64,000 bases of DNA from an uncultured Rikenellaceae bacterium (GCA_963696805.1 CAVOLF010000009.1:120-64119), one strand, 5' to 3'. Positions 1-64,000 are shown, counted from the first letter of the stretch. A program made the numbers and translations. Notes: generated by a model from the sequence alone, not told the origin.

Positions 1-1637
1 GTTTTCAACGGGGAGATATTCAACTATATTGAGCTCAGGAATGAATTAAAGGCCCTTGGACACAGTTTTGTTTCGGACTCTGATACGGAAGTGCTCCTTG
101 CAGCCTATGTTCAGTGGGGAGAAGAGTCCCTTCACAGGCTCAACGGAATGTGGGCATTTGCAATATATGACAGGCATAGCGGAAGAGTTTTTGCGGCAAG
201 GGACAGGTACGGGATAAAGCCGTTTTACTATGCAACAGACGGCAATTGCCTGATGTTTGCCTCTGAGATACCTCCGCTGATTTCCGTTTTTCCAGGGGGA
301 ACCAGCCCGAATGACCAGGCCGTATACGATTTCCTGGTTTTCAATCGGACCGAACATACCGGGGAAACTTTCTTCAGGAATATAATGAAACTCAGGCACG
401 GACATCTTATGGAGATCACGCCGGGCGCATCATCCTGTGATTATTCGGTCTCCGTCCGCAGGTGGTATGATCTCAGACGGGAAGCAGCCCGGGCGGAGCC
501 CATTACGGATGCTGTAGAATTTGCCAGCCTGCTTTCTGCCTCCGTGGGCCTGCGGCTGCGCAGTGATGTGCCTGTGGGCGTATGCCTCAGCGGGGGACTG
601 GACTCATCGAGTATCGTGTCACTGGTGCTCGAGAGACACGGGATAAATCTGAGCACATTTTCAGCCGTTTACGCAAAAGGCCAGTATGGGGATGAGTCGG
701 AATTCATAAATGAATATTCCAGTAGTGTAAGCAAGATGTTTTTTACGACCCCTGATGCCCGTACACTTTCACTGGACCTGAAAAATTTTGTCAGGATGCA
801 TGCAGAGCCAGTCCCGGCCACAGGGGTTTATGCACAGTACAAGGTCATGGAACTGGCCAGGGGCAATGTGGTTGTTACTCTTGACGGACAGGGAGCAGAT
901 GAGATACTGGCCGGATATCATTACTTTTTCGGTTTTTTCTTCAAGGACCTTCTGCGAAGGCTGAAGCTCGGCAGGCTGTCGCGGGAGATATATTGTTATC
1001 TCAGGAATCACAAAAGTATATATGGTCTCCAAAGCCTGGCATATTTTCTCTTCCTGCCCGGGGCGCTGCGAAGAAGGGCCATGGTTAAGTCCAGAGGATA
1101 CCTTTCAGATGCTTTCATTCGTGACCACAGGAGTCGGAGATCGGTGGCGAGAAAACCTGTATGACCCGGACAGCATGCAGGATGCACTTTTCAGCCATTT
1201 TGAATATAAGCTCGAGCATCTCCTGAAATGGGAAGACAGGAATTCGATGTACTTTTCACTTGAAGCAAGGGTACCGTTCCTTGACCATAACCTGGTGGAG
1301 AGGTGCCTGGCGACGGACGGACTAGGAAGGATTAAAGACGGAATGACCAAGGCTATTCTCCGTGAAGGAATGAAGGGAATCGTCCCGGAAAAGATCAGGC
1401 TCCGGAAAGACAAACTTGGGTTCGGCACTTCCCGAGGACGAATGGTTACGCGAACCGTATTTCAGGGACCTTATGAAAGATATCCTTGGAAGAGATAGCC
1501 TTATCGGGGGTAAGTATGTGAACACAGAAAAAGCTGCAGCAATCTATGGCGACCATCTTCAAGGCAGGGTAAACAATTCAAAGGAGATATGGAAGATGAT
1601 CAACCTTGAATTGTGGATGAGGGAGTTCTTCGTCTGA
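1..1637 (+). CDS. asnB: Asparagine synthase (glutamine-hydrolysing) family amidotransferase, 5'-truncated by the window edge, two apparent frameshifts (~1150, ~1430)
   Basis: Frame 1 from base 1 reads VFNGEIFNYIELR...SDTEV; ORF 91..1164 has LNGMWAFA, RDRYGIKPFYY, LSGGLDSS, LDGQGADE; the continuation frames give DRNSMYFSLEARVPFLDH, K..LRE.M and W...NLELW. Confidence 0.88.
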
Positions 1638-1655
1638 TTTGTCTGTAGTGTAACT

Positions 1656-2665
1656 ATGTTAAGAAACTTCGACATACCTGAAGATAAATGGCAGGCTCTC
1701 CTAAGGGCAAGCATGCATTCAACCCCTTTCCAGACCCCGGAGTTTTTCAGGCTGATTGACAGTACTCCGGGATTGGAGGCTCATGCATGTGCCGTGGAAT
1801 CCGGAGGTATCCTGACAGCACTTGCGGTAACAGTTGAATTCGCGGGCCGGGGGCTGACCGGCTTCTTTTCCAGACGGGGCATTATTTTTGGTGGTCCCCT
1901 GGTGCTGCCGGGGAAGAGCGATGCCCTCGATTCCCTGCTGGGTATGGTTTCCAATGAACTGTCAGGGCGGACCATTTACCTCGAGACCCGCAACTACTCT
2001 GATTACGGGTTATTCAAAAACGTTTTCGGGAGGGACGAGGCTGGAGTTATGTCCCTTATCTTGATATACGGATACACACCGGTGACCGCGAGACAATGGG
2101 TTCGGCTATCAGCTCTTCACGTCGTCGGCAGGTCAGGAAGGCTGCCGGCAACGGGGCGGAGATAAGGGAGGCTGGCTCAATAACTGATGTCGAGGCATTT
2201 TATATAATCCTGAAAAATCATTACAGGAAAAAGGTCCGGAAGCCATTAATGCCCTGGGAGTTCTTCAGCGGTGCCTTTCACCAGAAATTCGGCAGGTTTT
2301 TGCTGGTCTGGTTTGACGGCAGGGTTATCGGTGGAATATACTGCCCGGTACTGGAGCGCAGGAGCATATTTGAGTTTTATATCTGCGGCCTCGACCGTGA
2401 GTACAGGGATCAGTATCCAAGCGTAATGGCAACGTGGGCCGCAATGGACTATGCCAGCAGTAACGGCATTCCATGTTTTGACCTGATGGGTGCAGGAGTG
2501 TCAGGCAAGGATTACGGTGTCAGGGAGTTTAAGGCCAGGTTCGGGGGGCGCCAGGAGGAGTATGGCAGGTTCCTTAAAATAAATAATAGATTTCTCTACA
2601 TGGCAGGTAAGGCCGGGATAAAAGTAATGAGTAAACTCTATGTCAATGAGAATTCTGGTCATTGA
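1656..2665 (+). CDS. FemAB-like / GNAT-family acyltransferase, frameshifted near 2030-2100
   Basis: ORFs 1656..2165 (TPFQTPEF, GGPL) and 2096..2665 (FDLMGAG..YGVREFKARFGG) join into one FemAB-type fold typical of polysaccharide loci. Confidence 0.7.
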
Positions 2666-3742
2666 TATAGGGCATCCCGCGCATGTTCACCTTTTTCGCA
2701 ACCTGGCGCTGGAGCTGATGAGGGAGGGTTCTGAAGTCCTCTTTACCTGCCGTGAAAAGGAGTTCGAGACTGACCTTCTGAAGCACTATGGCTTGCCTTA
2801 CAGGTCGCTGGGAATGAAATATTCCGGCACGGCAGGAAAGATCTTCGGGATTGCCAGGTTCGGAATCAAAGAGTATCTGCAAGGGATTCGGTTCAAACCG
2901 GATCTGCTGTTGAGTCACGGATCCTATATCGCAGCTCATGCCGCTGCCCTGCTGGGCAGGCCTCACATTGCACTCGAAGACACCTTCAATTTCGAACAAA
3001 TATGGCTCTATAAGCCCTTTACCAGGGTTATCATAACGGGCGACTTTAGCCATCCGCTAGATCACCCAAGGTAATAAAATACTCCGGTTGCCACGAGCTT
3101 GCTTATCTGCATCCCTGCAGGTTTATTCCGGATGAGTCTGTTCTTGGTGAACTGGGAGTCGGCAGGGATGAGAAGTATGTTATAATGCGGTTTGTCTCAT
3201 GGAAGGCAAGCCATGATCTTGGACACAGGGGGATCAGCTTTCAGAACAAGATAGCTGCAGTGAAGCGTTTCTCGGAGCTCGCTAAAGTATTTATATCCTC
3301 GGAGGGAGATCTTCCTCCCGAACTTGATAGGTTCAGGATCAAAACAGCCCCTTACAGGATACATGATGTACTCGCCTTTGCCGCTTTGCTGTGGACTGAC
3401 AGCTTTACAATGCCTTCCGAATGTTCTGTCCTGGGGACCCCATCATTGGTCATACACAACTCCCGGAGCTTTCCCCTCGAGGAACAGCGCGATAAGTTCG
3501 GGCTGTGCTTCACATTCTCAGAATTGGACGAAGACCAGGTGAGGGCAATTGAAAAGGGAGAGTCACTGCTGAAAACTGAAGGGCTGAAGGCAGAGTGGAT
3601 TACCCGGAGGAACAGGATGATAGCCGAAAAGATAGATCTGACAGCATTCCTCCTTTGGTTTGTAAAGAACTGGCCGGAAAGCCTCACAATCGTGAAAAAA
3701 AATCCTGACTACCAGAAGCTGTTTATCAAGGGGCGTCATTGA
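2646..3742 (+). CDS. DUF354-like GT-B fold protein of polysaccharide loci, frameshifted near 3065
   Basis: N-terminal IDIGHPAHVHLF motif; bridging frame reads Y.GCHELAYLHP..F.PD; C-terminal MRFVSWKASHD and MPSECSVLGTP. Confidence 0.72.
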
Positions 3743-3746
3743 AACC

Positions 3747-3771
3747 GAAACAAATACCGGTGTTGTTCGTT
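3747..3771 (+). promoter_or_regulatory. Possible ECF-sigma promoter for the T9SS cargo gene
   Basis: GAAAC-N16-CGTT ending 18 bp before the ATG at 3790; motif match only. Confidence 0.25.
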
Positions 3772-3789
3772 TTAAGAGAAGAAAAGTAA

Positions 3790-5016
3790 ATGGATAATAA
3801 TATGTTCAAGACAATACTAAGGGCCAGTCTGATATTACTGATGCTCCTCCCCGGAATAGCCCTCTCAGCTCAACCGGGAAGGGACCATATGCTGGTTGCA
3901 GAACCGGTTCTCCGTACAGAGATGGTTTACGAATATTCATGGGATGCTCCTGGTGAAGCATGGGTTCTGAAGAACACGGTAAAATACGATTACACTTATG
4001 GGAACGGAGAGACACAGATAATAACCACTTCTGATTACCTCACAGGGGTTCCATCAAACAGAGTTATTTACCTGTATACTGCCAGCAAGGTGTTAAAGGA
4101 AGCCCTCTACCAGGACTATTTTGATGGCAGTTGGGCTGATAACAGGAGGGATACCTGGATACAAAACAGGGATGGCTTTAATATTGAAACGGTCATCCAG
4201 TATTTTCTTAGCGGGGTCTGGAAAAATATCAGCAGGTATACGGACTACCAGTATGAAGGTGGCCGTTTAAAGCAGTATACCTTTCAGTCGTGGAGCGGGA
4301 CGGAGTGGGTAGACTCTTTCTATGATTCGTGGCATTACGATGAGAACGGACAGCTTGTCCTCAGAACCCAGATTCGATTGAATGACACACCGGTGAACAA
4401 ATTTGTTTACGAAATCGGGGAGCATAATTTGCGCGAACGCATGACCATCTTCAGCTGGTCAAGCAATGAATGGGCAGGGTTTACGAGACGTAACTATGAA
4501 TACAACCGGTGCGGTAAAACCTCCGCTGTAGACTACCAGGATTTCAGGAATGGGGAATGGGTTAACACAATGAGACATGAGTACGTATATGGAATGCATC
4601 CTCTTGAATATGCCCGCCGGCAAAAGGTTCCGGTATGTCACAGAGGACATACCATTTATGTGCCTGTGGTTGCTGTTGACGCTCACCTTGCTCACGGAGA
4701 CTGTCTGGGCAAGTGCCTGGTTGAGGAGAGGGGACCATTCGCAGAATCCGCTTCCGGCCAGGTAAACAGAGTGACGCATCCTTTCACCGCCTTTCCCATT
4801 CCTGCTCTTGAAAGCATAACCGTCAGGATGAATCCGGACTCACAACAGATTTTCGAAAGGATAGAACTCACGGATTTTAACGGTAATGTCGTTCGGACAA
4901 TCAGGGTGAGTGATGAATATGAGATAGTGATCCAAAGGGGGAATCTCTTGCCGGGATTTTATAACATCCGGTTGCATGGACAAGAGAGTTTCAGCCAGGT
5001 TATAGTATTCAAATAG
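3790..5016 (+). CDS. Secreted protein with W/Y-rich beta repeats and a type A T9SS C-terminal sorting domain
   Basis: Signal peptide ending ALSA-Q; repeated 'W...W.N..R..Y.Y' units; C-terminus FP.PA...I.LTDFNGNVV...LLPGFYNIRL...VIVFK. Confidence 0.75.
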   Translation: MDNNMFKTILRASLILLMLLPGIALSAQPGRDHMLVAEPVLRTEMVYEYSWDAPGEAWVLKNTVKYDYTYGNGETQIITTSDYLTGVPSNRVIYLYTASKVLKEALYQDYFDGSWADNRRDTWIQNRDGFNIETVIQYFLSGVWKNISRYTDYQYEGGRLKQYTFQSWSGTEWVDSFYDSWHYDENGQLVLRTQIRLNDTPVNKFVYEIGEHNLRERMTIFSWSSNEWAGFTRRNYEYNRCGKTSAVDYQDFRNGEWVNTMRHEYVYGMHPLEYARRQKVPVCHRGHTIYVPVVAVDAHLAHGDCLGKCLVEERGPFAESASGQVNRVTHPFTAFPIPALESITVRMNPDSQQIFERIELTDFNGNVVRTIRVSDEYEIVIQRGNLLPGFYNIRLHGQESFSQVIVFK

Positions 5017-5050
5017 AAGTCTGTATCCAAGGTATAGGTACCTGCCCTTC

Positions 5051-5878
5051 TTAGGACCTTATAGCCCTGATGATTATACTTTTAACGGCGTTCTTGCCAT
5101 TTTGAAGGACCAGTTCAGTGATCCATGGCATCAACCTGCTGTTCCATCGCTGGGGATGGATGGTTATCATCATCACGGAAGGCATCAGGTTGTTTTTAAG
5201 GGCAGTAATTATATCGAAGGTGCTATGCATGGATTTTTCAACTGCCTTAAAGTAACATTTATCCTGCGGTACCTTTTCGCGGCCGGACAACATCAGCCCC
5301 GGCTTCACCTTATCCCTCAGGCTAAACCTGTCTCCGTCCCACCTCCTCCCGGTATCAGTCAAATAATGAACCTCTGCGAAGTTGATGTCAAGGTAAGGTT
5401 CTCCCATGATGCCGAAATTCCTGTAATCATATTTTTCCCATAGCTTCCTGTTGTCATATTTTGACAGCGGGCTGCCATGCATGCATATCGTTTCAATGGG
5501 AGCGAGCCGGCGGAGCTTTGCGAGGTTTTGTTCAAACAGGCATGATTGCCTTCTCATAGTCTCCGCGTGCTGAAGCGAGCTCTTCATAATGATAGCCGAT
5601 TTCATGGCCCAGTCTGTGAATTTCCCGGATAACGGCCTCATCATAGCTCTTTGGTTAATACGGAAGTAATATGTTCCGCTTAATCCCAATTTGTTCTCCA
5701 GCCGGGCACATTTCAGGGAATTCATCGGCCTGGCATCAACATCATGCCTCAGGATCACACATTGAAGTGCCAGCGGGATTCTGGATAAAACCGGCCACGG
5801 TGTTTAGTCGTGTAACCATCTGATTTAACCGAAGGACGATAATAATTGATGCAGAGTATCGGTGGTGAAGTCGCGCAT
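5051..5878 (-). CDS. Polysaccharide-deacetylase-like hypothetical protein, frameshifted
   Basis: Start MRDFT at 5878; ILRHDVD, GTYYFR, ICMHGSP, YLTDTGRRW and HPQRW motifs; TATATTTG -7 box at 5897-5904 on the minus strand. Confidence 0.6.
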
Positions 5879-6133
5879 GACCATTTGTCACTGCCTCAAA
5901 TATAAAAATTTACCGATGTTAACGGGTGACATGTCGCCTGTAAAACAGGGCTCAGAAGAAGAAAATTGCCATTATTAAATGTGAAAATGTACCCAAATAC
6001 TAAATAAATCGTTAAACAATTAGTTTATGTATATAGCTAGTTCGATGCTGTGCAACCATATGACCGACCTTGTAGTCATAGGTATCAGACTTACACGGCA
6101 ATTATTTTTTGGACGTATATAACAGAACCTGAT

Positions 6134-9100
6134 ATGAAGAGCTCCACCGATTTGAAAATTCGTAGCAGGCAGGGTGCGGATTTGCCTTAAAGCACTGGTG
6201 ATCTCGGTAATTTTTATGTTTATTGCCGGTCACTGTCGCTGAACTCGCAGCCGGTATGGGTGCCGCACAACCCCATCAATTGGAGCTCCGGGACCGATGT
6301 CAATTCCCATCAACTATGGGATTGACAGGGCGGGTACTGTTTATATAATTGTTCTGAATTACAATAATCCCAGCCTGCAGACTCCAGGAACCATAAGAAG
6401 CCAGGCAATCAATCCAACTGCTCCTGGTATTGTATTCAACGCAGTAATTCCGATTGCAGGGGCTGATATCAATGCCATTCTTCAGGTTATTGCAGGTTCA
6501 CTGGCTCCGAGTACTTACCATACTATTTATCTTGTGGCGGCCGATGCTGCCAATGTTCTGATGGCTACTTCCGTCAGGCTGAATGCAACGACCCTGCCCT
6601 GTCCGAAGATTCAGCTCTTCAACTTCTTCGGGAACCTGGGTGAGTGCGTTAACCTGGGTGCGCAGGGGATGTTCCAGGTGGCCCCTCTCGGAGTGCTGCC
6701 CACAGGGATACTGGCGGGCAGTACCTGGACCGTTGACTGGGGTGACGGGTCGCCCATATGGACATACACTTCCACCGCAAATGATGACCTGCCCCCGGTA
6801 CAGCTGCATAGCTTCGCGACTACGATCAACTGTGCGTATGTAGGCACATGGACGGTAAAGAACCCCTGCAACGAGTTTTACGCCGCCCAGGGTGTTTTCG
6901 TGATTCACGGCCGCGACATACCTCTTGACGGTGACGGTCTGCTGCAGATGCAGGAGACAACCACCGGGGATGTAGATATAGTCTATGTGTGCGAAGGCAG
7001 CGAACACAATATTGTGCTCAGGGATATAAGCATCTGGAACTGCCAGAACCCGATTGTTCCGCCGCCGCTCAACCCCAACGACTACGACAATGAGTCGCCC
7101 AGAACAATTCAATTTGTTTACGGCGAGACTCCTGCCGGTGCGGTCATGAATACGATCACCGGAAACGTGCTGGTTGGCGGTTCCAACATTGCCAACGGCG
7201 CCAACGGTTACGTCGGGCCTGTTCAGGGTCCTCTCTCTCCGCCCAACCCCAACACACTCACTGATGTCATCACCATACCCGCCACATGCCAGGCAGGTGA
7301 GCGTTTTTATGTCTATCTGAAGGACTGGAACAAGTGCAATCCTTACCTTGACGAAAACCTTGACTATGTCTTTGAGGACTTTATAATTGAAGTTATTGAT
7401 GCGCCGCCGGCTCCGGCGGTGGTGACACCGCAGGTATACTGCTTCGGCGGCGTGGCACCCACCCTCACCGCAACCATCAGTCTTGCGGGCAATACCCTTA
7501 ACTGGTATGATGATGCGGCACTGACCACCCTTCTCTTTACCGGCAACCCGTTCACCCACGGGATTACCGCCTCGGGTACCTACGACTTCTATGTCACTGA
7601 GACCAGCGGTGTCAACGGCTGCGAGGGGCCTCCTTCGCTCATTGACCTCATCATAAGGGAAGAGCTTTCCATGCCCGGCGTCATCACCGGTCCGGCCGAG
7701 GTGTGCCTGAACGCCACCGGACAGGTCTTTTCCGTTGCAGCAAATCCGCCTACCATGCCTATCGGCGGAACGACGGAATATATCTGGACTGTCCCTGCCG
7801 GGTGGAATATTACATCAGGGCAGGGGACAAGGCAGATCACCGCTGACATCGGGGGAACTGCCGGAACACGAACTGTCAGCGTAATTAACCGGTACACCAC
7901 CGATCCGAGGTGTCCTTCTCCTTCAAGGACATTTGACGTTACGGTCAGTCCGCTTTCAGTAGGGGGTACGGTTTCCGGAACCACACCGATATGTATCGGT
8001 TCAAGCACCACACTTACCCTTGCAGGACGTACCGGGTCAGTGGTACGATGGGAGCGAAGGCTGCTTCCCGCTGCCGTCTGGACCAACGTTGCCAACACAA
8101 CTGCAACTTATACCTATACACCCGGTTCTGTCGGAACATGGGAATTCAGAGCCCTTGTCCAGAGCGGATCATGCAGCCAGGTGTACTCCTCGGTATTCCA
8201 GGTAGTGGTTGATCCGACCTCAGTGGGCGGAACAACAGCCGGAGGAAACAGCCCGATTTGCATCAACACCCCGACGGGTAACATCACCCTTTCAGGCCAT
8301 ACGGGCAACGTGGTCAGGTGGCAATGGAGACGCAACGGTGGTAGCTGGAACAATATTGCAAATACGACCACCACTCTTAACTATACCCCGACCAATTCCG
8401 GGACCTACGATTTCAGGGCTGAGATAAAGAGCGGTTCCTGTCCGTCAGTTTACTCCACCCTGACAACTATTATCGTCAATCCCGCTTCAGTAGGCGGATC
8501 CGTTACCGGAGGCAACACACCGATCTGTTTCGGCTCAGCGACCGGGACAATGACTCTCGGCAGTTACACCGGCACCATTGTAAGATGGCAGAAGACGCCT
8601 TGATGCAGGAGCATGGGTTGATATTGCCAATACCAATGCCACTTATTCGGAGACACCGCCAGTCGCCGGCACGTGGCAATACCGTGCGGAGGTGCAGAGC
8701 GGGGCCTGCCCGCTCGGTTTACTCGGCGGCGCAGTCGATCGTCGTTGTACCGCCCTCCGTCGGGGGAACCATCAATGGCGGAACGACTCCGCTATGCCCG
8801 GGGGTGACCACGGGTGTGATGACGCTTTCCGGACATACCGGGTCGATTGTCAGATGGGAGAAGCGTGTCGACGGCGGATCATGGTCAAACATAGCCAATA
8901 CCAATGCAACATATTCGGAGATACCTTCATCATCAGGCACATGGGATTACCGGGCCTATGTACAGAACTCCCCGTGTTCAGGTGTATATTCATCAACAAG
9001 GACGATAGTTGTCAGGCCTCAGTACACTGCACAGCTTCATGACGATATAAGCATCTGCAATAATGCGGCAGCCAACTTTAACATAGTACTTTCAGCGGGT

Positions 9101-12100
9101 GCTTCGCCATATACCATTAATTATACTCGCAACGGCAATCCGCAGCCTCAGCTAAACAACTATGTCAGCGGCACCAATGTCTCAACCGGTATCCTTACCA
9201 CCGGCACCTATGTCTATACACTGACATCGGTGGTTGACGCCAACGGCTGTAATGCACAGTCGCTGGGCAGCTCCATCACCGTGACTGTCGGGGCGGCCCT
9301 TACCGGTGCTACCATCTCCGGCAGCGGCAACGACTGTGACGGGGCTTCCAGCTGGTTCGACCTCAACGTTACCGGTGGCGCACCGCCATATGTGGTTACC
9401 TATACCTTTGACGGCGGAGCCAATACCGTCGTCGCTGGCTATGTCAATGGCACCCACATCAACCTGGGCAGTCCGGCAGTAGCCAACCACACGGTACATA
9501 TAGTATCGATACGCGATGCGTGTCTTGATCTTGTTCCTGCGCTTCCTGCTGATTACACATTCAGTATCAATGCGGTACCCAACGCGGGTGCAACGGTTAA
9601 CAACACCCCGACACTCTGCAGCGGCGGAACTACTGATATCGTTCTCCAGTCGACTGTTCCTTCAACGGACTTCACCTGGACCGTCTCAAATGCGCCTGCA
9701 GTCACATGGACCAATGCCCCGGCAGGAGGCACCATTGTCAACGGGAATAATATCTCCATTGCACAGGTCCTGACACATACCGCAACTTTCCCGACTACGG
9801 TAACCTATACTATCACTCCAAGGGGACCGTTGCCAACATCATGTCCCGGGTCCGCAGATAACCCGGACCGTTATTGTTAACCCCAGGGGTCAGGTCAATG
9901 ATCCGGCCGATCAGGTCACTCTGTGCCGGTGCTGCCACAGCGGCAGTTAACTTCGCAACAAACAGGACCGGAGGCACCACCACCTATTCATGGACCAACA
10001 ACAACACCAGTATCGGGCTGGCTGCCAGCGGCAGCGGGAACATTCCTTCGTTCACTGCCCTGAACGCAGGCGGCTCGCCTGTTACGGCAACTATCACCGT
10101 CACACCTTCTTTGAGGGATGTGCCGGCACGCCCCAGACCTTCACCATCACCGTCAATCCAGCCGGCCAGGTCAATGACCCTGCCGACCAGGTCCGGTGTA
10201 ACGGAGCAGCCACTGCAGCCGTCAATTTCAGTACCACCAGGAGCGGCGGCACCACCACCTATGCATGGTCGAACAGCAACACCACAATCGGTCTCGGCGC
10301 CAACGGAACCGGTAACATACCGTCCTTTACCGCCACCAACAGCGGGACTTCCGCCGGTGACGGCCACTATCACCGTCACCCGCCTTCGATTGGAGAGGCT
10401 GTGCCGGCACACCCGAGACCTTCACCATTACGGTCAATCCTTCCGGACAGGTCAATGACCCTGCCGATCAGGTGAGGTGCAATGGTGCTGCCACGGCAGC
10501 TGTCTAACTTTGCCACCAACCGGAGCGGTGGCACCACCATCTATTCATGGACCAACAACAATACGAGCATAGGGCTGGCGCCAGCGGCAGCGGCAATATG
10601 CGTCGTTTACCGCCACCAATACGGCACTGCCCCCGTAACTGCCACTGTCACGGTCACCCCGACCTTCAGCAACGGAGGGCTTGTGCGGGAACGCCTCAGA
10701 CATTCACTATCACGGTCAATCCGTCAGGTCAGGTCAATGACCCGGCCGACCAGGTGAGGTGCAACGGGGCTGCCACTGCGGCAGTCAATTTTACCACCAA
10801 CCGGAGCGGCGGCACTACAACCTATTCCTGGAGCAACAACAATACTTCGCATAGGTCTGATCGCCAGTGGCAGCGGAACATTGCCGTCGTTTACGGCCAC
10901 TAACGCACGGCACATCGCCTGTGACGGCAACGTTACGGTCACCACCTTCGTTCGGAGGTGAGACTTGTGCCGGCACGCCACAGACCTTTACGATAACGGT
11001 TAACCCGAGCGGCCAGGTCAATGACCCGGCCGACCAGGTCAGGTGCAATGGCGCTGCCACGGCAGCCGTGAACTTTACCACCAACCGCAGCGGCGGCACT
11101 ACCACCTATGCATGGAGCAACAACAATACTTCGATAGGTCTTAGCGCCAGCGGCACGGGTAACATAGCCGTCGTTTACCGCCACCAACGGCCGGCAACGC
11201 CTGTCACCGCTACTGTCACGGTCACCCCGACCTTCAGTTGGAGGGAGCTGTGTCGGGGCACGCCACAGACCTTTACGATAACAGTCAATCCGACACCAGC
11301 ACTGAGCAGCACCCTCACTCCTGCGGCTCTCTGCAGCAACACGGCATTTACATACACGCCGACATCACTCACCGCAGGGACCACGTTCAGCTGGACGAGG
11401 CTTGCCGTTGCAGGTATCACTCCCGCCGGGCCTGCTCTTCAGGCATTGATGGCGTAAGTGAGACCCTCAGGAACTTCACCTCTGCAACTATCCCGGTTAC
11501 CTATGAATATACTCTGACAGCCAACGGCTGCAGCAACGTGCAGAATGTTGTCGTCAACATCAAGCCTGAGCCGGTGATCTCCGATCAGTCGACTGGTGTT
11601 TGTTCCGGTGAGACACTCCTTTATCGTATCCTGCTTGACAATTTTGTCAATCCCGGCGATAATGTAACCTTCACCTGGCCTGCTCCGGTGCTTTCCGGTG
11701 GACTTACAGGGCGGAACCGCCAGAAGTCGGTACCTTCGTCAGCTGACATGACCGATATATTTGTCAATACCTCCGGGCTGGCTGAGACGGCAACCTACAC
11801 CGTCACGCCGGTTTACAACGGATGTGTTGGTGAGCCAAGGGATATCGTCGTCACCGTAGGCTCACAGCCTGTCCTTGGGCAGACCTTGACATGTTTGCTG
11901 CAGCGCTGTTCCGACAGGGCTCGTTCTTGCGGTGGATGCCACCTCATCGCCTGCCGCCACTTATGACATAGCTCTCGATAACCGTTCAGGCAGGGCTTGT
12001 TGCTGCCGCAGGCAACGCTGTTGCCGCCAACGGTATAGCAGATCCCAATTACCTGGCGAATGACAGGTTCACCAATGAGACAGGTGTTAACAGGACAGTC

Positions 12101-15100
12101 ACCTACCGTGTCAGGCCGGTATTCGGCGCCACCTGTATAGGCGACTGGGTTAACGTGGTTGTCACCGTCAGGCCGCAGCCGGTTATACTTCCCGGCCAGG
12201 CTCAGACAGTCTGCTCAAACACTGCATCCGCGCTTGAGATACGTCTTGTACCGGTCAACACCCCTGCGGGCAGCACCTTCAGCTGGCCCTTGCCGGTGAT
12301 GTCTGACGGATCATGTACAGGGTACAACCGGAACCAACGTGCCTGCTGACCCTGCAGGAACAACTCACATAACTGATACATTTGAAAATTACGGTGCTGC
12401 ACCGATCACGGCAACATACACGGTTACCCCATACAGCTCGTTCAGCTGCGCCGGTACGCCGAGTGGATGTGGTCATTACGTCAATCCAGAGCCTGCTGCA
12501 CCAGTGATCACGGGTGATGATCTGCTTTGTACAAATCAGACCGGTGTTGTCTATATGGTGCGCTCCATCCGGGATCGTCATACACCTGGATTGTGCCGGC
12601 ATCAGTGGGGATCAAAGACCTTTGACGCCAACTCCAATGCAATAATCATCACCGCCGCAGCAGCAGCCGGCAGCGGAACGATAACCGTTACCGAGACCAA
12701 CAGTTACGGTTGCACAGGTCATTGCCGGGACCTTTGACGTTGATGTCACTGGCGCCGTCTCCTGTGTCAACCATTACCGGCGATGATGTTGTATGCGCCC
12801 TTGAGACTGCGGTTTATTCCGTTCCGAACAATGCCGGATCAGTCTATACATGGACCCTCCCGACAGGAGCTGCACTTATTGGTGATCCCTCGGCAGCATC
12901 GATAACGGTGACCTTCGGTACCATCAGCGGAAGCATATCCGTGCGCGAGGTCAATGCCGCAGGATGTATCACCAACCATACACCGCTGCCGGTTACCGTA
13001 AGGCCTCTGCCCACGGCAATCATAAGTAACAGCGGTACTATCTGCGTTGAAGACACTCATCCTGTAAACATCACACTGACAGGAACGGCTCCGTGGAGTG
13101 TTGTCTATGCCATCAACGGCGCGGATCAACCTGCCCTGAACATTGCTGCCAGTCCATATACTCTCAATGCGAACTCAGCCGGCAACTATACCATCACCAG
13201 TGTTACCGATGCTAACGGTTGTACCAATACAGGTATCGGAAATGCAACAGTAGTCATATTATCCCCGTTCCCACAGCAACTATCAGCGGTACGACGGAAA
13301 TGTGTTCCGGAGGATCTGCAGTCATCACCATTACTCTAACCGGTGCATGCCCGTATGACTTTCATATACTGACGGCATCAACACCAGTGACAGTTACAAA
13401 TCATCCAGCAATGGTTTATACTGCGACGGTCACACCGGCAGTGACCGACCACTTATACCGTTACGTCTATGAATGACAACAACGGTTGTCTGGGAACATT
13501 GCTTGGACGGCCGTTGTTACAATCAATCCCAGACCGGTTCTTACTCTTGCCGGAACAAATCTCTCGTGCTTCGGTGACAACAGCGGGGCGATTGATCTTT
13601 CTGTCGCTGCCGGAACGGCTCCGTTCAGCTATGCATGGACCGGTCCTGGTGGCTTCACCGCCGGAACAGAAGATATATCCGGACTGCAGGCAGGTTATTA
13701 TGCGGTCACCGTGACTGACAGCAAGGGCTGTACTGCTCACGGCAACATAACGCTTACGCAACCAACGGTGCTTACTCTCTCGAAATCGGGAGATATTGCG
13801 CTGCAATGCAACGGAGCAACCAATGGCGCCGGAAGTTTCACCGCTGCCGGAGGCACGCTGCCTTATACGTTCACGGAAGTGTTTAATAGCTCTTTGGCCA
13901 CACTGACCAATGGGCCGGCTTCCGTCTCGGTAACCAATGCCGGTGCAGGAACCATAACGGTCAGGGTAACGGATGCCAACGGCTGCACTGCAGAATCGAC
14001 AATCTTTGTCACGCAGCCACCTGCTCTGAATCTCTCTGCCACCACCACCAACATTCTTTGTTTCGGTGGCAACAACGGTATGATCATAACCACCGTCACC
14101 GGAGGCACGCCGCCCTATCTCTATGCATGGACCGCTTCTGGCGGCGGCAGCGGGCTGACGGCAGGTGCTCAGAACCAGAGCGGACTTACGGCAGGCACCT
14201 ATGACGTCACCGTCACCGACGCCAACGGCTGCCAGACAACAGGCTCATGGACACTTACCCAGCCGACAGCGCTGGTGGTTACCGCGACGGCTGATGACAA
14301 CCTCATCGGCACCTGCTCAAGCGCCCAGCTTAACACTACCGTATCGGGCGGGGTTGTACCCGCCGGCGGGTATATCTACAGCTGGTCGCCTTCAGCAGGC
14401 CTCAGTGCAGCCAATATTGCCAATCCGGTTGCCACACCTGCCTCAACAACAACCTATACCGTCACCGTCACTGACGCCAACGGATGTATCAAAACGAGCT
14501 CTGTCACCATCAATGTGGCTCCCGTTCTCACGGCGGTGGCATTTGCCGATGACAATCTTATCGGCACCTGTCCGTCTTCAGTGGCACAGCTTAACGTCAA
14601 CGTCAACGGCGGCGAGGCTCCCTACAGCTTCAGCTGGCTGCCCGTTGCCGGACTGACGCCTGCGAACATCCAGAATCCCGTTGCCAAACCGGCAGCCACA
14701 ACCATCTACACCGTGACTGTCACCGACGCCAACGGATGTACCGCAACCGCAAATGTGACAATCAATGTGGCTCCGGCTCTTGATGTGACCGCAACGGTTG
14801 ATGACAATCTGATCGGACTCTGTCCGTCGTCTGTTGCGCACCTCAGCGCCACGGCCACCGGCGGTGAAGGAGGGTATACATACCTGTGGGACAATGCGGC
14901 TACGCTTGATGATCCCGCGAGGGCCAACCCGACAGCCAAGCCGGGTGTCACCACCACCTACACTGTCACCGTCACCGATGCCAACGGCTGCACCGACCAG
15001 GCAACCATTGTTGTCAACGTCGCTCCTGCCCTCACTGTCACTGCCAGTGCTGATGACCTGTTCATCGGCACCTGCCCGTCTTCTGTCTCGCACCTTGATG

Positions 15101-18100
15101 CGACAGTCATTGGCGGCGAGGCCGGTTACACCTACAAGTGGACACCGCTGACAGGGCTTGATGACAGCAACATCCAGACGCCGACAGCCAAGCCGGCCGT
15201 CACTACCACCTATACCGTCACCGTGACTGACGTCAACGGATGTCAGGCTACTGATGTCATCACCATCACCGTCAGGCCTGCCCTGACGCTCACGCTGGCT
15301 GTTGATGACAGCTCGATAGGCACATGCCCGACCTCGGAGGCACATATCACCTCCACTGCCGGCGGCGGAGAACCGGGGTACACCTACCTCTGGACACCCG
15401 CAGCAGGCCTCAGCAGTGACATTGATCCCAACCCGACGGCCAAGCCGGCTGCCACGACGACCTATACTCTTACCGTGACTGACCAGAACGGCTGTACAAT
15501 ATCAAGGGATATCACCATCACGGTTGTCCCCGCGCTTACTGTCACCGCTTCGGCCACTGACCTGCTGATAGGCACCTGTCCTACCTCTACGAGCACGCTC
15601 AATGCCGTTGCCCTCGGAGGCGAACCGGGATACACCTACAGCTGGCTGCCGGCAGCAGGACTTGACAATCCCGCCCTGCAGTCGCCCCTGGCCAAGCCAC
15701 TGGTCACCACCACCTACACCGTCACGGTAACAGACAACAACGGCTGTACTGCCACGGCTGCCGTGACCATCACCGTGGCTCCGGACCTTACTGCAGCAGC
15801 TACGGCTGATGACCTGACGATAGGCACCTGTCCGACCTCGGTGTCACATCTCAATGTGACTGCCAACGGTGGTGAGCCGGGGTACACATACCTCTGGTCG
15901 CCCGTCACCGGGCTGAGTGATCCTAACAGCAAGACCCCGACAGCCAAACCGGCAGCCACCACAACCTATACAGTCACCGTGACTGACGCCAATGGCTGTC
16001 AGACCACTGCTGCTGTAACGATTGTTGTTGCCCCGGTGCTGAATGTCACCGTCTCGGCTGACGATTACAATATAGGCACCTGCCCGTCGTCCGACGCACA
16101 GCTCACAGCTGTTGCCGGCGGAGGTGAACCGGGATATACTTACCTGTGGTCACCCGCCACCGGACTGTCAGATGCCGGCATTGCAAATCCTGTAGCCAAG
16201 CCTGCAGTGACCACCTCCTACACGGTGCTTGTCACCGATGTCAACGGATGTACAGCCACGGCCTCACTGACAATAACAGTTGCACCGGCTCTTGCAGCCA
16301 CTGCGTCAGCCAGTGACCCGAACATCGGCACCTGCCCGACTTCAACGAGCACCCTCGATGTGATCGTCACGGGAGGCGAGCCAGGTTACACCTACAGCTG
16401 GGCACCTGCAGCAAGCCTTACCGGCGCTGCAACCAAGAATCCCGTTGCCAAGCCGGCCGTCACAACCACCTATACTGTGACGGTGACTGACAACAACGGA
16501 TGCACCACAACGGCGACTGTCACGGTTAATGTTCTTCCCGCCCTTGTTGCCACGGCCACTGCTGATGATCTTATAATAGGCACCTGCCCGACATCAAGAT
16601 CGAATCTGGGTGTTACGGTCACCGGCGGCGAACCTGGTTATACCTATAGCTGGTCACCCGTGCTGGGTCTAAATAATCCTAATGTCAGCAATCCTGTTGC
16701 CAAGCCGGCTGTGACGACGACTTACACAGTCACCGTCACTGACGCCAACGGCTGCCAGGCAACAGATGCCATAACCATAACCGTCCAGCCTGACCTGGCT
16801 GTCTCGGCCGTTGCCGATGACAACATTCTCAGCACCTGTCCGACCTCCGTGGCGCAGCTTACTGCCACGGCCCTCGGTGGTGAGGAGATTGCCGGCGGCG
16901 GTTATCTCTGGAGCTGGGCTCCTTCGGCCGGGCTTAGTGCAACCAATATTCCCAACCCGATTGCCAAGCCGGCATCAACGACGACCTATACAGTCACCGT
17001 AACTGATGCCAACGGATGTACGGCCACCAATACTGTCGCCGTTGAGGTTCGTCCTCCTCTTGCTGCCATTGCTACGGCTACCGACTACCTGATTGGAGAC
17101 TGTCCGGCCTCCACCACCACCCTTGACGTGACTGTCACAGGGGGTGAGATGCCGTATGTTTACAGCTGGGCTCCCGCAGCATCGCTCAATGATCCCGCAA
17201 TCAAGAGTCCGGTTGCCAAACCGCTTGTTAATACGACATACACGGTAACCGTCACCGATGCCAACGGCTGTACCGTCACGGCAAACGTGACCATCAACAT
17301 TGCACCCCCGCTTGTGGCCACTGCAACAGTAGATGATGACCCGATTGGGGCCTGTCCGACTTCGGTGGCTCATCTGAGCACCACCGTCAGCGGCGGCGAA
17401 GGCGGGTACACATACCTGTGGGATAATGCCGGCACGCTTAATGATGCAACCATGGCCAATCCGACGGCCAAACCGGCAGTCTCAACGCTATATACCGTTC
17501 TTGTGACCGATTCCAACGGCTGTACCACCACCGCACAGGTGCTGGTCAACGTGGCTCCGCCGCTGACGGTGACAGCCAGCGCTGATGACTACATCATCGG
17601 TGCCTGCCCGGCTTCGGTGGCCCACCTAACAGCCATCGGCGCCGGTGGTGAGTTACCTGTCTCAGGAGACTATATCTACAACTGGTCGCCTGCCGCAGGT
17701 CTCAACTACACCAATGTGGCAAGTCCGACGGCGAAGCCTGCAGCGACGACAACCTACACGGTGACTATCACCGACAGGAACGGCTGTACCGCTTCTGACC
17801 AGGTGACCATCACGGTCAATCCGCCGATAGTGCTCACCACCACTCCCGTCGTTTATGCCGGTGGTTACAACATAACCTGCAACGGTGCCACCGACGGGGC
17901 CATTGACCTTGGTGTCAGCGGAGGTGAGCTTCCCTATGCGTACGTATGGACCGGTCCTTCAGGATACACCTCCGCAGTTCAGGATATAAGCGGCCTGGCA
18001 GCAGGGACATACAATGTCACGGTCACCGACGCCAACAACTGCACGTCAGTCACCACCGTTGTTCTTCTTGAGCCGGCCGTGCTGACGCTTGGCAGGACTC

Positions 18101-21100
18101 CGGATGTGGTTCTTGCATGTTATGGTGACGCAACCGCCACCGGTTCATTCACAGTCTCGGGGGGCACTTCGCCTTATATTCTGAGTGTTGTGAGTGACAA
18201 CACCGGTGCTGCCGTGACCATCACCGGAACACAGCTGTCGTTCACCGGCGCTGCTGCCGGCACTATCACGGCAGGAGTCATTGATGACAACGGCTGCAGC
18301 ACGCAGGCATCCATCATCATCACTCAGCCTCCGCAGCTCACCCCCGGTACCATTGCCGGTGACCAGGAGGTCTGTTACCTCGGCAATCCGACGCCGCTCA
18401 ATGAGGTGACGGCGCCTGCCGGCGGCCCGGCCGTGATACTGATCCAGTGGGAGCGCAGCCTTGACGGCGGCGGCACCTGGAGCAATGTTTCCGGGGCAAC
18501 AACAGCCTCATATGATCCTCCTGCCGGTATACTGCAGACGACACACTTCCGTCGGCGCGTCAACTCGGCAGCATGTGATCCCGCATACAGTGATACGGTC
18601 ATCGTGACAGTCAATCCTCTGCCTGTGGCTTCTATATCCGGTGCAGGATTTGTCTGCCCGGGCGATGCTGCAACGCTGACGGTAACTGTCACCACGGGAG
18701 AATCGCCCTTCACGGTTGTGCTGAGCGACGGAACGACTGTTGCGAATTACCTGAGCGGCAGTCCGATTACCGTTAACCCGTTTGCCACAACAACATATAC
18801 TATATCATCGGTTACGGACAACAACGGATGCGTTGTCTCTGCTCCGCATGCTGACCTTACCGGTTCTGCCACCATTGATGTCAAGGTTGTTCCGGAGATA
18901 GTCCTTGAGCCGGTCAATGTGGCCGTCTGCGAGGATGATGTTGCAACCTTTGTCACCGATGCAGGCATGACCACCAATCCGCTTTACCAGTGGTATGTCG
19001 ACACAGGATCAGGCATGACCCTGATGCCCGGTGAGACAGCGGCAACGCTTATCCTCACGGCGGTATCCGCAATGAACGGGAACAGTTACCAGGCTATTAT
19101 TTCAGGCGACTGCCCGGTTCCGGTCACATCGTCAACCGTGACCCTTACCGTCAGGGAGAAGCCTGAGATCATCACCCAGCCTTCAGCCGTGACACTATGT
19201 TCCGGCGAGGATGCAATCTTCACCGTTGACGCCGGTGTCACAACCAATCCTTTGTATCAGTGGTATGTCAATTCCGGCAGCGGATGGACCCCGGCGACCG
19301 GGGCGCGCTACCAGGGAGCCAACACTGCCACACTGACGGTAGTGAGCGTGCTGGAGATGATGTCTGGTTACCAGTATTTGGTAAGGGTATCGGGTAGCTG
19401 TATACCTTATATAGAATCGATACCTGTAACACTTACTGTCACCCGCCAGGCTGAGATCACCCAGCATCCGGCAAGCCTCACTCTCTGCGAGGGTCAGCCG
19501 GCAGTCTTTACCGTGAATGCCGGGCTCACAACCAATCCTTCATACCAGTGGGAGATCAGCAGTGACGGAGGAATGACATGGGCGCCTCTTGCCGGTGCCA
19601 CTGCCGCAACCTACACCATTGCAACGGCTGCCACTGCAGACAACAACACGGCTTACCGTGCCATTGTCAGCAGCACCTGCGGATCAGTCATAACATCGCT
19701 GCCGGCCTTCCTGACAGTCAATGAGCTGCCGGAGATAACTGACCAGCCTGATGATGTTACCATCTGTGAGTATGCCATAGCCGACTTCATTGTTGATGCA
19801 GGCGTCACCACCGGTGCAGCATACAGGTGGCAGCGCAGCATTAACGGAGGGACCACCTGGAACAACCTGACGGAGACAGCCACCTACTTCGGTGTCTCAA
19901 CGATGAACCTCAAGGTGAACGGCACTCAACGGACCATGAGCGGGGATATGTTCAGGGTTATAGTATCCGGGACATGCCTGCCGCCTGACACTTCTTCTGC
20001 TGCTCTCCTGACGGTCAACACCGCCCCGGAGATCCTTGCACAGCCGGTTGCCTCTTCGATATGTGAGAACACCAACACATCATTCACGGTTGCCGCACAG
20101 GGCACAGCCATCACGTACCAGTGGTTCGTCGATACCGGCTCCGGGTTCAGCGCAGTGAGCAACGGCGGTGTCTATGCCGGCGCCACCTCGAACACGCTGA
20201 CGCTGACGAATGTTCCAAGGACCTACGATAATTACCGTTACCGCGTCGAGGTTACAGGAACATGTGTTCCGAAGGCCATTTCACAGACGGTGCAGCTTGA
20301 TGTCTCGATTGAGACCATCATCAACACGCAGCCTGCCGGTATGGCCATCTGCGAGTTCATGACGGCCAGCTTCACCGCTCTTGCCGACGGTGCCAACCTG
20401 GGTTACCAGTGGCAGACCTTTGACGGAACGAACTGGATCAACATGACTAATACCGGCCTTTACCTTGGTGTACAGACACCTACTCTGATGGTGTTCGGTC
20501 CGCCGAGAACCATGGACGGCACCCGTTACAGGGTAGTCATTAGTGGCGACTGTTCGGCTGACCTCATCTCAAACGAGGCTGTTCTGACAGTTTACACAGC
20601 TCCGGAAATTTCCGATCATCCCGATGAGTTCAGGGGTTGTCCGGCAGGAAGCGCAACGTTCAGCGTTGTTGCCGCGGGCACCAGCCTTACCTACCAGTGG
20701 CAGGTAAACAGCGGTGCGGGGTTCGTCAATGTGACGGACAACGCTACCTATTCAGGTACCGCCACACCCAACCTTACAATCAATAACCTTAATCTCTCGA
20801 TGAACGGTTACCTGGTTAGGGTGGTTGTGTCAGGCACCTGTCTGCCGCCTGTCATGAGTTCGTTCGTACCTCTCAGGGTCTACATGGAGCCTTCGATCAT
20901 CACCCAGCCGGCTGATGCCGAGGTTTGTGCCCAGACCGGCACCGCCTTCTTCTCGCAGGTGTTCAATACCGGAGCAGGAGAGACCACGGTATGGCAGGTA
21001 AATGAAGGCTCGGGCTGGAACAGTCTGAGTGACGGAGCTCTCTACCAGGGCACCCAGACGCCGCAGCTGGTGTTGATGAACACCACCACCGCGATGAACG

Positions 21101-22986
21101 GGTGGCACTACAGGCTCGAGATCACCGGTCCGTGCGGGCTCTACTACACCCGCGAGGCACTGTTGACGGTCAACGCATGGCCTACGGCACAGATTGCGCC
21201 TGTCGATACGCTCCTCGTCTGCGGCGGCGTGCCCACACAACTGCACGGTAATCCTGCAGGAGGCTCACTGGTATACACGAACCACAGATGGTTCGGAGAT
21301 ATCGGGCCGCTGAGCCAGTTCAACATCGAGAATCCCGTGTTCAACACCTCCATGGCCGGCTATTACAGGCTGACCTACCAGGTGACCGACAGCAAGGGAT
21401 GCATGGGGATTGACACGCTGGTGGTTGAGGTTGAAAAACCGGTTGCCATGTTCACGGTAGATAATCCATCGGGTTGTCAGCCGCTGACAGTCAACTTCAC
21501 CAACGGATCCTCAGGTTATGTGTCGGTCCTCTGGAACTTTGGAGACACTCAGACTTCGACAAATGTCAGCCCGACGCATACATATCCTAATCTAGGACCT
21601 ACCCTGGCTAATTATACAGTCAGGCTGGAGGTCACCTCAGCCAACGGATGCGTTTCGTCAATGGAGAACAACATAACCGTCTTCCCGGAGATCCTCTCTG
21701 ACTTCATCATGAGCAATGACACCATCTGTTCCGGCGAGAGCGTCACCTTCTCGACGGTGCCGACCGCCCTGAACTACCACTGGACTTACGGGGACGGTAA
21801 CGTGGAGACCGGTTCGAATGTCATCAGCCATATATACTACAACAATACCACTGCCCCGGTGACTTACAGTGTCAAGCTGAGGACCGAATCGTTCTTCGGT
21901 TGCATCAGTGAGACAACGGTGCCGCTGGTTGTCTATCCGAAACCGGTACCTGCATTTGTTGCCGCTCCGGCGTCGCAGATCTTCCCGGCTGCCACCGTCA
22001 CTTTCACAAACAATACGAACGCGGGCACATGGAACTGGCTGTGGAACTTCGCTGACGGCAACACATCGCCTGTGGAGTCACCGGTGTATACCTATGCTGC
22101 CCCGGGCGACTTCAACGTGAGCCTGACAGTCAGCAACGGCGTCTGCACGGAGGTGGTGACTCACCTTGTAAGGGTTCTGCCTACTCCGCCGATTGCCGCT
22201 TTTGACTCGATACCGTCAGGCTGTATGCCGTGGAGGATTACACCAAACAACACCTCACTGTATGCCACAACATACTACTGGGACTTTGGTGACGGGTACA
22301 CATCCAATGCTGCCAGTCCGACATATACCTATGTACAGCCGGGCACATACCAGATCACACTGTATGTCACCGGTCCGGGCGGGAATGCCTCGACCTCAAG
22401 GATAGTCAATGTCTATCCTTCACCCAGGGCCTACTTTGATGTCTCGCCGCCAAAGGTATATGTCAACGATGAGGATGTGAGGATGTTCAACCTCACTGAC
22501 GGCGGTTCGAGCTTTATCTGGGAGTTTGGTGACGGCGACACGTCGCATTTGCGCGATCCGTTCCACAGGTACACCACCGAGGGCATCTATGATATCACGC
22601 TTCATGCCTACTCTGAGAACGGGTGCTATGACACCTACATAAAGTCGCCCGGAGTGACTGTAGAGCCTTTCGGAGACCTTATCTTTGCCACGGTCTTCAA
22701 GCCCAACCCCGACGGTCCGATAGAGATCGATGAGCTGCCCAACAGCGGTGAAGAGATGGATATGTTCTTCTTCCCGCCGATCAGGGAGACCGTGCTTGAA
22801 TACCATATGCAGATCTTCAACCGGTGGGGTACGCTGATCTTCGAGACCTATGACATCAACAGGCCATGGAACGGCTATTACAAGGGCACTCTCTGCCAGC
22901 AGGGTGTCTATGTATGGCTCGTGGAGGGCAAGTATGCCAACGGCAGGCCGTTCAAGAAGGCAGGAGACATCACGCTGCTCCATTGA
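6134..22986 (+). CDS. Giant repeat adhesin (~5,600 aa if reassembled) with PKD-like, SprB-like and Ig-like repeats and a type B T9SS (gliding-motility-associated) C-terminal domain; many frameshifts before 13486
   Basis: Signal-peptide-like start at 6134; overlapping ORFs 6297..8603, 8585..9880, fragments to 13476, then an intact 3166-aa ORF ending F.PN.DG...IFNRWG...WNGYYKG...GVYVW...GDITLLH. Confidence 0.85.
9870..11290 (+). repeat. Five ~280-bp coding tandem repeats (PKD-like domains)
   Basis: TVNP.GQVNDPADQVRCNGAATAAVNF.TNRSGGTTTY.W.NNNTSIGL recurs at ~9875, 10150, 10430, 10712 and 10997. Confidence 0.85.
14260..17825 (+). repeat. Fourteen ~252-bp (~84 aa) coding tandem repeats
   Basis: Unit A.ADD..IGTCP.S...L...GGEPGYTY.W.P..GL......P.AKP..TTTYTVTVTD.NGC counted 14 times. 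Confidence 0.9.
18880..21175 (+). repeat. Eight Ig-like coding repeats
   Basis: PEI..QP.....C.....F.V.A......YQW......W......Y.G.....L......M.G..YRV...G.C recurs 8 times. Confidence 0.8.
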
Positions 22987-23013
22987 TATGGCATGCATGA
23001 TATGATGAAAATG

Positions 23014-23042
23014 GCAGAGGCGCCCGTTGTGGGCGCCTCTGT
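23014..23042. terminator. GC-rich hairpin between convergent genes (likely terminator)
   Basis: GCAGAGGCGCCC-gttgt-GGGCGCCTCTGT inverted repeat; a second shorter copy at 23091-23111. Confidence 0.55.
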
Positions 23043-23122
23043 CTGTATATCATCTGCACTGCTTGTTGCGGAACCGGATGAGAATGACGAAGGCGCCCGG
23101 TGTGGGCGCCTCTGTCTGTATA

Positions 23123-23302
23123 TCAACTGAATGGCTTGTCGGAGAAGGGGGATGAGAAGGGGCTGGAAGGGTCGCTCTTGCTGTCCCTCCTCCTGGGCGG
23201 AGGGTTGGGCGGCGCGGATGTCATCATGACAAGGGAGATAGAGTTGTCAAGCTCTATGCGGATCACCGCGGGCCTGACATATCTTCTCTTCTTCCTTTTC
23301 AT
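23123..23302 (-). CDS. 59-aa putative RiPP-like precursor peptide
   Basis: MKRKKRRYVRPAVIRIELDNSISLVMMTSAPPNPPPRRRDSKSDPSSPFSSPFSDKPFS; basic N-terminus plus YxxPxV leader motif; own -7 promoter box and downstream hairpins. Confidence 0.72.
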   Translation of the reverse strand: MKRKKRRYVRPAVIRIELDNSISLVMMTSAPPNPPPRRRDSKSDPSSPFSSPFSDKPFS

Positions 23303-23323
23303 TGACTGACTGATATTGCGCCT

Positions 23324-23331
23324 CAAATATA
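23324..23331 (-). promoter_or_regulatory. Bacteroidetes sigma70 -7 box for the small peptide gene
   Basis: TATATTTG (TAnnTTTG consensus) 21 bp upstream of the ATG at 23302. Confidence 0.6.
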
Positions 23332-23565
23332 AGGCATTTGATTTATACCCTTTTAAACATTTATCAACCGGTTATGTTCGGTTTGCCGTGTGCTGACTAT
23401 CTTGTTGATACTCTCTATTCACGATATTCTATTATTCTCTTTCTGCATACCGGTTAAACGGTCAACACCATTCTTTCCTTCTATCTTAATTAACGCTCCC
23501 TGAACCTGGTTATTTGGTCAATAGCATCTTTATATGTATCTCCTATTCCGCTCCTCTATGCCAGC

Positions 23566-26309
23566 TTATCTGGTCAATACTATCTTTTCAAGATATCTTT
23601 TTGGTCCGACCGTGACCTCCACTATAAGAAGGCCCCCGGCAGATGACATATAATACTCTTTCAGCTCCCCGGAGTTGAAACGCTCGTCATTTTCGGCAAC
23701 AAGCATCCTTCCGGTTATATCGAAGATCCTTACCTTTCCGCTGATGCCATCCCAGTCGGGACCCTGAGGCAGAATACATACTTTTCCGGATGAGGAGTAA
23801 ATTTTCAGGGAGCTGCCCTCCTGTCCGGGTTCATTCCTGAGTCACTGCGGATTTTTCAACAGGTGAGATTGTCAGGGTGAACCTGTCGGAGAATGTCCCT
23901 TCCGGCAGGGAGAAGGAGTATTCCGACCAGGCAAGGAGGTCCACGCTCTTGCCTGCCAGGCGGTCAGTAAGGATGATATTGTAATTTCCTATTGCCTGCA
24001 GCTGGCTTCTTTTGATCTTGAAAGTGCCGGCTTCAGGGTATGATTGACCGTAAGCGGGATGACTGTCGCTTTCTCAGGCCAGGGGATGGAGTTGATCGAG
24101 TACTTTTCTCCCCCAGAACGGAGAATAGCTTAGCGCTTTTTACGACCGGATTGAAGATCTTACCCGCATCGAACTCGATGATCGAAACCAGTGGTGGCGG
24201 CAGGGTCAAACCTGATGACCATCTCATCCTGTGATGACGATGAACCAGTGCAGCCTCAGCAGGGGTATCTGCTGTGATGATTTGAACCTGGGTGTTGCAT
24301 TATGTTCACGGGCGTTGTCGGGAATGTTGAGCCAGGTGCCTGTGGCGCGGGTTTTTACGAAGAAACCCTGCATCGGCGGCAGGTGTGCCGTGCCTCCGTT
24401 GGTCCCGACGCCGTTGACGTATGATGCCTCGCCGGTTTCGGTGCGGATGTAATAGGCATCCCTGACGTTGCTGTCGGAGAACGGTGACTGCATCCCAGTT
24501 GATGCCGCAGGTGAGGGAGTTGCCGAGCAGTGAATAACCGTAGAGCGAGGTGTCTCCGCCCGAGCCGCTGAACGGAAGGTTTATCTGTCCGAGGGATGTG
24601 GTAAGCGACTTAAGGTTCGCGTAGATCATTGTTGCGTCCTCGAAGACAAGGACATTGTATCCTTTTTTGGCCTCAAGGTTACTGAACGGGGTTGTTCCGT
24701 CATAACCGTCGTGCCACTGCCATCCTTCGACCACACTGGTAAGCACCTTGCTCTCATCATAGCTCAGCAGGTTCTCCGGCTCGATGTCGGTGAACACTGT
24801 CTTGGAGACAGTGGCCGGGGAGGCAATATAGTGCCATCTGTCGATCTCCGGGGGGGCGCTCTTGAGGAAGAGCGCCACATTGAGGTTGCCCGCTGCTCCC
24901 GTGTAGCTGTCAGTGAGCAGCGACGCCATGGCGGTCTCGTCTGCACGGAGCTCAACGGTGCCATTATTTGTAAGTGATGTGAAGGTCACCCTGGCCCCGG
25001 GCTCGACGATCATCCTCAGGCCGGCATTCAATGTGAAGGCAGGGCCGGGAACATTAACCGGGTAGTTTGCCAGTCCGGCAGGAATGACAACGTTCCTGGC
25101 TCCCGGAGGAAAGGTTCCATCCCAGTTCTTGGGATACGTCCACGATGTGCCGAAACTGCCGTTCCAGCGGCTGTATATCATCTCGTAGGCTCCCCTGTCA
25201 GGAATATGGATACGTGATGAACTGACGATGTCACTCGTTGGGATGGTGATGCCCGGATAGGTTTCTGCACCGCTGTCACGCAACAGGGATATAAATGCGA
25301 TGTTGAAGTTGCCGGTGGAAGGGTCGATGAAATTGGGTCCGTCAGCGGCACTGTTCACGCTGTTGAGAGTAAAGTTGCCGGCATATGAAGCGCCCTCTAT
25401 GGCATTGTATGCCAGTACAGACGACGGGGTGCCGTTCAGTCCCACATGGTTCGCACCGCCCCAGATAACAGTGTTGACAACGATTGCTGCCGGGGAGTTC
25501 TCAAGGTAGAGCGAGGTTCCATCACCGGCCGGAGAGGAGCTGTTGACTATGGTTGAGTTGACAATCCTTGGTGCCGCAGAGAGCGAAGCCACTGTTCCTC
25601 CCTTGAGGGTCAGTGATCCGGAGCTGTTGCCGCTGAAGAGGGAGTTCTCAATGAGAGGTGATGACCCTGCATCGGTATAAATGGCACCTCCCTGTATAAT
25701 CGCACTGTTATTCAGGAAGGTACAGGCAGAGATGGTGGGTGTGGCGCCGCTGATGACAGCGATAGCCCCGCCCCTTTCAGCGACACAGTTACGGAAGGTT
25801 GAGTTTGAGACAGTCACTGCTGACGATGCCAGACGCAGTCCTCCTCCGAGCAGACCAAACTTGAAGAAGTCTTTTCTGCCACTCTCATGAGTACAGTAGC
25901 TCAGCCGGCTGGTGCCGGATGAATTGATGTTGATGTTACCCCAGTATTCGCCGGGCTCACCGTTGATACCGTCGAGGTCGATGTCGCATGTGAAGAGGAT
26001 CGGGCTAGTCTTTGTTCCGACAGCCTGTATCTGGCCGGTGTTGGTAACAAATATGGAAGCTCTGCTCTGAACAGCTATGAGTGTTGCCCCGGCGCTGACA
26101 GTAAGGACCTCATTGTCAACGTATATGTTCCCATTGAAGTATTTCGTTCCGGAAATGGTAAAATTACCGGCGAGAAAACCGCTGTATGGATTTGCCATAG
26201 AGCCGTCTCCTACCAACTGCCCTGATAACGGCAATAATGACAGTAAGGACATACAGGTGAACAGAAAGCCACCTTTTATGCCAAGCCTTGCAAGTTGTCC
26301 TGTTTTCAT
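23566..26309 (-). CDS. T9SS type A cargo with parallel beta-helix / choice-of-anchor-like repeats; frameshifts in ~23820-24490
   Basis: Start MKTGQ with signal peptide (LSG-Q); FRNCVAERGGAI and FLNNSA..GGAIY repeats, IVNSTIVN, GPNFIDP...DRGAYE; PMQGFFVK; C-terminal KIYSS...VRIFDITGRML...LLIVEV...KIVLTR* with stop at 23566-23568. Confidence 0.75.
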
Positions 26310-26365
26310 CCTTAAATAGATAGCCCTGTATTTTCTTATATAACTGATAGAATCCGAAATTGTTG

Positions 26366-26460
26366 CAAAAGTAAGAATTCTCTCCTCTCCGGCAATAGCT
26401 GTGCCGGTCAATTAAGAACAATTGCATAGGAGTTATGAATAGCTCTTCTTGCTATCTTTG
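26366..26460. promoter_or_regulatory. Divergent sigma70 promoters (T9SS cargo gene / ABC exporter)
   Basis: TACTTTTG on the minus strand at 26366-26373 and TATCTTTG on the plus strand at 26453-26460. Confidence 0.55.
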
Positions 26461-26477
26461 TGAATATCACTGTTAAG

Positions 26478-28274
26478 ATGAAGCTGCAGCGGAAGATCAT
26501 ATCACGTTCACTCACGATGCTTATGAAAAGCTCCCGCACGGAGACGGCGGCAAGCCTTATAATTCTCATTGTCAGGTCATTTCTTCCCCTGGTTGCACTT
26601 TTTCTGATAAGATTTTTTGTTGACGCTATAACAGGTACCGCAGGCGAGGCCGCGGTCTCATCGACAGAAGCCTCATCACCAGCCGGGTTCACCTGGCTCA
26701 TACTGGCCATGGCGATGGTACTGCTTGCCGACGACCTGCTGTCGTATGCCGGGCACTACCTGGCAAAGAGACACTCATACCTGGTTGAGGGGCATATTTC
26801 ATCACTGATACACAACCATGCCAACAGCCTGGGGTTAAGGTTCTTTGAGGATCCGCTCTTCCATGACAGGCTGGCGAGGGCTGCGACGGACATCTCGTGG
26901 AGGCCCGCGGCGATGATCAATGACCTGGTCCTTCTGATGCGCGGGGTGGTCTCATTCATTGCGATGGGATATGTACTGAGGACCTTTGGCATTATCCCTC
27001 TGGCAGTGCTGGTAGTTGTATTCATCCCGGTTCTCCTGATCAGGTCGCGCTATTCCGAAAGGATCTATCGCACAAGAAAGAGAACCACCGAGGACAACCG
27101 TCAGGCGTCATACTTCAGCTGGCTCCTGACGGGAGAGAAGCCGGCGAGGGAGGTTAGGCTCTTTGATCTGGGGGGCTATTTTGAGAGACTGTTCCGTAAA
27201 CACTTCAGCGCCTCACGGGAGCCCGAGATTACTGATGCCGGAAAGAGCATCATCCCTGACAGCATTGCTTCAGTTTTAAAGATGGCGGCCTTTGCCGGCG
27301 TGCTTGTTTATGCCACCACCTCTTACCTGAGATCGTCCATCACTGCTGGCGAACTGGCAATGTATGTGGTTGCCTTCAGGCAGGCACTGGTATACCTTCG
27401 TGACACGGTCACCGGTTACTCGGGACTGGCGGAGAACAGCCTCTTTTTGCAGGACCTGTTCCGGTTCCTTGATATGCAGAGCGATATGGCAGGTGGGGAG
27501 AAGGCGCCGGAACCTGTCTCATTCAGCGATATCACCGTCGAAAACATGACCTTCACCTATCCGGGGGCTTCAGGACCGGCCTTGCAGGATATCAGCCTGA
27601 AGATAACCAGGGGCGAAAAGGTGGCTGTTGTAGGGCCGAACGGGTCGGGCAAGACCACGCTGGTCAAACTTCTGTGCAGGCTTTATGACCCTGACAGCGG
27701 CCGAATCATGCTCAATGGCGGGAATATTGATGCAATTGATCCTTCCGGTTACCGAAGACTGTTTTCAGTTGTTTTTCAGGACTTCATGCTTTATTTTCTG
27801 AGCGCGGGAGACAACATCCGGCTGGGGGCGGCAGACGGAAACGAAGACCCGGAGCGTCTCAGGGATGCGGCTGCCAGGGCCGGGCTGGCCAGCCTGCTTG
27901 AGAACCTCCCGGAGGGTTATGAGACCCTCCTCGGTCATCATACAGAGGGGGGGCGTGAGCTCAGCTGGGGCGAGTGGCAGAAGATTGCCATTGCCAGGGC
28001 TATTTACCGCGAGGCACCGGTGCTGATCCTTGATGAACCGTCATCGTCGCTTGATGCCGACTCAGAGTACGAAATATTCTCTGATCTGGGTAAGATCACT
28101 GCAGGGAGAACATGTATCTTCATCAGCCACAGGCTTTCAAACGTCAGGGAGGCTGACAGGATCATAGTCCTCGATCAGGGGCGGATCGCAGAATCGGGGA
28201 CTCATGAGGAGCTGATGACAGCCCGTGGCAGGTATTTTTCGATGTTCACCAGGCAGAAATCGATGTACAGGTGA
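26478..28274 (+). CDS. ABC exporter (fused TMD + NBD, no C39 peptidase domain), peptide-exporter type
   Basis: Multiple TM helices, REVRLF, Walker A GPNGSGKT, VVFQDF, LSWGEWQKIAIARA, LILDEP, ISHRLS. Confidence 0.9.
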   Translation: MKLQRKIISRSLTMLMKSSRTETAASLIILIVRSFLPLVALFLIRFFVDAITGTAGEAAVSSTEASSPAGFTWLILAMAMVLLADDLLSYAGHYLAKRHSYLVEGHISSLIHNHANSLGLRFFEDPLFHDRLARAATDISWRPAAMINDLVLLMRGVVSFIAMGYVLRTFGIIPLAVLVVVFIPVLLIRSRYSERIYRTRKRTTEDNRQASYFSWLLTGEKPAREVRLFDLGGYFERLFRKHFSASREPEITDAGKSIIPDSIASVLKMAAFAGVLVYATTSYLRSSITAGELAMYVVAFRQALVYLRDTVTGYSGLAENSLFLQDLFRFLDMQSDMAGGEKAPEPVSFSDITVENMTFTYPGASGPALQDISLKITRGEKVAVVGPNGSGKTTLVKLLCRLYDPDSGRIMLNGGNIDAIDPSGYRRLFSVVFQDFMLYFLSAGDNIRLGAADGNEDPERLRDAAARAGLASLLENLPEGYETLLGHHTEGGRELSWGEWQKIAIARAIYREAPVLILDEPSSSLDADSEYEIFSDLGKITAGRTCIFISHRLSNVREADRIIVLDQGRIAESGTHEELMTARGRYFSMFTRQKSMYR

Positions 28275-29738
28275 TGGAAGCAACCGATACACCCGGGGAT
28301 ACTGCCGACAAAAGCAAGGAGAGGCTTGCCAGCGATAACCGGAAGAGGGCATCTGGCGATATGACAGAATGTACGCCAGGCGACAGCCGTGAGAGGGAAG
28401 CCTCCCCTAAGGATGAAACAGTTACAGGCAACAACCGGGAGCAGACCGCCGGAAGTCACCTGACGGGCACAGATGATATTAACCGGGCGAAGGCAGCCAG
28501 CCTGCTCCTGCTGCTGAGCAGGGTTGAATTCACTGATGAGGAAAAGCTGCGTTTAAGGCAGGAATGCAAATTTTTCGACATATGGAAGCTGTTCACCCAC
28601 CTGGCTGTAAGGCACGGTGTGGCAGCGCTGATATGGCAGAACATATGTGATCTTTCCCTTGACGGGCATGTGCCGGGGCCTGAACAGACAATTCTTGAAG
28701 GATTAAGGTTAAAGTCGATTGCCAGGGTGGCATACATCACCAATACAGCCGCAGAGGCGGTTGATATTCTTGAGAAGAACGGGATAAGGGTTCTTCTGCT
28801 CAAGGGACTTGCCCTGGAGCATACGGTTTACGGCTCGAGGGGACTGAGGCAGATGAGTGATGCAGACCTGCTTGTCGCTCCGCGCGATGCGCTGAGAGCA
28901 CGGGATATACTTGCCGGTGCCGGCTTTGCATCGATGCCCATGAAGTCACGATTATACAGACACATAATGCTTGACCTGGGCAACCACCTTCCCGAGATGC
29001 ACCGGGGAGGGATATCGGTTGACCTCCATTACCGTCTCTTCGGGACAGAAGGCGAAGAGATGGTCAGCAGGGCGATAAGGGAGGCCGAGAGAATCTCAGC
29101 CGGAGGAAAGACTTTCCATGTACTGCCTCCGGTGTCATCGTTCCTGGGGCTGGTCAGCCATATTTACAAGCATGAGGTCAAGGGAGAGTTTCAACTGAGG
29201 CTCTACGCAGATATATATCTTCTCCTTAAAAAGCACGGAAGCGTGATCATCAATAACGAACTGATGACGGCAGCGGAACAGGCTGGCATTCCTTCTGAAG
29301 TCCGGGTGGTTATGACCGTTATGGAGCAGGTATGGGGCCTTGATCTGCCCGGAGAGACGAAAGCCCGACCCGGGGAGTTGAAGGCCCTGCCGGCGGAGAT
29401 GAAAGCCCGACCGGGAGGTGAAGGCCCTGCCGGCGGAGATGAAAGCCATGCCAGGGGAGGAGCAGAGAAAAGCCGACCGTTTCATGCATGATCTGATGTA
29501 CCCGGGACTTATCACTCCTGAGAGCCAGCGTGAAATGTTCACCAGGAACCTGCATTCCATGAAGGGATTTAAGAAGAAACTGATATTCATTACCGGCGAT
29601 ATTTTCCCCTCGGTTGATTTCATGAAGCGAAGGTACGGATCCCGGTCAACCCTCTCAGCCCTGTTGCGTTATCCGCACAGGTTCGGCAAGCTGTTTTGGA
29701 TTTTTAGTCCCGAAAGAGGCCATAAACGGGACAAATAA
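28274..29738 (+). CDS. Uncharacterised nucleotidyltransferase (NTP_transf_5-like), frameshift within a tandem repeat at ~29410
   Basis: LLLKGLAL, RQMSDADLLV and VDLHYRL motifs; C-terminal IFPSVDFMKRRY; start overlaps the ABC stop (TGATG). Confidence 0.8.
29346..29460 (+). repeat. 42-bp (2 x 21-bp) coding tandem repeat
   Basis: GAAAGCCCGACC..GG(A)G.TGAAGGCCCTGCCGGCGGAGAT repeated; encodes KARPGELKALPAEM. Confidence 0.8.
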
Positions 29739-29766
29739 TACGAAAATCAAAATTTTAGTAAAATTC

Positions 29767-29810
29767 TTCTCAATTTATTTGCTAATTGAGAAAATATTTT
29801 TTTAATTTTA
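29767..29810 (+). promoter_or_regulatory. Sigma70-like promoter overlapped by a perfect 9-bp inverted repeat
   Basis: TTTG(29778-81)-N21-TAATTTTA(29803-10); TTCTCAATT-N8-AATTGAGAA at 29767-29792. Confidence 0.45.
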
Positions 29811-29814
29811 CTTT

Positions 29815-30040
29815 AGTCAACTTTTTTTTAGTCAATGTCATGTAAGGCTTATTGTCAGATGTTATTTAAAACGCGACAGAATGGAAACTACTCGTCTGAA
29901 GTCTACGGTTGAATAGCGCTCAAAGGGGAAAAGGCGCTTCATTAGCGCGTCTCGCTGCATGATTCGTCTCTTCCGGCGGGAAAGGTTGTATTCATTGTCG
30001 CTTTGCTGCCCCGGATCGAAAAGGTCCGGGGCAGTTTTCT
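29815..30040 (+). ncRNA. Candidate ~220-nt small RNA or small-ORF transcript
   Basis: Bracketed by a promoter-like element and an intrinsic terminator; no long ORF (25-aa sORF at 29835..29912). Confidence 0.35.
30006..30040 (+). terminator. Rho-independent terminator
   Basis: CTGCCCCGGATC-gaaaa-GGTCCGGGGCAG followed by TTTTCT. Confidence 0.75.
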
Positions 30041-30100
30041 GCTCTGCCTGTTCCGCGCCTTTGCTTCAAAAGCATTACTTTTGCACAAAGAGCCGATGAG

Positions 30101-31570
30101 ATGAAAAGAGCACTCTATCTACATAACACCCTTACGCGCAGGAAAGAACTGTTTGAGCCGCTGGCTCCTCCCTTCGTCGGCATGTATGTCTGCGGTCCGA
30201 CGGTCTACAGTGAGGTGCACCTGGGTCATGCCCGTCCTACCGTGACCTTCGACGTGCTCTACAGGTACCTCATGCACCTGGGTTATAAGGTGCGGTATGT
30301 ACGCAATATTACGGATGTCGGGCACCTGGAGAATGAAGTTGATGACTCCGGTGAGGACAAGATAAGCCGCAGGGCCCGCCAGGAGAACATGGAGCCGATG
30401 GAGATAGTCCAGAAGTACATGAACAGCTATCATACGGCCATGGATAAGCTCAACACTCTGGCCCCGTCGATAGAACCCCGGGCAACAGGGCATATCATTG
30501 AACAGCAGCAACTGGCCGGGAAGCTGATCAAAAGCGGGTATGCGTACGAATCGAACGGCTCGGTCTATTTTGATGTTGAGAAGTATGACAATGAGCATTC
30601 GTACGGTATCCTTTCGGGCAGGGTACTTGAGGATATGCGTGCCAACAGCCGCCCCCTGGAGGGGCAGGATGAGAAGCGCGGCCAGTTTGACTTCGCCCTG
30701 TGGAAAAAAGCCTCTCCCGGCCATATAATGAGATGGCCCTCCCAATGGAGCGACGGTTTCCCGGGATGGCACCTCGAGTGCTCGGTGATGAGCACCAAGT
30801 ACCTGGGTGACACCTTTGACATCCACGGCGGCGGAATGGATCTTATATTCCCCCACCACGAGTGTGAGATTGCCCAGAGCACTGCAGCACAGGGTCACCA
30901 GCCGGTGCGTTACTGGGTGCATAACAACATGGTCACCATCAACGGCCAGAAGATGGCGAGGTCACTTGGCAACTTCATCACCCTCGAGGAACTCTTCACC
31001 GGCTCGCATAAGCTGCTCGTGCAGGCCTACTCGCCGATGACCATCCGCTTCTTCATGCTCCAGGCGCACTACCGCAGTACACTCGACTTCAGCAATGAGG
31101 CCCTGCTGGCGGCATCACTGGGACTGCAGAAGCTTCTCTCTGCGGAGCGCACCCTGGCGAACCTCAGTCCTTCTGACGCATCAACCGCAGACACAGGAGG
31201 CATTGCACAAAAGTGTTATGAGGCCATGGGTGACGACCTGAACACGCCGGTAGCTATAGCCCAGCTCTTTGATGCCGTCAGGATCATCAACCTGGTTAAT
31301 GACGGCAAGGAGCGACTGACAGCGGCTGACATCGATTCGCTTAAGGAGCTTTTCAGGATATTCGTTCATGAGCTCTTCGGCCTCAGGCCCGAGGAGACTG
31401 TGGGAAATGACAAGCTTGCTGGGGTGCTGACCCTGCTGCTCGATATGAGGCAGGAGGCCAAGGCCAGAAAGGAGTGGAGCGTCTCGGACCGTATCCGCGA
31501 CAGGCTGAGCGAACTTGGCATCACGGTGAAGGACCGCAAGGATGGTTATGACTGGGAGATAACGATGTGA
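30101..31570 (+). CDS. cysS: Cysteine--tRNA ligase
   Basis: [15 protein letters not shown] (HIGH), [28 protein letters not shown] (KMSKS); TACTTTTG box at 30076-30083. Confidence 0.97.
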
Positions 31571-33263
31571 AAGTTATTCACTACAGATCAGAGGTTATTA
31601 AGATCGGCAGCCTGACGCTGGGAGGAGATCTCCCGGTGCGTGTTCAGAGCATGACCAGCACCGACACCCTTGACACTGCCGGAAGCGTCAGCCAGTGCAT
31701 CCGTATCATCGAAGCCGGAGGTGAGCTGGTGAGACTGACGGCACAGGGTGTCAGGGAGGCGGAGAACCTCGCAGTCATAAAAAGTGAACTGCGTAAGGCT
31801 GGCTTCGATACTCCGCTCTGCGCCGATATCCACTTCAATCCCGCTGCGGCCGAGGTGGCTGCGCGTATAGTCGAAAAGGTGCGGATCAATCCCGGCAACT
31901 ATGCCGACAAGAGGGCTTCATTCATCAGGCAGGAGCTCTCTGAGATTGAATACCTGGCTGAGCTGGAACGCATCAGGGAACGGCTGTTGCCCCTTATGCA
32001 CATATGCTCTGAGAACGGTACTGCAGTGCGCATCGGGGTGAACCACGGCTCACTCTCCGACCGCATCATGACACGGTACGGCAACACGCCGGAGGGGATG
32101 GCCGTCTCGGCCATCGAGTTCCTGAAGATCTTCAGGGATGAGGGCTTCCGCAACCTGGTGGTCTCGATGAAGTCGTCAGACACCCGCGTGATGGTTGAGT
32201 CAAACCGTCTTCTTGTCAGGATGATGGCTGAGGAGGGGATGCGGTTCCCGGTTCATCTCGGCATTACTGAGGCCGGGGAGGGCGAAGACGGCAGGATCAT
32301 CTCGGCTGCCGGTATCGGAACCCTACTCTCGGAGGGCATCGGCGACACGATAAGGGTCTCTCTCTCAGAAGCACCGGAGAGGGAGATTCCTGTTGCCAGG
32401 GAGATCATCAGCGCCGTGGCCGGTCCGGCAGGGAGGGTGAAGACACCCTCATCCCCGCTACCGCAAAGAAAGGACGGTGAACGTTATTACCCGCAGGTAT
32501 ATTACGAGCGGGGGGGCAACCTTTCCAAGGAGAGGGCTGGCGGTATCCGGAATAAGAAGGGCAGCAGTCTCCCGAATGAGCAGGGGGCAGTCTCCCGAAT
32601 GAGCAGGGCGGCATCTTTGTTACTGATCAGGATGGCATTTTTATCGATGAACAGGGAGGTATGCATGAGGTTGAGGTGGTGACGCTGGAGGCGGATGAGC
32701 TGAAGCGCTGCTGTCATCTGCAGGCATACAACGCAATACTTAATCCCCTCTTCAATGAGGATGATCCTGAGAGGCTTGCCATTGATGCGGCATCACTGCT
32801 GGGCAGGTTCTTCATAGCCCGCCAGCCTGCAGGGTTATGCATAAACAACAGGGGGGCAGTTCAGGGAGAGGTCCTCCGCAGGCTTGCCTTCTCCATCCTC
32901 CAGGCCACAGAAGCACGCATAACACGCACAAGGTATATCTCATGCCCCACCTGCGGACGTACAAAATTCAATCTTGAGGAGGCTGTTCGCAGGGTCAAGG
33001 CCGGCACGTCACATCTAACCGGCATGAAGATAGCAGTGATGGGTTGCATAGTCAATGGTCCGGGTGAGATGGCCGGTGCCGACTACGGCTATGTAGGCGC
33101 GGCTGAGGGGAAGGTGCATATTTACCGCGGCACCGAGGTAGTGCTGAAGAATGTCCCGGAGGCCACGGCGCTCGCCAGATTACTGGAACTTATTGAGAGC
33201 GATCAGGCAACTGAGAGCAAACAGGCAAGTGACCCGGTAAGCAAGAGCAACCGGGCCAGGTGA
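31567..33263 (+). CDS. ispG: (E)-4-hydroxy-3-methylbut-2-enyl-diphosphate synthase, frameshifted in a repeat-rich insert (~32500-32660)
   Basis: [44 protein letters not shown]; C-terminal ISCPTCGRT and [11 protein letters not shown]. Confidence 0.93.
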
Positions 33264-33287
33264 GGCAAGTCAGGGAGGTAATAGCGA

Positions 33288-35414
33288 TCAGGCCAGTCGG
33301 TAGTCGAGCTGTCTCTTCTGCAGATCGGCTTTTGCCACTTCCACATTGATCTTGTCACCGAGCATGTAGACCTTGCCCGATTGCCTGCCCCTGATGCAGT
33401 AGTTCACCTCGTCATATTCAAAGTAGTCATCCTGCAACTCCCTGATGGCGATCATTCCTTCGCACTGGTTCTCGATGATCTCAACATAGATACCCCATTC
33501 CGTCACTCCCGAGATGACCCCCTCGAACACCTTTCCGATCTTGTCACTCATGAACTCCACCTGCTTGTATTTGATGGAGGCCCGTTCGGCGTCGGTGGCC
33601 AGCCTCTCCCTCTTTGACGAGTACTCGCACAACTTGGCATACTTATCCTTGTCGCGTGCAGGTTGTCCCTCAAGGTATTTTGTCAGGAGGCGGTGCACCA
33701 TCATATCCGGATAACGTCTGATGGGGGAGGTGAAGTGCGTGTAATGGCTGAAGGCAAGGCCGTAGTGACCTATGTTGTCTGTGGAATAGATTGCCTTGGC
33801 CATGGAGCGCAGGGCGAGGGTCTCGATAATGTTCTGCTCCTTTTTTCCTGAGACATTGTCCATGAGTTTGTTCATGGCTGCGGGAAGCCCCTTCACATTT
33901 TCAGTGTCAAGCTCATAGCCGAACCGTTTGATGAAGTAGCTGAATGAGCTAAGTTTCTCAGGATCGGGTTTGTCATGGATGCGGTAGACGAAGGTCTTCC
34001 CGCTCATCTTTTTGCCGACCTGCTCCGCAACGCGCCTGTTGGCCAGCAGCATGAACTCCTCTATGAGCTGGTTGGCTGTCCCGAACTCGCGGAAGAGTAT
34101 CCCCAGGGGTACCCCCTTCTCGCTCAGGTTGAACTTGACCTCAAGCCGTTCGAATGCAAAGGAGCCTGAGGCGAAGCGCCGGCTGCGAAGGGTCTGCGCC
34201 ATGCTGTTAAGGGTCAGGAGCTGCTCTTTCATGTCGCCCTCGCCGGTGTCAATGACCATCTGGGCTCCGGCATATGAGAAGCGCTTGTCTGACCTGATGA
34301 CAGTGCGTCCGAACCACTCCTTCACCACATTGGCCTTGCTGTCGAGCTCAAAGACGGCTGAGTAGGTGAGTTTGTCCTCATCGGGATTGAGTGAGCAAAT
34401 ATGGTTGGAAAGCCGTTCCGGGAGCATCGGTATGGTCCGGTCAACCAGGTAGACCGAGGTGGCGCGTTCCTGGGCCTCCTTTTCAATTACCGACCCTGTC
34501 CTGACGTAGTGGGTCACGTCGGCAATATGCACGCCTACCTCCATATTCCCGTCAGGAAGTCGTCTCAGCGAGAGCGCATCATCAAAGTCCTTGGCATCCT
34601 CTGGGTCGATGGTGAAAGTAGGCACCTCGCGGAAGTCGCGGCGTGCCGCAATCTCCTCGGGGGTTATCTCTGCCGGAATCTTTTCGGCTGCAGCTTCGAT
34701 CTCTGGATCGAACCTGTTGGGGAGGCCGAACTCGGCAAGTATGGCATGCATCTCGGTGTCATTTTCACCCGGATTGCCTAAAACCTCAATTATCTCACCC
34801 ACGGGGTTCCGCGAACGCTGATCCCATTCCACCAGCCTTGCCACGGCCTTCTGCCCCTGTTTTGCTCCGTTAAGCTTTGCCAGGGGGATAAAGAGATCAA
34901 AAGGCATATTTTTATTGTCAGGCATAAGGAAGGCAAACTGTTTTGTCAGTTCTATGGTGCCTACGAATGTTGCCCGTGAACGACTGATGATCTCAACCAC
35001 CTCTCCCTCGGGCCTCTTGCCCTTGTGCCGTGCATAGAGGAGGACTTTCACCTGGTCGCCGTGAAGGGCGGTGTTTAGGTTGCGGGCCGCAATGAAGACA
35101 TCGTCCTCGGATTCTTCGGAGATCACGAATGCATAACCGAATTTGGTAAGGTCGATGGTGCCGGTCACATATCCTCCGACAGACTTCAGTATGTATTTGC
35201 CGTGGTTTCTCTCTTCTGTCATTCCCTCTTTCATCATCCGGATGAGTGCATCGGAGAGAGCCCTTTTCTCTTCCTTCTCCGTTATTTTCAGCCGTGCGGC
35301 TATCTGTTTGTAATTGAGAGGCTGTTTCGGGTTTTTGCCCATCGCCTTTGTGATGAGTTCAATTAGACTCTTCTGGTCTATGCCAGGTTTTTTCTCCTGT
35401 TTTTTTCTTGCCAT
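33288..35414 (-). CDS. rnr: Ribonuclease R
   Basis: TIDPEDAKDFDDALS, HIADV, LIEEFMLLAN, HFTSPIRRYPD, C-terminal S1 domain. Confidence 0.96.
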   Translation of the reverse strand: MARKKQEKKPGIDQKSLIELITKAMGKNPKQPLNYKQIAARLKITEKEEKRALSDALIRMMKEGMTEERNHGKYILKSVGGYVTGTIDLTKFGYAFVISEESEDDVFIAARNLNTALHGDQVKVLLYARHKGKRPEGEVVEIISRSRATFVGTIELTKQFAFLMPDNKNMPFDLFIPLAKLNGAKQGQKAVARLVEWDQRSRNPVGEIIEVLGNPGENDTEMHAILAEFGLPNRFDPEIEAAAEKIPAEITPEEIAARRDFREVPTFTIDPEDAKDFDDALSLRRLPDGNMEVGVHIADVTHYVRTGSVIEKEAQERATSVYLVDRTIPMLPERLSNHICSLNPDEDKLTYSAVFELDSKANVVKEWFGRTVIRSDKRFSYAGAQMVIDTGEGDMKEQLLTLNSMAQTLRSRRFASGSFAFERLEVKFNLSEKGVPLGILFREFGTANQLIEEFMLLANRRVAEQVGKKMSGKTFVYRIHDKPDPEKLSSFSYFIKRFGYELDTENVKGLPAAMNKLMDNVSGKKEQNIIETLALRSMAKAIYSTDNIGHYGLAFSHYTHFTSPIRRYPDMMVHRLLTKYLEGQPARDKDKYAKLCEYSSKRERLATDAERASIKYKQVEFMSDKIGKVFEGVISGVTEWGIYVEIIENQCEGMIAIRELQDDYFEYDEVNYCIRGRQSGKVYMLGDKINVEVAKADLQKRQLDYRLA

Positions 35415-35436
35415 TTCAAGCTTGATTTTACTGTTT

Positions 35437-35465
35437 CAAAGATAGGCTGAAATTGGCTATCTTTG
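35437..35465. promoter_or_regulatory. Back-to-back -7 boxes for rnr and the PqqD-like gene
   Basis: TCAAAGATAG...CTATCTTTGA inverted repeat, i.e. TATCTTTG on each strand. Confidence 0.6.
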
Positions 35466-35481
35466 AGTTGATTATAAATAA

Positions 35482-35772
35482 ATGATATCACTCTCTTCAG
35501 TACCATCGCATTCACCTGATGTTGTTTTCCGCAGGATCAACGACGAATTTCTGCTGATTCCCCTTACGGACAATATTGCCGATATGGATTCGCTTTACAG
35601 GCTGACTGAGACCGGTGCTTTTATCTGGGAGCTGATAGACGGCGAGCTTGCCATCAGTGATATAACGTCAAAGGTAGCAGAAGAGTTCGATGTTGAGCAG
35701 GATGTTGCAGAAAAAGACATTCTCGGTTTTTTCGGAGAGGTACAGGATTTCCTTCATTTCAGGGAGCGGTGA
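35482..35772 (+). CDS. Stand-alone PqqD-family protein (RiPP recognition element)
   Basis: 96 aa; VVFRRINDEFLLIP...LYRLTETGAFIWELIDG...I...VAEEFDV...A.KDI..F matches the PqqD/RRE pattern. Confidence 0.85.
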   Translation: MISLSSVPSHSPDVVFRRINDEFLLIPLTDNIADMDSLYRLTETGAFIWELIDGELAISDITSKVAEEFDVEQDVAEKDILGFFGEVQDFLHFRER

Positions 35773-37229
35773 CTGTTGATCTTATCATAGCCGGCAGGAT
35801 GATCCGCCTGCAGTCGGACGATGGCATCACTCTCAGGCCCGATGATCGGTTCAGCTCTTTCATTGCGGCGGTGTCAGGCAATATTGGTGCGTCCGGGAGC
35901 GCAGCAGAGGGACCCGGGGAGGCTGATCTTCCGGAGCCGGAGCTGACAAAAGATACAGAGGTTGGCCTGAAGACAGTGGCTGATCCCGGGCTGACCGAGA
36001 CACCCGGACCGGAGCTGACCGAGACGCCCGGACCGGAGCTGACGGTTGATGTCTTTCCGGGAAGGTTGGCAATTCCGGCTGATGCGAAAAAGGTGTTTGA
36101 CGCCCGTCTGATGGAGGAGGCCCCTGACGGGCCGCGCGATACCGGCGAGCCATTCTGGGAGATACTGACGGGGGAAGGTATGACCTTTGCTAAAGTTTAT
36201 CTTAAGGATCCCGTATGCAATCCTGTTCTTGTCATGCCAGATGGCAAAAAGACCTGGCAGATCTTCGCTGACAGCCAGGGCCCTGATGCCAACCCCCTGC
36301 CTTATCCGCTCGACGGGCTGCTGCTATACTTTTTAACATCGGCAGCCGGGGACATAATGATACACGGCTCGGGCACGGTATGCGGAGGCCGCGGATGGAT
36401 TTTCACGGGGCGTTCAGGCAGCGGCAAAACCACTGTTGCCGGGATCTTTGACCGGGCAGGAGACAGGGTTATACATGACGACAGGCTTATCCTGAGAAAA
36501 GAGGAAGATGGCTGGGTGATGCACAGCACGCCTGTCTACCGCAATGATGAACCGCGGAGCGCTGCTGTAGATCGTCTCTGGGGCATAGCGCACGGCAGGT
36601 CTAATATCTCAACTCCTGTCACCGGGGCCGAGGCGGTTGCAATGGTGATGTCAAACTGCGTGCAGCAGAACCGGGACAGGGAAGCTGCATTACGGCTGGC
36701 AGCCGCGGTTGAGGAACTGGTGTCATCCGTCAGGGTGAGCCGGCTTTCATTCATGCCTGATGGCAGCCTGCGTGATTACCTTATTGCCAGGGAATCGGGC
36801 AATGCAGTCACGGCGGCAGAGGCTGCCTCTGCCATACTGGCCGGAGAAAAGCCGGTGACAATTACTGCCGGCGGCTATAGCATGTGGCCGGCGATCAGGC
36901 CCGGAGACCGTATAGTGATAATGCCGTATGATCATCAGATACCCCTGGCAAAAGGTATGGTTGTGGCACTCAGGCGTGACGGCGGGTTCGTCGTTCACCG
37001 GGTCACAGATTACCGGAGAGGCCAGTTCATGAATTTCATCCGGACACGGGGAGATGCAGGGATAATATATGATCCGTGGGTCCCAACCGGTGATGTGGCC
37101 GGCCTGGTGAAGAAAGTGACGGAAGACAACAAAACGATAATGATCAGTCCGCAGCGCATGCCATATTACATAGGAAGCCTTGCCGTGGCACTGATAAAAA
37201 TATGGGATGCGATCAGGAGGAGATTCTGA
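35769..37229 (+). CDS. HPr-kinase-related (ScmC-like) P-loop kinase fused to an S24/S26-family peptidase
   Basis: IHGSG, Walker A GRSGSGKTT, IHDDRLILR, MHSTP; C-terminal GYSMWPAIRPGD, VVHRV, TRGD; GTG start overlaps the PqqD stop (GTGA). Confidence 0.75.
   Translation: MTVDLIIAGRMIRLQSDDGITLRPDDRFSSFIAAVSGNIGASGSAAEGPGEADLPEPELTKDTEVGLKTVADPGLTETPGPELTETPGPELTVDVFPGRLAIPADAKKVFDARLMEEAPDGPRDTGEPFWEILTGEGMTFAKVYLKDPVCNPVLVMPDGKKTWQIFADSQGPDANPLPYPLDGLLLYFLTSAAGDIMIHGSGTVCGGRGWIFTGRSGSGKTTVAGIFDRAGDRVIHDDRLILRKEEDGWVMHSTPVYRNDEPRSAAVDRLWGIAHGRSNISTPVTGAEAVAMVMSNCVQQNRDREAALRLAAAVEELVSSVRVSRLSFMPDGSLRDYLIARESGNAVTAAEAASAILAGEKPVTITAGGYSMWPAIRPGDRIVIMPYDHQIPLAKGMVVALRRDGGFVVHRVTDYRRGQFMNFIRTRGDAGIIYDPWVPTGDVAGLVKKVTEDNKTIMISPQRMPYYIGSLAVALIKIWDAIRRRF
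35925..36045 (+). repeat. 24-bp in-frame tandem repeat (PGPELTET)
   Basis: CCGGAGCTGACCGAGAC(A/G)CCCGGA copies with decaying upstream versions. Confidence 0.75.
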
Positions 37230-37244
37230 ACTCATCAGATACGT

Positions 37245-37275
37245 TTTGATATTCAGGGTTCCTGAAGTACTTTTG
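37245..37275 (+). promoter_or_regulatory. Sigma70 promoter of metH
   Basis: TTTG-N19-TACTTTTG, a full Bacteroidetes consensus match. Confidence 0.7.
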
Positions 37276-37295
37276 CAGATCAAAACATAAAAGAG

Positions 37296-40200
37296 TTGAA
37301 GGCAGATATCAGGAAAGTCCTCAGGGAAAAAATACTGGTCCTTGACGGTGCCATGGGCACCATGATACAGCGTCACCGGCTGACCGAGGAGCAGTATCGT
37401 GGCACCCTGTTCGCCACCCATCCGCAGTCGCTGAAAGGCAACAACGACCTGCTGTCAGTAACACAGCCGGAGATCATCCGGGATATCCATCTCGATTACC
37501 TGAGAGCAGGAGCTGACATCATCAGCACCAACACCTTCAATGCCAACAGGATCTCCATGGCTGACTACGGTATGGAGTCGCTTGTTTATGATATGAATGT
37601 TGCTGCCGCGAAGCTGGCGCGTGAGGCTGTTGACCGGCATACCGAAGAGACCGGTCGCGAGGCCTGGGTGGCAGGCTCGGTGGGCCCCACCAACCGCACC
37701 GCTTCGATGTCGGCTGATGTGAGCGATCCCGGAGCCCGTACCGTCACCTTCACGGACCTTGCTGAGGCCTACGGCGAGCAGGTACGAGGACTGGTAGAGG
37801 GCGGGGCTGATATTCTGCTTGTTGAGACGGTCTTCGACGGGCTGAACGCAAAGGCGGCGCTATTTGCCATCAGCGGGGTTTTTGAGGAGAAGGGCATCGA
37901 CCTGCCCGTGATGGTGTCGGGGACGATCACCGATGCCAGCGGACGCACGCTCACGGGACAGACGCTTGAGGCCTTCATTATCACCATGTCGCATTACCCG
38001 CTCCTGAGCATCGGACTGAACTGCGCACTGGGGGCGGAGCAGCTCAGGCCATTCATAGAGGAGCTGTCGGCAAAGACACCATTCTTTGTCTCGGCGCATC
38101 CCAATGCCGGCCTGCCGAACCAGTTCGCCGAGTATGACCAGTCGGCTGACTACATGGGCAGTATCATCAATACTTTCCTGCAGAACGGTTGGGTGAATAT
38201 AATCGGCGGATGCTGCGGCACAACACCCGACCACATCAGGGTCATAGCCTCACTGGCAGAGGGCCGGGCGCCAAGGGGGCTTCCTGAAAGAAAGCATATC
38301 ACTGCCCTTGCAGGGCTGGAGCCGCTGGTGATAAGGCCTGACACAAACTTCGTCAACATAGGCGAGCGCACCAACGTCGCCGGGTCAATCAAATTCGCAA
38401 GGCTGATACGCGAGGGCAACTTCGCCGCTGCCCTTGACGTTGCGCGCGATCAGGTGGAGAGCGGTGCCCAGGTGATAGATATATGCATGGACGACGCCAT
38501 GATTGACGGCGCGGCTGCCATGACGCGTTTCATCAACCTGCTGATGAGCGAGCCAGACATTGCGAAGCTGCCCATTATGGTAGACTCGTCGAAGTGGGAG
38601 GTGCTTGAGGCAGGGCTCAGATGCATCCAGGGCAAGCCTGTGGTCAACTCGATAAGCCTCAAGGAGGGGGAGGAGGATTTCCTTAAGAAAGCGCGGCTTG
38701 TACGCCGGTACGGTGCAGCAGCCGTGGTCATGCTCTTCGATGAGCGCGGGCAGGCTGACACCTTTGAGAGAAGAAAAGAGGTGGCAGACCGCTCTTACAG
38801 GCTGCTGACGGAAAAGGCGGGATTCCCCCCGGAAGATATTTTCATTGACCCAAACATCCTGGCCATCGCCACCGGTATCGAGGAGCATAATAACTATGCT
38901 GTCGATTACATTAAGGCAACAGAGTATATCAAGGCAAACCTTCCTTTTACCAGGGTGAGCGGAGGGGTGAGCAACCTGTCGTTCTCCTTCCGGGGAAATG
39001 ACCCTGTCAGGGAGGCCATGCACGCGGTCTTCCTCTATCATGCCATCAGGTCCGGCATGGACATGGGAATCGTCAATCCCGGCCTGCTGAAGGTCTATAC
39101 GTCCGTTGAGCCAGGCCTGTTGCAGCTGACTGAGGATGTGGTGCTTAACCGAAGGAAGGACGCCACCGACAGGCTTTTGCAGTATGCATCGGGCATGAAG
39201 GTCGGGAAGCAGGAGGAGACCACAAGACACCTTGAGTGGCGTGACGGCGACGTTGTAAGCCGCATAAAGCATGCGCTGGTGAACGGCATTGACACCTTCA
39301 TAGAGGACGATGTTGAAGAGGCACGGCCGCAGTACGAGAGAGCCCTCAGGGTCATAGAAGGGCCGCTGATGGACGGCATGAACGAGGTGGGCGACCTGTT
39401 CGGGTCGGGACGCATGTTCCTGCCGCAGGTAGTGAAGAGCGCCAGGGTGATGAAGAAAGCCGTGGCACGCCTCACACCGTACATAGAGGCAGAGATGAAG
39501 ACGGGCGAGGTATCGTCGGCAGGCAAGGTGCTTCTGGCCACGGTAAAGGGTGATGTGCATGACATTGGAAAGAATATTGTAGGCGTTATCCTGTCATGCA
39601 ATAACTACGAGGTCATCGACCTTGGAGTGATGGTTCCCGCCGCCACCATCCTTGACACTGCTGAGAGAGAGAAGGTTGACTTCATCGGGCTGTCAGGACT
39701 GATAACCCCATCGCTGGAGGAGATGGTGCATATCGCCTCACTCATGGAGGAGCGCGGTATGAAGACCCCGCTGCTGATAGGAGGGGCGACCACCTCGGAG
39801 ATACATACGGCCGTCAGGATAGCGCCTGTGTATTCCTTCAGCGCGGTATATGTAAAGGATGCCTCAAGGGCTGTTCCTGTGATGTCAGGACTGATGGCTC
39901 CCGACGGTTCGCTGGCGGGATCGCTGAAGGAGAAATATGAGAAGCTGCGCCAAGAGCATGAAGCTTCACGGAGGGTGAAGAGGCTGGTAACACTTGAGAC
40001 GGCGAGAAGGAATGGCTTCAGGAGTGATCTGCCGTCACCGGCGCCGGTAATGCCGGGAGTGATCAACTCAGGACCGGTAAGCATCAGGGAGCTTGTTGAT
40101 TACATCGACTGGACCTTCTTTTTCTTTGCATGGAAGATAAACGGCAAATATCCTGACATATTCAATGATCCGGTCAAGGGCACCGAGGCCAGGAAGCTGT

Positions 40201-40916
40201 ATGATGATGCCCTGGCCATGATTGAGAGAATAATAGCTGAGGATCTGATGGTTGCGGAAGCCCTCTCGGGCATCTTCCCGGCAGAGCGTCACGGTGATGA
40301 TGTAAAACTGCTTCCCGGCAACGGAAGTGAAGAGGCATGGTTCCGCTTCCTGCGCAACCAGGAGGAGAAGGAGCCGGGGCAGAGAAACCTCTGTCTCTCG
40401 GACTTCGTGGCAGAAAAGGATGATCATGCCGGGGCGTTTGTGGTGACGGTGAGGCCGGTGTCACAGCTTCCTGAAGGAATCGCAGGCGACGATTACCACA
40501 CCATTATGTTCAGGATCCTTGCCGACCGTTTTGCCGAGGCTGCCGCCGAGTGGCTGCACCGCGAGATACGCGTCAGGCACTGGGGATATGCTCCCGTGGA
40601 GACGCTCACGGCGGCGGAGCTGTTCAAGGTAAAGTACCAGGGCATCAGGCCTGCGCCGGGTTATCCGGCCTGTCCTGACCACACCGGCAAACAGGTGATC
40701 TTTGACCTGCTCAGGGTGCCGGAGACGATAGGCGTCACACTGACGGAGAGCTTTGTGATGGTGCCGGTGTCATCTGTCTGCGGATACATCTTTGCATCAC
40801 CCGGATCATCATATTTCAATGTTGGCACCATAGGCAGGGACCAGCTTGAGGATTATGCCGCACGGTGCGGCATGCCAGTTGAGGAGGCGGCAAAATGGCT
40901 GGCCCCCAATCTTTAA
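37296..40916 (+). CDS. metH: Cobalamin-dependent methionine synthase
   Basis: [39 protein letters not shown] (B12-binding), [10 protein letters not shown]; TTG start. Confidence 0.97.
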
Positions 40917-40925
40917 ATTTCACAG

Positions 40926-41888
40926 ATGAAAGGACCAACGGTTATTGATCTTATAAACGGTTCGAAGAGACCGCTATTCACATTCGAGCTGCTGCCACCC
41001 CTCAAGGGACACAGCATAGAGCGCATCTATCACACTATAGAAGGGTTGCTTGAATACTCACCGGCATACATCAACTTTACGTCTCACCGTAACGAGGTGG
41101 TGCTGACGGAGAGATCCGACGGGCTTCTCGAGAAGCGTACCACCCGCAAGCGTCCCGGCACCATTGCCCTGGCAGCCGCGGTGAAGTACAAGTATAATGT
41201 GAACGTAGTGCCTCATATCCTCTGCGGCGGGTTCTCTAAGGAGGAGACGGAGAATGCGCTGATTGAGATGAACTTCCTGGGCATCAATGATGTACTGGCT
41301 CTGCGGGGTGACCCGCCCAAGGGCAGCCGCGTCTTCATTCCAGACCCCGGAGGACACAAGAACACCAATGAGCTGGTGCAGCAGATCACCGACATGAACA
41401 GGGGCCATTACCTTGACCCTGATCTGAAGAACACCGCTGCAACATCATTCTGCATTGGTGTGGCCGGTTATCCCGAGAAGCATTTCGAGGCTCCCAACCT
41501 GAAGAGCGACATGGTTAACCTGAAGCGCAAGGTTGATGCAGGCGCCTGCTATATTGTCACACAGATGTTCTTCGACAACGGGAAGTTCTATGCGTTCCGT
41601 GATGCATTGCGGGCCATGGGTGTCACAGTGCCGTTGATACCGGGCATCAAGCCGGTCTCGGCGATGACCGACGTGAACCTGCTGCCGCAGACGTTCCATA
41701 TAGACATGCCCGAGGAGCTCGTGCATGAGCTCTCAAAGTGCCGCACTGACGAGGAGGCAAGGGAGGTGGGTATTGAGTGGTCTGCGGTACAGAGCCGCGA
41801 CCTCCTTAAAAACGAAGTGCCGGGGATACATTACTATACTCTCGGCAGATCGGATAACATTGCACGAATTGTTAAAGCCTCATTCTAG
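40926..41888 (+). CDS. metF: 5,10-methylenetetrahydrofolate reductase
   Basis: FELLPP, LALRGDPP, GVAGYPEKH, KVDAGA..VTQMFFD, HYYTL. Confidence 0.93.
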   Translation: MKGPTVIDLINGSKRPLFTFELLPPLKGHSIERIYHTIEGLLEYSPAYINFTSHRNEVVLTERSDGLLEKRTTRKRPGTIALAAAVKYKYNVNVVPHILCGGFSKEETENALIEMNFLGINDVLALRGDPPKGSRVFIPDPGGHKNTNELVQQITDMNRGHYLDPDLKNTAATSFCIGVAGYPEKHFEAPNLKSDMVNLKRKVDAGACYIVTQMFFDNGKFYAFRDALRAMGVTVPLIPGIKPVSAMTDVNLLPQTFHIDMPEELVHELSKCRTDEEAREVGIEWSAVQSRDLLKNEVPGIHYYTLGRSDNIARIVKASF

Positions 41889-41910
41889 AGGTTGATATCC
41901 CGCCCGGTTA

Positions 41911-42035
41911 GCCAACTTTCAGAGACTCCTTCCAGTGGCTGAAATCCTTCCTGGGGTGAAATGTCAGTTACTCCTTCCAAAGGCTGAAATCATGTCCGGC
42001 GCCAATTGTCAGTTACTCCTTCCAGAGGCCGAAAG
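41911..42035. repeat. Three 45-bp-period degenerate copies of the metK 3' end
   Basis: TCAG(TT/AG)ACTCCTTCCA..GGC.GAAA at 41919, 41964 and 42009. Confidence 0.75.
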
Positions 42036-43281
42036 CCTTTTTAATGGCACTTACCTTGTTCAGCTCCTCCCACTTAAAGAGAGAGACGGTGATCTTTTTG
42101 TCAGGCTTGTCGTTGAATGAGCGGAATGTCTTTTCGATGGTTTTCGGTTCACGGCCCATATGCCCGTATGCTGCCGTCTCGCTGTAGATGGGTTTACGAA
42201 GTCCGTATTCCTTCTCAATCATTGCCGGTCGCAGGTCGAACATCTTACCGATCATTTTTGCGATCTCCCCGTCTTTCATCTTCACGTTTGACGTGCCGAA
42301 GGTATTGACAAAAATGCCGACCGGTTCTGCCACGCCGATGGCGTATGACACCTGTACCAGCATCTCGCGAGCCACGCCGGCGGCGACCATATTCTTGGCT
42401 ATATGGCGTGCGGCGTATGCTGCTGAGCGATCGACCTTCGAGGGGTCCTTGCCCGAGAAGGCGCCGCCGCCGTGAGCGCCGCGGCCGCCGTAGGTGTCGA
42501 CGATAATCTTGCGTCCGGTAAGGCCGCTGTCACCGTGAGGCCCGCCGATGACGAACTTGCCTGTCGGATTGACGTGGTATTTTATCTTGCCGTCAAACAG
42601 TTTCTGTTCCTGCGCACTGAACTGAGCCTTAACCCTCGGAACGAGGATGTTGATGACATCCTTTTTAATTGTCTCCAGCATCTTCTTCTCATCCTTGTTG
42701 AAGTCGTCATGCTGTGTTGAAACAACGATGGTATGCACTCTTTTAGGTGTGCCGTCCTCGTTGTATTCGATGGTGACCTGCGACTTGGAGTCGGGTCTGA
42801 GGTATTTCATAACCTTGCCCTCACGCCGTATCTCGGCGAGCTGATAAACCAGTTCGTGTGCTATGTCAAGGGAGAGGGGGAGGTAATTGCCGGTCTCATT
42901 GACGGCATAGCCGAACATCATCCCCTGGTCGCCGGCACCCTGGTCCTCTTTCTTCTTACGGACGACGCCCTGGTTAATGTCGGGCGACTGCTCATGGATG
43001 GCGGAGAAGATGCCGCATGAGTTTCCGTCGAACATGTACTCGGCCTTCGTGTAGCCGATCTTGTTGATGACTTCCCTGATGATGTTCTGTACGTCGATAT
43101 AGGTTTTGGTCCTGACCTCGCCTGCCACCACCACCTGTCCGGTTGTGACAAGGGTCTCGCATGCCACCTTCGATTCGGGGTCCCATGCCAGGAAGTTGTC
43201 AAGAAGTGCGTCCGAGATCTGGTCGGCTACCTTGTCAGGGTGGCCTTCAGACACTGATTCAGAAGTAAATAAATAGCTCAT
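42013..43281 (-). CDS. metK: S-adenosylmethionine synthetase
   Basis: [56 protein letters not shown]. Confidence 0.98.
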
Positions 43282-43344
43282 CTGTTAATTTTTTACGTTT
43301 AACAAAGGCAGGGACGGATTGTTGAAAAGCAGCGGCGTGAAAAC

Positions 43345-43395
43345 CGTTTTAGCATTTTTTTCCGTGGTTGCAATCAGCGCAAATCTGTCCACCGT
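43345..43395 (-). promoter_or_regulatory. SAM-II (long-loop type) riboswitch
   Basis: Minus strand GTGG-ACAGATTTGCGCTGATTGCAA-CCAC-GGAAAAAAATGCTAAAA upstream of metK; stem plus GCTAAA tail fits the SAM-II pseudoknot pattern known upstream of Bacteroidetes metK. Confidence 0.72.
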
Positions 43396-43709
43396 CGTAT
43401 AACGGCACGAAGATAGTAAAAAAGTCTGAAGGTCATAAAGTCTAAAGTCAAAAGTTTTTAAGGTCAGAAGGTCTCATGTCTGAAGGTCTTGCAGTCCTTT
43501 ACCGCGTAGCGGTTCAAGTATTGCAGGTTAGGTGATGCACCTCCCGCACAACCCTTACCATGTAGCGGATATATTATTGCGGGATTAACAATTGGCACCT
43601 CTCCCCGGGCTGAACGCAGATGAAAATCATCAAACAGAATGTATGATACAGAATGTATGATACAAAATGTATAAAAATTACTTATATTTGGATAGAAAAT
43701 AGAGCTGGC

Positions 43710-44840
43710 ATGGACCCAAAGAATCCTTTTCCGGTGGTCGGATATCATGGACCAAAGACGTTTTGCAACAGAGAGAAAGAAACAGAAAGGCTTTCGAAGA
43801 ATCTGATTGGCGGTTTGAACATAACCCTTATATCTCTTCGGAGAATGGGAAAAACCGCGCTGATTCATCATGTATTTGATGAAATATTAAGAGAAAAGCA
43901 ATCGTTTTGCCTGTATGTAGACCTCTATCCTACCCGAAGCATTAAGGACCTTACCAGGCAACTGGCGACAGCTTCTATGAATGTGCTCCCAAGGAAAAAG
44001 CGGACAGGCAATCGTTTTCTTTCGTTCCTTAAGGGATTAAGGCCGGTTATAACATATGATCCCCTTACCGGAGCTCCCGGGGTCAGGTTTGAATACTCCA
44101 ACCTTTCGGAATATGAGGTTACTCTCGCAGCTCTGCTGAAATTTCTGGATGAGGTCGGAACTGATGTCTATCTTGCTTTTGACGAATTCCAGGTAATAGC
44201 TTCGTACGAGGAGGGAAATGCGGAAGCCATTCTCCGGACCATGATTCAACCACTGGCCAATATTCATTTTATCTTCAGTGGAAGCAACAGGCATATGATG
44301 AATGAGATCTTTCACAGCTCAAAGAGACCGTTCTTTGCCAGTACAAGGATTATGAGCCTGCCGGTGATATCCACGGAAAGTTACGGCCGGTTTATTGCGG
44401 AGAAGTTTGCAGAAAATAAAAGAAAGATATCTCCGGAGGCGATTGCTTTTGTTCTCGACTGGACCCGCAGGCATACTTATTACACTCAGTCTGTATGTAA
44501 CACCCTGTTCAGTTATGGAGGCAGGGAGATTGATTTACAGTCTGCAAGAGCTGTCTGCGGGGAAATTCTTGAAGAGCAGGAGAAGACTTACCTACAGTAC
44601 CGCCATCTGCTCACTGCAAACCAGTGGCTGGTCCTTATGGCTGTGGCGAAGGAGGGCAAGGTTTACAGACCCCAGTCTGGGGAATTTCTTAGCAGATACT
44701 CCCTTGGCACGCCGGCCGGAACAAAGAGAGCGATTGAGGCGCTGCTGGTCAAGGAGATGATTTTTGAGGATAGTGACCATGGTGGCAAATACTATTCCGT
44801 GTATGACCTCTTTCTGTCAAGGTGGCTGGAGAGGCAGTAG
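43710..44840 (+). CDS. AAA+/archaeal-type ATPase (ATPase_2-like) with probable C-terminal winged helix
   Basis: NPF...F.NRE.E, ISLRRMGKT, LAFDEFQ, FIFSGS, Y..YDLFLSRWL; TATATTTG box at 43683-43690. Confidence 0.8.
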   Translation: MDPKNPFPVVGYHGPKTFCNREKETERLSKNLIGGLNITLISLRRMGKTALIHHVFDEILREKQSFCLYVDLYPTRSIKDLTRQLATASMNVLPRKKRTGNRFLSFLKGLRPVITYDPLTGAPGVRFEYSNLSEYEVTLAALLKFLDEVGTDVYLAFDEFQVIASYEEGNAEAILRTMIQPLANIHFIFSGSNRHMMNEIFHSSKRPFFASTRIMSLPVISTESYGRFIAEKFAENKRKISPEAIAFVLDWTRRHTYYTQSVCNTLFSYGGREIDLQSARAVCGEILEEQEKTYLQYRHLLTANQWLVLMAVAKEGKVYRPQSGEFLSRYSLGTPAGTKRAIEALLVKEMIFEDSDHGGKYYSVYDLFLSRWLERQ

Positions 44841-44904
44841 CTTCAGTCCACAGTCAATCAAAGATTTACTGACTGCCGACTGAAGACATTAAACAGTAGG
44901 TTAC

Positions 44905-45618
44905 CTAACGATGTCCGGTAATATGCCGGAATGTTTCCTCGAGGCGGGCGCCGGCGAGGGAGGAGATCTCATCAATGGGGCCGTCGGCAACAATATGGCC
45001 GTGGTCAATTATGATGACGCGGCTGCAGATGGCCTCCACCTCCTGCATGATATGGGTTGAGAGCATCACGGTCTTTTCACGGCCGGCCTCGGAGATGAGG
45101 TTGCGTATCTCCACTATCTGATTGGGGTCGAGGCCGGTGGTGGCTTCGTCGAGGATCAGCACCTGCGGGTCATGGATCAGCGCTTGCGCCAGTCCCACCC
45201 GCTGGCGGTATCCCTTGGAGAGGGCTCCTATCTTCTTGCCCTGCTCGGGAGTGAGCCCCGTGCGTTCAATGACAGAGTTCACGGCGTCGCGGCTCCTGTT
45301 GCCCATCCGGTACAGGTCAGCAACATATCCGAGATACTCCCGGACGTACATATCAGTGTAGAGTGGGTTGTTCTCAGGCAGGTAGCCTATAAGCCTTTTC
45401 ATCTCCGTGGCGTCCGGTCCGGCCGGGATGCCGCACACTGACACGCTGCCCGAGTCGGCGGAGAAGAAACCGGTGATGATCTTCATCATCGTCGACTTCC
45501 CGGCGCCGTTGGGGCCGATGAAACCGACTATCTCACCGGCAGGAATGGTGAATGAAACGTCGTCCAGGGCCTTTTGGTGGCCATAGCTCTTCGTTACGTT
45601 ACTGACTGTTACGGACAT
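44905..45618 (-). CDS. ABC transporter ATP-binding subunit, GldA-like
   Basis: GPNGAGKSTMMKI, GYLPENNPLY.DMYVREYL, LSKGYRQRVGLAQALIHDP, STHIMQEVEA. Confidence 0.85.
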   Translation of the reverse strand: MSVTVSNVTKSYGHQKALDDVSFTIPAGEIVGFIGPNGAGKSTMMKIITGFFSADSGSVSVCGIPAGPDATEMKRLIGYLPENNPLYTDMYVREYLGYVADLYRMGNRSRDAVNSVIERTGLTPEQGKKIGALSKGYRQRVGLAQALIHDPQVLILDEATTGLDPNQIVEIRNLISEAGREKTVMLSTHIMQEVEAICSRVIIIDHGHIVADGPIDEISSLAGARLEETFRHITGHR

Positions 45619-45623
45619 GAAGA

Positions 45624-45720
45624 ATTGTCGATTGTCGATTTGCGATTGTCGATTAGAATTGTCGATTGGCGATTGGCGATTATTTTTTTAATCGGAATTC
45701 GCAAATCGTAAATCGCAAAT
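45624..45720. repeat. Heptamer repeats followed by inverted copies (hairpin-forming)
   Basis: (ATTGTCG/ATTTGCG/ATTGGCG)n followed by (AATCGG/AAATCGT/AAATCGC)n. Confidence 0.7.
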
Positions 45721-45721
45721 T

Positions 45722-46564
45722 CTAACCATACATGAACTGTCCGAGGTTGGCAAACGCCGATGTCGGGTTCACGCAGCAGACAGGAATCTTTGAACTGTTG
45801 GCAATTATCTCCTGCTCCTTCGCACCTATGACGTAATCTGCAAATGTGATGTCCTTGGTGGTCATGATAAGGATAAGGTCGGCTTTCAGCTCCTGGGCGA
45901 TATCGATGGTCTTCTCAGCCAGCTCGTCTGAGGGCACTTCCTTGATGTCATACTCTATGTTGTTCTGTATGAGCATCCTTACCGTATAGTTCAGGTTCAG
46001 GTTGGCCTTCTTGGCCAGCGACTCATCCTTCCGGGTGGCCTTCAGGATATGGACCTTTGAATCAAAGTATTTGCCCATGAAGATAGCCATTGAGAGTTTC
46101 TCCTTCTCCTCTGCCCGCCAGTCGATGGGACAGACGATATTATGATATCTCTCCTGGTCAGCCGGAGGTGCCTGAACCACAATATAGGGGACCTTTGATT
46201 TGGCTATCACCTTAAGCGCCCAGCTGCCGGTGATCTTCTGCATGCCGCTCATGCCGTGGGTTCCCATCACCACCAGTGATGCGCCGCGGTCATTGACGAA
46301 CTCAGGTATCTGCTTGAAGATGGTGCCGCGCTGAACGTGCGTCTTGACCTTGACGCCGAAGTTGCGCTCAACCTCGTTTCCCTTTATGTTCATCGCTGCC
46401 TGCTTGGCCTTGATGCCACCCTCGGTGGTGATCTTCTCAACAATATGCAGCAGGCATACGTCATTGTGAGTCATGCGTGATATCTTGATGGCATGCTGCA
46501 ATGCATGATCCGTTACCGGAGTGAAATCCCATGGCACTACAATTATCTTGCTGTCGACTTCCAT
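45722..46564 (-). CDS. Universal stress protein (tandem UspA domains)
   Basis: IVVPWDF, LLHIV, LVVMGTHG, GSWA.KVI..S..P, ADLILIMT. Confidence 0.88.
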   Translation of the reverse strand: MEVDSKIIVVPWDFTPVTDHALQHAIKISRMTHNDVCLLHIVEKITTEGGIKAKQAAMNIKGNEVERNFGVKVKTHVQRGTIFKQIPEFVNDRGASLVVMGTHGMSGMQKITGSWALKVIAKSKVPYIVVQAPPADQERYHNIVCPIDWRAEEKEKLSMAIFMGKYFDSKVHILKATRKDESLAKKANLNLNYTVRMLIQNNIEYDIKEVPSDELAEKTIDIAQELKADLILIMTTKDITFADYVIGAKEQEIIANSSKIPVCCVNPTSAFANLGQFMYG

Positions 46565-46675
46565 AATGTTCGCGTTTTCAGTTTGAAAGGTAAAATTACC
46601 CTTTTTCGGTGATAATTCAAAAACGTAATCCTCCTATGAGAAACGCTGTTGCCACAGGAAAAATTGCTTTTGTGC

Positions 46676-46690
46676 ACAAAAACAATGCCA
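46676..46690 (-). promoter_or_regulatory. Possible sigma54 (-24/-12) promoter upstream of the USP gene
   Basis: TGGCATTGTTTTTGT, close to the TGGCAC-N5-TTGC consensus. Confidence 0.4.
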
Positions 46691-46759
46691 TTTGTTAACT
46701 GTCCGTTACGGCAAGAGGAACAAAATGCTATTTTTGTGAGCGTAATGCTTTGATTATAT

Positions 46760-48148
46760 ATGAAGAGGATAAGAGTAAAGGAGCTGCTGGCAAATCCGGG
46801 GACCGGGGAGAAGGTGCTTGTAAAGGGATGGGTCAGGACAAAGAGAGAGATCAAGAATGTGGCATTTGTTGCCCTCAATGACGGTTCAACCATAAACAAC
46901 ATACAGATAGTCATTGACCTGAGCGCTTTCCCGGCGGATCTCCTGAAGGATATAACCACCGGTGCCAGCATAGGGGTGACAGGCACACTGGAGCCGTCGC
47001 AGGGTAAGGGACAGAGTGTTGAGATTCTTGCTGCGGACCTGACTCTCTACGGCAAGTGTGATCCCGACAGCTATCCTCTTCAGAAGAAGGGACATTCGAT
47101 GGAGTTCCTGAGGGAGATTGCGCATCTTCGTTTCCGCACCAACACATTCGGGGCGGTGATGCGCATAAGGCATGCCATGGCTTTTGCCATACACAAGTAT
47201 TACAATGACAGGGGATTCTTTTACCTGCATACTCCTATCATCACCGGCAGCGATGCCGAGGGGGCAGGCGAGATGTTCCACGTCACCACCCTCGACCTGA
47301 ATGATCCGCCCCGTACAAAGGAGGGAGCCGTTGATTATGAAGCCGACTTCTTCGGCAAGCCGACCAACCTGACGGTGAGCGGTCAGCTGGAAGGCGAGCT
47401 GGGCGCCCTGGCACTGGGTGAGATCTATACCTTCGGCCCCACCTTCCGTGCCGAGAACTCAAACACACCGCGTCACCTTGCGGAGTTCTGGATGATTGAG
47501 CCGGAGATGGCATTCTGGGACCTGAATGACAACATGGACCTGGCCGAGGATTTCCTCAAGTATCTTATAAAATATGCCCTTGACAACTGCAGGGAGGATC
47601 TGGATTTCCTCAACAAGATGATTGACAACGGCCTCATTGAGCGGCTGGAGTTAGTCCTCGCCAATGAATTCGTGAGGCTGCCCTACACGGAGGCAATAAA
47701 GATCCTCGAGGCTGCCGACCGCAAGTGGGAGTATGCAGTGGGCTGGGGGCGCGATCTTCAGGCAGAGCATGAGCGTTATCTTGTAGAGACTCACTTCAAA
47801 CGTCCTGTCATACTCACCGACTACCCCAAAGCCATCAAGGCCTTTTATATGAAGCAGAATGACGACGGCATGACTGTCAGGGCCATGGATGTGCTCTTCC
47901 CGGGGATAGGAGAGATCATAGGGGGTTCACAGAGGGAGGAGGAGCTCGATAAGCTGACGGCGAGGATTGAGGAGCTTAACCTGCCTGTGAAGGATCTCTG
48001 GTGGTACCTTGACACGAGGAGGTTCGGCACGGCGCCACACTCGGGCTTTGGCCTCGGGTTTGAACGCATGATCCTGTTCATGACAGGTATGTCAAACATA
48101 CGTGATGTGATCCCGTTCCCGCGCACCCCACGTAATGCGGAGTTTTAA
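46760..48148 (+). CDS. asnS: Asparagine--tRNA ligase
   Basis: [62 protein letters not shown]. Confidence 0.97.
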
Positions 48149-48168
48149 CCCACTGAACGGCAGGCGGT

Positions 48169-49629
48169 ATGCTCGACCAGAAACTACAGCAGAAACTGCT
48201 CCAGAAGCTTTCGCCGCAGCAGATCCAGATGATCAAGCTGCTGGAGGTGCCTGCCATGCAGCTGGAGCAGCGAATCAAGAAGGAGCTGGAGGAGAACCCC
48301 GCCCTGGAAGAGGGTCCTGATGAGGACGATGTACAGGGAGAGGAGGAGGAGGATGTCGACTTTGAACAGGAGGAGCGCGACCAGGAAGAGTTTGCCCTTG
48401 ATGATTACCTCAATGATGAGGATATCCCCGACTACCGCCTCCAGGTAAATAACACCTCCAAAGATGAGGACAGGAGGGATGAGATACCCTACGCCTCGGG
48501 TTCATCATTCCATGAGAACCTTATCTCCCAGTTCAACCTCAGATCAGACACAGAGAGGGAGGATATCCTGGGTGAATACATTATAGGTAACATCGATGAT
48601 GACGGCTATCTGCGGCGTGAGGTTGAGAACATGGTTGACGACCTCGCTTTCCTGCAAAACATAACCACAGACACAGATGAGCTCAACGCGATACTGAAGA
48701 TCATACAGGACCTTGAGCCGGCCGGAGTGGGTGCCCGTGACCTCCGTGAGTGCCTGCTGCTGCAGATGGAGCGAAAGGACCCGTCGGCAGGTTACGTGGC
48801 CCTGGCAAAAACCGTGCTGAGTGATTACTTCGAAGAGTTTTCGAGGAGGCATTATGAAAAGATAATGTCTAAGCTGATGATCACCGAAGAGGATATGAAG
48901 GGGATCATTGACGAGGTACTGAAGCTCAATCCCAAGCCGGGCGGCGCCGTCAGCGACCCCTACAGCAAGTCGGCCCAGCATATCATACCTGACTTTATCC
49001 TTGAGCAATCGGATATCGGGTTCGAGCTGAGCCTGAACAACCGAAACATACCGGAACTGAAGGTCAGCCGGGGTTACAGTGAGATGCTCGAGTCATACAG
49101 CCGTGACAAGGCGGCAGGAAAGCAGAACCGTGACGCGATCATGTTCGTGAAGCAGAAGCTCGATTCCGCCAAATGGTTCATCGATGCCATCAGGCAACGG
49201 CAGAACACCCTCCTGCTGACCATGAATGCCATCCTGGAATACCAGAAGGAGTATTTCATAGAGGGAGATGACACCAGGCTCAGACCGATGATACTCAAGG
49301 ATGTGGCAGAGATGACCGGGCTTGACATCTCCACCGTTTCGCGCGTCGCCAACAGTAAGTATATACAGACCCACTTTGGCATCTATCCTCTGAAGTTCTT
49401 CTTCTCCGAGGGCATGCAGACCGATGCCGGCGATGAGGTATCGACACGCGAGATTAAGAGGATACTTCAGGAGTGCCTCAGCAATGAGGACAAGCGGCGG
49501 CCGCTGACAGACGAGAAACTGACCGAGATACTTCAGGAGAAGGGATACCTGATAGCGCGACGCACAGTCGCCAAGTACCGTGAACAGCTGAATATTCCCG
49601 TAGCAAGGATGAGGAAGGAGATAAAATGA
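48169..49629 (+). CDS. rpoN: RNA polymerase sigma-54 factor
   Basis: Q-rich N-terminus, GVGARDLRECL, DISTVSRV, RpoN box ARRTVAKYRE. Confidence 0.97.
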   Translation: MLDQKLQQKLLQKLSPQQIQMIKLLEVPAMQLEQRIKKELEENPALEEGPDEDDVQGEEEEDVDFEQEERDQEEFALDDYLNDEDIPDYRLQVNNTSKDEDRRDEIPYASGSSFHENLISQFNLRSDTEREDILGEYIIGNIDDDGYLRREVENMVDDLAFLQNITTDTDELNAILKIIQDLEPAGVGARDLRECLLLQMERKDPSAGYVALAKTVLSDYFEEFSRRHYEKIMSKLMITEEDMKGIIDEVLKLNPKPGGAVSDPYSKSAQHIIPDFILEQSDIGFELSLNNRNIPELKVSRGYSEMLESYSRDKAAGKQNRDAIMFVKQKLDSAKWFIDAIRQRQNTLLLTMNAILEYQKEYFIEGDDTRLRPMILKDVAEMTGLDISTVSRVANSKYIQTHFGIYPLKFFFSEGMQTDAGDEVSTREIKRILQECLSNEDKRRPLTDEKLTEILQEKGYLIARRTVAKYREQLNIPVARMRKEIK

Positions 49630-50261
49630 ACCAGACAGAAAAGGGCTGGATGACGAAAACGGCAGGGGTACTTTCAGTGCTATTCCATCCGTTGTTCATC
49701 CCGCTGTACGGTTTGCTGATCATATACAGCTCTCCCACCCTCCTCTCCTTCATCCCATCGAGGCTGAAGATGCTGATTTTTGTGCTGGTGATGACCAACA
49801 ACGTCCTCCTCCCCCTGTCGCTGGCAGCCATCCTCTGGGTCCGGGGCGCAATAACCACATTCAATGCCCGTGACCGCAATGAGAGGGTAATACTGCTGTC
49901 CTTCGCCCTGATGATGTATACCCTGACCGCCTGGCTTCTTCTCAGGATGCAGGTGCCGAACCTCTTCAGGGCCTACTTCATTTCAATAGCCGTCGTCACT
50001 CTCATCACCCTTCTCATCACCACCTTCTACCGGCTGTCACTTCATGCTGCCGGCATTGGAGGACTGCTGGTTCTAATAATATTCATGGTTGTGATCTATG
50101 ATATCAATACGGTTTGGCAGCTGACCACGGTGGTCGTTGTCGGCGGTGCGGTGATGTCGGCCAGGATATGGCTGGGTTATCATACCCCGTCAGAGGTGTG
50201 GACAGGACTGCTGGCCGGGGCAGCGGTGATGGCGCTGTCACTCTTTTTCCTGCTCAAGTAG
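49626..50261 (+). CDS. PAP2-like multi-pass membrane protein
   Basis: SVLFHPLFIP, RLSLHAAG, SARIWLGYHT..EV..G; six hydrophobic segments. Confidence 0.6.
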   Translation: MNQTEKGWMTKTAGVLSVLFHPLFIPLYGLLIIYSSPTLLSFIPSRLKMLIFVLVMTNNVLLPLSLAAILWVRGAITTFNARDRNERVILLSFALMMYTLTAWLLLRMQVPNLFRAYFISIAVVTLITLLITTFYRLSLHAAGIGGLLVLIIFMVVIYDINTVWQLTTVVVVGGAVMSARIWLGYHTPSEVWTGLLAGAAVMALSLFFLLK

Positions 50262-50315
50262 AAGATTTACTGTTTGCTCAAACAGGCCGGTTCCGTGAGA
50301 TAACTGCGGTGCAGA

Positions 50316-50476
50316 ATTCCCGACTGGTGGAACAGTGTCAGGCAACTGCTGGCAAGCATTCCCGACTGCCGAAATCAGTGTCAGGCGGCTGCTGGCAAGC
50401 ATTCCCGACTGCCGAAATCAGTGTCAGGCGGCTGCTGGCAAGCATTCCCGACTGCCGAAACAGTGTCAGGCAACTG
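50316..50476. repeat. 43-bp tandem repeat, ~3.5 copies, overlapping the glycosyltransferase 3' end
   Basis: CAGTGTCAGGC..CTGCTGGCAAGCATTCCCGACTGCCGAAA(T) at 50333, 50376, 50419, with a partial copy at 50461. Confidence 0.9.
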
Positions 50477-51508
50477 AGACGGAGGATCCGTGTCATTAAC
50501 CATGAAACCTTCAGCCAGCTTGCGCAGGCTTTCGACTTTTTGCTGCTCAAGGGTTATGAAACCGTGATGTCCGTTGAGATACTCACCCAGGTACTCCTGT
50601 TCCGGCTGCCCGGGCGTTGGTATCAGCACCGCACCTTTCCCCAGTGATACCAGTTCCATAACGGAGGTGTACCCTGCCCTGGTGATGACCAGCGAGCTGC
50701 CTTCAATAAGCTGCCGCATAGTGCCGGAGCCTGGCCTGACGATGCAGGTCAGGAACGGATCGTCTCCGGGAATTATCTTCACCGGGGCTGTGCTCAGCAC
50801 GCAGAGCTGAATGCCGCGGAGCGCCGCGGAAACCTCTTCAAGCAACATGGTACGCTGCGGCTCCGGGCCTGAGAGGATTAGGCAGCAGTATGGGTGACGA
50901 AGGGTGATTCCCGCTTCCGGAGGTGAAGCCATCACGAACCTTGAAAGAGGTCCCATATAGTGAACATTTACCGGAAGCTTCAGTCCGTGCGAAAGTCTTC
51001 CCGACAGGTTCACCGGTCCCGGGTAGTCAGGCACCAGGCAGAGGTCGTACCTGCTGATGATCATCCGGTGGAGCCACGCGGCAAAAGGCTCCATGAACCG
51101 CAGCGGCCACGGGAAAGGAATACGCAACTGGTGTGTGACATAGACTGAAAAGATGCTGTGATGAAAAAAACCGAAACGGTTATCGGATATGATGACAGAG
51201 GGGTTAATCTCCCCCGCGATCCTTTTGAGAGCGAAGTGCTCACGGAAGGCAGAGATGACCACCACAGGCAGCTGCATGAAGATGCATAGATACTGAGGGA
51301 GTAAGCGGGAATACCTGATGTGCATTCCGGGTATTTCAACCAGCCTGATACCGGGCAGCTCATGTTCCAGGAGCGGCAGGAGCTGTGCGTCTGCCCCGAA
51401 GATAACTTCGTTGCCTCTCTTTTTCAGTTCCAGGGCCAGGGGTATCATCCGTCCGGCATGGCCGAAGCCCCAGTTCAGAGGGCTGATGAGTATCGTCCTG
51501 CCGCTCAT
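50381..51508 (-). CDS. Glycosyltransferase, GT28/MurG-like C-terminal domain
   Basis: PLNWGFGHAGR, IISDNRFG, SGPEPQR, ITRAGYTSVMEL, IPTPGQPEQEYL. Confidence 0.82.
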   Translation of the reverse strand: MSGRTILISPLNWGFGHAGRMIPLALELKKRGNEVIFGADAQLLPLLEHELPGIRLVEIPGMHIRYSRLLPQYLCIFMQLPVVVISAFREHFALKRIAGEINPSVIISDNRFGFFHHSIFSVYVTHQLRIPFPWPLRFMEPFAAWLHRMIISRYDLCLVPDYPGPVNLSGRLSHGLKLPVNVHYMGPLSRFVMASPPEAGITLRHPYCCLILSGPEPQRTMLLEEVSAALRGIQLCVLSTAPVKIIPGDDPFLTCIVRPGSGTMRQLIEGSSLVITRAGYTSVMELVSLGKGAVLIPTPGQPEQEYLGEYLNGHHGFITLEQQKVESLRKLAEGFMVNDTDPPSQLPDTVSAVGNACQQPPDTDFGSRECLPAAA

Positions 51509-51513
51509 GACGG

Positions 51514-52296
51514 TTATCCTGACACGGATGTGCTGATCCCCAGCGCCTGCACCCTTGCTGCAATGGCCCTGAGCTCTGCCTCGGGCACCTTCTTCAGGTT
51601 GTTGCCCAGGGGTGTATCGCGGTCGATGGTATAGATCATGACCGACTGCGGCCTGAGACGGCTGACGGCCTCAAGCCAGGCCTCAAGCTCTTCGGGAGTG
51701 GTGTTGTCAACAGGCTGCCCATTGCATTCACCTCTCACAAAGAGGGTCTGAATGATGAACTTACCCTCAAAATCATTTACATAGTGTTCGAACTGTGCCA
51801 GGGAGACCTTGCCACGAGGCTGGTTGAGTCTCCTTACAGTATCGGAAATGGCAGAATCGAGCTTCAGGATGTTCATGTCGACCCTCTTCAGCGCCTCGCG
51901 TACGCTCCTGCGGCGCAGCGTGGATCCGTTGGAGAGCACTGACACCTTTGCTTCAGGGAAAAATTCATTGCGCAGGGCGACGGAGTCATCAATGATGGCA
52001 GCAAAATCAGGGTGCAGTGCAGGCTCTCCGTTACCGGCGTAGGTTATGACATCAGGAGCCTTGCCCTGCTCCTTCATCTCTGACAGTTTCATTCTCAGGG
52101 CCTCATACACTGCTGACCGGGAGGGCATGGAGGCTGATCTGACGCTGGCTGCGGAGGTCCATCCGCATTCGCAGTAGATGCAGTTGTAGGAGCATACCTT
52201 GCGGCTGACAGGCAGGAGGTTGATGCCCAGCGATACCCCAAGCCTGCGGCTTCGTACCGGTCCGAAGACTATGCTGTCAAAGAGGAATGTTGGCAT
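51514..52296 (-). CDS. Radical SAM protein (no SPASM domain)
   Basis: FGPVRSRRLGVSLGINL, CSYNCIYC motif, GNGEP, LKLDS. Confidence 0.85.
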   Translation of the reverse strand: MPTFLFDSIVFGPVRSRRLGVSLGINLLPVSRKVCSYNCIYCECGWTSAASVRSASMPSRSAVYEALRMKLSEMKEQGKAPDVITYAGNGEPALHPDFAAIIDDSVALRNEFFPEAKVSVLSNGSTLRRRSVREALKRVDMNILKLDSAISDTVRRLNQPRGKVSLAQFEHYVNDFEGKFIIQTLFVRGECNGQPVDNTTPEELEAWLEAVSRLRPQSVMIYTIDRDTPLGNNLKKVPEAELRAIAARVQALGISTSVSG

Positions 52297-52321
52297 TGAG
52301 ATCCGGGTTGAGTCTTCAAAT

Positions 52322-53446
52322 TTACAATAATCTGCGTACCCGGCTCACGGGCAGCAGGCGAAGGTTGACCAGATCAGCATTCTCAATGAGAAGGAGACCC
52401 GGTTTTTTGCCCGGTTCTATTGATCCGAGAGTGTCTGACATCTTCAGTGCCCTGGCACCGTTGATGGTCCCCCACCTGATGACCTCATCAAGCGGAATGC
52501 CGGGTGCTGCATCATGGAGCAGCCTCAGCTCGGTCAGCATTTCAAGGCGGTCATTGGAAGCGAGGCTGTCAGTGCCTGCAACGATCCGGTCAGTCACCTT
52601 GCGGAGAAGCGTCACCGGTGGCATGGCTCCTGTAATGTGCAGGTTCGACGACGGGCAGAGACAGAACCATGTGTTTCCTTCCGCAGCCAGGCTCTCAGCC
52701 TCTGCCCGTGTTATCACGGTGTTGTGGACGAGAATGAGATGCGACGTCAGGCGTGAAAGCTCAAGGGCTGTCTCAATATGATCAGGCGTCATCTTACGCT
52801 CATCGTCCGACTCGAGGAAGTGAAGCGATATGACTGATCCGGGAGTGATATGTTCACGTACCAGGGTGAAGAGGTGATCCGACATTGAATAGACGGCATG
52901 GGGAGTAATATATGCCGGCAGTCGTGATTCCCTGGCAGCCTCAGCTACCTTGAGTGCCCCGCTCATACGGGCACCGGCCTGAAGGGGGTCTGTTCCAAAG
53001 ACTTCGATAAAGGTAAGGTAACGAACAGAGCTCCTGCTCTTTACGTCAAATGAAACGGATTCATTGCTTATATCGCCGCAAGCCACAACACCTCCGTCAT
53101 ACATCTCCATATCGGCCCTCACCGCTGCGGCTTCGATCTCAGCTGCTGCCTCTATCTCCCCGCGCCCGGCCCCTCGCCGTTCACGCATATAAGAAATAAA
53201 CCCTGTAAGTCCTTCTCCCCTCGGAACAGTGTTGCGCATGTATGAGAGCTCGAGGTGCGAGTGGCAGTTGACCAGCCCGGGAATTATGATGCCGTTGTAG
53301 AATTCTGTTCGGGCGCTCTCCTTCAGTTCACCACCAGTATCTTCAACTTCAACAATGGTTCCGTCGTCCGCGGCAGTAACAACAGCTCTCCTGAGAGGCT
53401 TGCCGACCGTGGTGAAGACATATTGAGCAGAGATCCTTCTCATTAT
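52322..53446 (-). CDS. Amidohydrolase family metal-dependent deaminase
   Basis: PGLVNCHSHLELS, PHAVYS, HFLES, LCPSSN, GTDSLASN, GSIEPGK. Confidence 0.85.
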   Translation of the reverse strand: MMRRISAQYVFTTVGKPLRRAVVTAADDGTIVEVEDTGGELKESARTEFYNGIIIPGLVNCHSHLELSYMRNTVPRGEGLTGFISYMRERRGAGRGEIEAAAEIEAAAVRADMEMYDGGVVACGDISNESVSFDVKSRSSVRYLTFIEVFGTDPLQAGARMSGALKVAEAARESRLPAYITPHAVYSMSDHLFTLVREHITPGSVISLHFLESDDERKMTPDHIETALELSRLTSHLILVHNTVITRAEAESLAAEGNTWFCLCPSSNLHITGAMPPVTLLRKVTDRIVAGTDSLASNDRLEMLTELRLLHDAAPGIPLDEVIRWGTINGARALKMSDTLGSIEPGKKPGLLLIENADLVNLRLLPVSRVRRLL

Positions 53447-54232
53447 CACTGCTTCGACGGGACCGTGTCAACCCGCAGGCTGATGTTGGCTATACGTGCA
53501 TGTTTTTCCCATCGCCCCGGCTGATTGTCGTGGTTCAGGAGCCAGCCCCTGAGGCGTGTGTTCCTGATGGTGTCAAGCACATGACTTATGGTCACACTCT
53601 GAAACTGTCCGTCTTTGCTCAGGGTAAACTCATCCCAGTAATCCCGTTTTTCGACCCCGGCGCTGTCGGTATAACTGAAGAAGACCGTCACTCTCGGGTA
53701 ATGGCTTTGATCATCTTCGAAGAGACGGATGTCTGCTGACAGAACATATACAGCCTGTCTTTTCTGCCGGCATATCAAACCATACCGGATCACGGGTGAA
53801 ATCCTCAGGGAAGCTGTAGCTTGCCTTTCCGGTCCACAGGTTCTCATCTGCTGTGGTTTCGGAGGATCCCTGCCCTATCATTATCATGGTCTCCATCTCC
53901 AGCAGGTTGCCGGTGACCCGGTCATAGATCCTTGCCAGTTTCTTTGGCTTATCGGTAAAATAGTACCTCATTGTTGCATTAAGCTGTCCGAGGGTGTAAC
54001 CGTGGCTGCTGATGACATCGGTATAGTTCACTATTGAGTCGCGCTGGGCCCATGTATCCCTCATCCGGGTGAGGTCCATCATGCCTGTGGTGAGGTAGGT
54101 GTCAGTGAGTATGGCCACCAGCTTATCATCGGGAATGAGCATCTTCCTGCCGGGCTTGTTACCGCCCTGATTGCCGCATGATGAGAGTACCAGTACCATG
54201 GTGGCGACTGTCATTAATATCCTTGTACTCAT
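53446..54232 (-). CDS. DUF4296-like lipoprotein, frameshifted near 53750
   Basis: Lipobox LSSC; LIP.DKLVAILTD.YL...MRYY..KP.....IYDRV; continues in ORF 53446..53847. Confidence 0.6.
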
Positions 54233-55464
54233 CTCTTTTCTCTGTTGTTCTCCCTCAGGTACCTTCTTGAGAGATAGTGAACCGGGTACCATGCCGCACC
54301 GTAGCCGATGGCTGCCACCGTGGCCGCCACCGTGACAAAGTCAATAAACTGCATCCTGACGGGATAGGCGTCAATGAGCAGTGATTCGCCTGCCAGCCTC
54401 ACAATGCCGAAGTGCTGCTGGGCTGCGCAGAGCATGAAGCCCAGTATCAGACCGAGGGCCGTGCCAATGATGGAGATCATCCATCCCTCATAGATGAAGA
54501 TTCGTTTAATAAGCAGGTTATCGGCTCCCAGGCTCTTCAGGATATTGATATCCCTCTCTTTTTCTATTATGAGCATGGTGAGCGACCCGATAATATTGAA
54601 CGAGGCAATTATCAGGATAAAGGTCAGGATCACAAAGATGGCAAGCCTTTCCGCCCTCATCACCTTGTAGAACATCTCCTGCTGTTCATACCTGTTCTGG
54701 ACCAGGAACTGGTCTCCCATGAGCTCCCTGATGTCTTTCTGTGTCTTTCGTTCATCCGCTCCGCTCTTCATCCTTACTTCGATGGAGCTGACCTCGGTAG
54801 TATAGTCAAGCAATTCCCTTGTGAAATCAAGAGGGAGGAAGACATATTTGGAATCAAACTCCTGCTCAACGGCAAAGATCCCGGAGAGATAGATATATTT
54901 CCGGGTGAATTCACTTCCCGGGCTGGCCCTTATTCTGGCTTTGCGGTCAGGGATATAGATTGACAGGGGAGAGACGAAGTTTAGTCTCATTCCCAGGTGG
55001 TTTGCCACACCCAGTCCGGCTACGGCATACGGTCTTCCATTCTCTGCCTGCAGCAAAAATTCGCCGTCCCACATGGCAGTGTCAAGATCGGTGACATCGG
55101 TGTAGTTGAGCGAGACACCCTTGACGGTGGCTATGAACTGCTGTTCATCATACCTCAGCAGTGCGTTCTCCTCCAGGGTCTCGGCATAAACGTCCACGCC
55201 TTCTATGTCTGAAAGCCGATGAAGCACCAGGGTGTCAGGGGTGAACACTTTTCCCATCACAGGTGAAATCTTTATCTCCGGGTCTGACGTGCTGAAGATG
55301 CTCCTCACCATCTCCTCAAGGCCATTGAATACCGACAGTATGGTTATCAGCGCCATGGTGCCCACCATGACACCCGCCACGGATATGGCTGATATGACAT
55401 TGATGGCGTTGCGCGATTTCTTCGCGAACAGGTATCTTCTTGCTATGAAAAGCGAGAGCTTCAT
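54229..55464 (-). CDS. LolC/E- or FtsX-like ABC permease
   Basis: FIARRYLFAKKS, ILSVFNG, IASFNIIGSLTMLIIEK..DI.ILKSLGA. Confidence 0.88.
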   Translation of the reverse strand: MKLSLFIARRYLFAKKSRNAINVISAISVAGVMVGTMALITILSVFNGLEEMVRSIFSTSDPEIKISPVMGKVFTPDTLVLHRLSDIEGVDVYAETLEENALLRYDEQQFIATVKGVSLNYTDVTDLDTAMWDGEFLLQAENGRPYAVAGLGVANHLGMRLNFVSPLSIYIPDRKARIRASPGSEFTRKYIYLSGIFAVEQEFDSKYVFLPLDFTRELLDYTTEVSSIEVRMKSGADERKTQKDIRELMGDQFLVQNRYEQQEMFYKVMRAERLAIFVILTFILIIASFNIIGSLTMLIIEKERDINILKSLGADNLLIKRIFIYEGWMISIIGTALGLILGFMLCAAQQHFGIVRLAGESLLIDAYPVRMQFIDFVTVAATVAAIGYGAAWYPVHYLSRRYLRENNREKR

Positions 55465-56276
55465 CTTCCGTTTCGGGCTATAACAAGCAATCCGGTCCCT
55501 CTCTCATGGCTGGTATGCAGGTCGATAAGATTCAGCACCACGACGAAGGGCATGACGACAAGATACCATAAAGGAAGGAGAATGAAGAATAGCTTTGAGA
55601 CTGAAAGCATGATGACCGGATATTTCATTGAGAGTCGCCATGCGATGCTTCCGGGTGTGCCGTAAGTATAAGATACCGACACCTCTCCGAATCCTGCCGT
55701 GGTCAGCTTCTCCGCGATCTCTTCCCTGCCGTACCCGTCGCGCACATGCTCTCCGATGAAGGAGGTGTCGTCATCCGAGTGCACATCTGATCCGCCCATG
55801 TCGGATGGGGTGGAGATGACGAGGTATCCTCCGGGGTTCATCATTGAATTGAATGAGGAGAAGACCCTGCGGTCTTCCAGTATATGTTCCATCACATCAA
55901 CGCAGAGGACCAGGTCATAACTGCCTTCGCCGTTCCATGTCACCAGGTCGGCTTCGACGGCATGCACCCTGTCTCCCAGTCGTGCAGTTCTGAAGAAGGC
56001 ATTACAGTCAGCCACCTGATCGCTCTTGATGTCGGCTGCGGTTATCCTCCAGCCCGGGAACCTGGAGGCCATCCACCAGGTGTACTGCCCGAAGCCCATC
56101 CCGGCATCGAGCACAGGGGCTGAGGAGGGGATGGCCGTACCCAGCCTCTTCAGGGCCTTTCTGACGTGCCATGAACGGAGGAGCAGGATATTGAGGAGAC
56201 GGTAAAAGAGCTTCCGCAGCAACGGGTGGCGGTTGAACTGCCTCCCGAGGAGCTCTTTTATGGGATCATAGTGCAT
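55461..56276 (-). CDS. Class I SAM-dependent methyltransferase
   Basis: VLDAGMGFGQY, DLVLCVDVMEHI, PGGYLVISTP. Confidence 0.85.
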   Translation of the reverse strand: MHYDPIKELLGRQFNRHPLLRKLFYRLLNILLLRSWHVRKALKRLGTAIPSSAPVLDAGMGFGQYTWWMASRFPGWRITAADIKSDQVADCNAFFRTARLGDRVHAVEADLVTWNGEGSYDLVLCVDVMEHILEDRRVFSSFNSMMNPGGYLVISTPSDMGGSDVHSDDDTSFIGEHVRDGYGREEIAEKLTTAGFGEVSVSYTYGTPGSIAWRLSMKYPVIMLSVSKLFFILLPLWYLVVMPFVVVLNLIDLHTSHERGTGLLVIARNGR

Positions 56277-56281
56277 CGGCC

Positions 56282-56620
56282 TTATTCCTTGAGGAGGTTT
56301 GTGATTTTGTCAATATAGTCATTGCTGTCATCAATGAAGAAGGCTATCTCAGGGACTATCCGCAACTGGTTGCGTACCTTCTGTCCGAGCTCGTACCTCA
56401 GTCTCGGGACGCTGTTGCGCAATCCTTCAAGGACCGTGGCAGATCCGTCAGACGGGAAGATGCTGACATATGTCTTTGCCAGCGAGAGGTCGGGGCTGAC
56501 GCGGACCGTAGTTACGGAGATCATCTTCCCGGGTGCCAGCTCACTTCCGTGATGCATTATTATCTCTGCAAGCTCCTTAAGCACCAGTCTTGCAACTTTC
56601 TTCTGCCGTGTTGATTCCAT
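56282..56620 (-). CDS. rbfA: 30S ribosome-binding factor A
   Basis: MESTRQKKVARL, VRVSPDLSLAKTYVSIFP, LRIVPEIAFFIDDS; TATTTTTG box at 56639-56646. Confidence 0.95.
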   Translation of the reverse strand: MESTRQKKVARLVLKELAEIIMHHGSELAPGKMISVTTVRVSPDLSLAKTYVSIFPSDGSATVLEGLRNSVPRLRYELGQKVRNQLRIVPEIAFFIDDSNDYIDKITNLLKE

Positions 56621-56663
56621 GATGGGTGATTTACCAGGCAAAAATACAAAAATTGTTGCAGTG

Positions 56664-56845
56664 GCAGGCGTCAGGGGGTGGCGTCTGCAAGATGATGCGG
56701 CAGGCCTCAGGTGCTGGCAGCCCATAGATGATGCGGCAGGCCTCAGGCGCTGACGGCCCAAAGATGATGCGGCAGGCGTCAGGGGGTGTCGGCTGAAAGA
56801 TGGCCCACTGGGCTTCGGCTCTGCCGGCTGAAAGATAGCCCTGCC
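56664..56845. repeat. 36-bp intergenic tandem repeat, ~4-5 copies, between the divergent rbfA and trpS promoters
   Basis: GCAGGC(G/C)TCAGG..........(A)AGATGATGCG unit. Confidence 0.85.
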
Positions 56846-56896
56846 GGATCAAATTCGTTATTTATCCCTATTTTTGTCGCGGATAATAAATTTTTA

Positions 56897-57886
56897 ATGG
56901 ATACAGTAGTAAGTGGCATAAGGTCAACGGGCAATCTTCACCTGGGCAATTATTTCGGGGCCCTGAAAAATTTCCTGAGGATGCAGGATGAGAACAACTG
57001 TTATTTTTTTGTAGCAGATTATCACTCACTCACCACACATCCGCATCCGGATGACATTCACGAGAACATCCGCCAGGTGCTGGCGGAATACCTGGCGGTG
57101 GGCATCGACCCTGAGAAGGCCACGGTGTATGTGCAGAGTGATGTCCCGGAGGTTGCCGAGCTCTACCTGCTGATGAACATGAACGCCTATGTGGGAGAGC
57201 TTGAGCGCACCACCTCTTTTAAGGAGAAGATAAGGCAGCATCCTGACAACATCAATGCCGGGCTGCTCACCTATCCGGTGCTGATGGCTGCCGACATCAT
57301 CATTCACAAGGCTCACAAGGTTCCCGTAGGAAAGGACCAGGAGCAGCATCTTGAGATGACGCGCCGCTTTGCACGCCGCTTCAACACCATGTACAATGTC
57401 GATTATTTCCCTGAGCCTGACGCATACAACTTCGGCAAACAGCTGATAAAGATCCCGGGGCTTGATGGGTCGGGGAAGATGGGCAAGAGCGAGGGCAACG
57501 GCATTTTCCTGGCCGATACGCCGGAGGAGATACGCAAGAAGGTGATGAGGGCGGTGACGGATGCAGGTCCGGAGAGAGAGAACTCCGAGCCTTCAGAGCC
57601 CGTAAAGAATCTGTTTGCCCTCATGGATGTTGTTTCGGATACTGCCACGGTCAGAGAGTTCCGTGAGCAGCATGCCCGCTGCGAGATCAGGTACGGTGAC
57701 ATGAAGAAGCAGCTTGCCGAGGATATCATCAAGGTCACCGAGCCTATCAGGATTCGCATCAATGAGATCATCAATGACCCCGTTTACCTGGGCAGGGTCG
57801 TGGCTCAGGGGGCCGAAAAGGCCAGGGCAAGCGCCTCTGCAACCATAAAGGAGGTGAGGGAGATAATCGGCTACAGACCGTTCTGA
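56897..57886 (+). CDS. trpS: Tryptophan--tRNA ligase
   Basis: SGIRSTGNLHLGNY, YPVLMAADI, VPVGKDQEQHLE, KMGKS; TATTTTTG box at 56869-56876. Confidence 0.97.
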   Translation: MDTVVSGIRSTGNLHLGNYFGALKNFLRMQDENNCYFFVADYHSLTTHPHPDDIHENIRQVLAEYLAVGIDPEKATVYVQSDVPEVAELYLLMNMNAYVGELERTTSFKEKIRQHPDNINAGLLTYPVLMAADIIIHKAHKVPVGKDQEQHLEMTRRFARRFNTMYNVDYFPEPDAYNFGKQLIKIPGLDGSGKMGKSEGNGIFLADTPEEIRKKVMRAVTDAGPERENSEPSEPVKNLFALMDVVSDTATVREFREQHARCEIRYGDMKKQLAEDIIKVTEPIRIRINEIINDPVYLGRVVAQGAEKARASASATIKEVREIIGYRPF

Positions 57887-57898
57887 CAATCTCTTCCG

Positions 57899-59083
57899 TT
57901 ATGCATTCACGATGGGGGCACGCTCGAACGGGGCACCCCTGTCAAAGTGATAGCGGTAGGTTATATGTGTCTTGATGATTTTGGCACCTATCTGGTCAAG
58001 CAGGTGCATCATTGACGGGTTGAAATCGCCTATCCAGTTGAATTCAAGCTCTTTATACGGAAATTTCTCAGACAGCGCAAGCTTTGCGAATGACATTATC
58101 AGGGCCCCTTCCACCCCCTTGCGCTGATGTTCGGGCACAATCCCGAAGATAAGACCGAACGCTTTTGTCATCTCGCCTCTGACATGCCTGTACCACAGGA
58201 ATTTCAGCCTTCCCACCTGGTTCATCTTGCCGTTCAGGTGCCTGACAATCTGGTTGATCTCGGGAAGCATGATGAAGAAGCATACCGGCTCATCCTTATA
58301 GAATCCGAACCACAGGAGCTTTTCGTCATGGATCTGCCTGAAGCTTTTAAAGATCAGCCTGGCGTGCCTCTCGCTTATTGTCTTCACCCCAGGGAAGCGA
58401 GCCCATCCCTTGTTGTAGACTATCATGAAGTTGCGGGCAATCTCCTTCGCCTCTGCAGTCTTCATGTACCTGAAGGAGTAGTCCGGGTTGTTGAAGATCC
58501 GTTCGGCCTTGGTCCTGATTACCTCGTCGAGGTTCCTGCCGGTGACGGGGGTATAATAGGTGTACTGTTCGAAGTAGTTTCTGAAGCCGTATTTATCAAA
58601 CAGTTCCCTGTAGTAAGGAGGGTTATAGGGCATGCAGTAGTTGGGAGGGAGGAAGCCCTCTGCCAGCAGCCCCCACCAGCGGTCGCGTTCGCCGAAGTTC
58701 ACGGGGCCCTCCATGGTTGTCATGTTGTTTCCCGCCAGCCAGTCGCGGCAGGCGTCAAACAGCATTGCTGCGGCATTATGATCATTGATACATTCAAAGA
58801 AACCCATACCTCCTACCAGCTTCTGATCGGCATTCGCGATCTTTCTGCTGTAAAAGGCAGCCACTCTGCCTACACACTTTCCGGAGCTGTCTCTGAGCAG
58901 CCATCTGATGGCATCACCGTTCCGGAACTGGCTGTTGACAGAGGGATTGAAGACTGACTCCACATCCCTGAAGAGCGGCCTGATCCAGTTGCCGTCACCC
59001 TTGTTGATAGCAGCCGGCAGATCATGAAACTCCCTGATCTCCTTTTTGCTTTTTACCTCAGCAAGATGATAAATGCCGGCCAT
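57899..59083 (-). CDS. GNAT-fold hypothetical protein (YghO-like)
   Basis: W..PL, VGRVAAF, GFFECIND, GPVNF, GLL.EGF, YNPPYY, FGIVPEHQRKGVE, WIGDFN. Confidence 0.7.
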   Translation of the reverse strand: MAGIYHLAEVKSKKEIREFHDLPAAINKGDGNWIRPLFRDVESVFNPSVNSQFRNGDAIRWLLRDSSGKCVGRVAAFYSRKIANADQKLVGGMGFFECINDHNAAAMLFDACRDWLAGNNMTTMEGPVNFGERDRWWGLLAEGFLPPNYCMPYNPPYYRELFDKYGFRNYFEQYTYYTPVTGRNLDEVIRTKAERIFNNPDYSFRYMKTAEAKEIARNFMIVYNKGWARFPGVKTISERHARLIFKSFRQIHDEKLLWFGFYKDEPVCFFIMLPEINQIVRHLNGKMNQVGRLKFLWYRHVRGEMTKAFGLIFGIVPEHQRKGVEGALIMSFAKLALSEKFPYKELEFNWIGDFNPSMMHLLDQIGAKIIKTHITYRYHFDRGAPFERAPIVNA

Positions 59084-59188
59084 TTCCCTCAGATATCCAA
59101 ACAAGGCTGAAATTTAGTCAATCATTTTGGAATAGCAAAAGCTTGTCAGAATGATCAGGTTCCATAAAGAAGGGTCTTTGCAGGATTA

Positions 59189-59340
59189 CCGGGACGTGCA
59201 GATGAAGGGGCATGAAAGATGACCGGGATGTGCAGATGGCGGGGCATGAAAGATGACCGGGCCTTGCAGGTGAAGAGGCATGAAGGATGACCGCGACGTG
59301 CAGATGAAGGGGCATGAAAGATGACCGGGCCCTGCAGGGT
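59189..59340. repeat. 34-bp intergenic tandem repeat, ~4.5 copies
   Basis: CCGGGACGTGCAGATGAAGGGGCATGAAAGATGA unit. Confidence 0.9.
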
Positions 59341-59371
59341 TAAGGGATTCTGCGTGGAGATTAACGTGTTG

Positions 59372-61777
59372 TCAGATCCTGACCCTGGCCGAGAAGATGA
59401 AGTTTATTCCCGGAGCTGCGATGCCCGATGAATAGGGTCTGTAGCGCAGATCCAGAATGTTTTCCACACCCGCGGTCAAATCGACCCTGTTGCTTATATT
59501 GAAGAATGTCTTTAAGTTAAGCGTGAACCACCCGGGTGACCAGGGGTTGCCGTCCGCGTCGGTGGCGTACATGTAGGCTTTGTCTCTCTCACTGGGAGCA
59601 AGCCTGTCATAGGTGATGCTTCCGTTATAGACGGCATAGAGATCAGTCTTAAGGAATGATTTTTCAAAGATAACATGTGTTGCTCCGAAGACCGGGGGAA
59701 TATGCCTCAGTGGCTCCCTGTCGTTGTCATGACCACCGGTGAGGGTCAGTGCTGATTTTATCCTGAGAAATGATGAAGGTCTCAGTTCGGCTTTCATCTG
59801 AGCGCCGTAAACAATCGCATAACCGGTGTTGACCATGGCATAGACATCGCTCTCCTCTCCCTGGTATTCAATGGTTGGCTCTCCGTTGAAGAGGAACTCG
59901 CGGCGCACCATGGCATTATCAAGGTAGGAGTAAAAGAGGGAGGCTTCCGCGAGAAGCATTCTGCCGATCTCTCTGCTGGCACCAATGTCTGCATTGTACA
60001 GGTATTCAGGTCTGAGGTCAGGATTGGGCACTACAATTACACCCGGGGCGGATTCAAACACTTTCCCGAGGTCATCCAGGTTAGGGGCTCTGAACCCCGT
60101 TGAAAGGTTGAATGTCAGCTCCGTCAGCCCGTCAGGCCTGTAGACAGCTCCGGCGGCACCGGTCACGGCGCTGTTGGCCGAATGGATGGAGGTGAACGGG
60201 AAATTATAGAATGAGTTGTCAGCTATGGTAGAACTAAGGGAGACGAAGTTGAACCTCGCCCCTGTGCTGACGGTGAACTTGCTGCCCAGGTTGAGTTTAT
60301 AACCGCCGTAAAGCGAAAAGCTGTTATAGATATTCCGTCCGTTGGGATAACGTGAACCTGCAGGGACGGTCTCGCCTGTGTCTATGTTCTTGACATCAGC
60401 CTCACTGCGGATATTGTTCCGGACATATTCAGCCCCGTAATAGATCAGGCTGTTGTTTTTCTCCGGCGTCTTGTCGAAGTCGAGGTTGACAGACCATATT
60501 CCCACTTTTTCCATCTGTTGGTTGAGGCTGACGTCATTTATCTTCCTGTCATGCCGGCTCTCGCGGTAATCCTGCCTTGCAACCGTCAGGCGGGCTTCGT
60601 CAAATGCTGCTGACGGCTTATTGTAGCTGACCGTTGAGTTGGTCATCATCCATATCTGAGGGCCATAATACCAGTCGCCGTACCTCAGTGTACTGTTCCT
60701 TACCTGGATCAGCCTGTCATAGCGGGGTATGTCTGAAAGATGTGAGTAATGGTGAGCAAGGTTGATGTCGAAGTTTTTTCCCGCCTTGAAGCGCAGCTTG
60801 TTCATCAGGTTAAGCTGTGAGTAGCCGGAAGCGACCTGTTCCCGGGGATTTTCATTAATAATCACAGTGTCTGTGCCGGTGATACGGGCCTGGTATTCAT
60901 TGCGGAGGTATTCGGGGTGCGATCTCGATCCCATGACCAGGTCTCCATAATCGGACCAGGTAACCGAGGAGAGGAGAGCCATCCTGCGGCTTCCGACGTT
61001 GACATCAACGTGGTATGTCTGTTCCCGGGCGGCAGTTGAGTACCTTGCCAGGGCATCGGCCTTCAGATAAACGGAATCACCTGTAGAAAAGAGCGCCTTC
61101 TTGGTATGGAAGTCCATAACTCCGCCAAGGGCATCGCTCCCGTACATGGTGGCACCGGGTCCGAAGATTATCTCAGTGCGGTCTATCATTGACGGGTCAA
61201 GGGAGATTATGTTCTGGATGTTTCCCTCGCGGTATATGGCATTGTTCAACCTGACGCCGTCAATATTTATCAGCACCCTGTTGGTGGCAAATCCCCTGAG
61301 CATTGGACTGCCGCCTCCCAGCTGGCTTTTCTGCACGAAGACATCACCTCCCAGGGAGACAAGGTCAGCTGCTGTCTGAGGGTTCTGTATCCTTACTGAA
61401 GGAAGGGCTATGGTGCTGATATAGTTCGGCACCTCATCAGACTTCTGTTCCCACCTGTTCGCCGAAACAATAAATTCTTCAACCTCAAAGGTCTTTGTCT
61501 CAAGCCTGACAATCCATCCGGCCTCCATGAGCTCTTCGGGGGTGAATGAGGCCCTCTCGTAGGAGAAGTGCTGAAAATAGATTGGTTGCCCCGCCCTGAA
61601 CCGCGAGAGGCTTGCTTTGCCTGATGGGCTGGTATAACAGAACTGGGTACGTGCCTCATTATATACGGCTACGTCAGCAACGGGCTTGTCATCATCTGCT
61701 GAAATTACAGTGACAGTCTGTGCACAGAGCGTCATAACAGGCAGTAAAAAAAACAGCAGAAACGAAAATTTCTTCAT
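59372..61777 (-). CDS. TonB-dependent outer-membrane receptor
   Basis: Signal peptide; plug motifs QKSQLGGGSP.LRGF, IDGVRLNN, GPGATMYGSDALGGV; barrel GFRAPNLDD, GVENILD..Y. Confidence 0.92.
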   Translation of the reverse strand: MKKFSFLLFFLLPVMTLCAQTVTVISADDDKPVADVAVYNEARTQFCYTSPSGKASLSRFRAGQPIYFQHFSYERASFTPEELMEAGWIVRLETKTFEVEEFIVSANRWEQKSDEVPNYISTIALPSVRIQNPQTAADLVSLGGDVFVQKSQLGGGSPMLRGFATNRVLINIDGVRLNNAIYREGNIQNIISLDPSMIDRTEIIFGPGATMYGSDALGGVMDFHTKKALFSTGDSVYLKADALARYSTAAREQTYHVDVNVGSRRMALLSSVTWSDYGDLVMGSRSHPEYLRNEYQARITGTDTVIINENPREQVASGYSQLNLMNKLRFKAGKNFDINLAHHYSHLSDIPRYDRLIQVRNSTLRYGDWYYGPQIWMMTNSTVSYNKPSAAFDEARLTVARQDYRESRHDRKINDVSLNQQMEKVGIWSVNLDFDKTPEKNNSLIYYGAEYVRNNIRSEADVKNIDTGETVPAGSRYPNGRNIYNSFSLYGGYKLNLGSKFTVSTGARFNFVSLSSTIADNSFYNFPFTSIHSANSAVTGAAGAVYRPDGLTELTFNLSTGFRAPNLDDLGKVFESAPGVIVVPNPDLRPEYLYNADIGASREIGRMLLAEASLFYSYLDNAMVRREFLFNGEPTIEYQGEESDVYAMVNTGYAIVYGAQMKAELRPSSFLRIKSALTLTGGHDNDREPLRHIPPVFGATHVIFEKSFLKTDLYAVYNGSITYDRLAPSERDKAYMYATDADGNPWSPGWFTLNLKTFFNISNRVDLTAGVENILDLRYRPYSSGIAAPGINFIFSARVRI

Positions 61778-61939
61778 TAGTCAAAAGTTAAGAACGGTGA
61801 TAGGGGCACAAAAAGCATTCCATAAATAGCAGAACTGAGAATGTTTTCCGGCATTTTTACAGGAAACCCTGGTCAAACTCTTTTGCCGGGGCAAATTAAT
61901 ATTTTATATTTTTGAGAACATATATCAACTGCAAAAATA

Positions 61940-64000
61940 GTGCATAAGAAAACCGGGGTCATATTGTTGGGTCTGTTTGCTGCAGCCCTGGTCATAGCTG
62001 CCTTTTTCATAAGGAAGGATAAGCAGGTGTTGGTTGTTGATCCGTGGGTGGCAGTACCTTCGGATGCTTTCTTCATTATGGAGACCGATGATTTTCCGGA
62101 GTTGCTTACCCGTACAACCGATCCGGCCGGGATGATTTCAAGGCTCCCGGGGATGAAGTGGGCCGATACGCTGATACGTTCCGCCTCTGCTATTGACAGC
62201 ATCACCGGGGCGCCTGAGGTGCGAGGCATGATCAGCGGCAGGAGGGTCATCATCTCATTTCATGTGACAGGCCCGGGCCGTGTCACTCCGCTGTTTGTCA
62301 TGAGCGGAGGTACCTCATTGACTCCGAGGCGGCTGACGAGCCTGTGCAGACAGTCCGGCGGGGCGGTGACGGAGGCCAGGGAGCTGGGAGGAACAAGGAG
62401 ATATACCGTCACCTACGGTAAAGGCAACAGACAGACACCTGTAAGCATCGCTCTCACCTCAGGGATCATAATAATCTCCACATCTGAAAATCTGATCTCG
62501 GCTGCACTCGACAACAACAGTGCGGGCTCTGACATACGCCATCAGCAGGGGTTTGCCCCCGTGGTCAATGCCTCGGGAAAAGATGCCGACAACGTTTTTA
62601 TCCTCTTCAGGAACCTGCCCGGATTCCTGAAGTCGTTCATCGATCCCGAAGATATTTCCGCAATAGCCTCAGTGGCCATTGCCGGTGGCGGTGACCTCAA
62701 GGCTGCAGAGGAGGGGCTGTTCATCAGCGGATTCCTGACCACTTCCGGTGCGGGGATGGGGGCTGACCGCCTGAGGACTGTCGCTCCCGAGGAGTGCGGC
62801 GTTCATGAATTGTTACCAGAGGGTACTGTCAGCTACAGGACTGTCATGCAAAGGGCTTCGCTGAGAGGCGAAACGGCAACAGACCCTGCCTCAATAAATG
62901 CCACCGATCTGGCTCTGATACTCAGCCCCTTTACGGGAACAGAAGTGACCGATGCCCATGTGCGGGCCGGAACAGGGGAGGCGAGGATAAGGGTCTTCAG
63001 AATGACTGACCGCCAGTCGGCCGAGAAGGTGCTCAGGGAGCGGCTCATTGCCAAATACCGGTCGATGGGACTACGGGAGAGTCATTTTGTGGCATCGGCC
63101 CGCGGCAACGACGGCGTGGAGGAGGTTATCTACAAGATGCCTTTCACCGGCGTGGCCTCGATACTGTCAGGAGTGGGAGGCAGCAGTCCCGATGACGAAT
63201 GGGTGACATTCGCCAGATCATATATGATCTTCTCCGGATCGCCCGAGGCACTGGCGTCAGTAAGGAGAGAGTCGGACAATGAAAACACCCTGATCAATGA
63301 CCCGGAATTCAGGGAGATGGAAAAGACCTTGCCGACAAAAAGCTCATATCTGTTCTATTCTTCGGGGAGTGCGCTCAGTTCCATGCTGAACGGCGTGCTT
63401 ACACCGGAAGCAAAAGCCGGGTTGAAGACCGGTTCATTCGCGGGAATTAGCGGGGTAGGCCTGAGCCTCATTCCGAGCAACGGAATGATCTATACAAGTC
63501 TCTCGATACGGTACAGCGACAGAGAGAGGCAGCCTGACCGGGTCAGGGCAGGGGATATCACCCCACCCGGCACGGCAGCAGCTGATACCCCGGCTTCGTC
63601 AGCCCTGAAGCTGCTGTGGAAGGTAAAGCTTGAGGCCGATCCTGCTGTAAAACCGTTTCTCTTCATGAATCACAACACCGGAGCAACGGAGATCTTCATC
63701 CAGGATCAGAATAACAATATTTACCTGATAAGCGCATCAGGCAAGATCCTCTGGAAGGCCGCCATAAGGGAGAGGATCACCGGTGATATCTTCATGATAG
63801 ACTACTACAGGAACGGCAAAAACCAGCTTCTCTTTGCAGGAAAGAATTACATGCATCTCATTGACCGTAACGGCAATTACGTGGACAAATACCCGGTAAA
63901 GATGAGGTCCCCGGCATCAAATACCCTTGCCGTGTTCGACTATGAGAACAATAAGGATTACAGGATCTTCATTGCCGGGGAGGACAAAAAAATATATGCA
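61940..64000 (+). CDS. DUF3352-like membrane-anchored protein with C-terminal beta-propeller-like region; runs off the window end
   Basis: GTG start, MHKKTGVILLGLF...DPWVAVPSDA; near the end LLWKVKLE...NHNTG..EIFIQD..N.IYLI...GKILWK...IDYYRNGK.QLLF. No stop noticed in the parts read. Confidence 0.65.
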   Translation, partial: MHKKTGVILLGLFAAALVIAAFFIRKDKQVLVVDPWVAVPSDAFFIMETDDFPELLTRTTDPAGMISRLPGMKWADTLIRSASAIDSITGAPEVRGMISGRRVIISFHVTGPGRVTPLFVMSGGTSLTPRRLTSLCRQSGGAVTEARELGGTRRYTVTYGKGNRQTPVSIALTSGIIIISTSENLISAALDNNSAGSDIRHQQGFAPVVNASGKDADNVFILFRNLPGFLKSFIDPEDISAIASVAIAGGGDLKAAEEGLFISGFLTTSGAGMGADRLRTVAPEECGVHELLPEGTVSYRTVMQRASLRGETATDPASINATDLALILSPFTGTEVTDAHVRAGTGEARIRVFRMTDRQSAEKVLRERLIAKYRSMGLRESHFVASARGNDGVEEVIYKMPFTGVASILSGVGGSSPDDEWVTFARSYMIFSGSPEALASVRRESDNENTLINDPEFREMEKTLPTKSSYLFYSSGSALSSMLNGVLTPEAKAGLKTGSFAGISGVGLSLIPSNGMIYTSLSIRYSDRERQPDRVRAGDITPPGTAAADTPASSALKLLWKVKLEADPAVKPFLFMNHNTGATEIFIQDQNNNIYLISASGKILWKAAIRERITGDIFMIDYYRNGKNQLLFAGKNYMHLIDRNGNYVDKYPVKMRSPASNTLAVFDYENNKDYRIFIAGEDKKIYA

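Follow-up and report, generated by a model that had tools for sequence, protein, structure and literature searches.

A dispersed Bacteroidales gene set resembling the linear polyphosphorylated peptide pathway, with a candidate precursor family encoded behind type IX-secreted surface proteins

Linear polyphosphorylated peptides (LPPs) are a RiPP family encoded by clusters of Bacillota such as lppA-K-B-S-D-N in Paenibacillus alginolyticus (Popov et al., Nat Commun 2026; PMC13381572). The gene set comprises an RRE of PqqD type, a kinase resembling HprK, an S26 peptidase of Sec11/SipW type, a PF14907 nucleotidyltransferase (the supplement assigns LppN to this family) and an MsbA-like exporter, without a cyclase, and biochemical work on the Paenibacillus set demonstrated a linear, polyphosphorylated product that has lost its leader (Popov et al., 2026; PMC13381572). 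LPP leaders follow the consensus YxxPxVLxHQxIxFETxxS, within which YxxPxV is the RRE-binding motif of both LPP and lasso leaders; position D70 of LppB, the Tyr-binding Asp, selects Tyr leaders, and the kinase LppK does not accept Thr (Popov et al., 2026; PMC13381572). The family was stated to be restricted to Bacillota, its function was left open, its clusters are also located in capsule loci and Supplementary Data 1 places the five Bacteroidota RREs under 'RRE others', outside the LPP group (Popov et al., 2026; PMC13381572).

We analysed a stretch of 64,000 nucleotides from an uncultured Rikenellaceae bacterium, here called the window, whose source genome is 92.8% complete in 13 contigs. A sequence-only reading had proposed that five elements within 14 kb (a peptide with a YxxPxV leader, a PqqD protein, a kinase-peptidase fusion, a nucleotidyltransferase and an ABC exporter) form a new RiPP-like system. 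All five were recovered where they had been placed, on the evidence of open reading frames, Pfam, NCBIfam, profiles and a fold model, and are listed here together with a hairpin and a neighbouring surface-protein gene:

23015..23041, minus strand: terminator-like GC-rich hairpin 3′ of the peptide gene (consensus scan; 11-pair stem, 9 GC pairs)
23123..23302, minus strand: candidate precursor peptide gene, LppA-like (59 aa; motif Y8-x-x-P11-x-V13)
23569..26333, minus strand: gene for a type IX-secreted beta-helix surface protein (PF13229 Beta_helix, 1.1e-12)
26460..28274, plus strand: MsbA-like ABC half-transporter, LppD-like putative exporter (PF00005, 2.3e-30, and PF00664)
28271..29738, plus strand (ORFs 28271–29491 and 29418–29738): PF14907 nucleotidyltransferase, LppN-like (5e-40)
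35482..35772, plus strand: stand-alone PqqD-type RRE, LppB-like (PF05402, 9e-14)
35769..37229, plus strand: predicted 486-aa fusion protein, HprK-like kinase followed by Sec11/SipW-type S26 peptidase (profiles, fold model)

The 14 kb span holds by coordinates; contiguity does not, since the type IX-secreted beta-helix gene lies between the peptide and ABC genes, and cysteinyl-tRNA synthetase (CysS), IspG and RNase R genes lie between the nucleotidyltransferase and PqqD genes. The set is therefore in three pieces and not in one cluster with the precursor, as it is in relatives of other families. Within each enzyme pair the neighbouring frames share 4 nt, the nucleotidyltransferase frame with the ABC gene at its stop codon and the fusion frame with PqqD.

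We consider it probable, at roughly 0.8, that the window carries a dispersed Bacteroidales version of the LPP pathway. This reading is based on homology, gene linkage and co-occurrence, and from it we infer binding, the phosphorylation site, the cleavage site and the product. Points against it are the placing of Bacteroidota RREs outside the LPP group in the published supplement, the departure of the leader from the LPP consensus beyond YxxPxV[IL], Thr at the conserved position 28 of the peptide where LppK takes no Thr, Thr42 of the PqqD protein at the position of LppB N33, the repeat that interrupts the nucleotidyltransferase, and the gaps in co-occurrence and adjacency described below. Because the five elements match the LPP gene set, the biology first proposed for the locus, a pathway without a cyclase for a linear, phosphorylated, perhaps decorated peptide that is cut by a signal-peptidase-like domain and exported, is supported by gene content, although the system can no longer be called new in kind, the LPP family having been published in May 2026 (Popov et al., 2026; PMC13381572).

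The fusion protein has no Pfam match, and its NCBIfam matches are weak (archaeal-type signal peptidase I, TIGR02228, 5.9e-7; HprK-related kinase B, TIGR04355, 6.4e-4). As a single sequence it reached only E ~0.1 against the PDB and profiles were needed: that of the kinase half matched HPr kinase (1jb1, 1.7e-5), and that of the peptidase half matched SEC11C (2.6e-10) and SEC11A (3.2e-9). An AlphaFold model (pLDDT 87.8) resembles the PEPCK and HprK/P folds. The kinase half, approximately residues 1–345, has a Walker A motif at G214–T222 and HDDR at 236–239, with the Walker A and DD motifs invariant in the kinase alignment, and includes a disordered repeat insert at residues 37–77. The peptidase half, approximately residues 346–486, has Ser371, His410 and Asp429/Asp435; the Ser, the His and a Gly-Asp are invariant among the eight sequences aligned, and the catalytic spacing (39 from Ser371 to His410, 25 from His410 to Asp435) is identical to that of S29/H68/D93 in LppS. 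Taken together, profiles and model indicate that the two halves correspond to the HprK-like kinase and the SipW/Sec11-like Ser/His/Asp leader peptidase of the LPP set. Outside the genus, the kinase and peptidase are encoded by separate adjacent genes.

The top NCBIfam model for the exporter is MsbA (3.4e-88, under the model's cut-off). The nucleotidyltransferase is split into two frames in this assembly because of a 40-nt repeat at 29378–29419; its parts share one frame in another genome (G030), and the frames are joined in a public contig without the 40 nt. A frame break is present in IspG as well. In relatives, the ABC gene is either downstream of the S26 gene or fused with it, the S26 leader-peptidase domain being located at the exporter N-terminus in four loci (L049, L137, L140 and L148), which suggests that cleavage is coupled with export in these relatives. 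A peptidase-ABC fusion of Paludibacter propionicigenes, with an RRE next to it, is listed in the published supplement (Popov et al., 2026; PMC13381572). The natural kinase-peptidase and peptidase-ABC fusions point to steps that work together.

The closest PDB sequences to the window PqqD protein are PbaB1 (9x90, 5.4e-4) and LppB (9x8z, 4.7e-3), and its match to the ScmD model is weak (25.5 bits). Asp79, which is nearly invariant, aligns with D70 of LppB and Q79 of PbaB1, an equivalence based on sequence alignment and on an inferred numbering offset of 18; the position of LppB N33 is occupied by Thr42 in the window protein and by Asn in most relatives. Structure prediction of the PqqD protein together with the peptide, from alignments that we supplied, gave a score of 0.54 (best of three controls, 0.02), with at least 96% of contacts in agreement between runs and a partner pLDDT of at least 50. 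Of 157 solved complexes 116 reach the mark applied, as do 2 of 215 mismatched pairs, while scores of 0.60 or below account for only 18 of the 157 solved complexes plus both passing mismatches. As like complexes have already been solved, the pass may reflect the predictor's prior exposure to them, and we regard the predicted complex as weak support for leader binding.

The 59-aa peptide itself (MKRKKRRYVRPAVIRIELDNSISLVMMTSAPPNPPPRRRDSKSDPSSPFSSPFSDKPFS) matched no family in Pfam or NCBIfam. Its profile had no match among PDB sequences at E ≤ 10, so that direct alignment with the LppA leader was impossible. It belongs to a family without a name, represented by 47 loci in a search of genome contigs and by 983 protein clusters, and is kept in 11 of 12 same-genus loci with a mean column identity of 85%. 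Across 27 family members YxxPxV[IL] is conserved, and the rest of the leader follows the pattern ..I.[IL]D..[IV]S[LI].M.[ST]; the corresponding conserved positions in the window peptide are D19, a small residue at 23, Met26 and Ser/Thr at 28. Residue 28 is the sole Ser/Thr position kept across the whole family and is Thr in the window's genus. The C-terminal part is a Pro/Asp-rich tail with PF motifs at the end, and the description of the peptide as Ser-rich does not extend to the family, some members being almost devoid of Ser in this part. Directly after the peptide stop codon, about 60 nt upstream of the terminator-like hairpin listed above, is a near-duplicate of that hairpin. We propose from these alignments and gene positions that this large, defined family is the candidate substrate for LPP-like cassettes of Bacteroidales.

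By analogy with the Paenibacillus system, the PqqD protein would bind Y8-x-x-P11-x-V13 of the precursor and the kinase half would phosphorylate a Ser/Thr beside the leader-core junction, for which residue 28 is the candidate. The S26 half (Ser371/His410/Asp) would then remove the leader, cutting either after residue 23, where the spacing from the Tyr to the cut would be as in LppA, or after the Met-x-Ser/Thr at 26–28, which resembles the Phe-Glu-Thr of LppA; among the 27 family members no Ser is conserved at +3 from either candidate cut. The PF14907 enzyme may attach a further group, and the MsbA-like transporter would carry the Pro/Asp-rich product over the inner membrane. Rearrangement within the genus would have put the exporter and nucleotidyltransferase pair beyond CysS-IspG-RNase R and fused the kinase with the peptidase, with the precursor gene left apart, behind the gene for the type IX-secreted surface protein.

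Comparison with other genomes shows that the two enzyme pairs of the window correspond to the halves of one cassette, which relatives keep in a single piece. The order PqqD-kinase-S26-ABC-nucleotidyltransferase is uninterrupted, and adjacent to RNase R, IspG and CysS, in G063 and G064 (L127 and L128), and is likewise contiguous in G045 (L049). The split order of the window is present in 12 of 13 same-genus loci, the thirteenth being a short contig. Elsewhere in the order, the peptide gene is located about 0.6 kb or less from the kinase gene on the same strand in 13 genomes representing 10 other Bacteroidales families, and a further family member (in G059) is preceded by a PqqD gene at a distance of 12 nt. 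Genomes of the genus that are without the fusion are also without the peptide (5 of 5 checked), and three of these five (92, 95 and 75% complete) are without PqqD and PF14907 as well. Since the genes are contiguous in other genomes and the peptide family adjoins the kinase elsewhere, the grouping goes beyond chance. That unrelated genes merely happen to lie within 14 kb of one another, as the four unrelated genes interrupting the set in the window might suggest, is scarcely credible and conflicts with the comparisons already made: other families have the genes side by side, the genus retains the split order and the parts disappear jointly.

Of 301 genomes sampled evenly from the order, 31 had a match to the peptide profile and 47, by our count, had one to the kinase profile at a threshold of E ≤ 1e-20; the kinase figure shows that this toolkit is common among Bacteroidales. 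The kinase is present in 25 of the 31 peptide genomes and in 22 of the 270 others, figures that overstate independence because the genomes are related. The remaining six peptide genomes (G108, G204, G218, G244, G318 and G322; 82–100% complete) have no strong kinase match. Outside the order the kinase family is sparse, being found in six genomes among 301 sampled from the phylum, a sample that includes only eight genomes of the same order. The expectation that the five genes co-occur across Bacteroidales, contiguously in some genomes, and that peptide homologues adjoin PqqD and kinase genes was thus borne out.

The assignment of the peptide as substrate has one competitor of some weight, namely that the enzyme cassette is genuine but acts on another, unseen peptide, the 59-aa peptide being a partner or regulator of the type IX protein. 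The peptide's constant neighbour is indeed a cargo gene, located upstream of it at 45 of the 47 loci; within the clade of the window, the precursor never adjoins the enzymes (it is 18–79 kb away or on another contig in G061–G065); and, in addition to the six peptide genomes without a strong kinase match, 22 of the 47 kinase genomes have no peptide of the same family. Against this, the 11 adjacent loci that we fetched place the peptide gene between PqqD and the kinase in nine cases and just before PqqD in two, the leader carries the YxxPxV motif to which RREs bind in LPP and lasso leaders, and peptide and enzymes are lost together in the genus. We consider this alternative unlikely, and retain the peptide as the probable precursor of the dispersed LPP-like pathway.

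The cargo gene directly upstream of the precursor gene in the window is out of frame at several places in its 3′ third in the assembly; intact orthologues of 919–934 aa align over three frames of the window, and public contigs differ from it by 1-nt indels at the frame breaks. Cargo homologues carry Por_Secre_tail. The C-terminal module of the cargo was considered as a feature specific to the system and rejected: it is present in 12 of 19 upstream cargos and in none of six same-locus controls, but it also matches 180 of the 301 genomes sampled from the order, mostly more than once per genome, which makes it widespread among cargos and no marker of the pathway. The module has no consistent Pfam family and Foldseek returned nothing at E ≤ 0.001; VIA-align of a 495-residue model, in which the domains were folded together, gave a best Z of 5.4, to adhesin/autotransporter beta-solenoid ends and CBM-like sandwiches, too weak to name a fold. 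In two metatranscriptome runs, the cargo gene, the ABC gene and the 150 nt immediately before the peptide gene are overlapped by a few short contigs of near-identical sequence; at a depth of 2–5, where DNA carry-over is possible, these were not counted as expression, nor was any meaning given to the stretches that no contig covers.

As a tentative suggestion, which we think possible and rather doubtful, the LPP-like peptides might be paired with type IX surface proteins: precursor genes, up to five per genome, would be located behind cargo genes and served by one shared kinase/peptidase/exporter set, and the phosphorylated Pro/Asp-rich product would act in the periplasm or at the surface, on the cargo or the anchoring of its glycan, rather than being released as a free antibiotic. 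Such coupling predicts what is seen in the window's clade, where the precursor remained beside the cargo gene, away from its enzymes, after the ancestral operon broke up. The constant position of precursors behind type IX cargo genes, and their proximity to glycan loci, offers a testable lead on the function of the peptide.

Those glycan loci also bear on whether a peptide is matured at all. In distant relatives, PF14907 genes and peptide loci are located amid polysaccharide genes, for Wza-like, Wzz, UDP-GlcNAc 2-epimerase, sugar transferase and NusG-like proteins, the transporter's best model is MsbA, and LPP clusters too occur in capsule loci (Popov et al., 2026; PMC13381572), from which it could be argued that the product is a surface component linked to lipid or glycan, modified and exported by the kinase, the nucleotidyltransferase and the MsbA-like flippase, with PqqD as a generic adaptor. 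However, the operon encodes a peptide of leader type and an S26 domain of the leader-peptidase kind, and in Paenibacillus the homologous genes have a peptide as their substrate (Popov et al., 2026; PMC13381572), which makes this reading very improbable beside the LPP-like pathway.

We also considered whether the product could be cyclised. There were no matches to the B2 protease family PF13471 in the 92.8%-complete genome, no Asn-synthase-like macrolactam synthetase was found near any part of the set, and the PF00733 matches in the genome are AsnB-like or weak. An Asn-synthase-like gene at window positions 1–1622 was rejected as a lasso cyclase: it has a GATase_7 domain, is accompanied by FemAB/GNAT and glycosyltransferase genes and is 22 kb from the peptide gene. 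The other strong Asn-synthase match in the genome is a 559-aa AsnB-like frame. With no PF13471 and only AsnB-like Asn synthases, a linear product is expected. The SynChlorMet cassette combines PqqD-like and HprK-like proteins with the radical SAM/SPASM enzymes ScmE and ScmF; a full-text literature search for 'SynChlorMet' found no paper. Two SPASM proteins, on contigs other than that of the window (C5 and C6), were rejected as Scm partners, their best models being an anaerobic sulfatase maturase (a fragment) and a generic maturase; the latter protein scored about 45 bits against ScmE/F, where the cut-offs are 400.

The sequence-only reading was therefore right that the locus has no lasso cyclase, B2 protease or SPASM enzyme, and the search of the whole 92.8%-complete genome for such a partner gave no lasso- or Scm-type candidate. 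An ordinary lasso or SynChlorMet-type pathway, with its cyclase or radical SAM enzyme elsewhere in the genome, could still be imagined given that a gene may be absent from an assembly of this completeness in 13 contigs, that the Asn-synthase-like gene and the two SPASM proteins exist, and that a radical SAM gene, sulfatase-maturase-like by eye, is located about 0.5 kb past the nucleotidyltransferase in one genome (G054, L047). Yet PF13471 is missing, the window Asn synthase with its GATase_7 domain belongs to a glycan context, the SPASM proteins are not Scm-like and the contiguous cassettes that we fetched are all without a cyclase, so that we judge such a pathway highly improbable, slightly more so than the lipid- or glycan-linked component considered above.

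Set beside the described systems, the locus shares with the SynChlorMet cassette the joint presence of PqqD-like and HprK-like proteins, and differs in that radical SAM/SPASM enzymes are missing beside it and every match to an Scm model is far under its cut-off. The likeness to the paeninodin and pseudomycoidin lasso clusters is greater, extending to an HprK-like kinase, a PF14907 nucleotidyltransferase, a PqqD-type B1 protein, an ABC exporter and a [Y/W]xxP leader, and no PDB sequence matches the window PqqD protein better than PbaB1. These clusters differ from the window, however, in having a macrolactam synthetase and a B2 cysteine protease, whereas leader removal in the window is predicted to depend on an S26 serine peptidase, and the C-terminal residue of the peptide family is not a conserved Ser. 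Peptidase-containing ABC transporters (PCATs) carry a C39 cysteine peptidase domain. The S26-ABC fusions of relatives are similar to PCATs in that a leader-peptidase domain is located at the exporter N-terminus, but this is a Ser/His S26 domain instead of a C39 domain; in the window, unlike in these relatives, the S26 domain is joined to the kinase and not to the exporter.

The closest likeness is to the LPP system, with the same five-enzyme set, a peptidase with identical catalytic spacing, no cyclase, a precursor with an N-terminal basic stretch followed by YxxPxV[IL], an RRE with Asp at the putative Tyr-binding position and a tendency of the clusters towards surface-glycan gene neighbourhoods. 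The differences are that the host belongs to the Bacteroidota instead of the Bacillota, and that the leader departs from the LPP consensus beyond YxxPxV[IL], with no Ser at core position 3. Gene organisation also differs, the kinase being fused with the peptidase in the window and the peptidase with the ABC transporter in relatives, while the cluster is in three pieces in the window's genus. As the Bacteroidales host is diderm, export would reach the periplasm only, and in this order the candidate precursor genes are located behind type IX-secreted cargo, often in several copies per genome. What is new relative to the LPP system is thus the split cassette with its fusion, a candidate precursor family and its type IX surface-protein neighbour.

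The window had been proposed from its sequence to hold a peptide-modification system of five elements, and ORF calling with domain searches identified every one of them: a precursor peptide with a YxxPxV leader, a PqqD-type RRE protein, an HprK-like kinase fused to an S26 peptidase, an ABC exporter and a PF14907 nucleotidyltransferase (NTase). The elements are therefore real, and they lie in three pieces with unrelated genes between them.

Genes of the candidate system and their neighbours in the window
23123-23302, - strand: peptide ORF, 59 aa
about 26333-23569, - strand (that of the peptide): beta-helix surface protein gene (the cargo), just upstream of the peptide gene
26460-28274, + strand: ABC half-transporter, transcribed divergently from the beta-helix gene
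28271-29491, + strand: PF14907 NTase, overlapping the ABC gene by 4 nt
30101-31570: CysS
31567-33263: IspG, in two frames
33288-35414, - strand: RNase R
35482-35772, + strand: PqqD protein
35769-37229, + strand: kinase-peptidase fusion, 486 aa, overlapping the PqqD gene by 4 nt
next gene after the fusion: MetH

Several of these genes are out of frame somewhere, namely those encoding IspG (31567-33263), the cargo (23569-26333) and the PF14907 NTase, as is an AsnB-like Asn synthase gene at 1-1622. Real decay in the strain represented by the window is the less likely explanation, as public contigs from a near-identical organism show 1-nt indels relative to the window at eight places in the cargo gene (23833-24482), one of which, at 24482, is the point of frame change, and in one such contig the 40-nt repeat found at 29378-29419 is missing, an absence that joins the two NTase ORFs. 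The frame breaks are thus probably assembly errors.

A gene for a 3166-aa repeat-rich surface protein (13486-22986, + strand) converges on the peptide gene, its end lying 137 nt from the stop codon of the latter, and giant adhesin genes also converge on the peptide gene in distant relatives (3035 aa in locus L099, 1936 aa in L101). Upstream of the 3166-aa protein gene is a run of PKD/Ig-domain ORFs (6297-13339, + strand) that may be further pieces of large adhesin genes. Genes of a glycan-type set stand at the contig start (1-5016); they encode the AsnB-like amidotransferase (GATase_7 and Asn_synthase), a FemAB/GNAT protein and part of a glycosyltransferase. The peptide and PF14907 genes of distant relatives have Wza, Wzz, epimerase, sugar-transferase and NusG-like genes around them.

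The fusion protein had no match in Pfam and only weak matches in NCBIfam. A profile of the kinase part, built from the fusion and nine homologues, best matched HPr kinase/phosphorylase structures (1jb1, 1.7e-5), and a profile of the C-terminal part matched catalytic subunits of the eukaryotic signal peptidase complex (SEC11C, 2.6e-10). Alignment with homologues revealed invariant Walker A and DD motifs in the kinase part and invariant G-x-S-M-x-P, H-R and G-D motifs in the peptidase part, and twelve same-genus orthologues retain both motif sets in one ORF. The AlphaFold model (27-row alignment, pLDDT 87.8, pTM 0.77) resembles the PEPCK and HprK/P folds. Much of the variation in length among the genus orthologues (432-533 aa) is probably due to a low-complexity insert with TETPGPEL repeats at residues 37-84 (35877-36020), within the kinase N-terminal domain, which the model shows as disordered (pLDDT below 50 for 37-66 and 70-77).

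Twelve of 13 same-genus loci share with the window the order ABC-NTase-CysS-IspG-RNase R(-)-PqqD-fusion, the thirteenth being a short contig. In other families separate genes encode the kinase and the S26 peptidase, and the whole set forms one run, an arrangement that the sequence-only reading had named as support: genome G045 combines PqqD-kinase-S26::ABC with an adjacent NTase gene and, among five more distant genomes bearing the peptide family (G061 to G065), G063 and G064 have CysS-IspG-RNase R(-)-PqqD-kinase-S26-ABC-NTase in a single run, the other three (G061, G062 and G065) showing intermediate arrangements. Comparison of these orders with that of the genus indicates that the RNase R/PqqD junction is old, and that the genus of the window has a relocated exporter-NTase pair and a fused kinase-peptidase gene. 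A different fusion, of the S26 domain to the exporter N-terminus (738-757 aa), occurs in several Bacteroidales families (L049 1716-3956; L137 11868-14084; L140 7360-9633; L148 5585-7837); its layout is PCAT-like, but a Ser/His peptidase replaces the usual cysteine peptidase. One further PqqD-kinase cassette, without a peptide of the window's family, is followed about 0.5 kb after its PF14907 gene by a radical SAM gene (L047 of genome G054, 13140-14408), by eye anaerobic sulfatase maturase-like, which may be unrelated or a sign of a radical-SAM variant.

The peptide is kept in 11 of 12 same-genus loci with 85% mean column identity, above that of its neighbours. Its family has 47 loci in the species-representative genome collection, all labelled as Bacteroidales MAGs except one Pseudomonadota, one 'metagenome' and several given only as Bacteroidetes. 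The peptide profile retrieved 983 protein clusters; among the matches listed, every named one is a 'hypothetical protein' and all are free of Pfam domains. Alignment of 27 members defines the motif K-x-x-Y-x-K-P-x-[VI]-x-x-I-x-[IL]-D-x-x-[IV]-S-[LI]-x-M-x-[ST], followed by a PP-x-DP-rich stretch and a variable tail, often with a (N)PF(K) end.

The decisive test of linkage was to search one even sample of 301 genomes from the order with both the peptide and the kinase profile. The peptide occurs in 31 genomes, with up to five copies each, and the kinase in 95 at E<=1e-5 or 47 (counted by hand) at E<=1e-20, weaker matches spanning the P-loop alone. The kinase is present in 25 of the 31 peptide genomes, no strong match being found in the other six, and no peptide of the window's family was found in 22 of the 47 kinase genomes. 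Peptide homologues adjoin the PqqD and kinase genes: in 13 genomes, spread over 10 families, no more than about 0.6 kb separates the peptide gene from a kinase gene on its own strand; among 11 fetched loci, nine have the order PqqD-peptide-kinase-S26-ABC and two peptide-PqqD-kinase. Within the clade to which the window belongs, no precursor gene adjoins the enzyme genes. Genome G059 encodes a 1292-aa secreted-type protein, PqqD and a peptide of the family in succession (L134, G059:C11, 2325-6658; gaps of 3 and 12 nt), with a kinase-S26-ABC cassette without PqqD on another contig. Five same-genus genomes checked that are without the fusion all lack the peptide; three also lack PqqD and PF14907, and the other two have PqqD and PF14907 genes 3-4 kb apart (G004:C289 2467-5963; G029:C59 33441-38137), which may represent a different peptide-maturation locus. 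Complex prediction for PqqD and the peptide scored 0.54 against 0.02 for the best control, weakly supporting their pairing.

The peptide gene is downstream of a homologue of the window's beta-helix gene in 45 of the 47 loci, the other two having no upstream sequence. Of 18 peptide genes outside the family for which the sequence reaches far enough upstream, 13 (a hand count) follow a large ORF (218 to 1951 aa, some cut by the contig end), either directly or with PqqD alone between. Several of these upstream ORFs carry, according to Pfam, a C-terminal domain for type IX secretion. The position of the precursor gene behind a surface-protein gene is an observation only. A module of about 450 aa is common to the cargo and 12 of 19 upstream proteins (0 of 6 controls); since it occurs in 180 of the 301 genomes, it was ruled out as a pathway marker. 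In distant relatives, small PF05635 genes ('23S rRNA-intervening sequence protein') are found repeatedly next to the cargo and peptide genes (L099 9442-9801; L100 7754-8131; L107 6318-6686 and 10947-11312).

In our literature searches, which included passages of a 2023 Bacteroidales RiPP-mining paper (PMC10352776), the Bacteroidales precursor family, the fusions and the type IX cargo link were nowhere described. The known system is that of the linear polyphosphorylated peptides (LPPs), for which Popov et al. (Nat Commun 2026, PMC13381572) describe Bacillota clusters, often within capsule loci, encoding a discrete RRE (LppB), an HprK-like kinase (LppK), a PF14907 NTP transferase (LppN) and an MsbA-like pump (LppD), with precursors of 35-200 aa bearing an N-terminal YxxPxVLxHQxIxFETxxS motif. 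Experiments reported there showed several phosphates on core Ser3, leader cleavage after Thr-1 by LppS (S29/H68/D93) and a requirement for LppB in this cleavage. The paper restricts LPPs to Bacillota; its Supplementary Data 1 includes five peptidase homologues from Bacteroidota that have RREs next to them, classed as 'RRE others' and with the precursors given as 'not determined', and the supplement lists, undiscussed, a 747-aa Paludibacter S26::ABC protein.

Among PDB sequences the window PqqD matches PbaB1 (9x90) and LppB (9x8z) best, and its Asp79 would occupy the position of the Tyr-binding Asp70 of LppB, given our numbering offset. The Ser371-His410-Asp435 spacing of the fusion (39 and 25 residues) is identical to that reported for LppS. 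By analogy, the leader may be cut after residue 23, a small residue, which would give the Tyr(-16) spacing of LppA, or after Met26-x-Ser/Thr28, resembling the Phe-Glu-Thr of LppA. Residue 28 is the sole Ser/Thr position kept in every one of the 27 aligned members, which makes it a candidate phospho-site if cleavage follows residue 23. Beyond YxxPxV[IL] the leader does not agree with the published Bacillota LPP consensus, whereas YxxPxV[IL] itself agrees with the LPP and lasso RRE motif, and the gene set of the window corresponds gene for gene to that of the LPP clusters.
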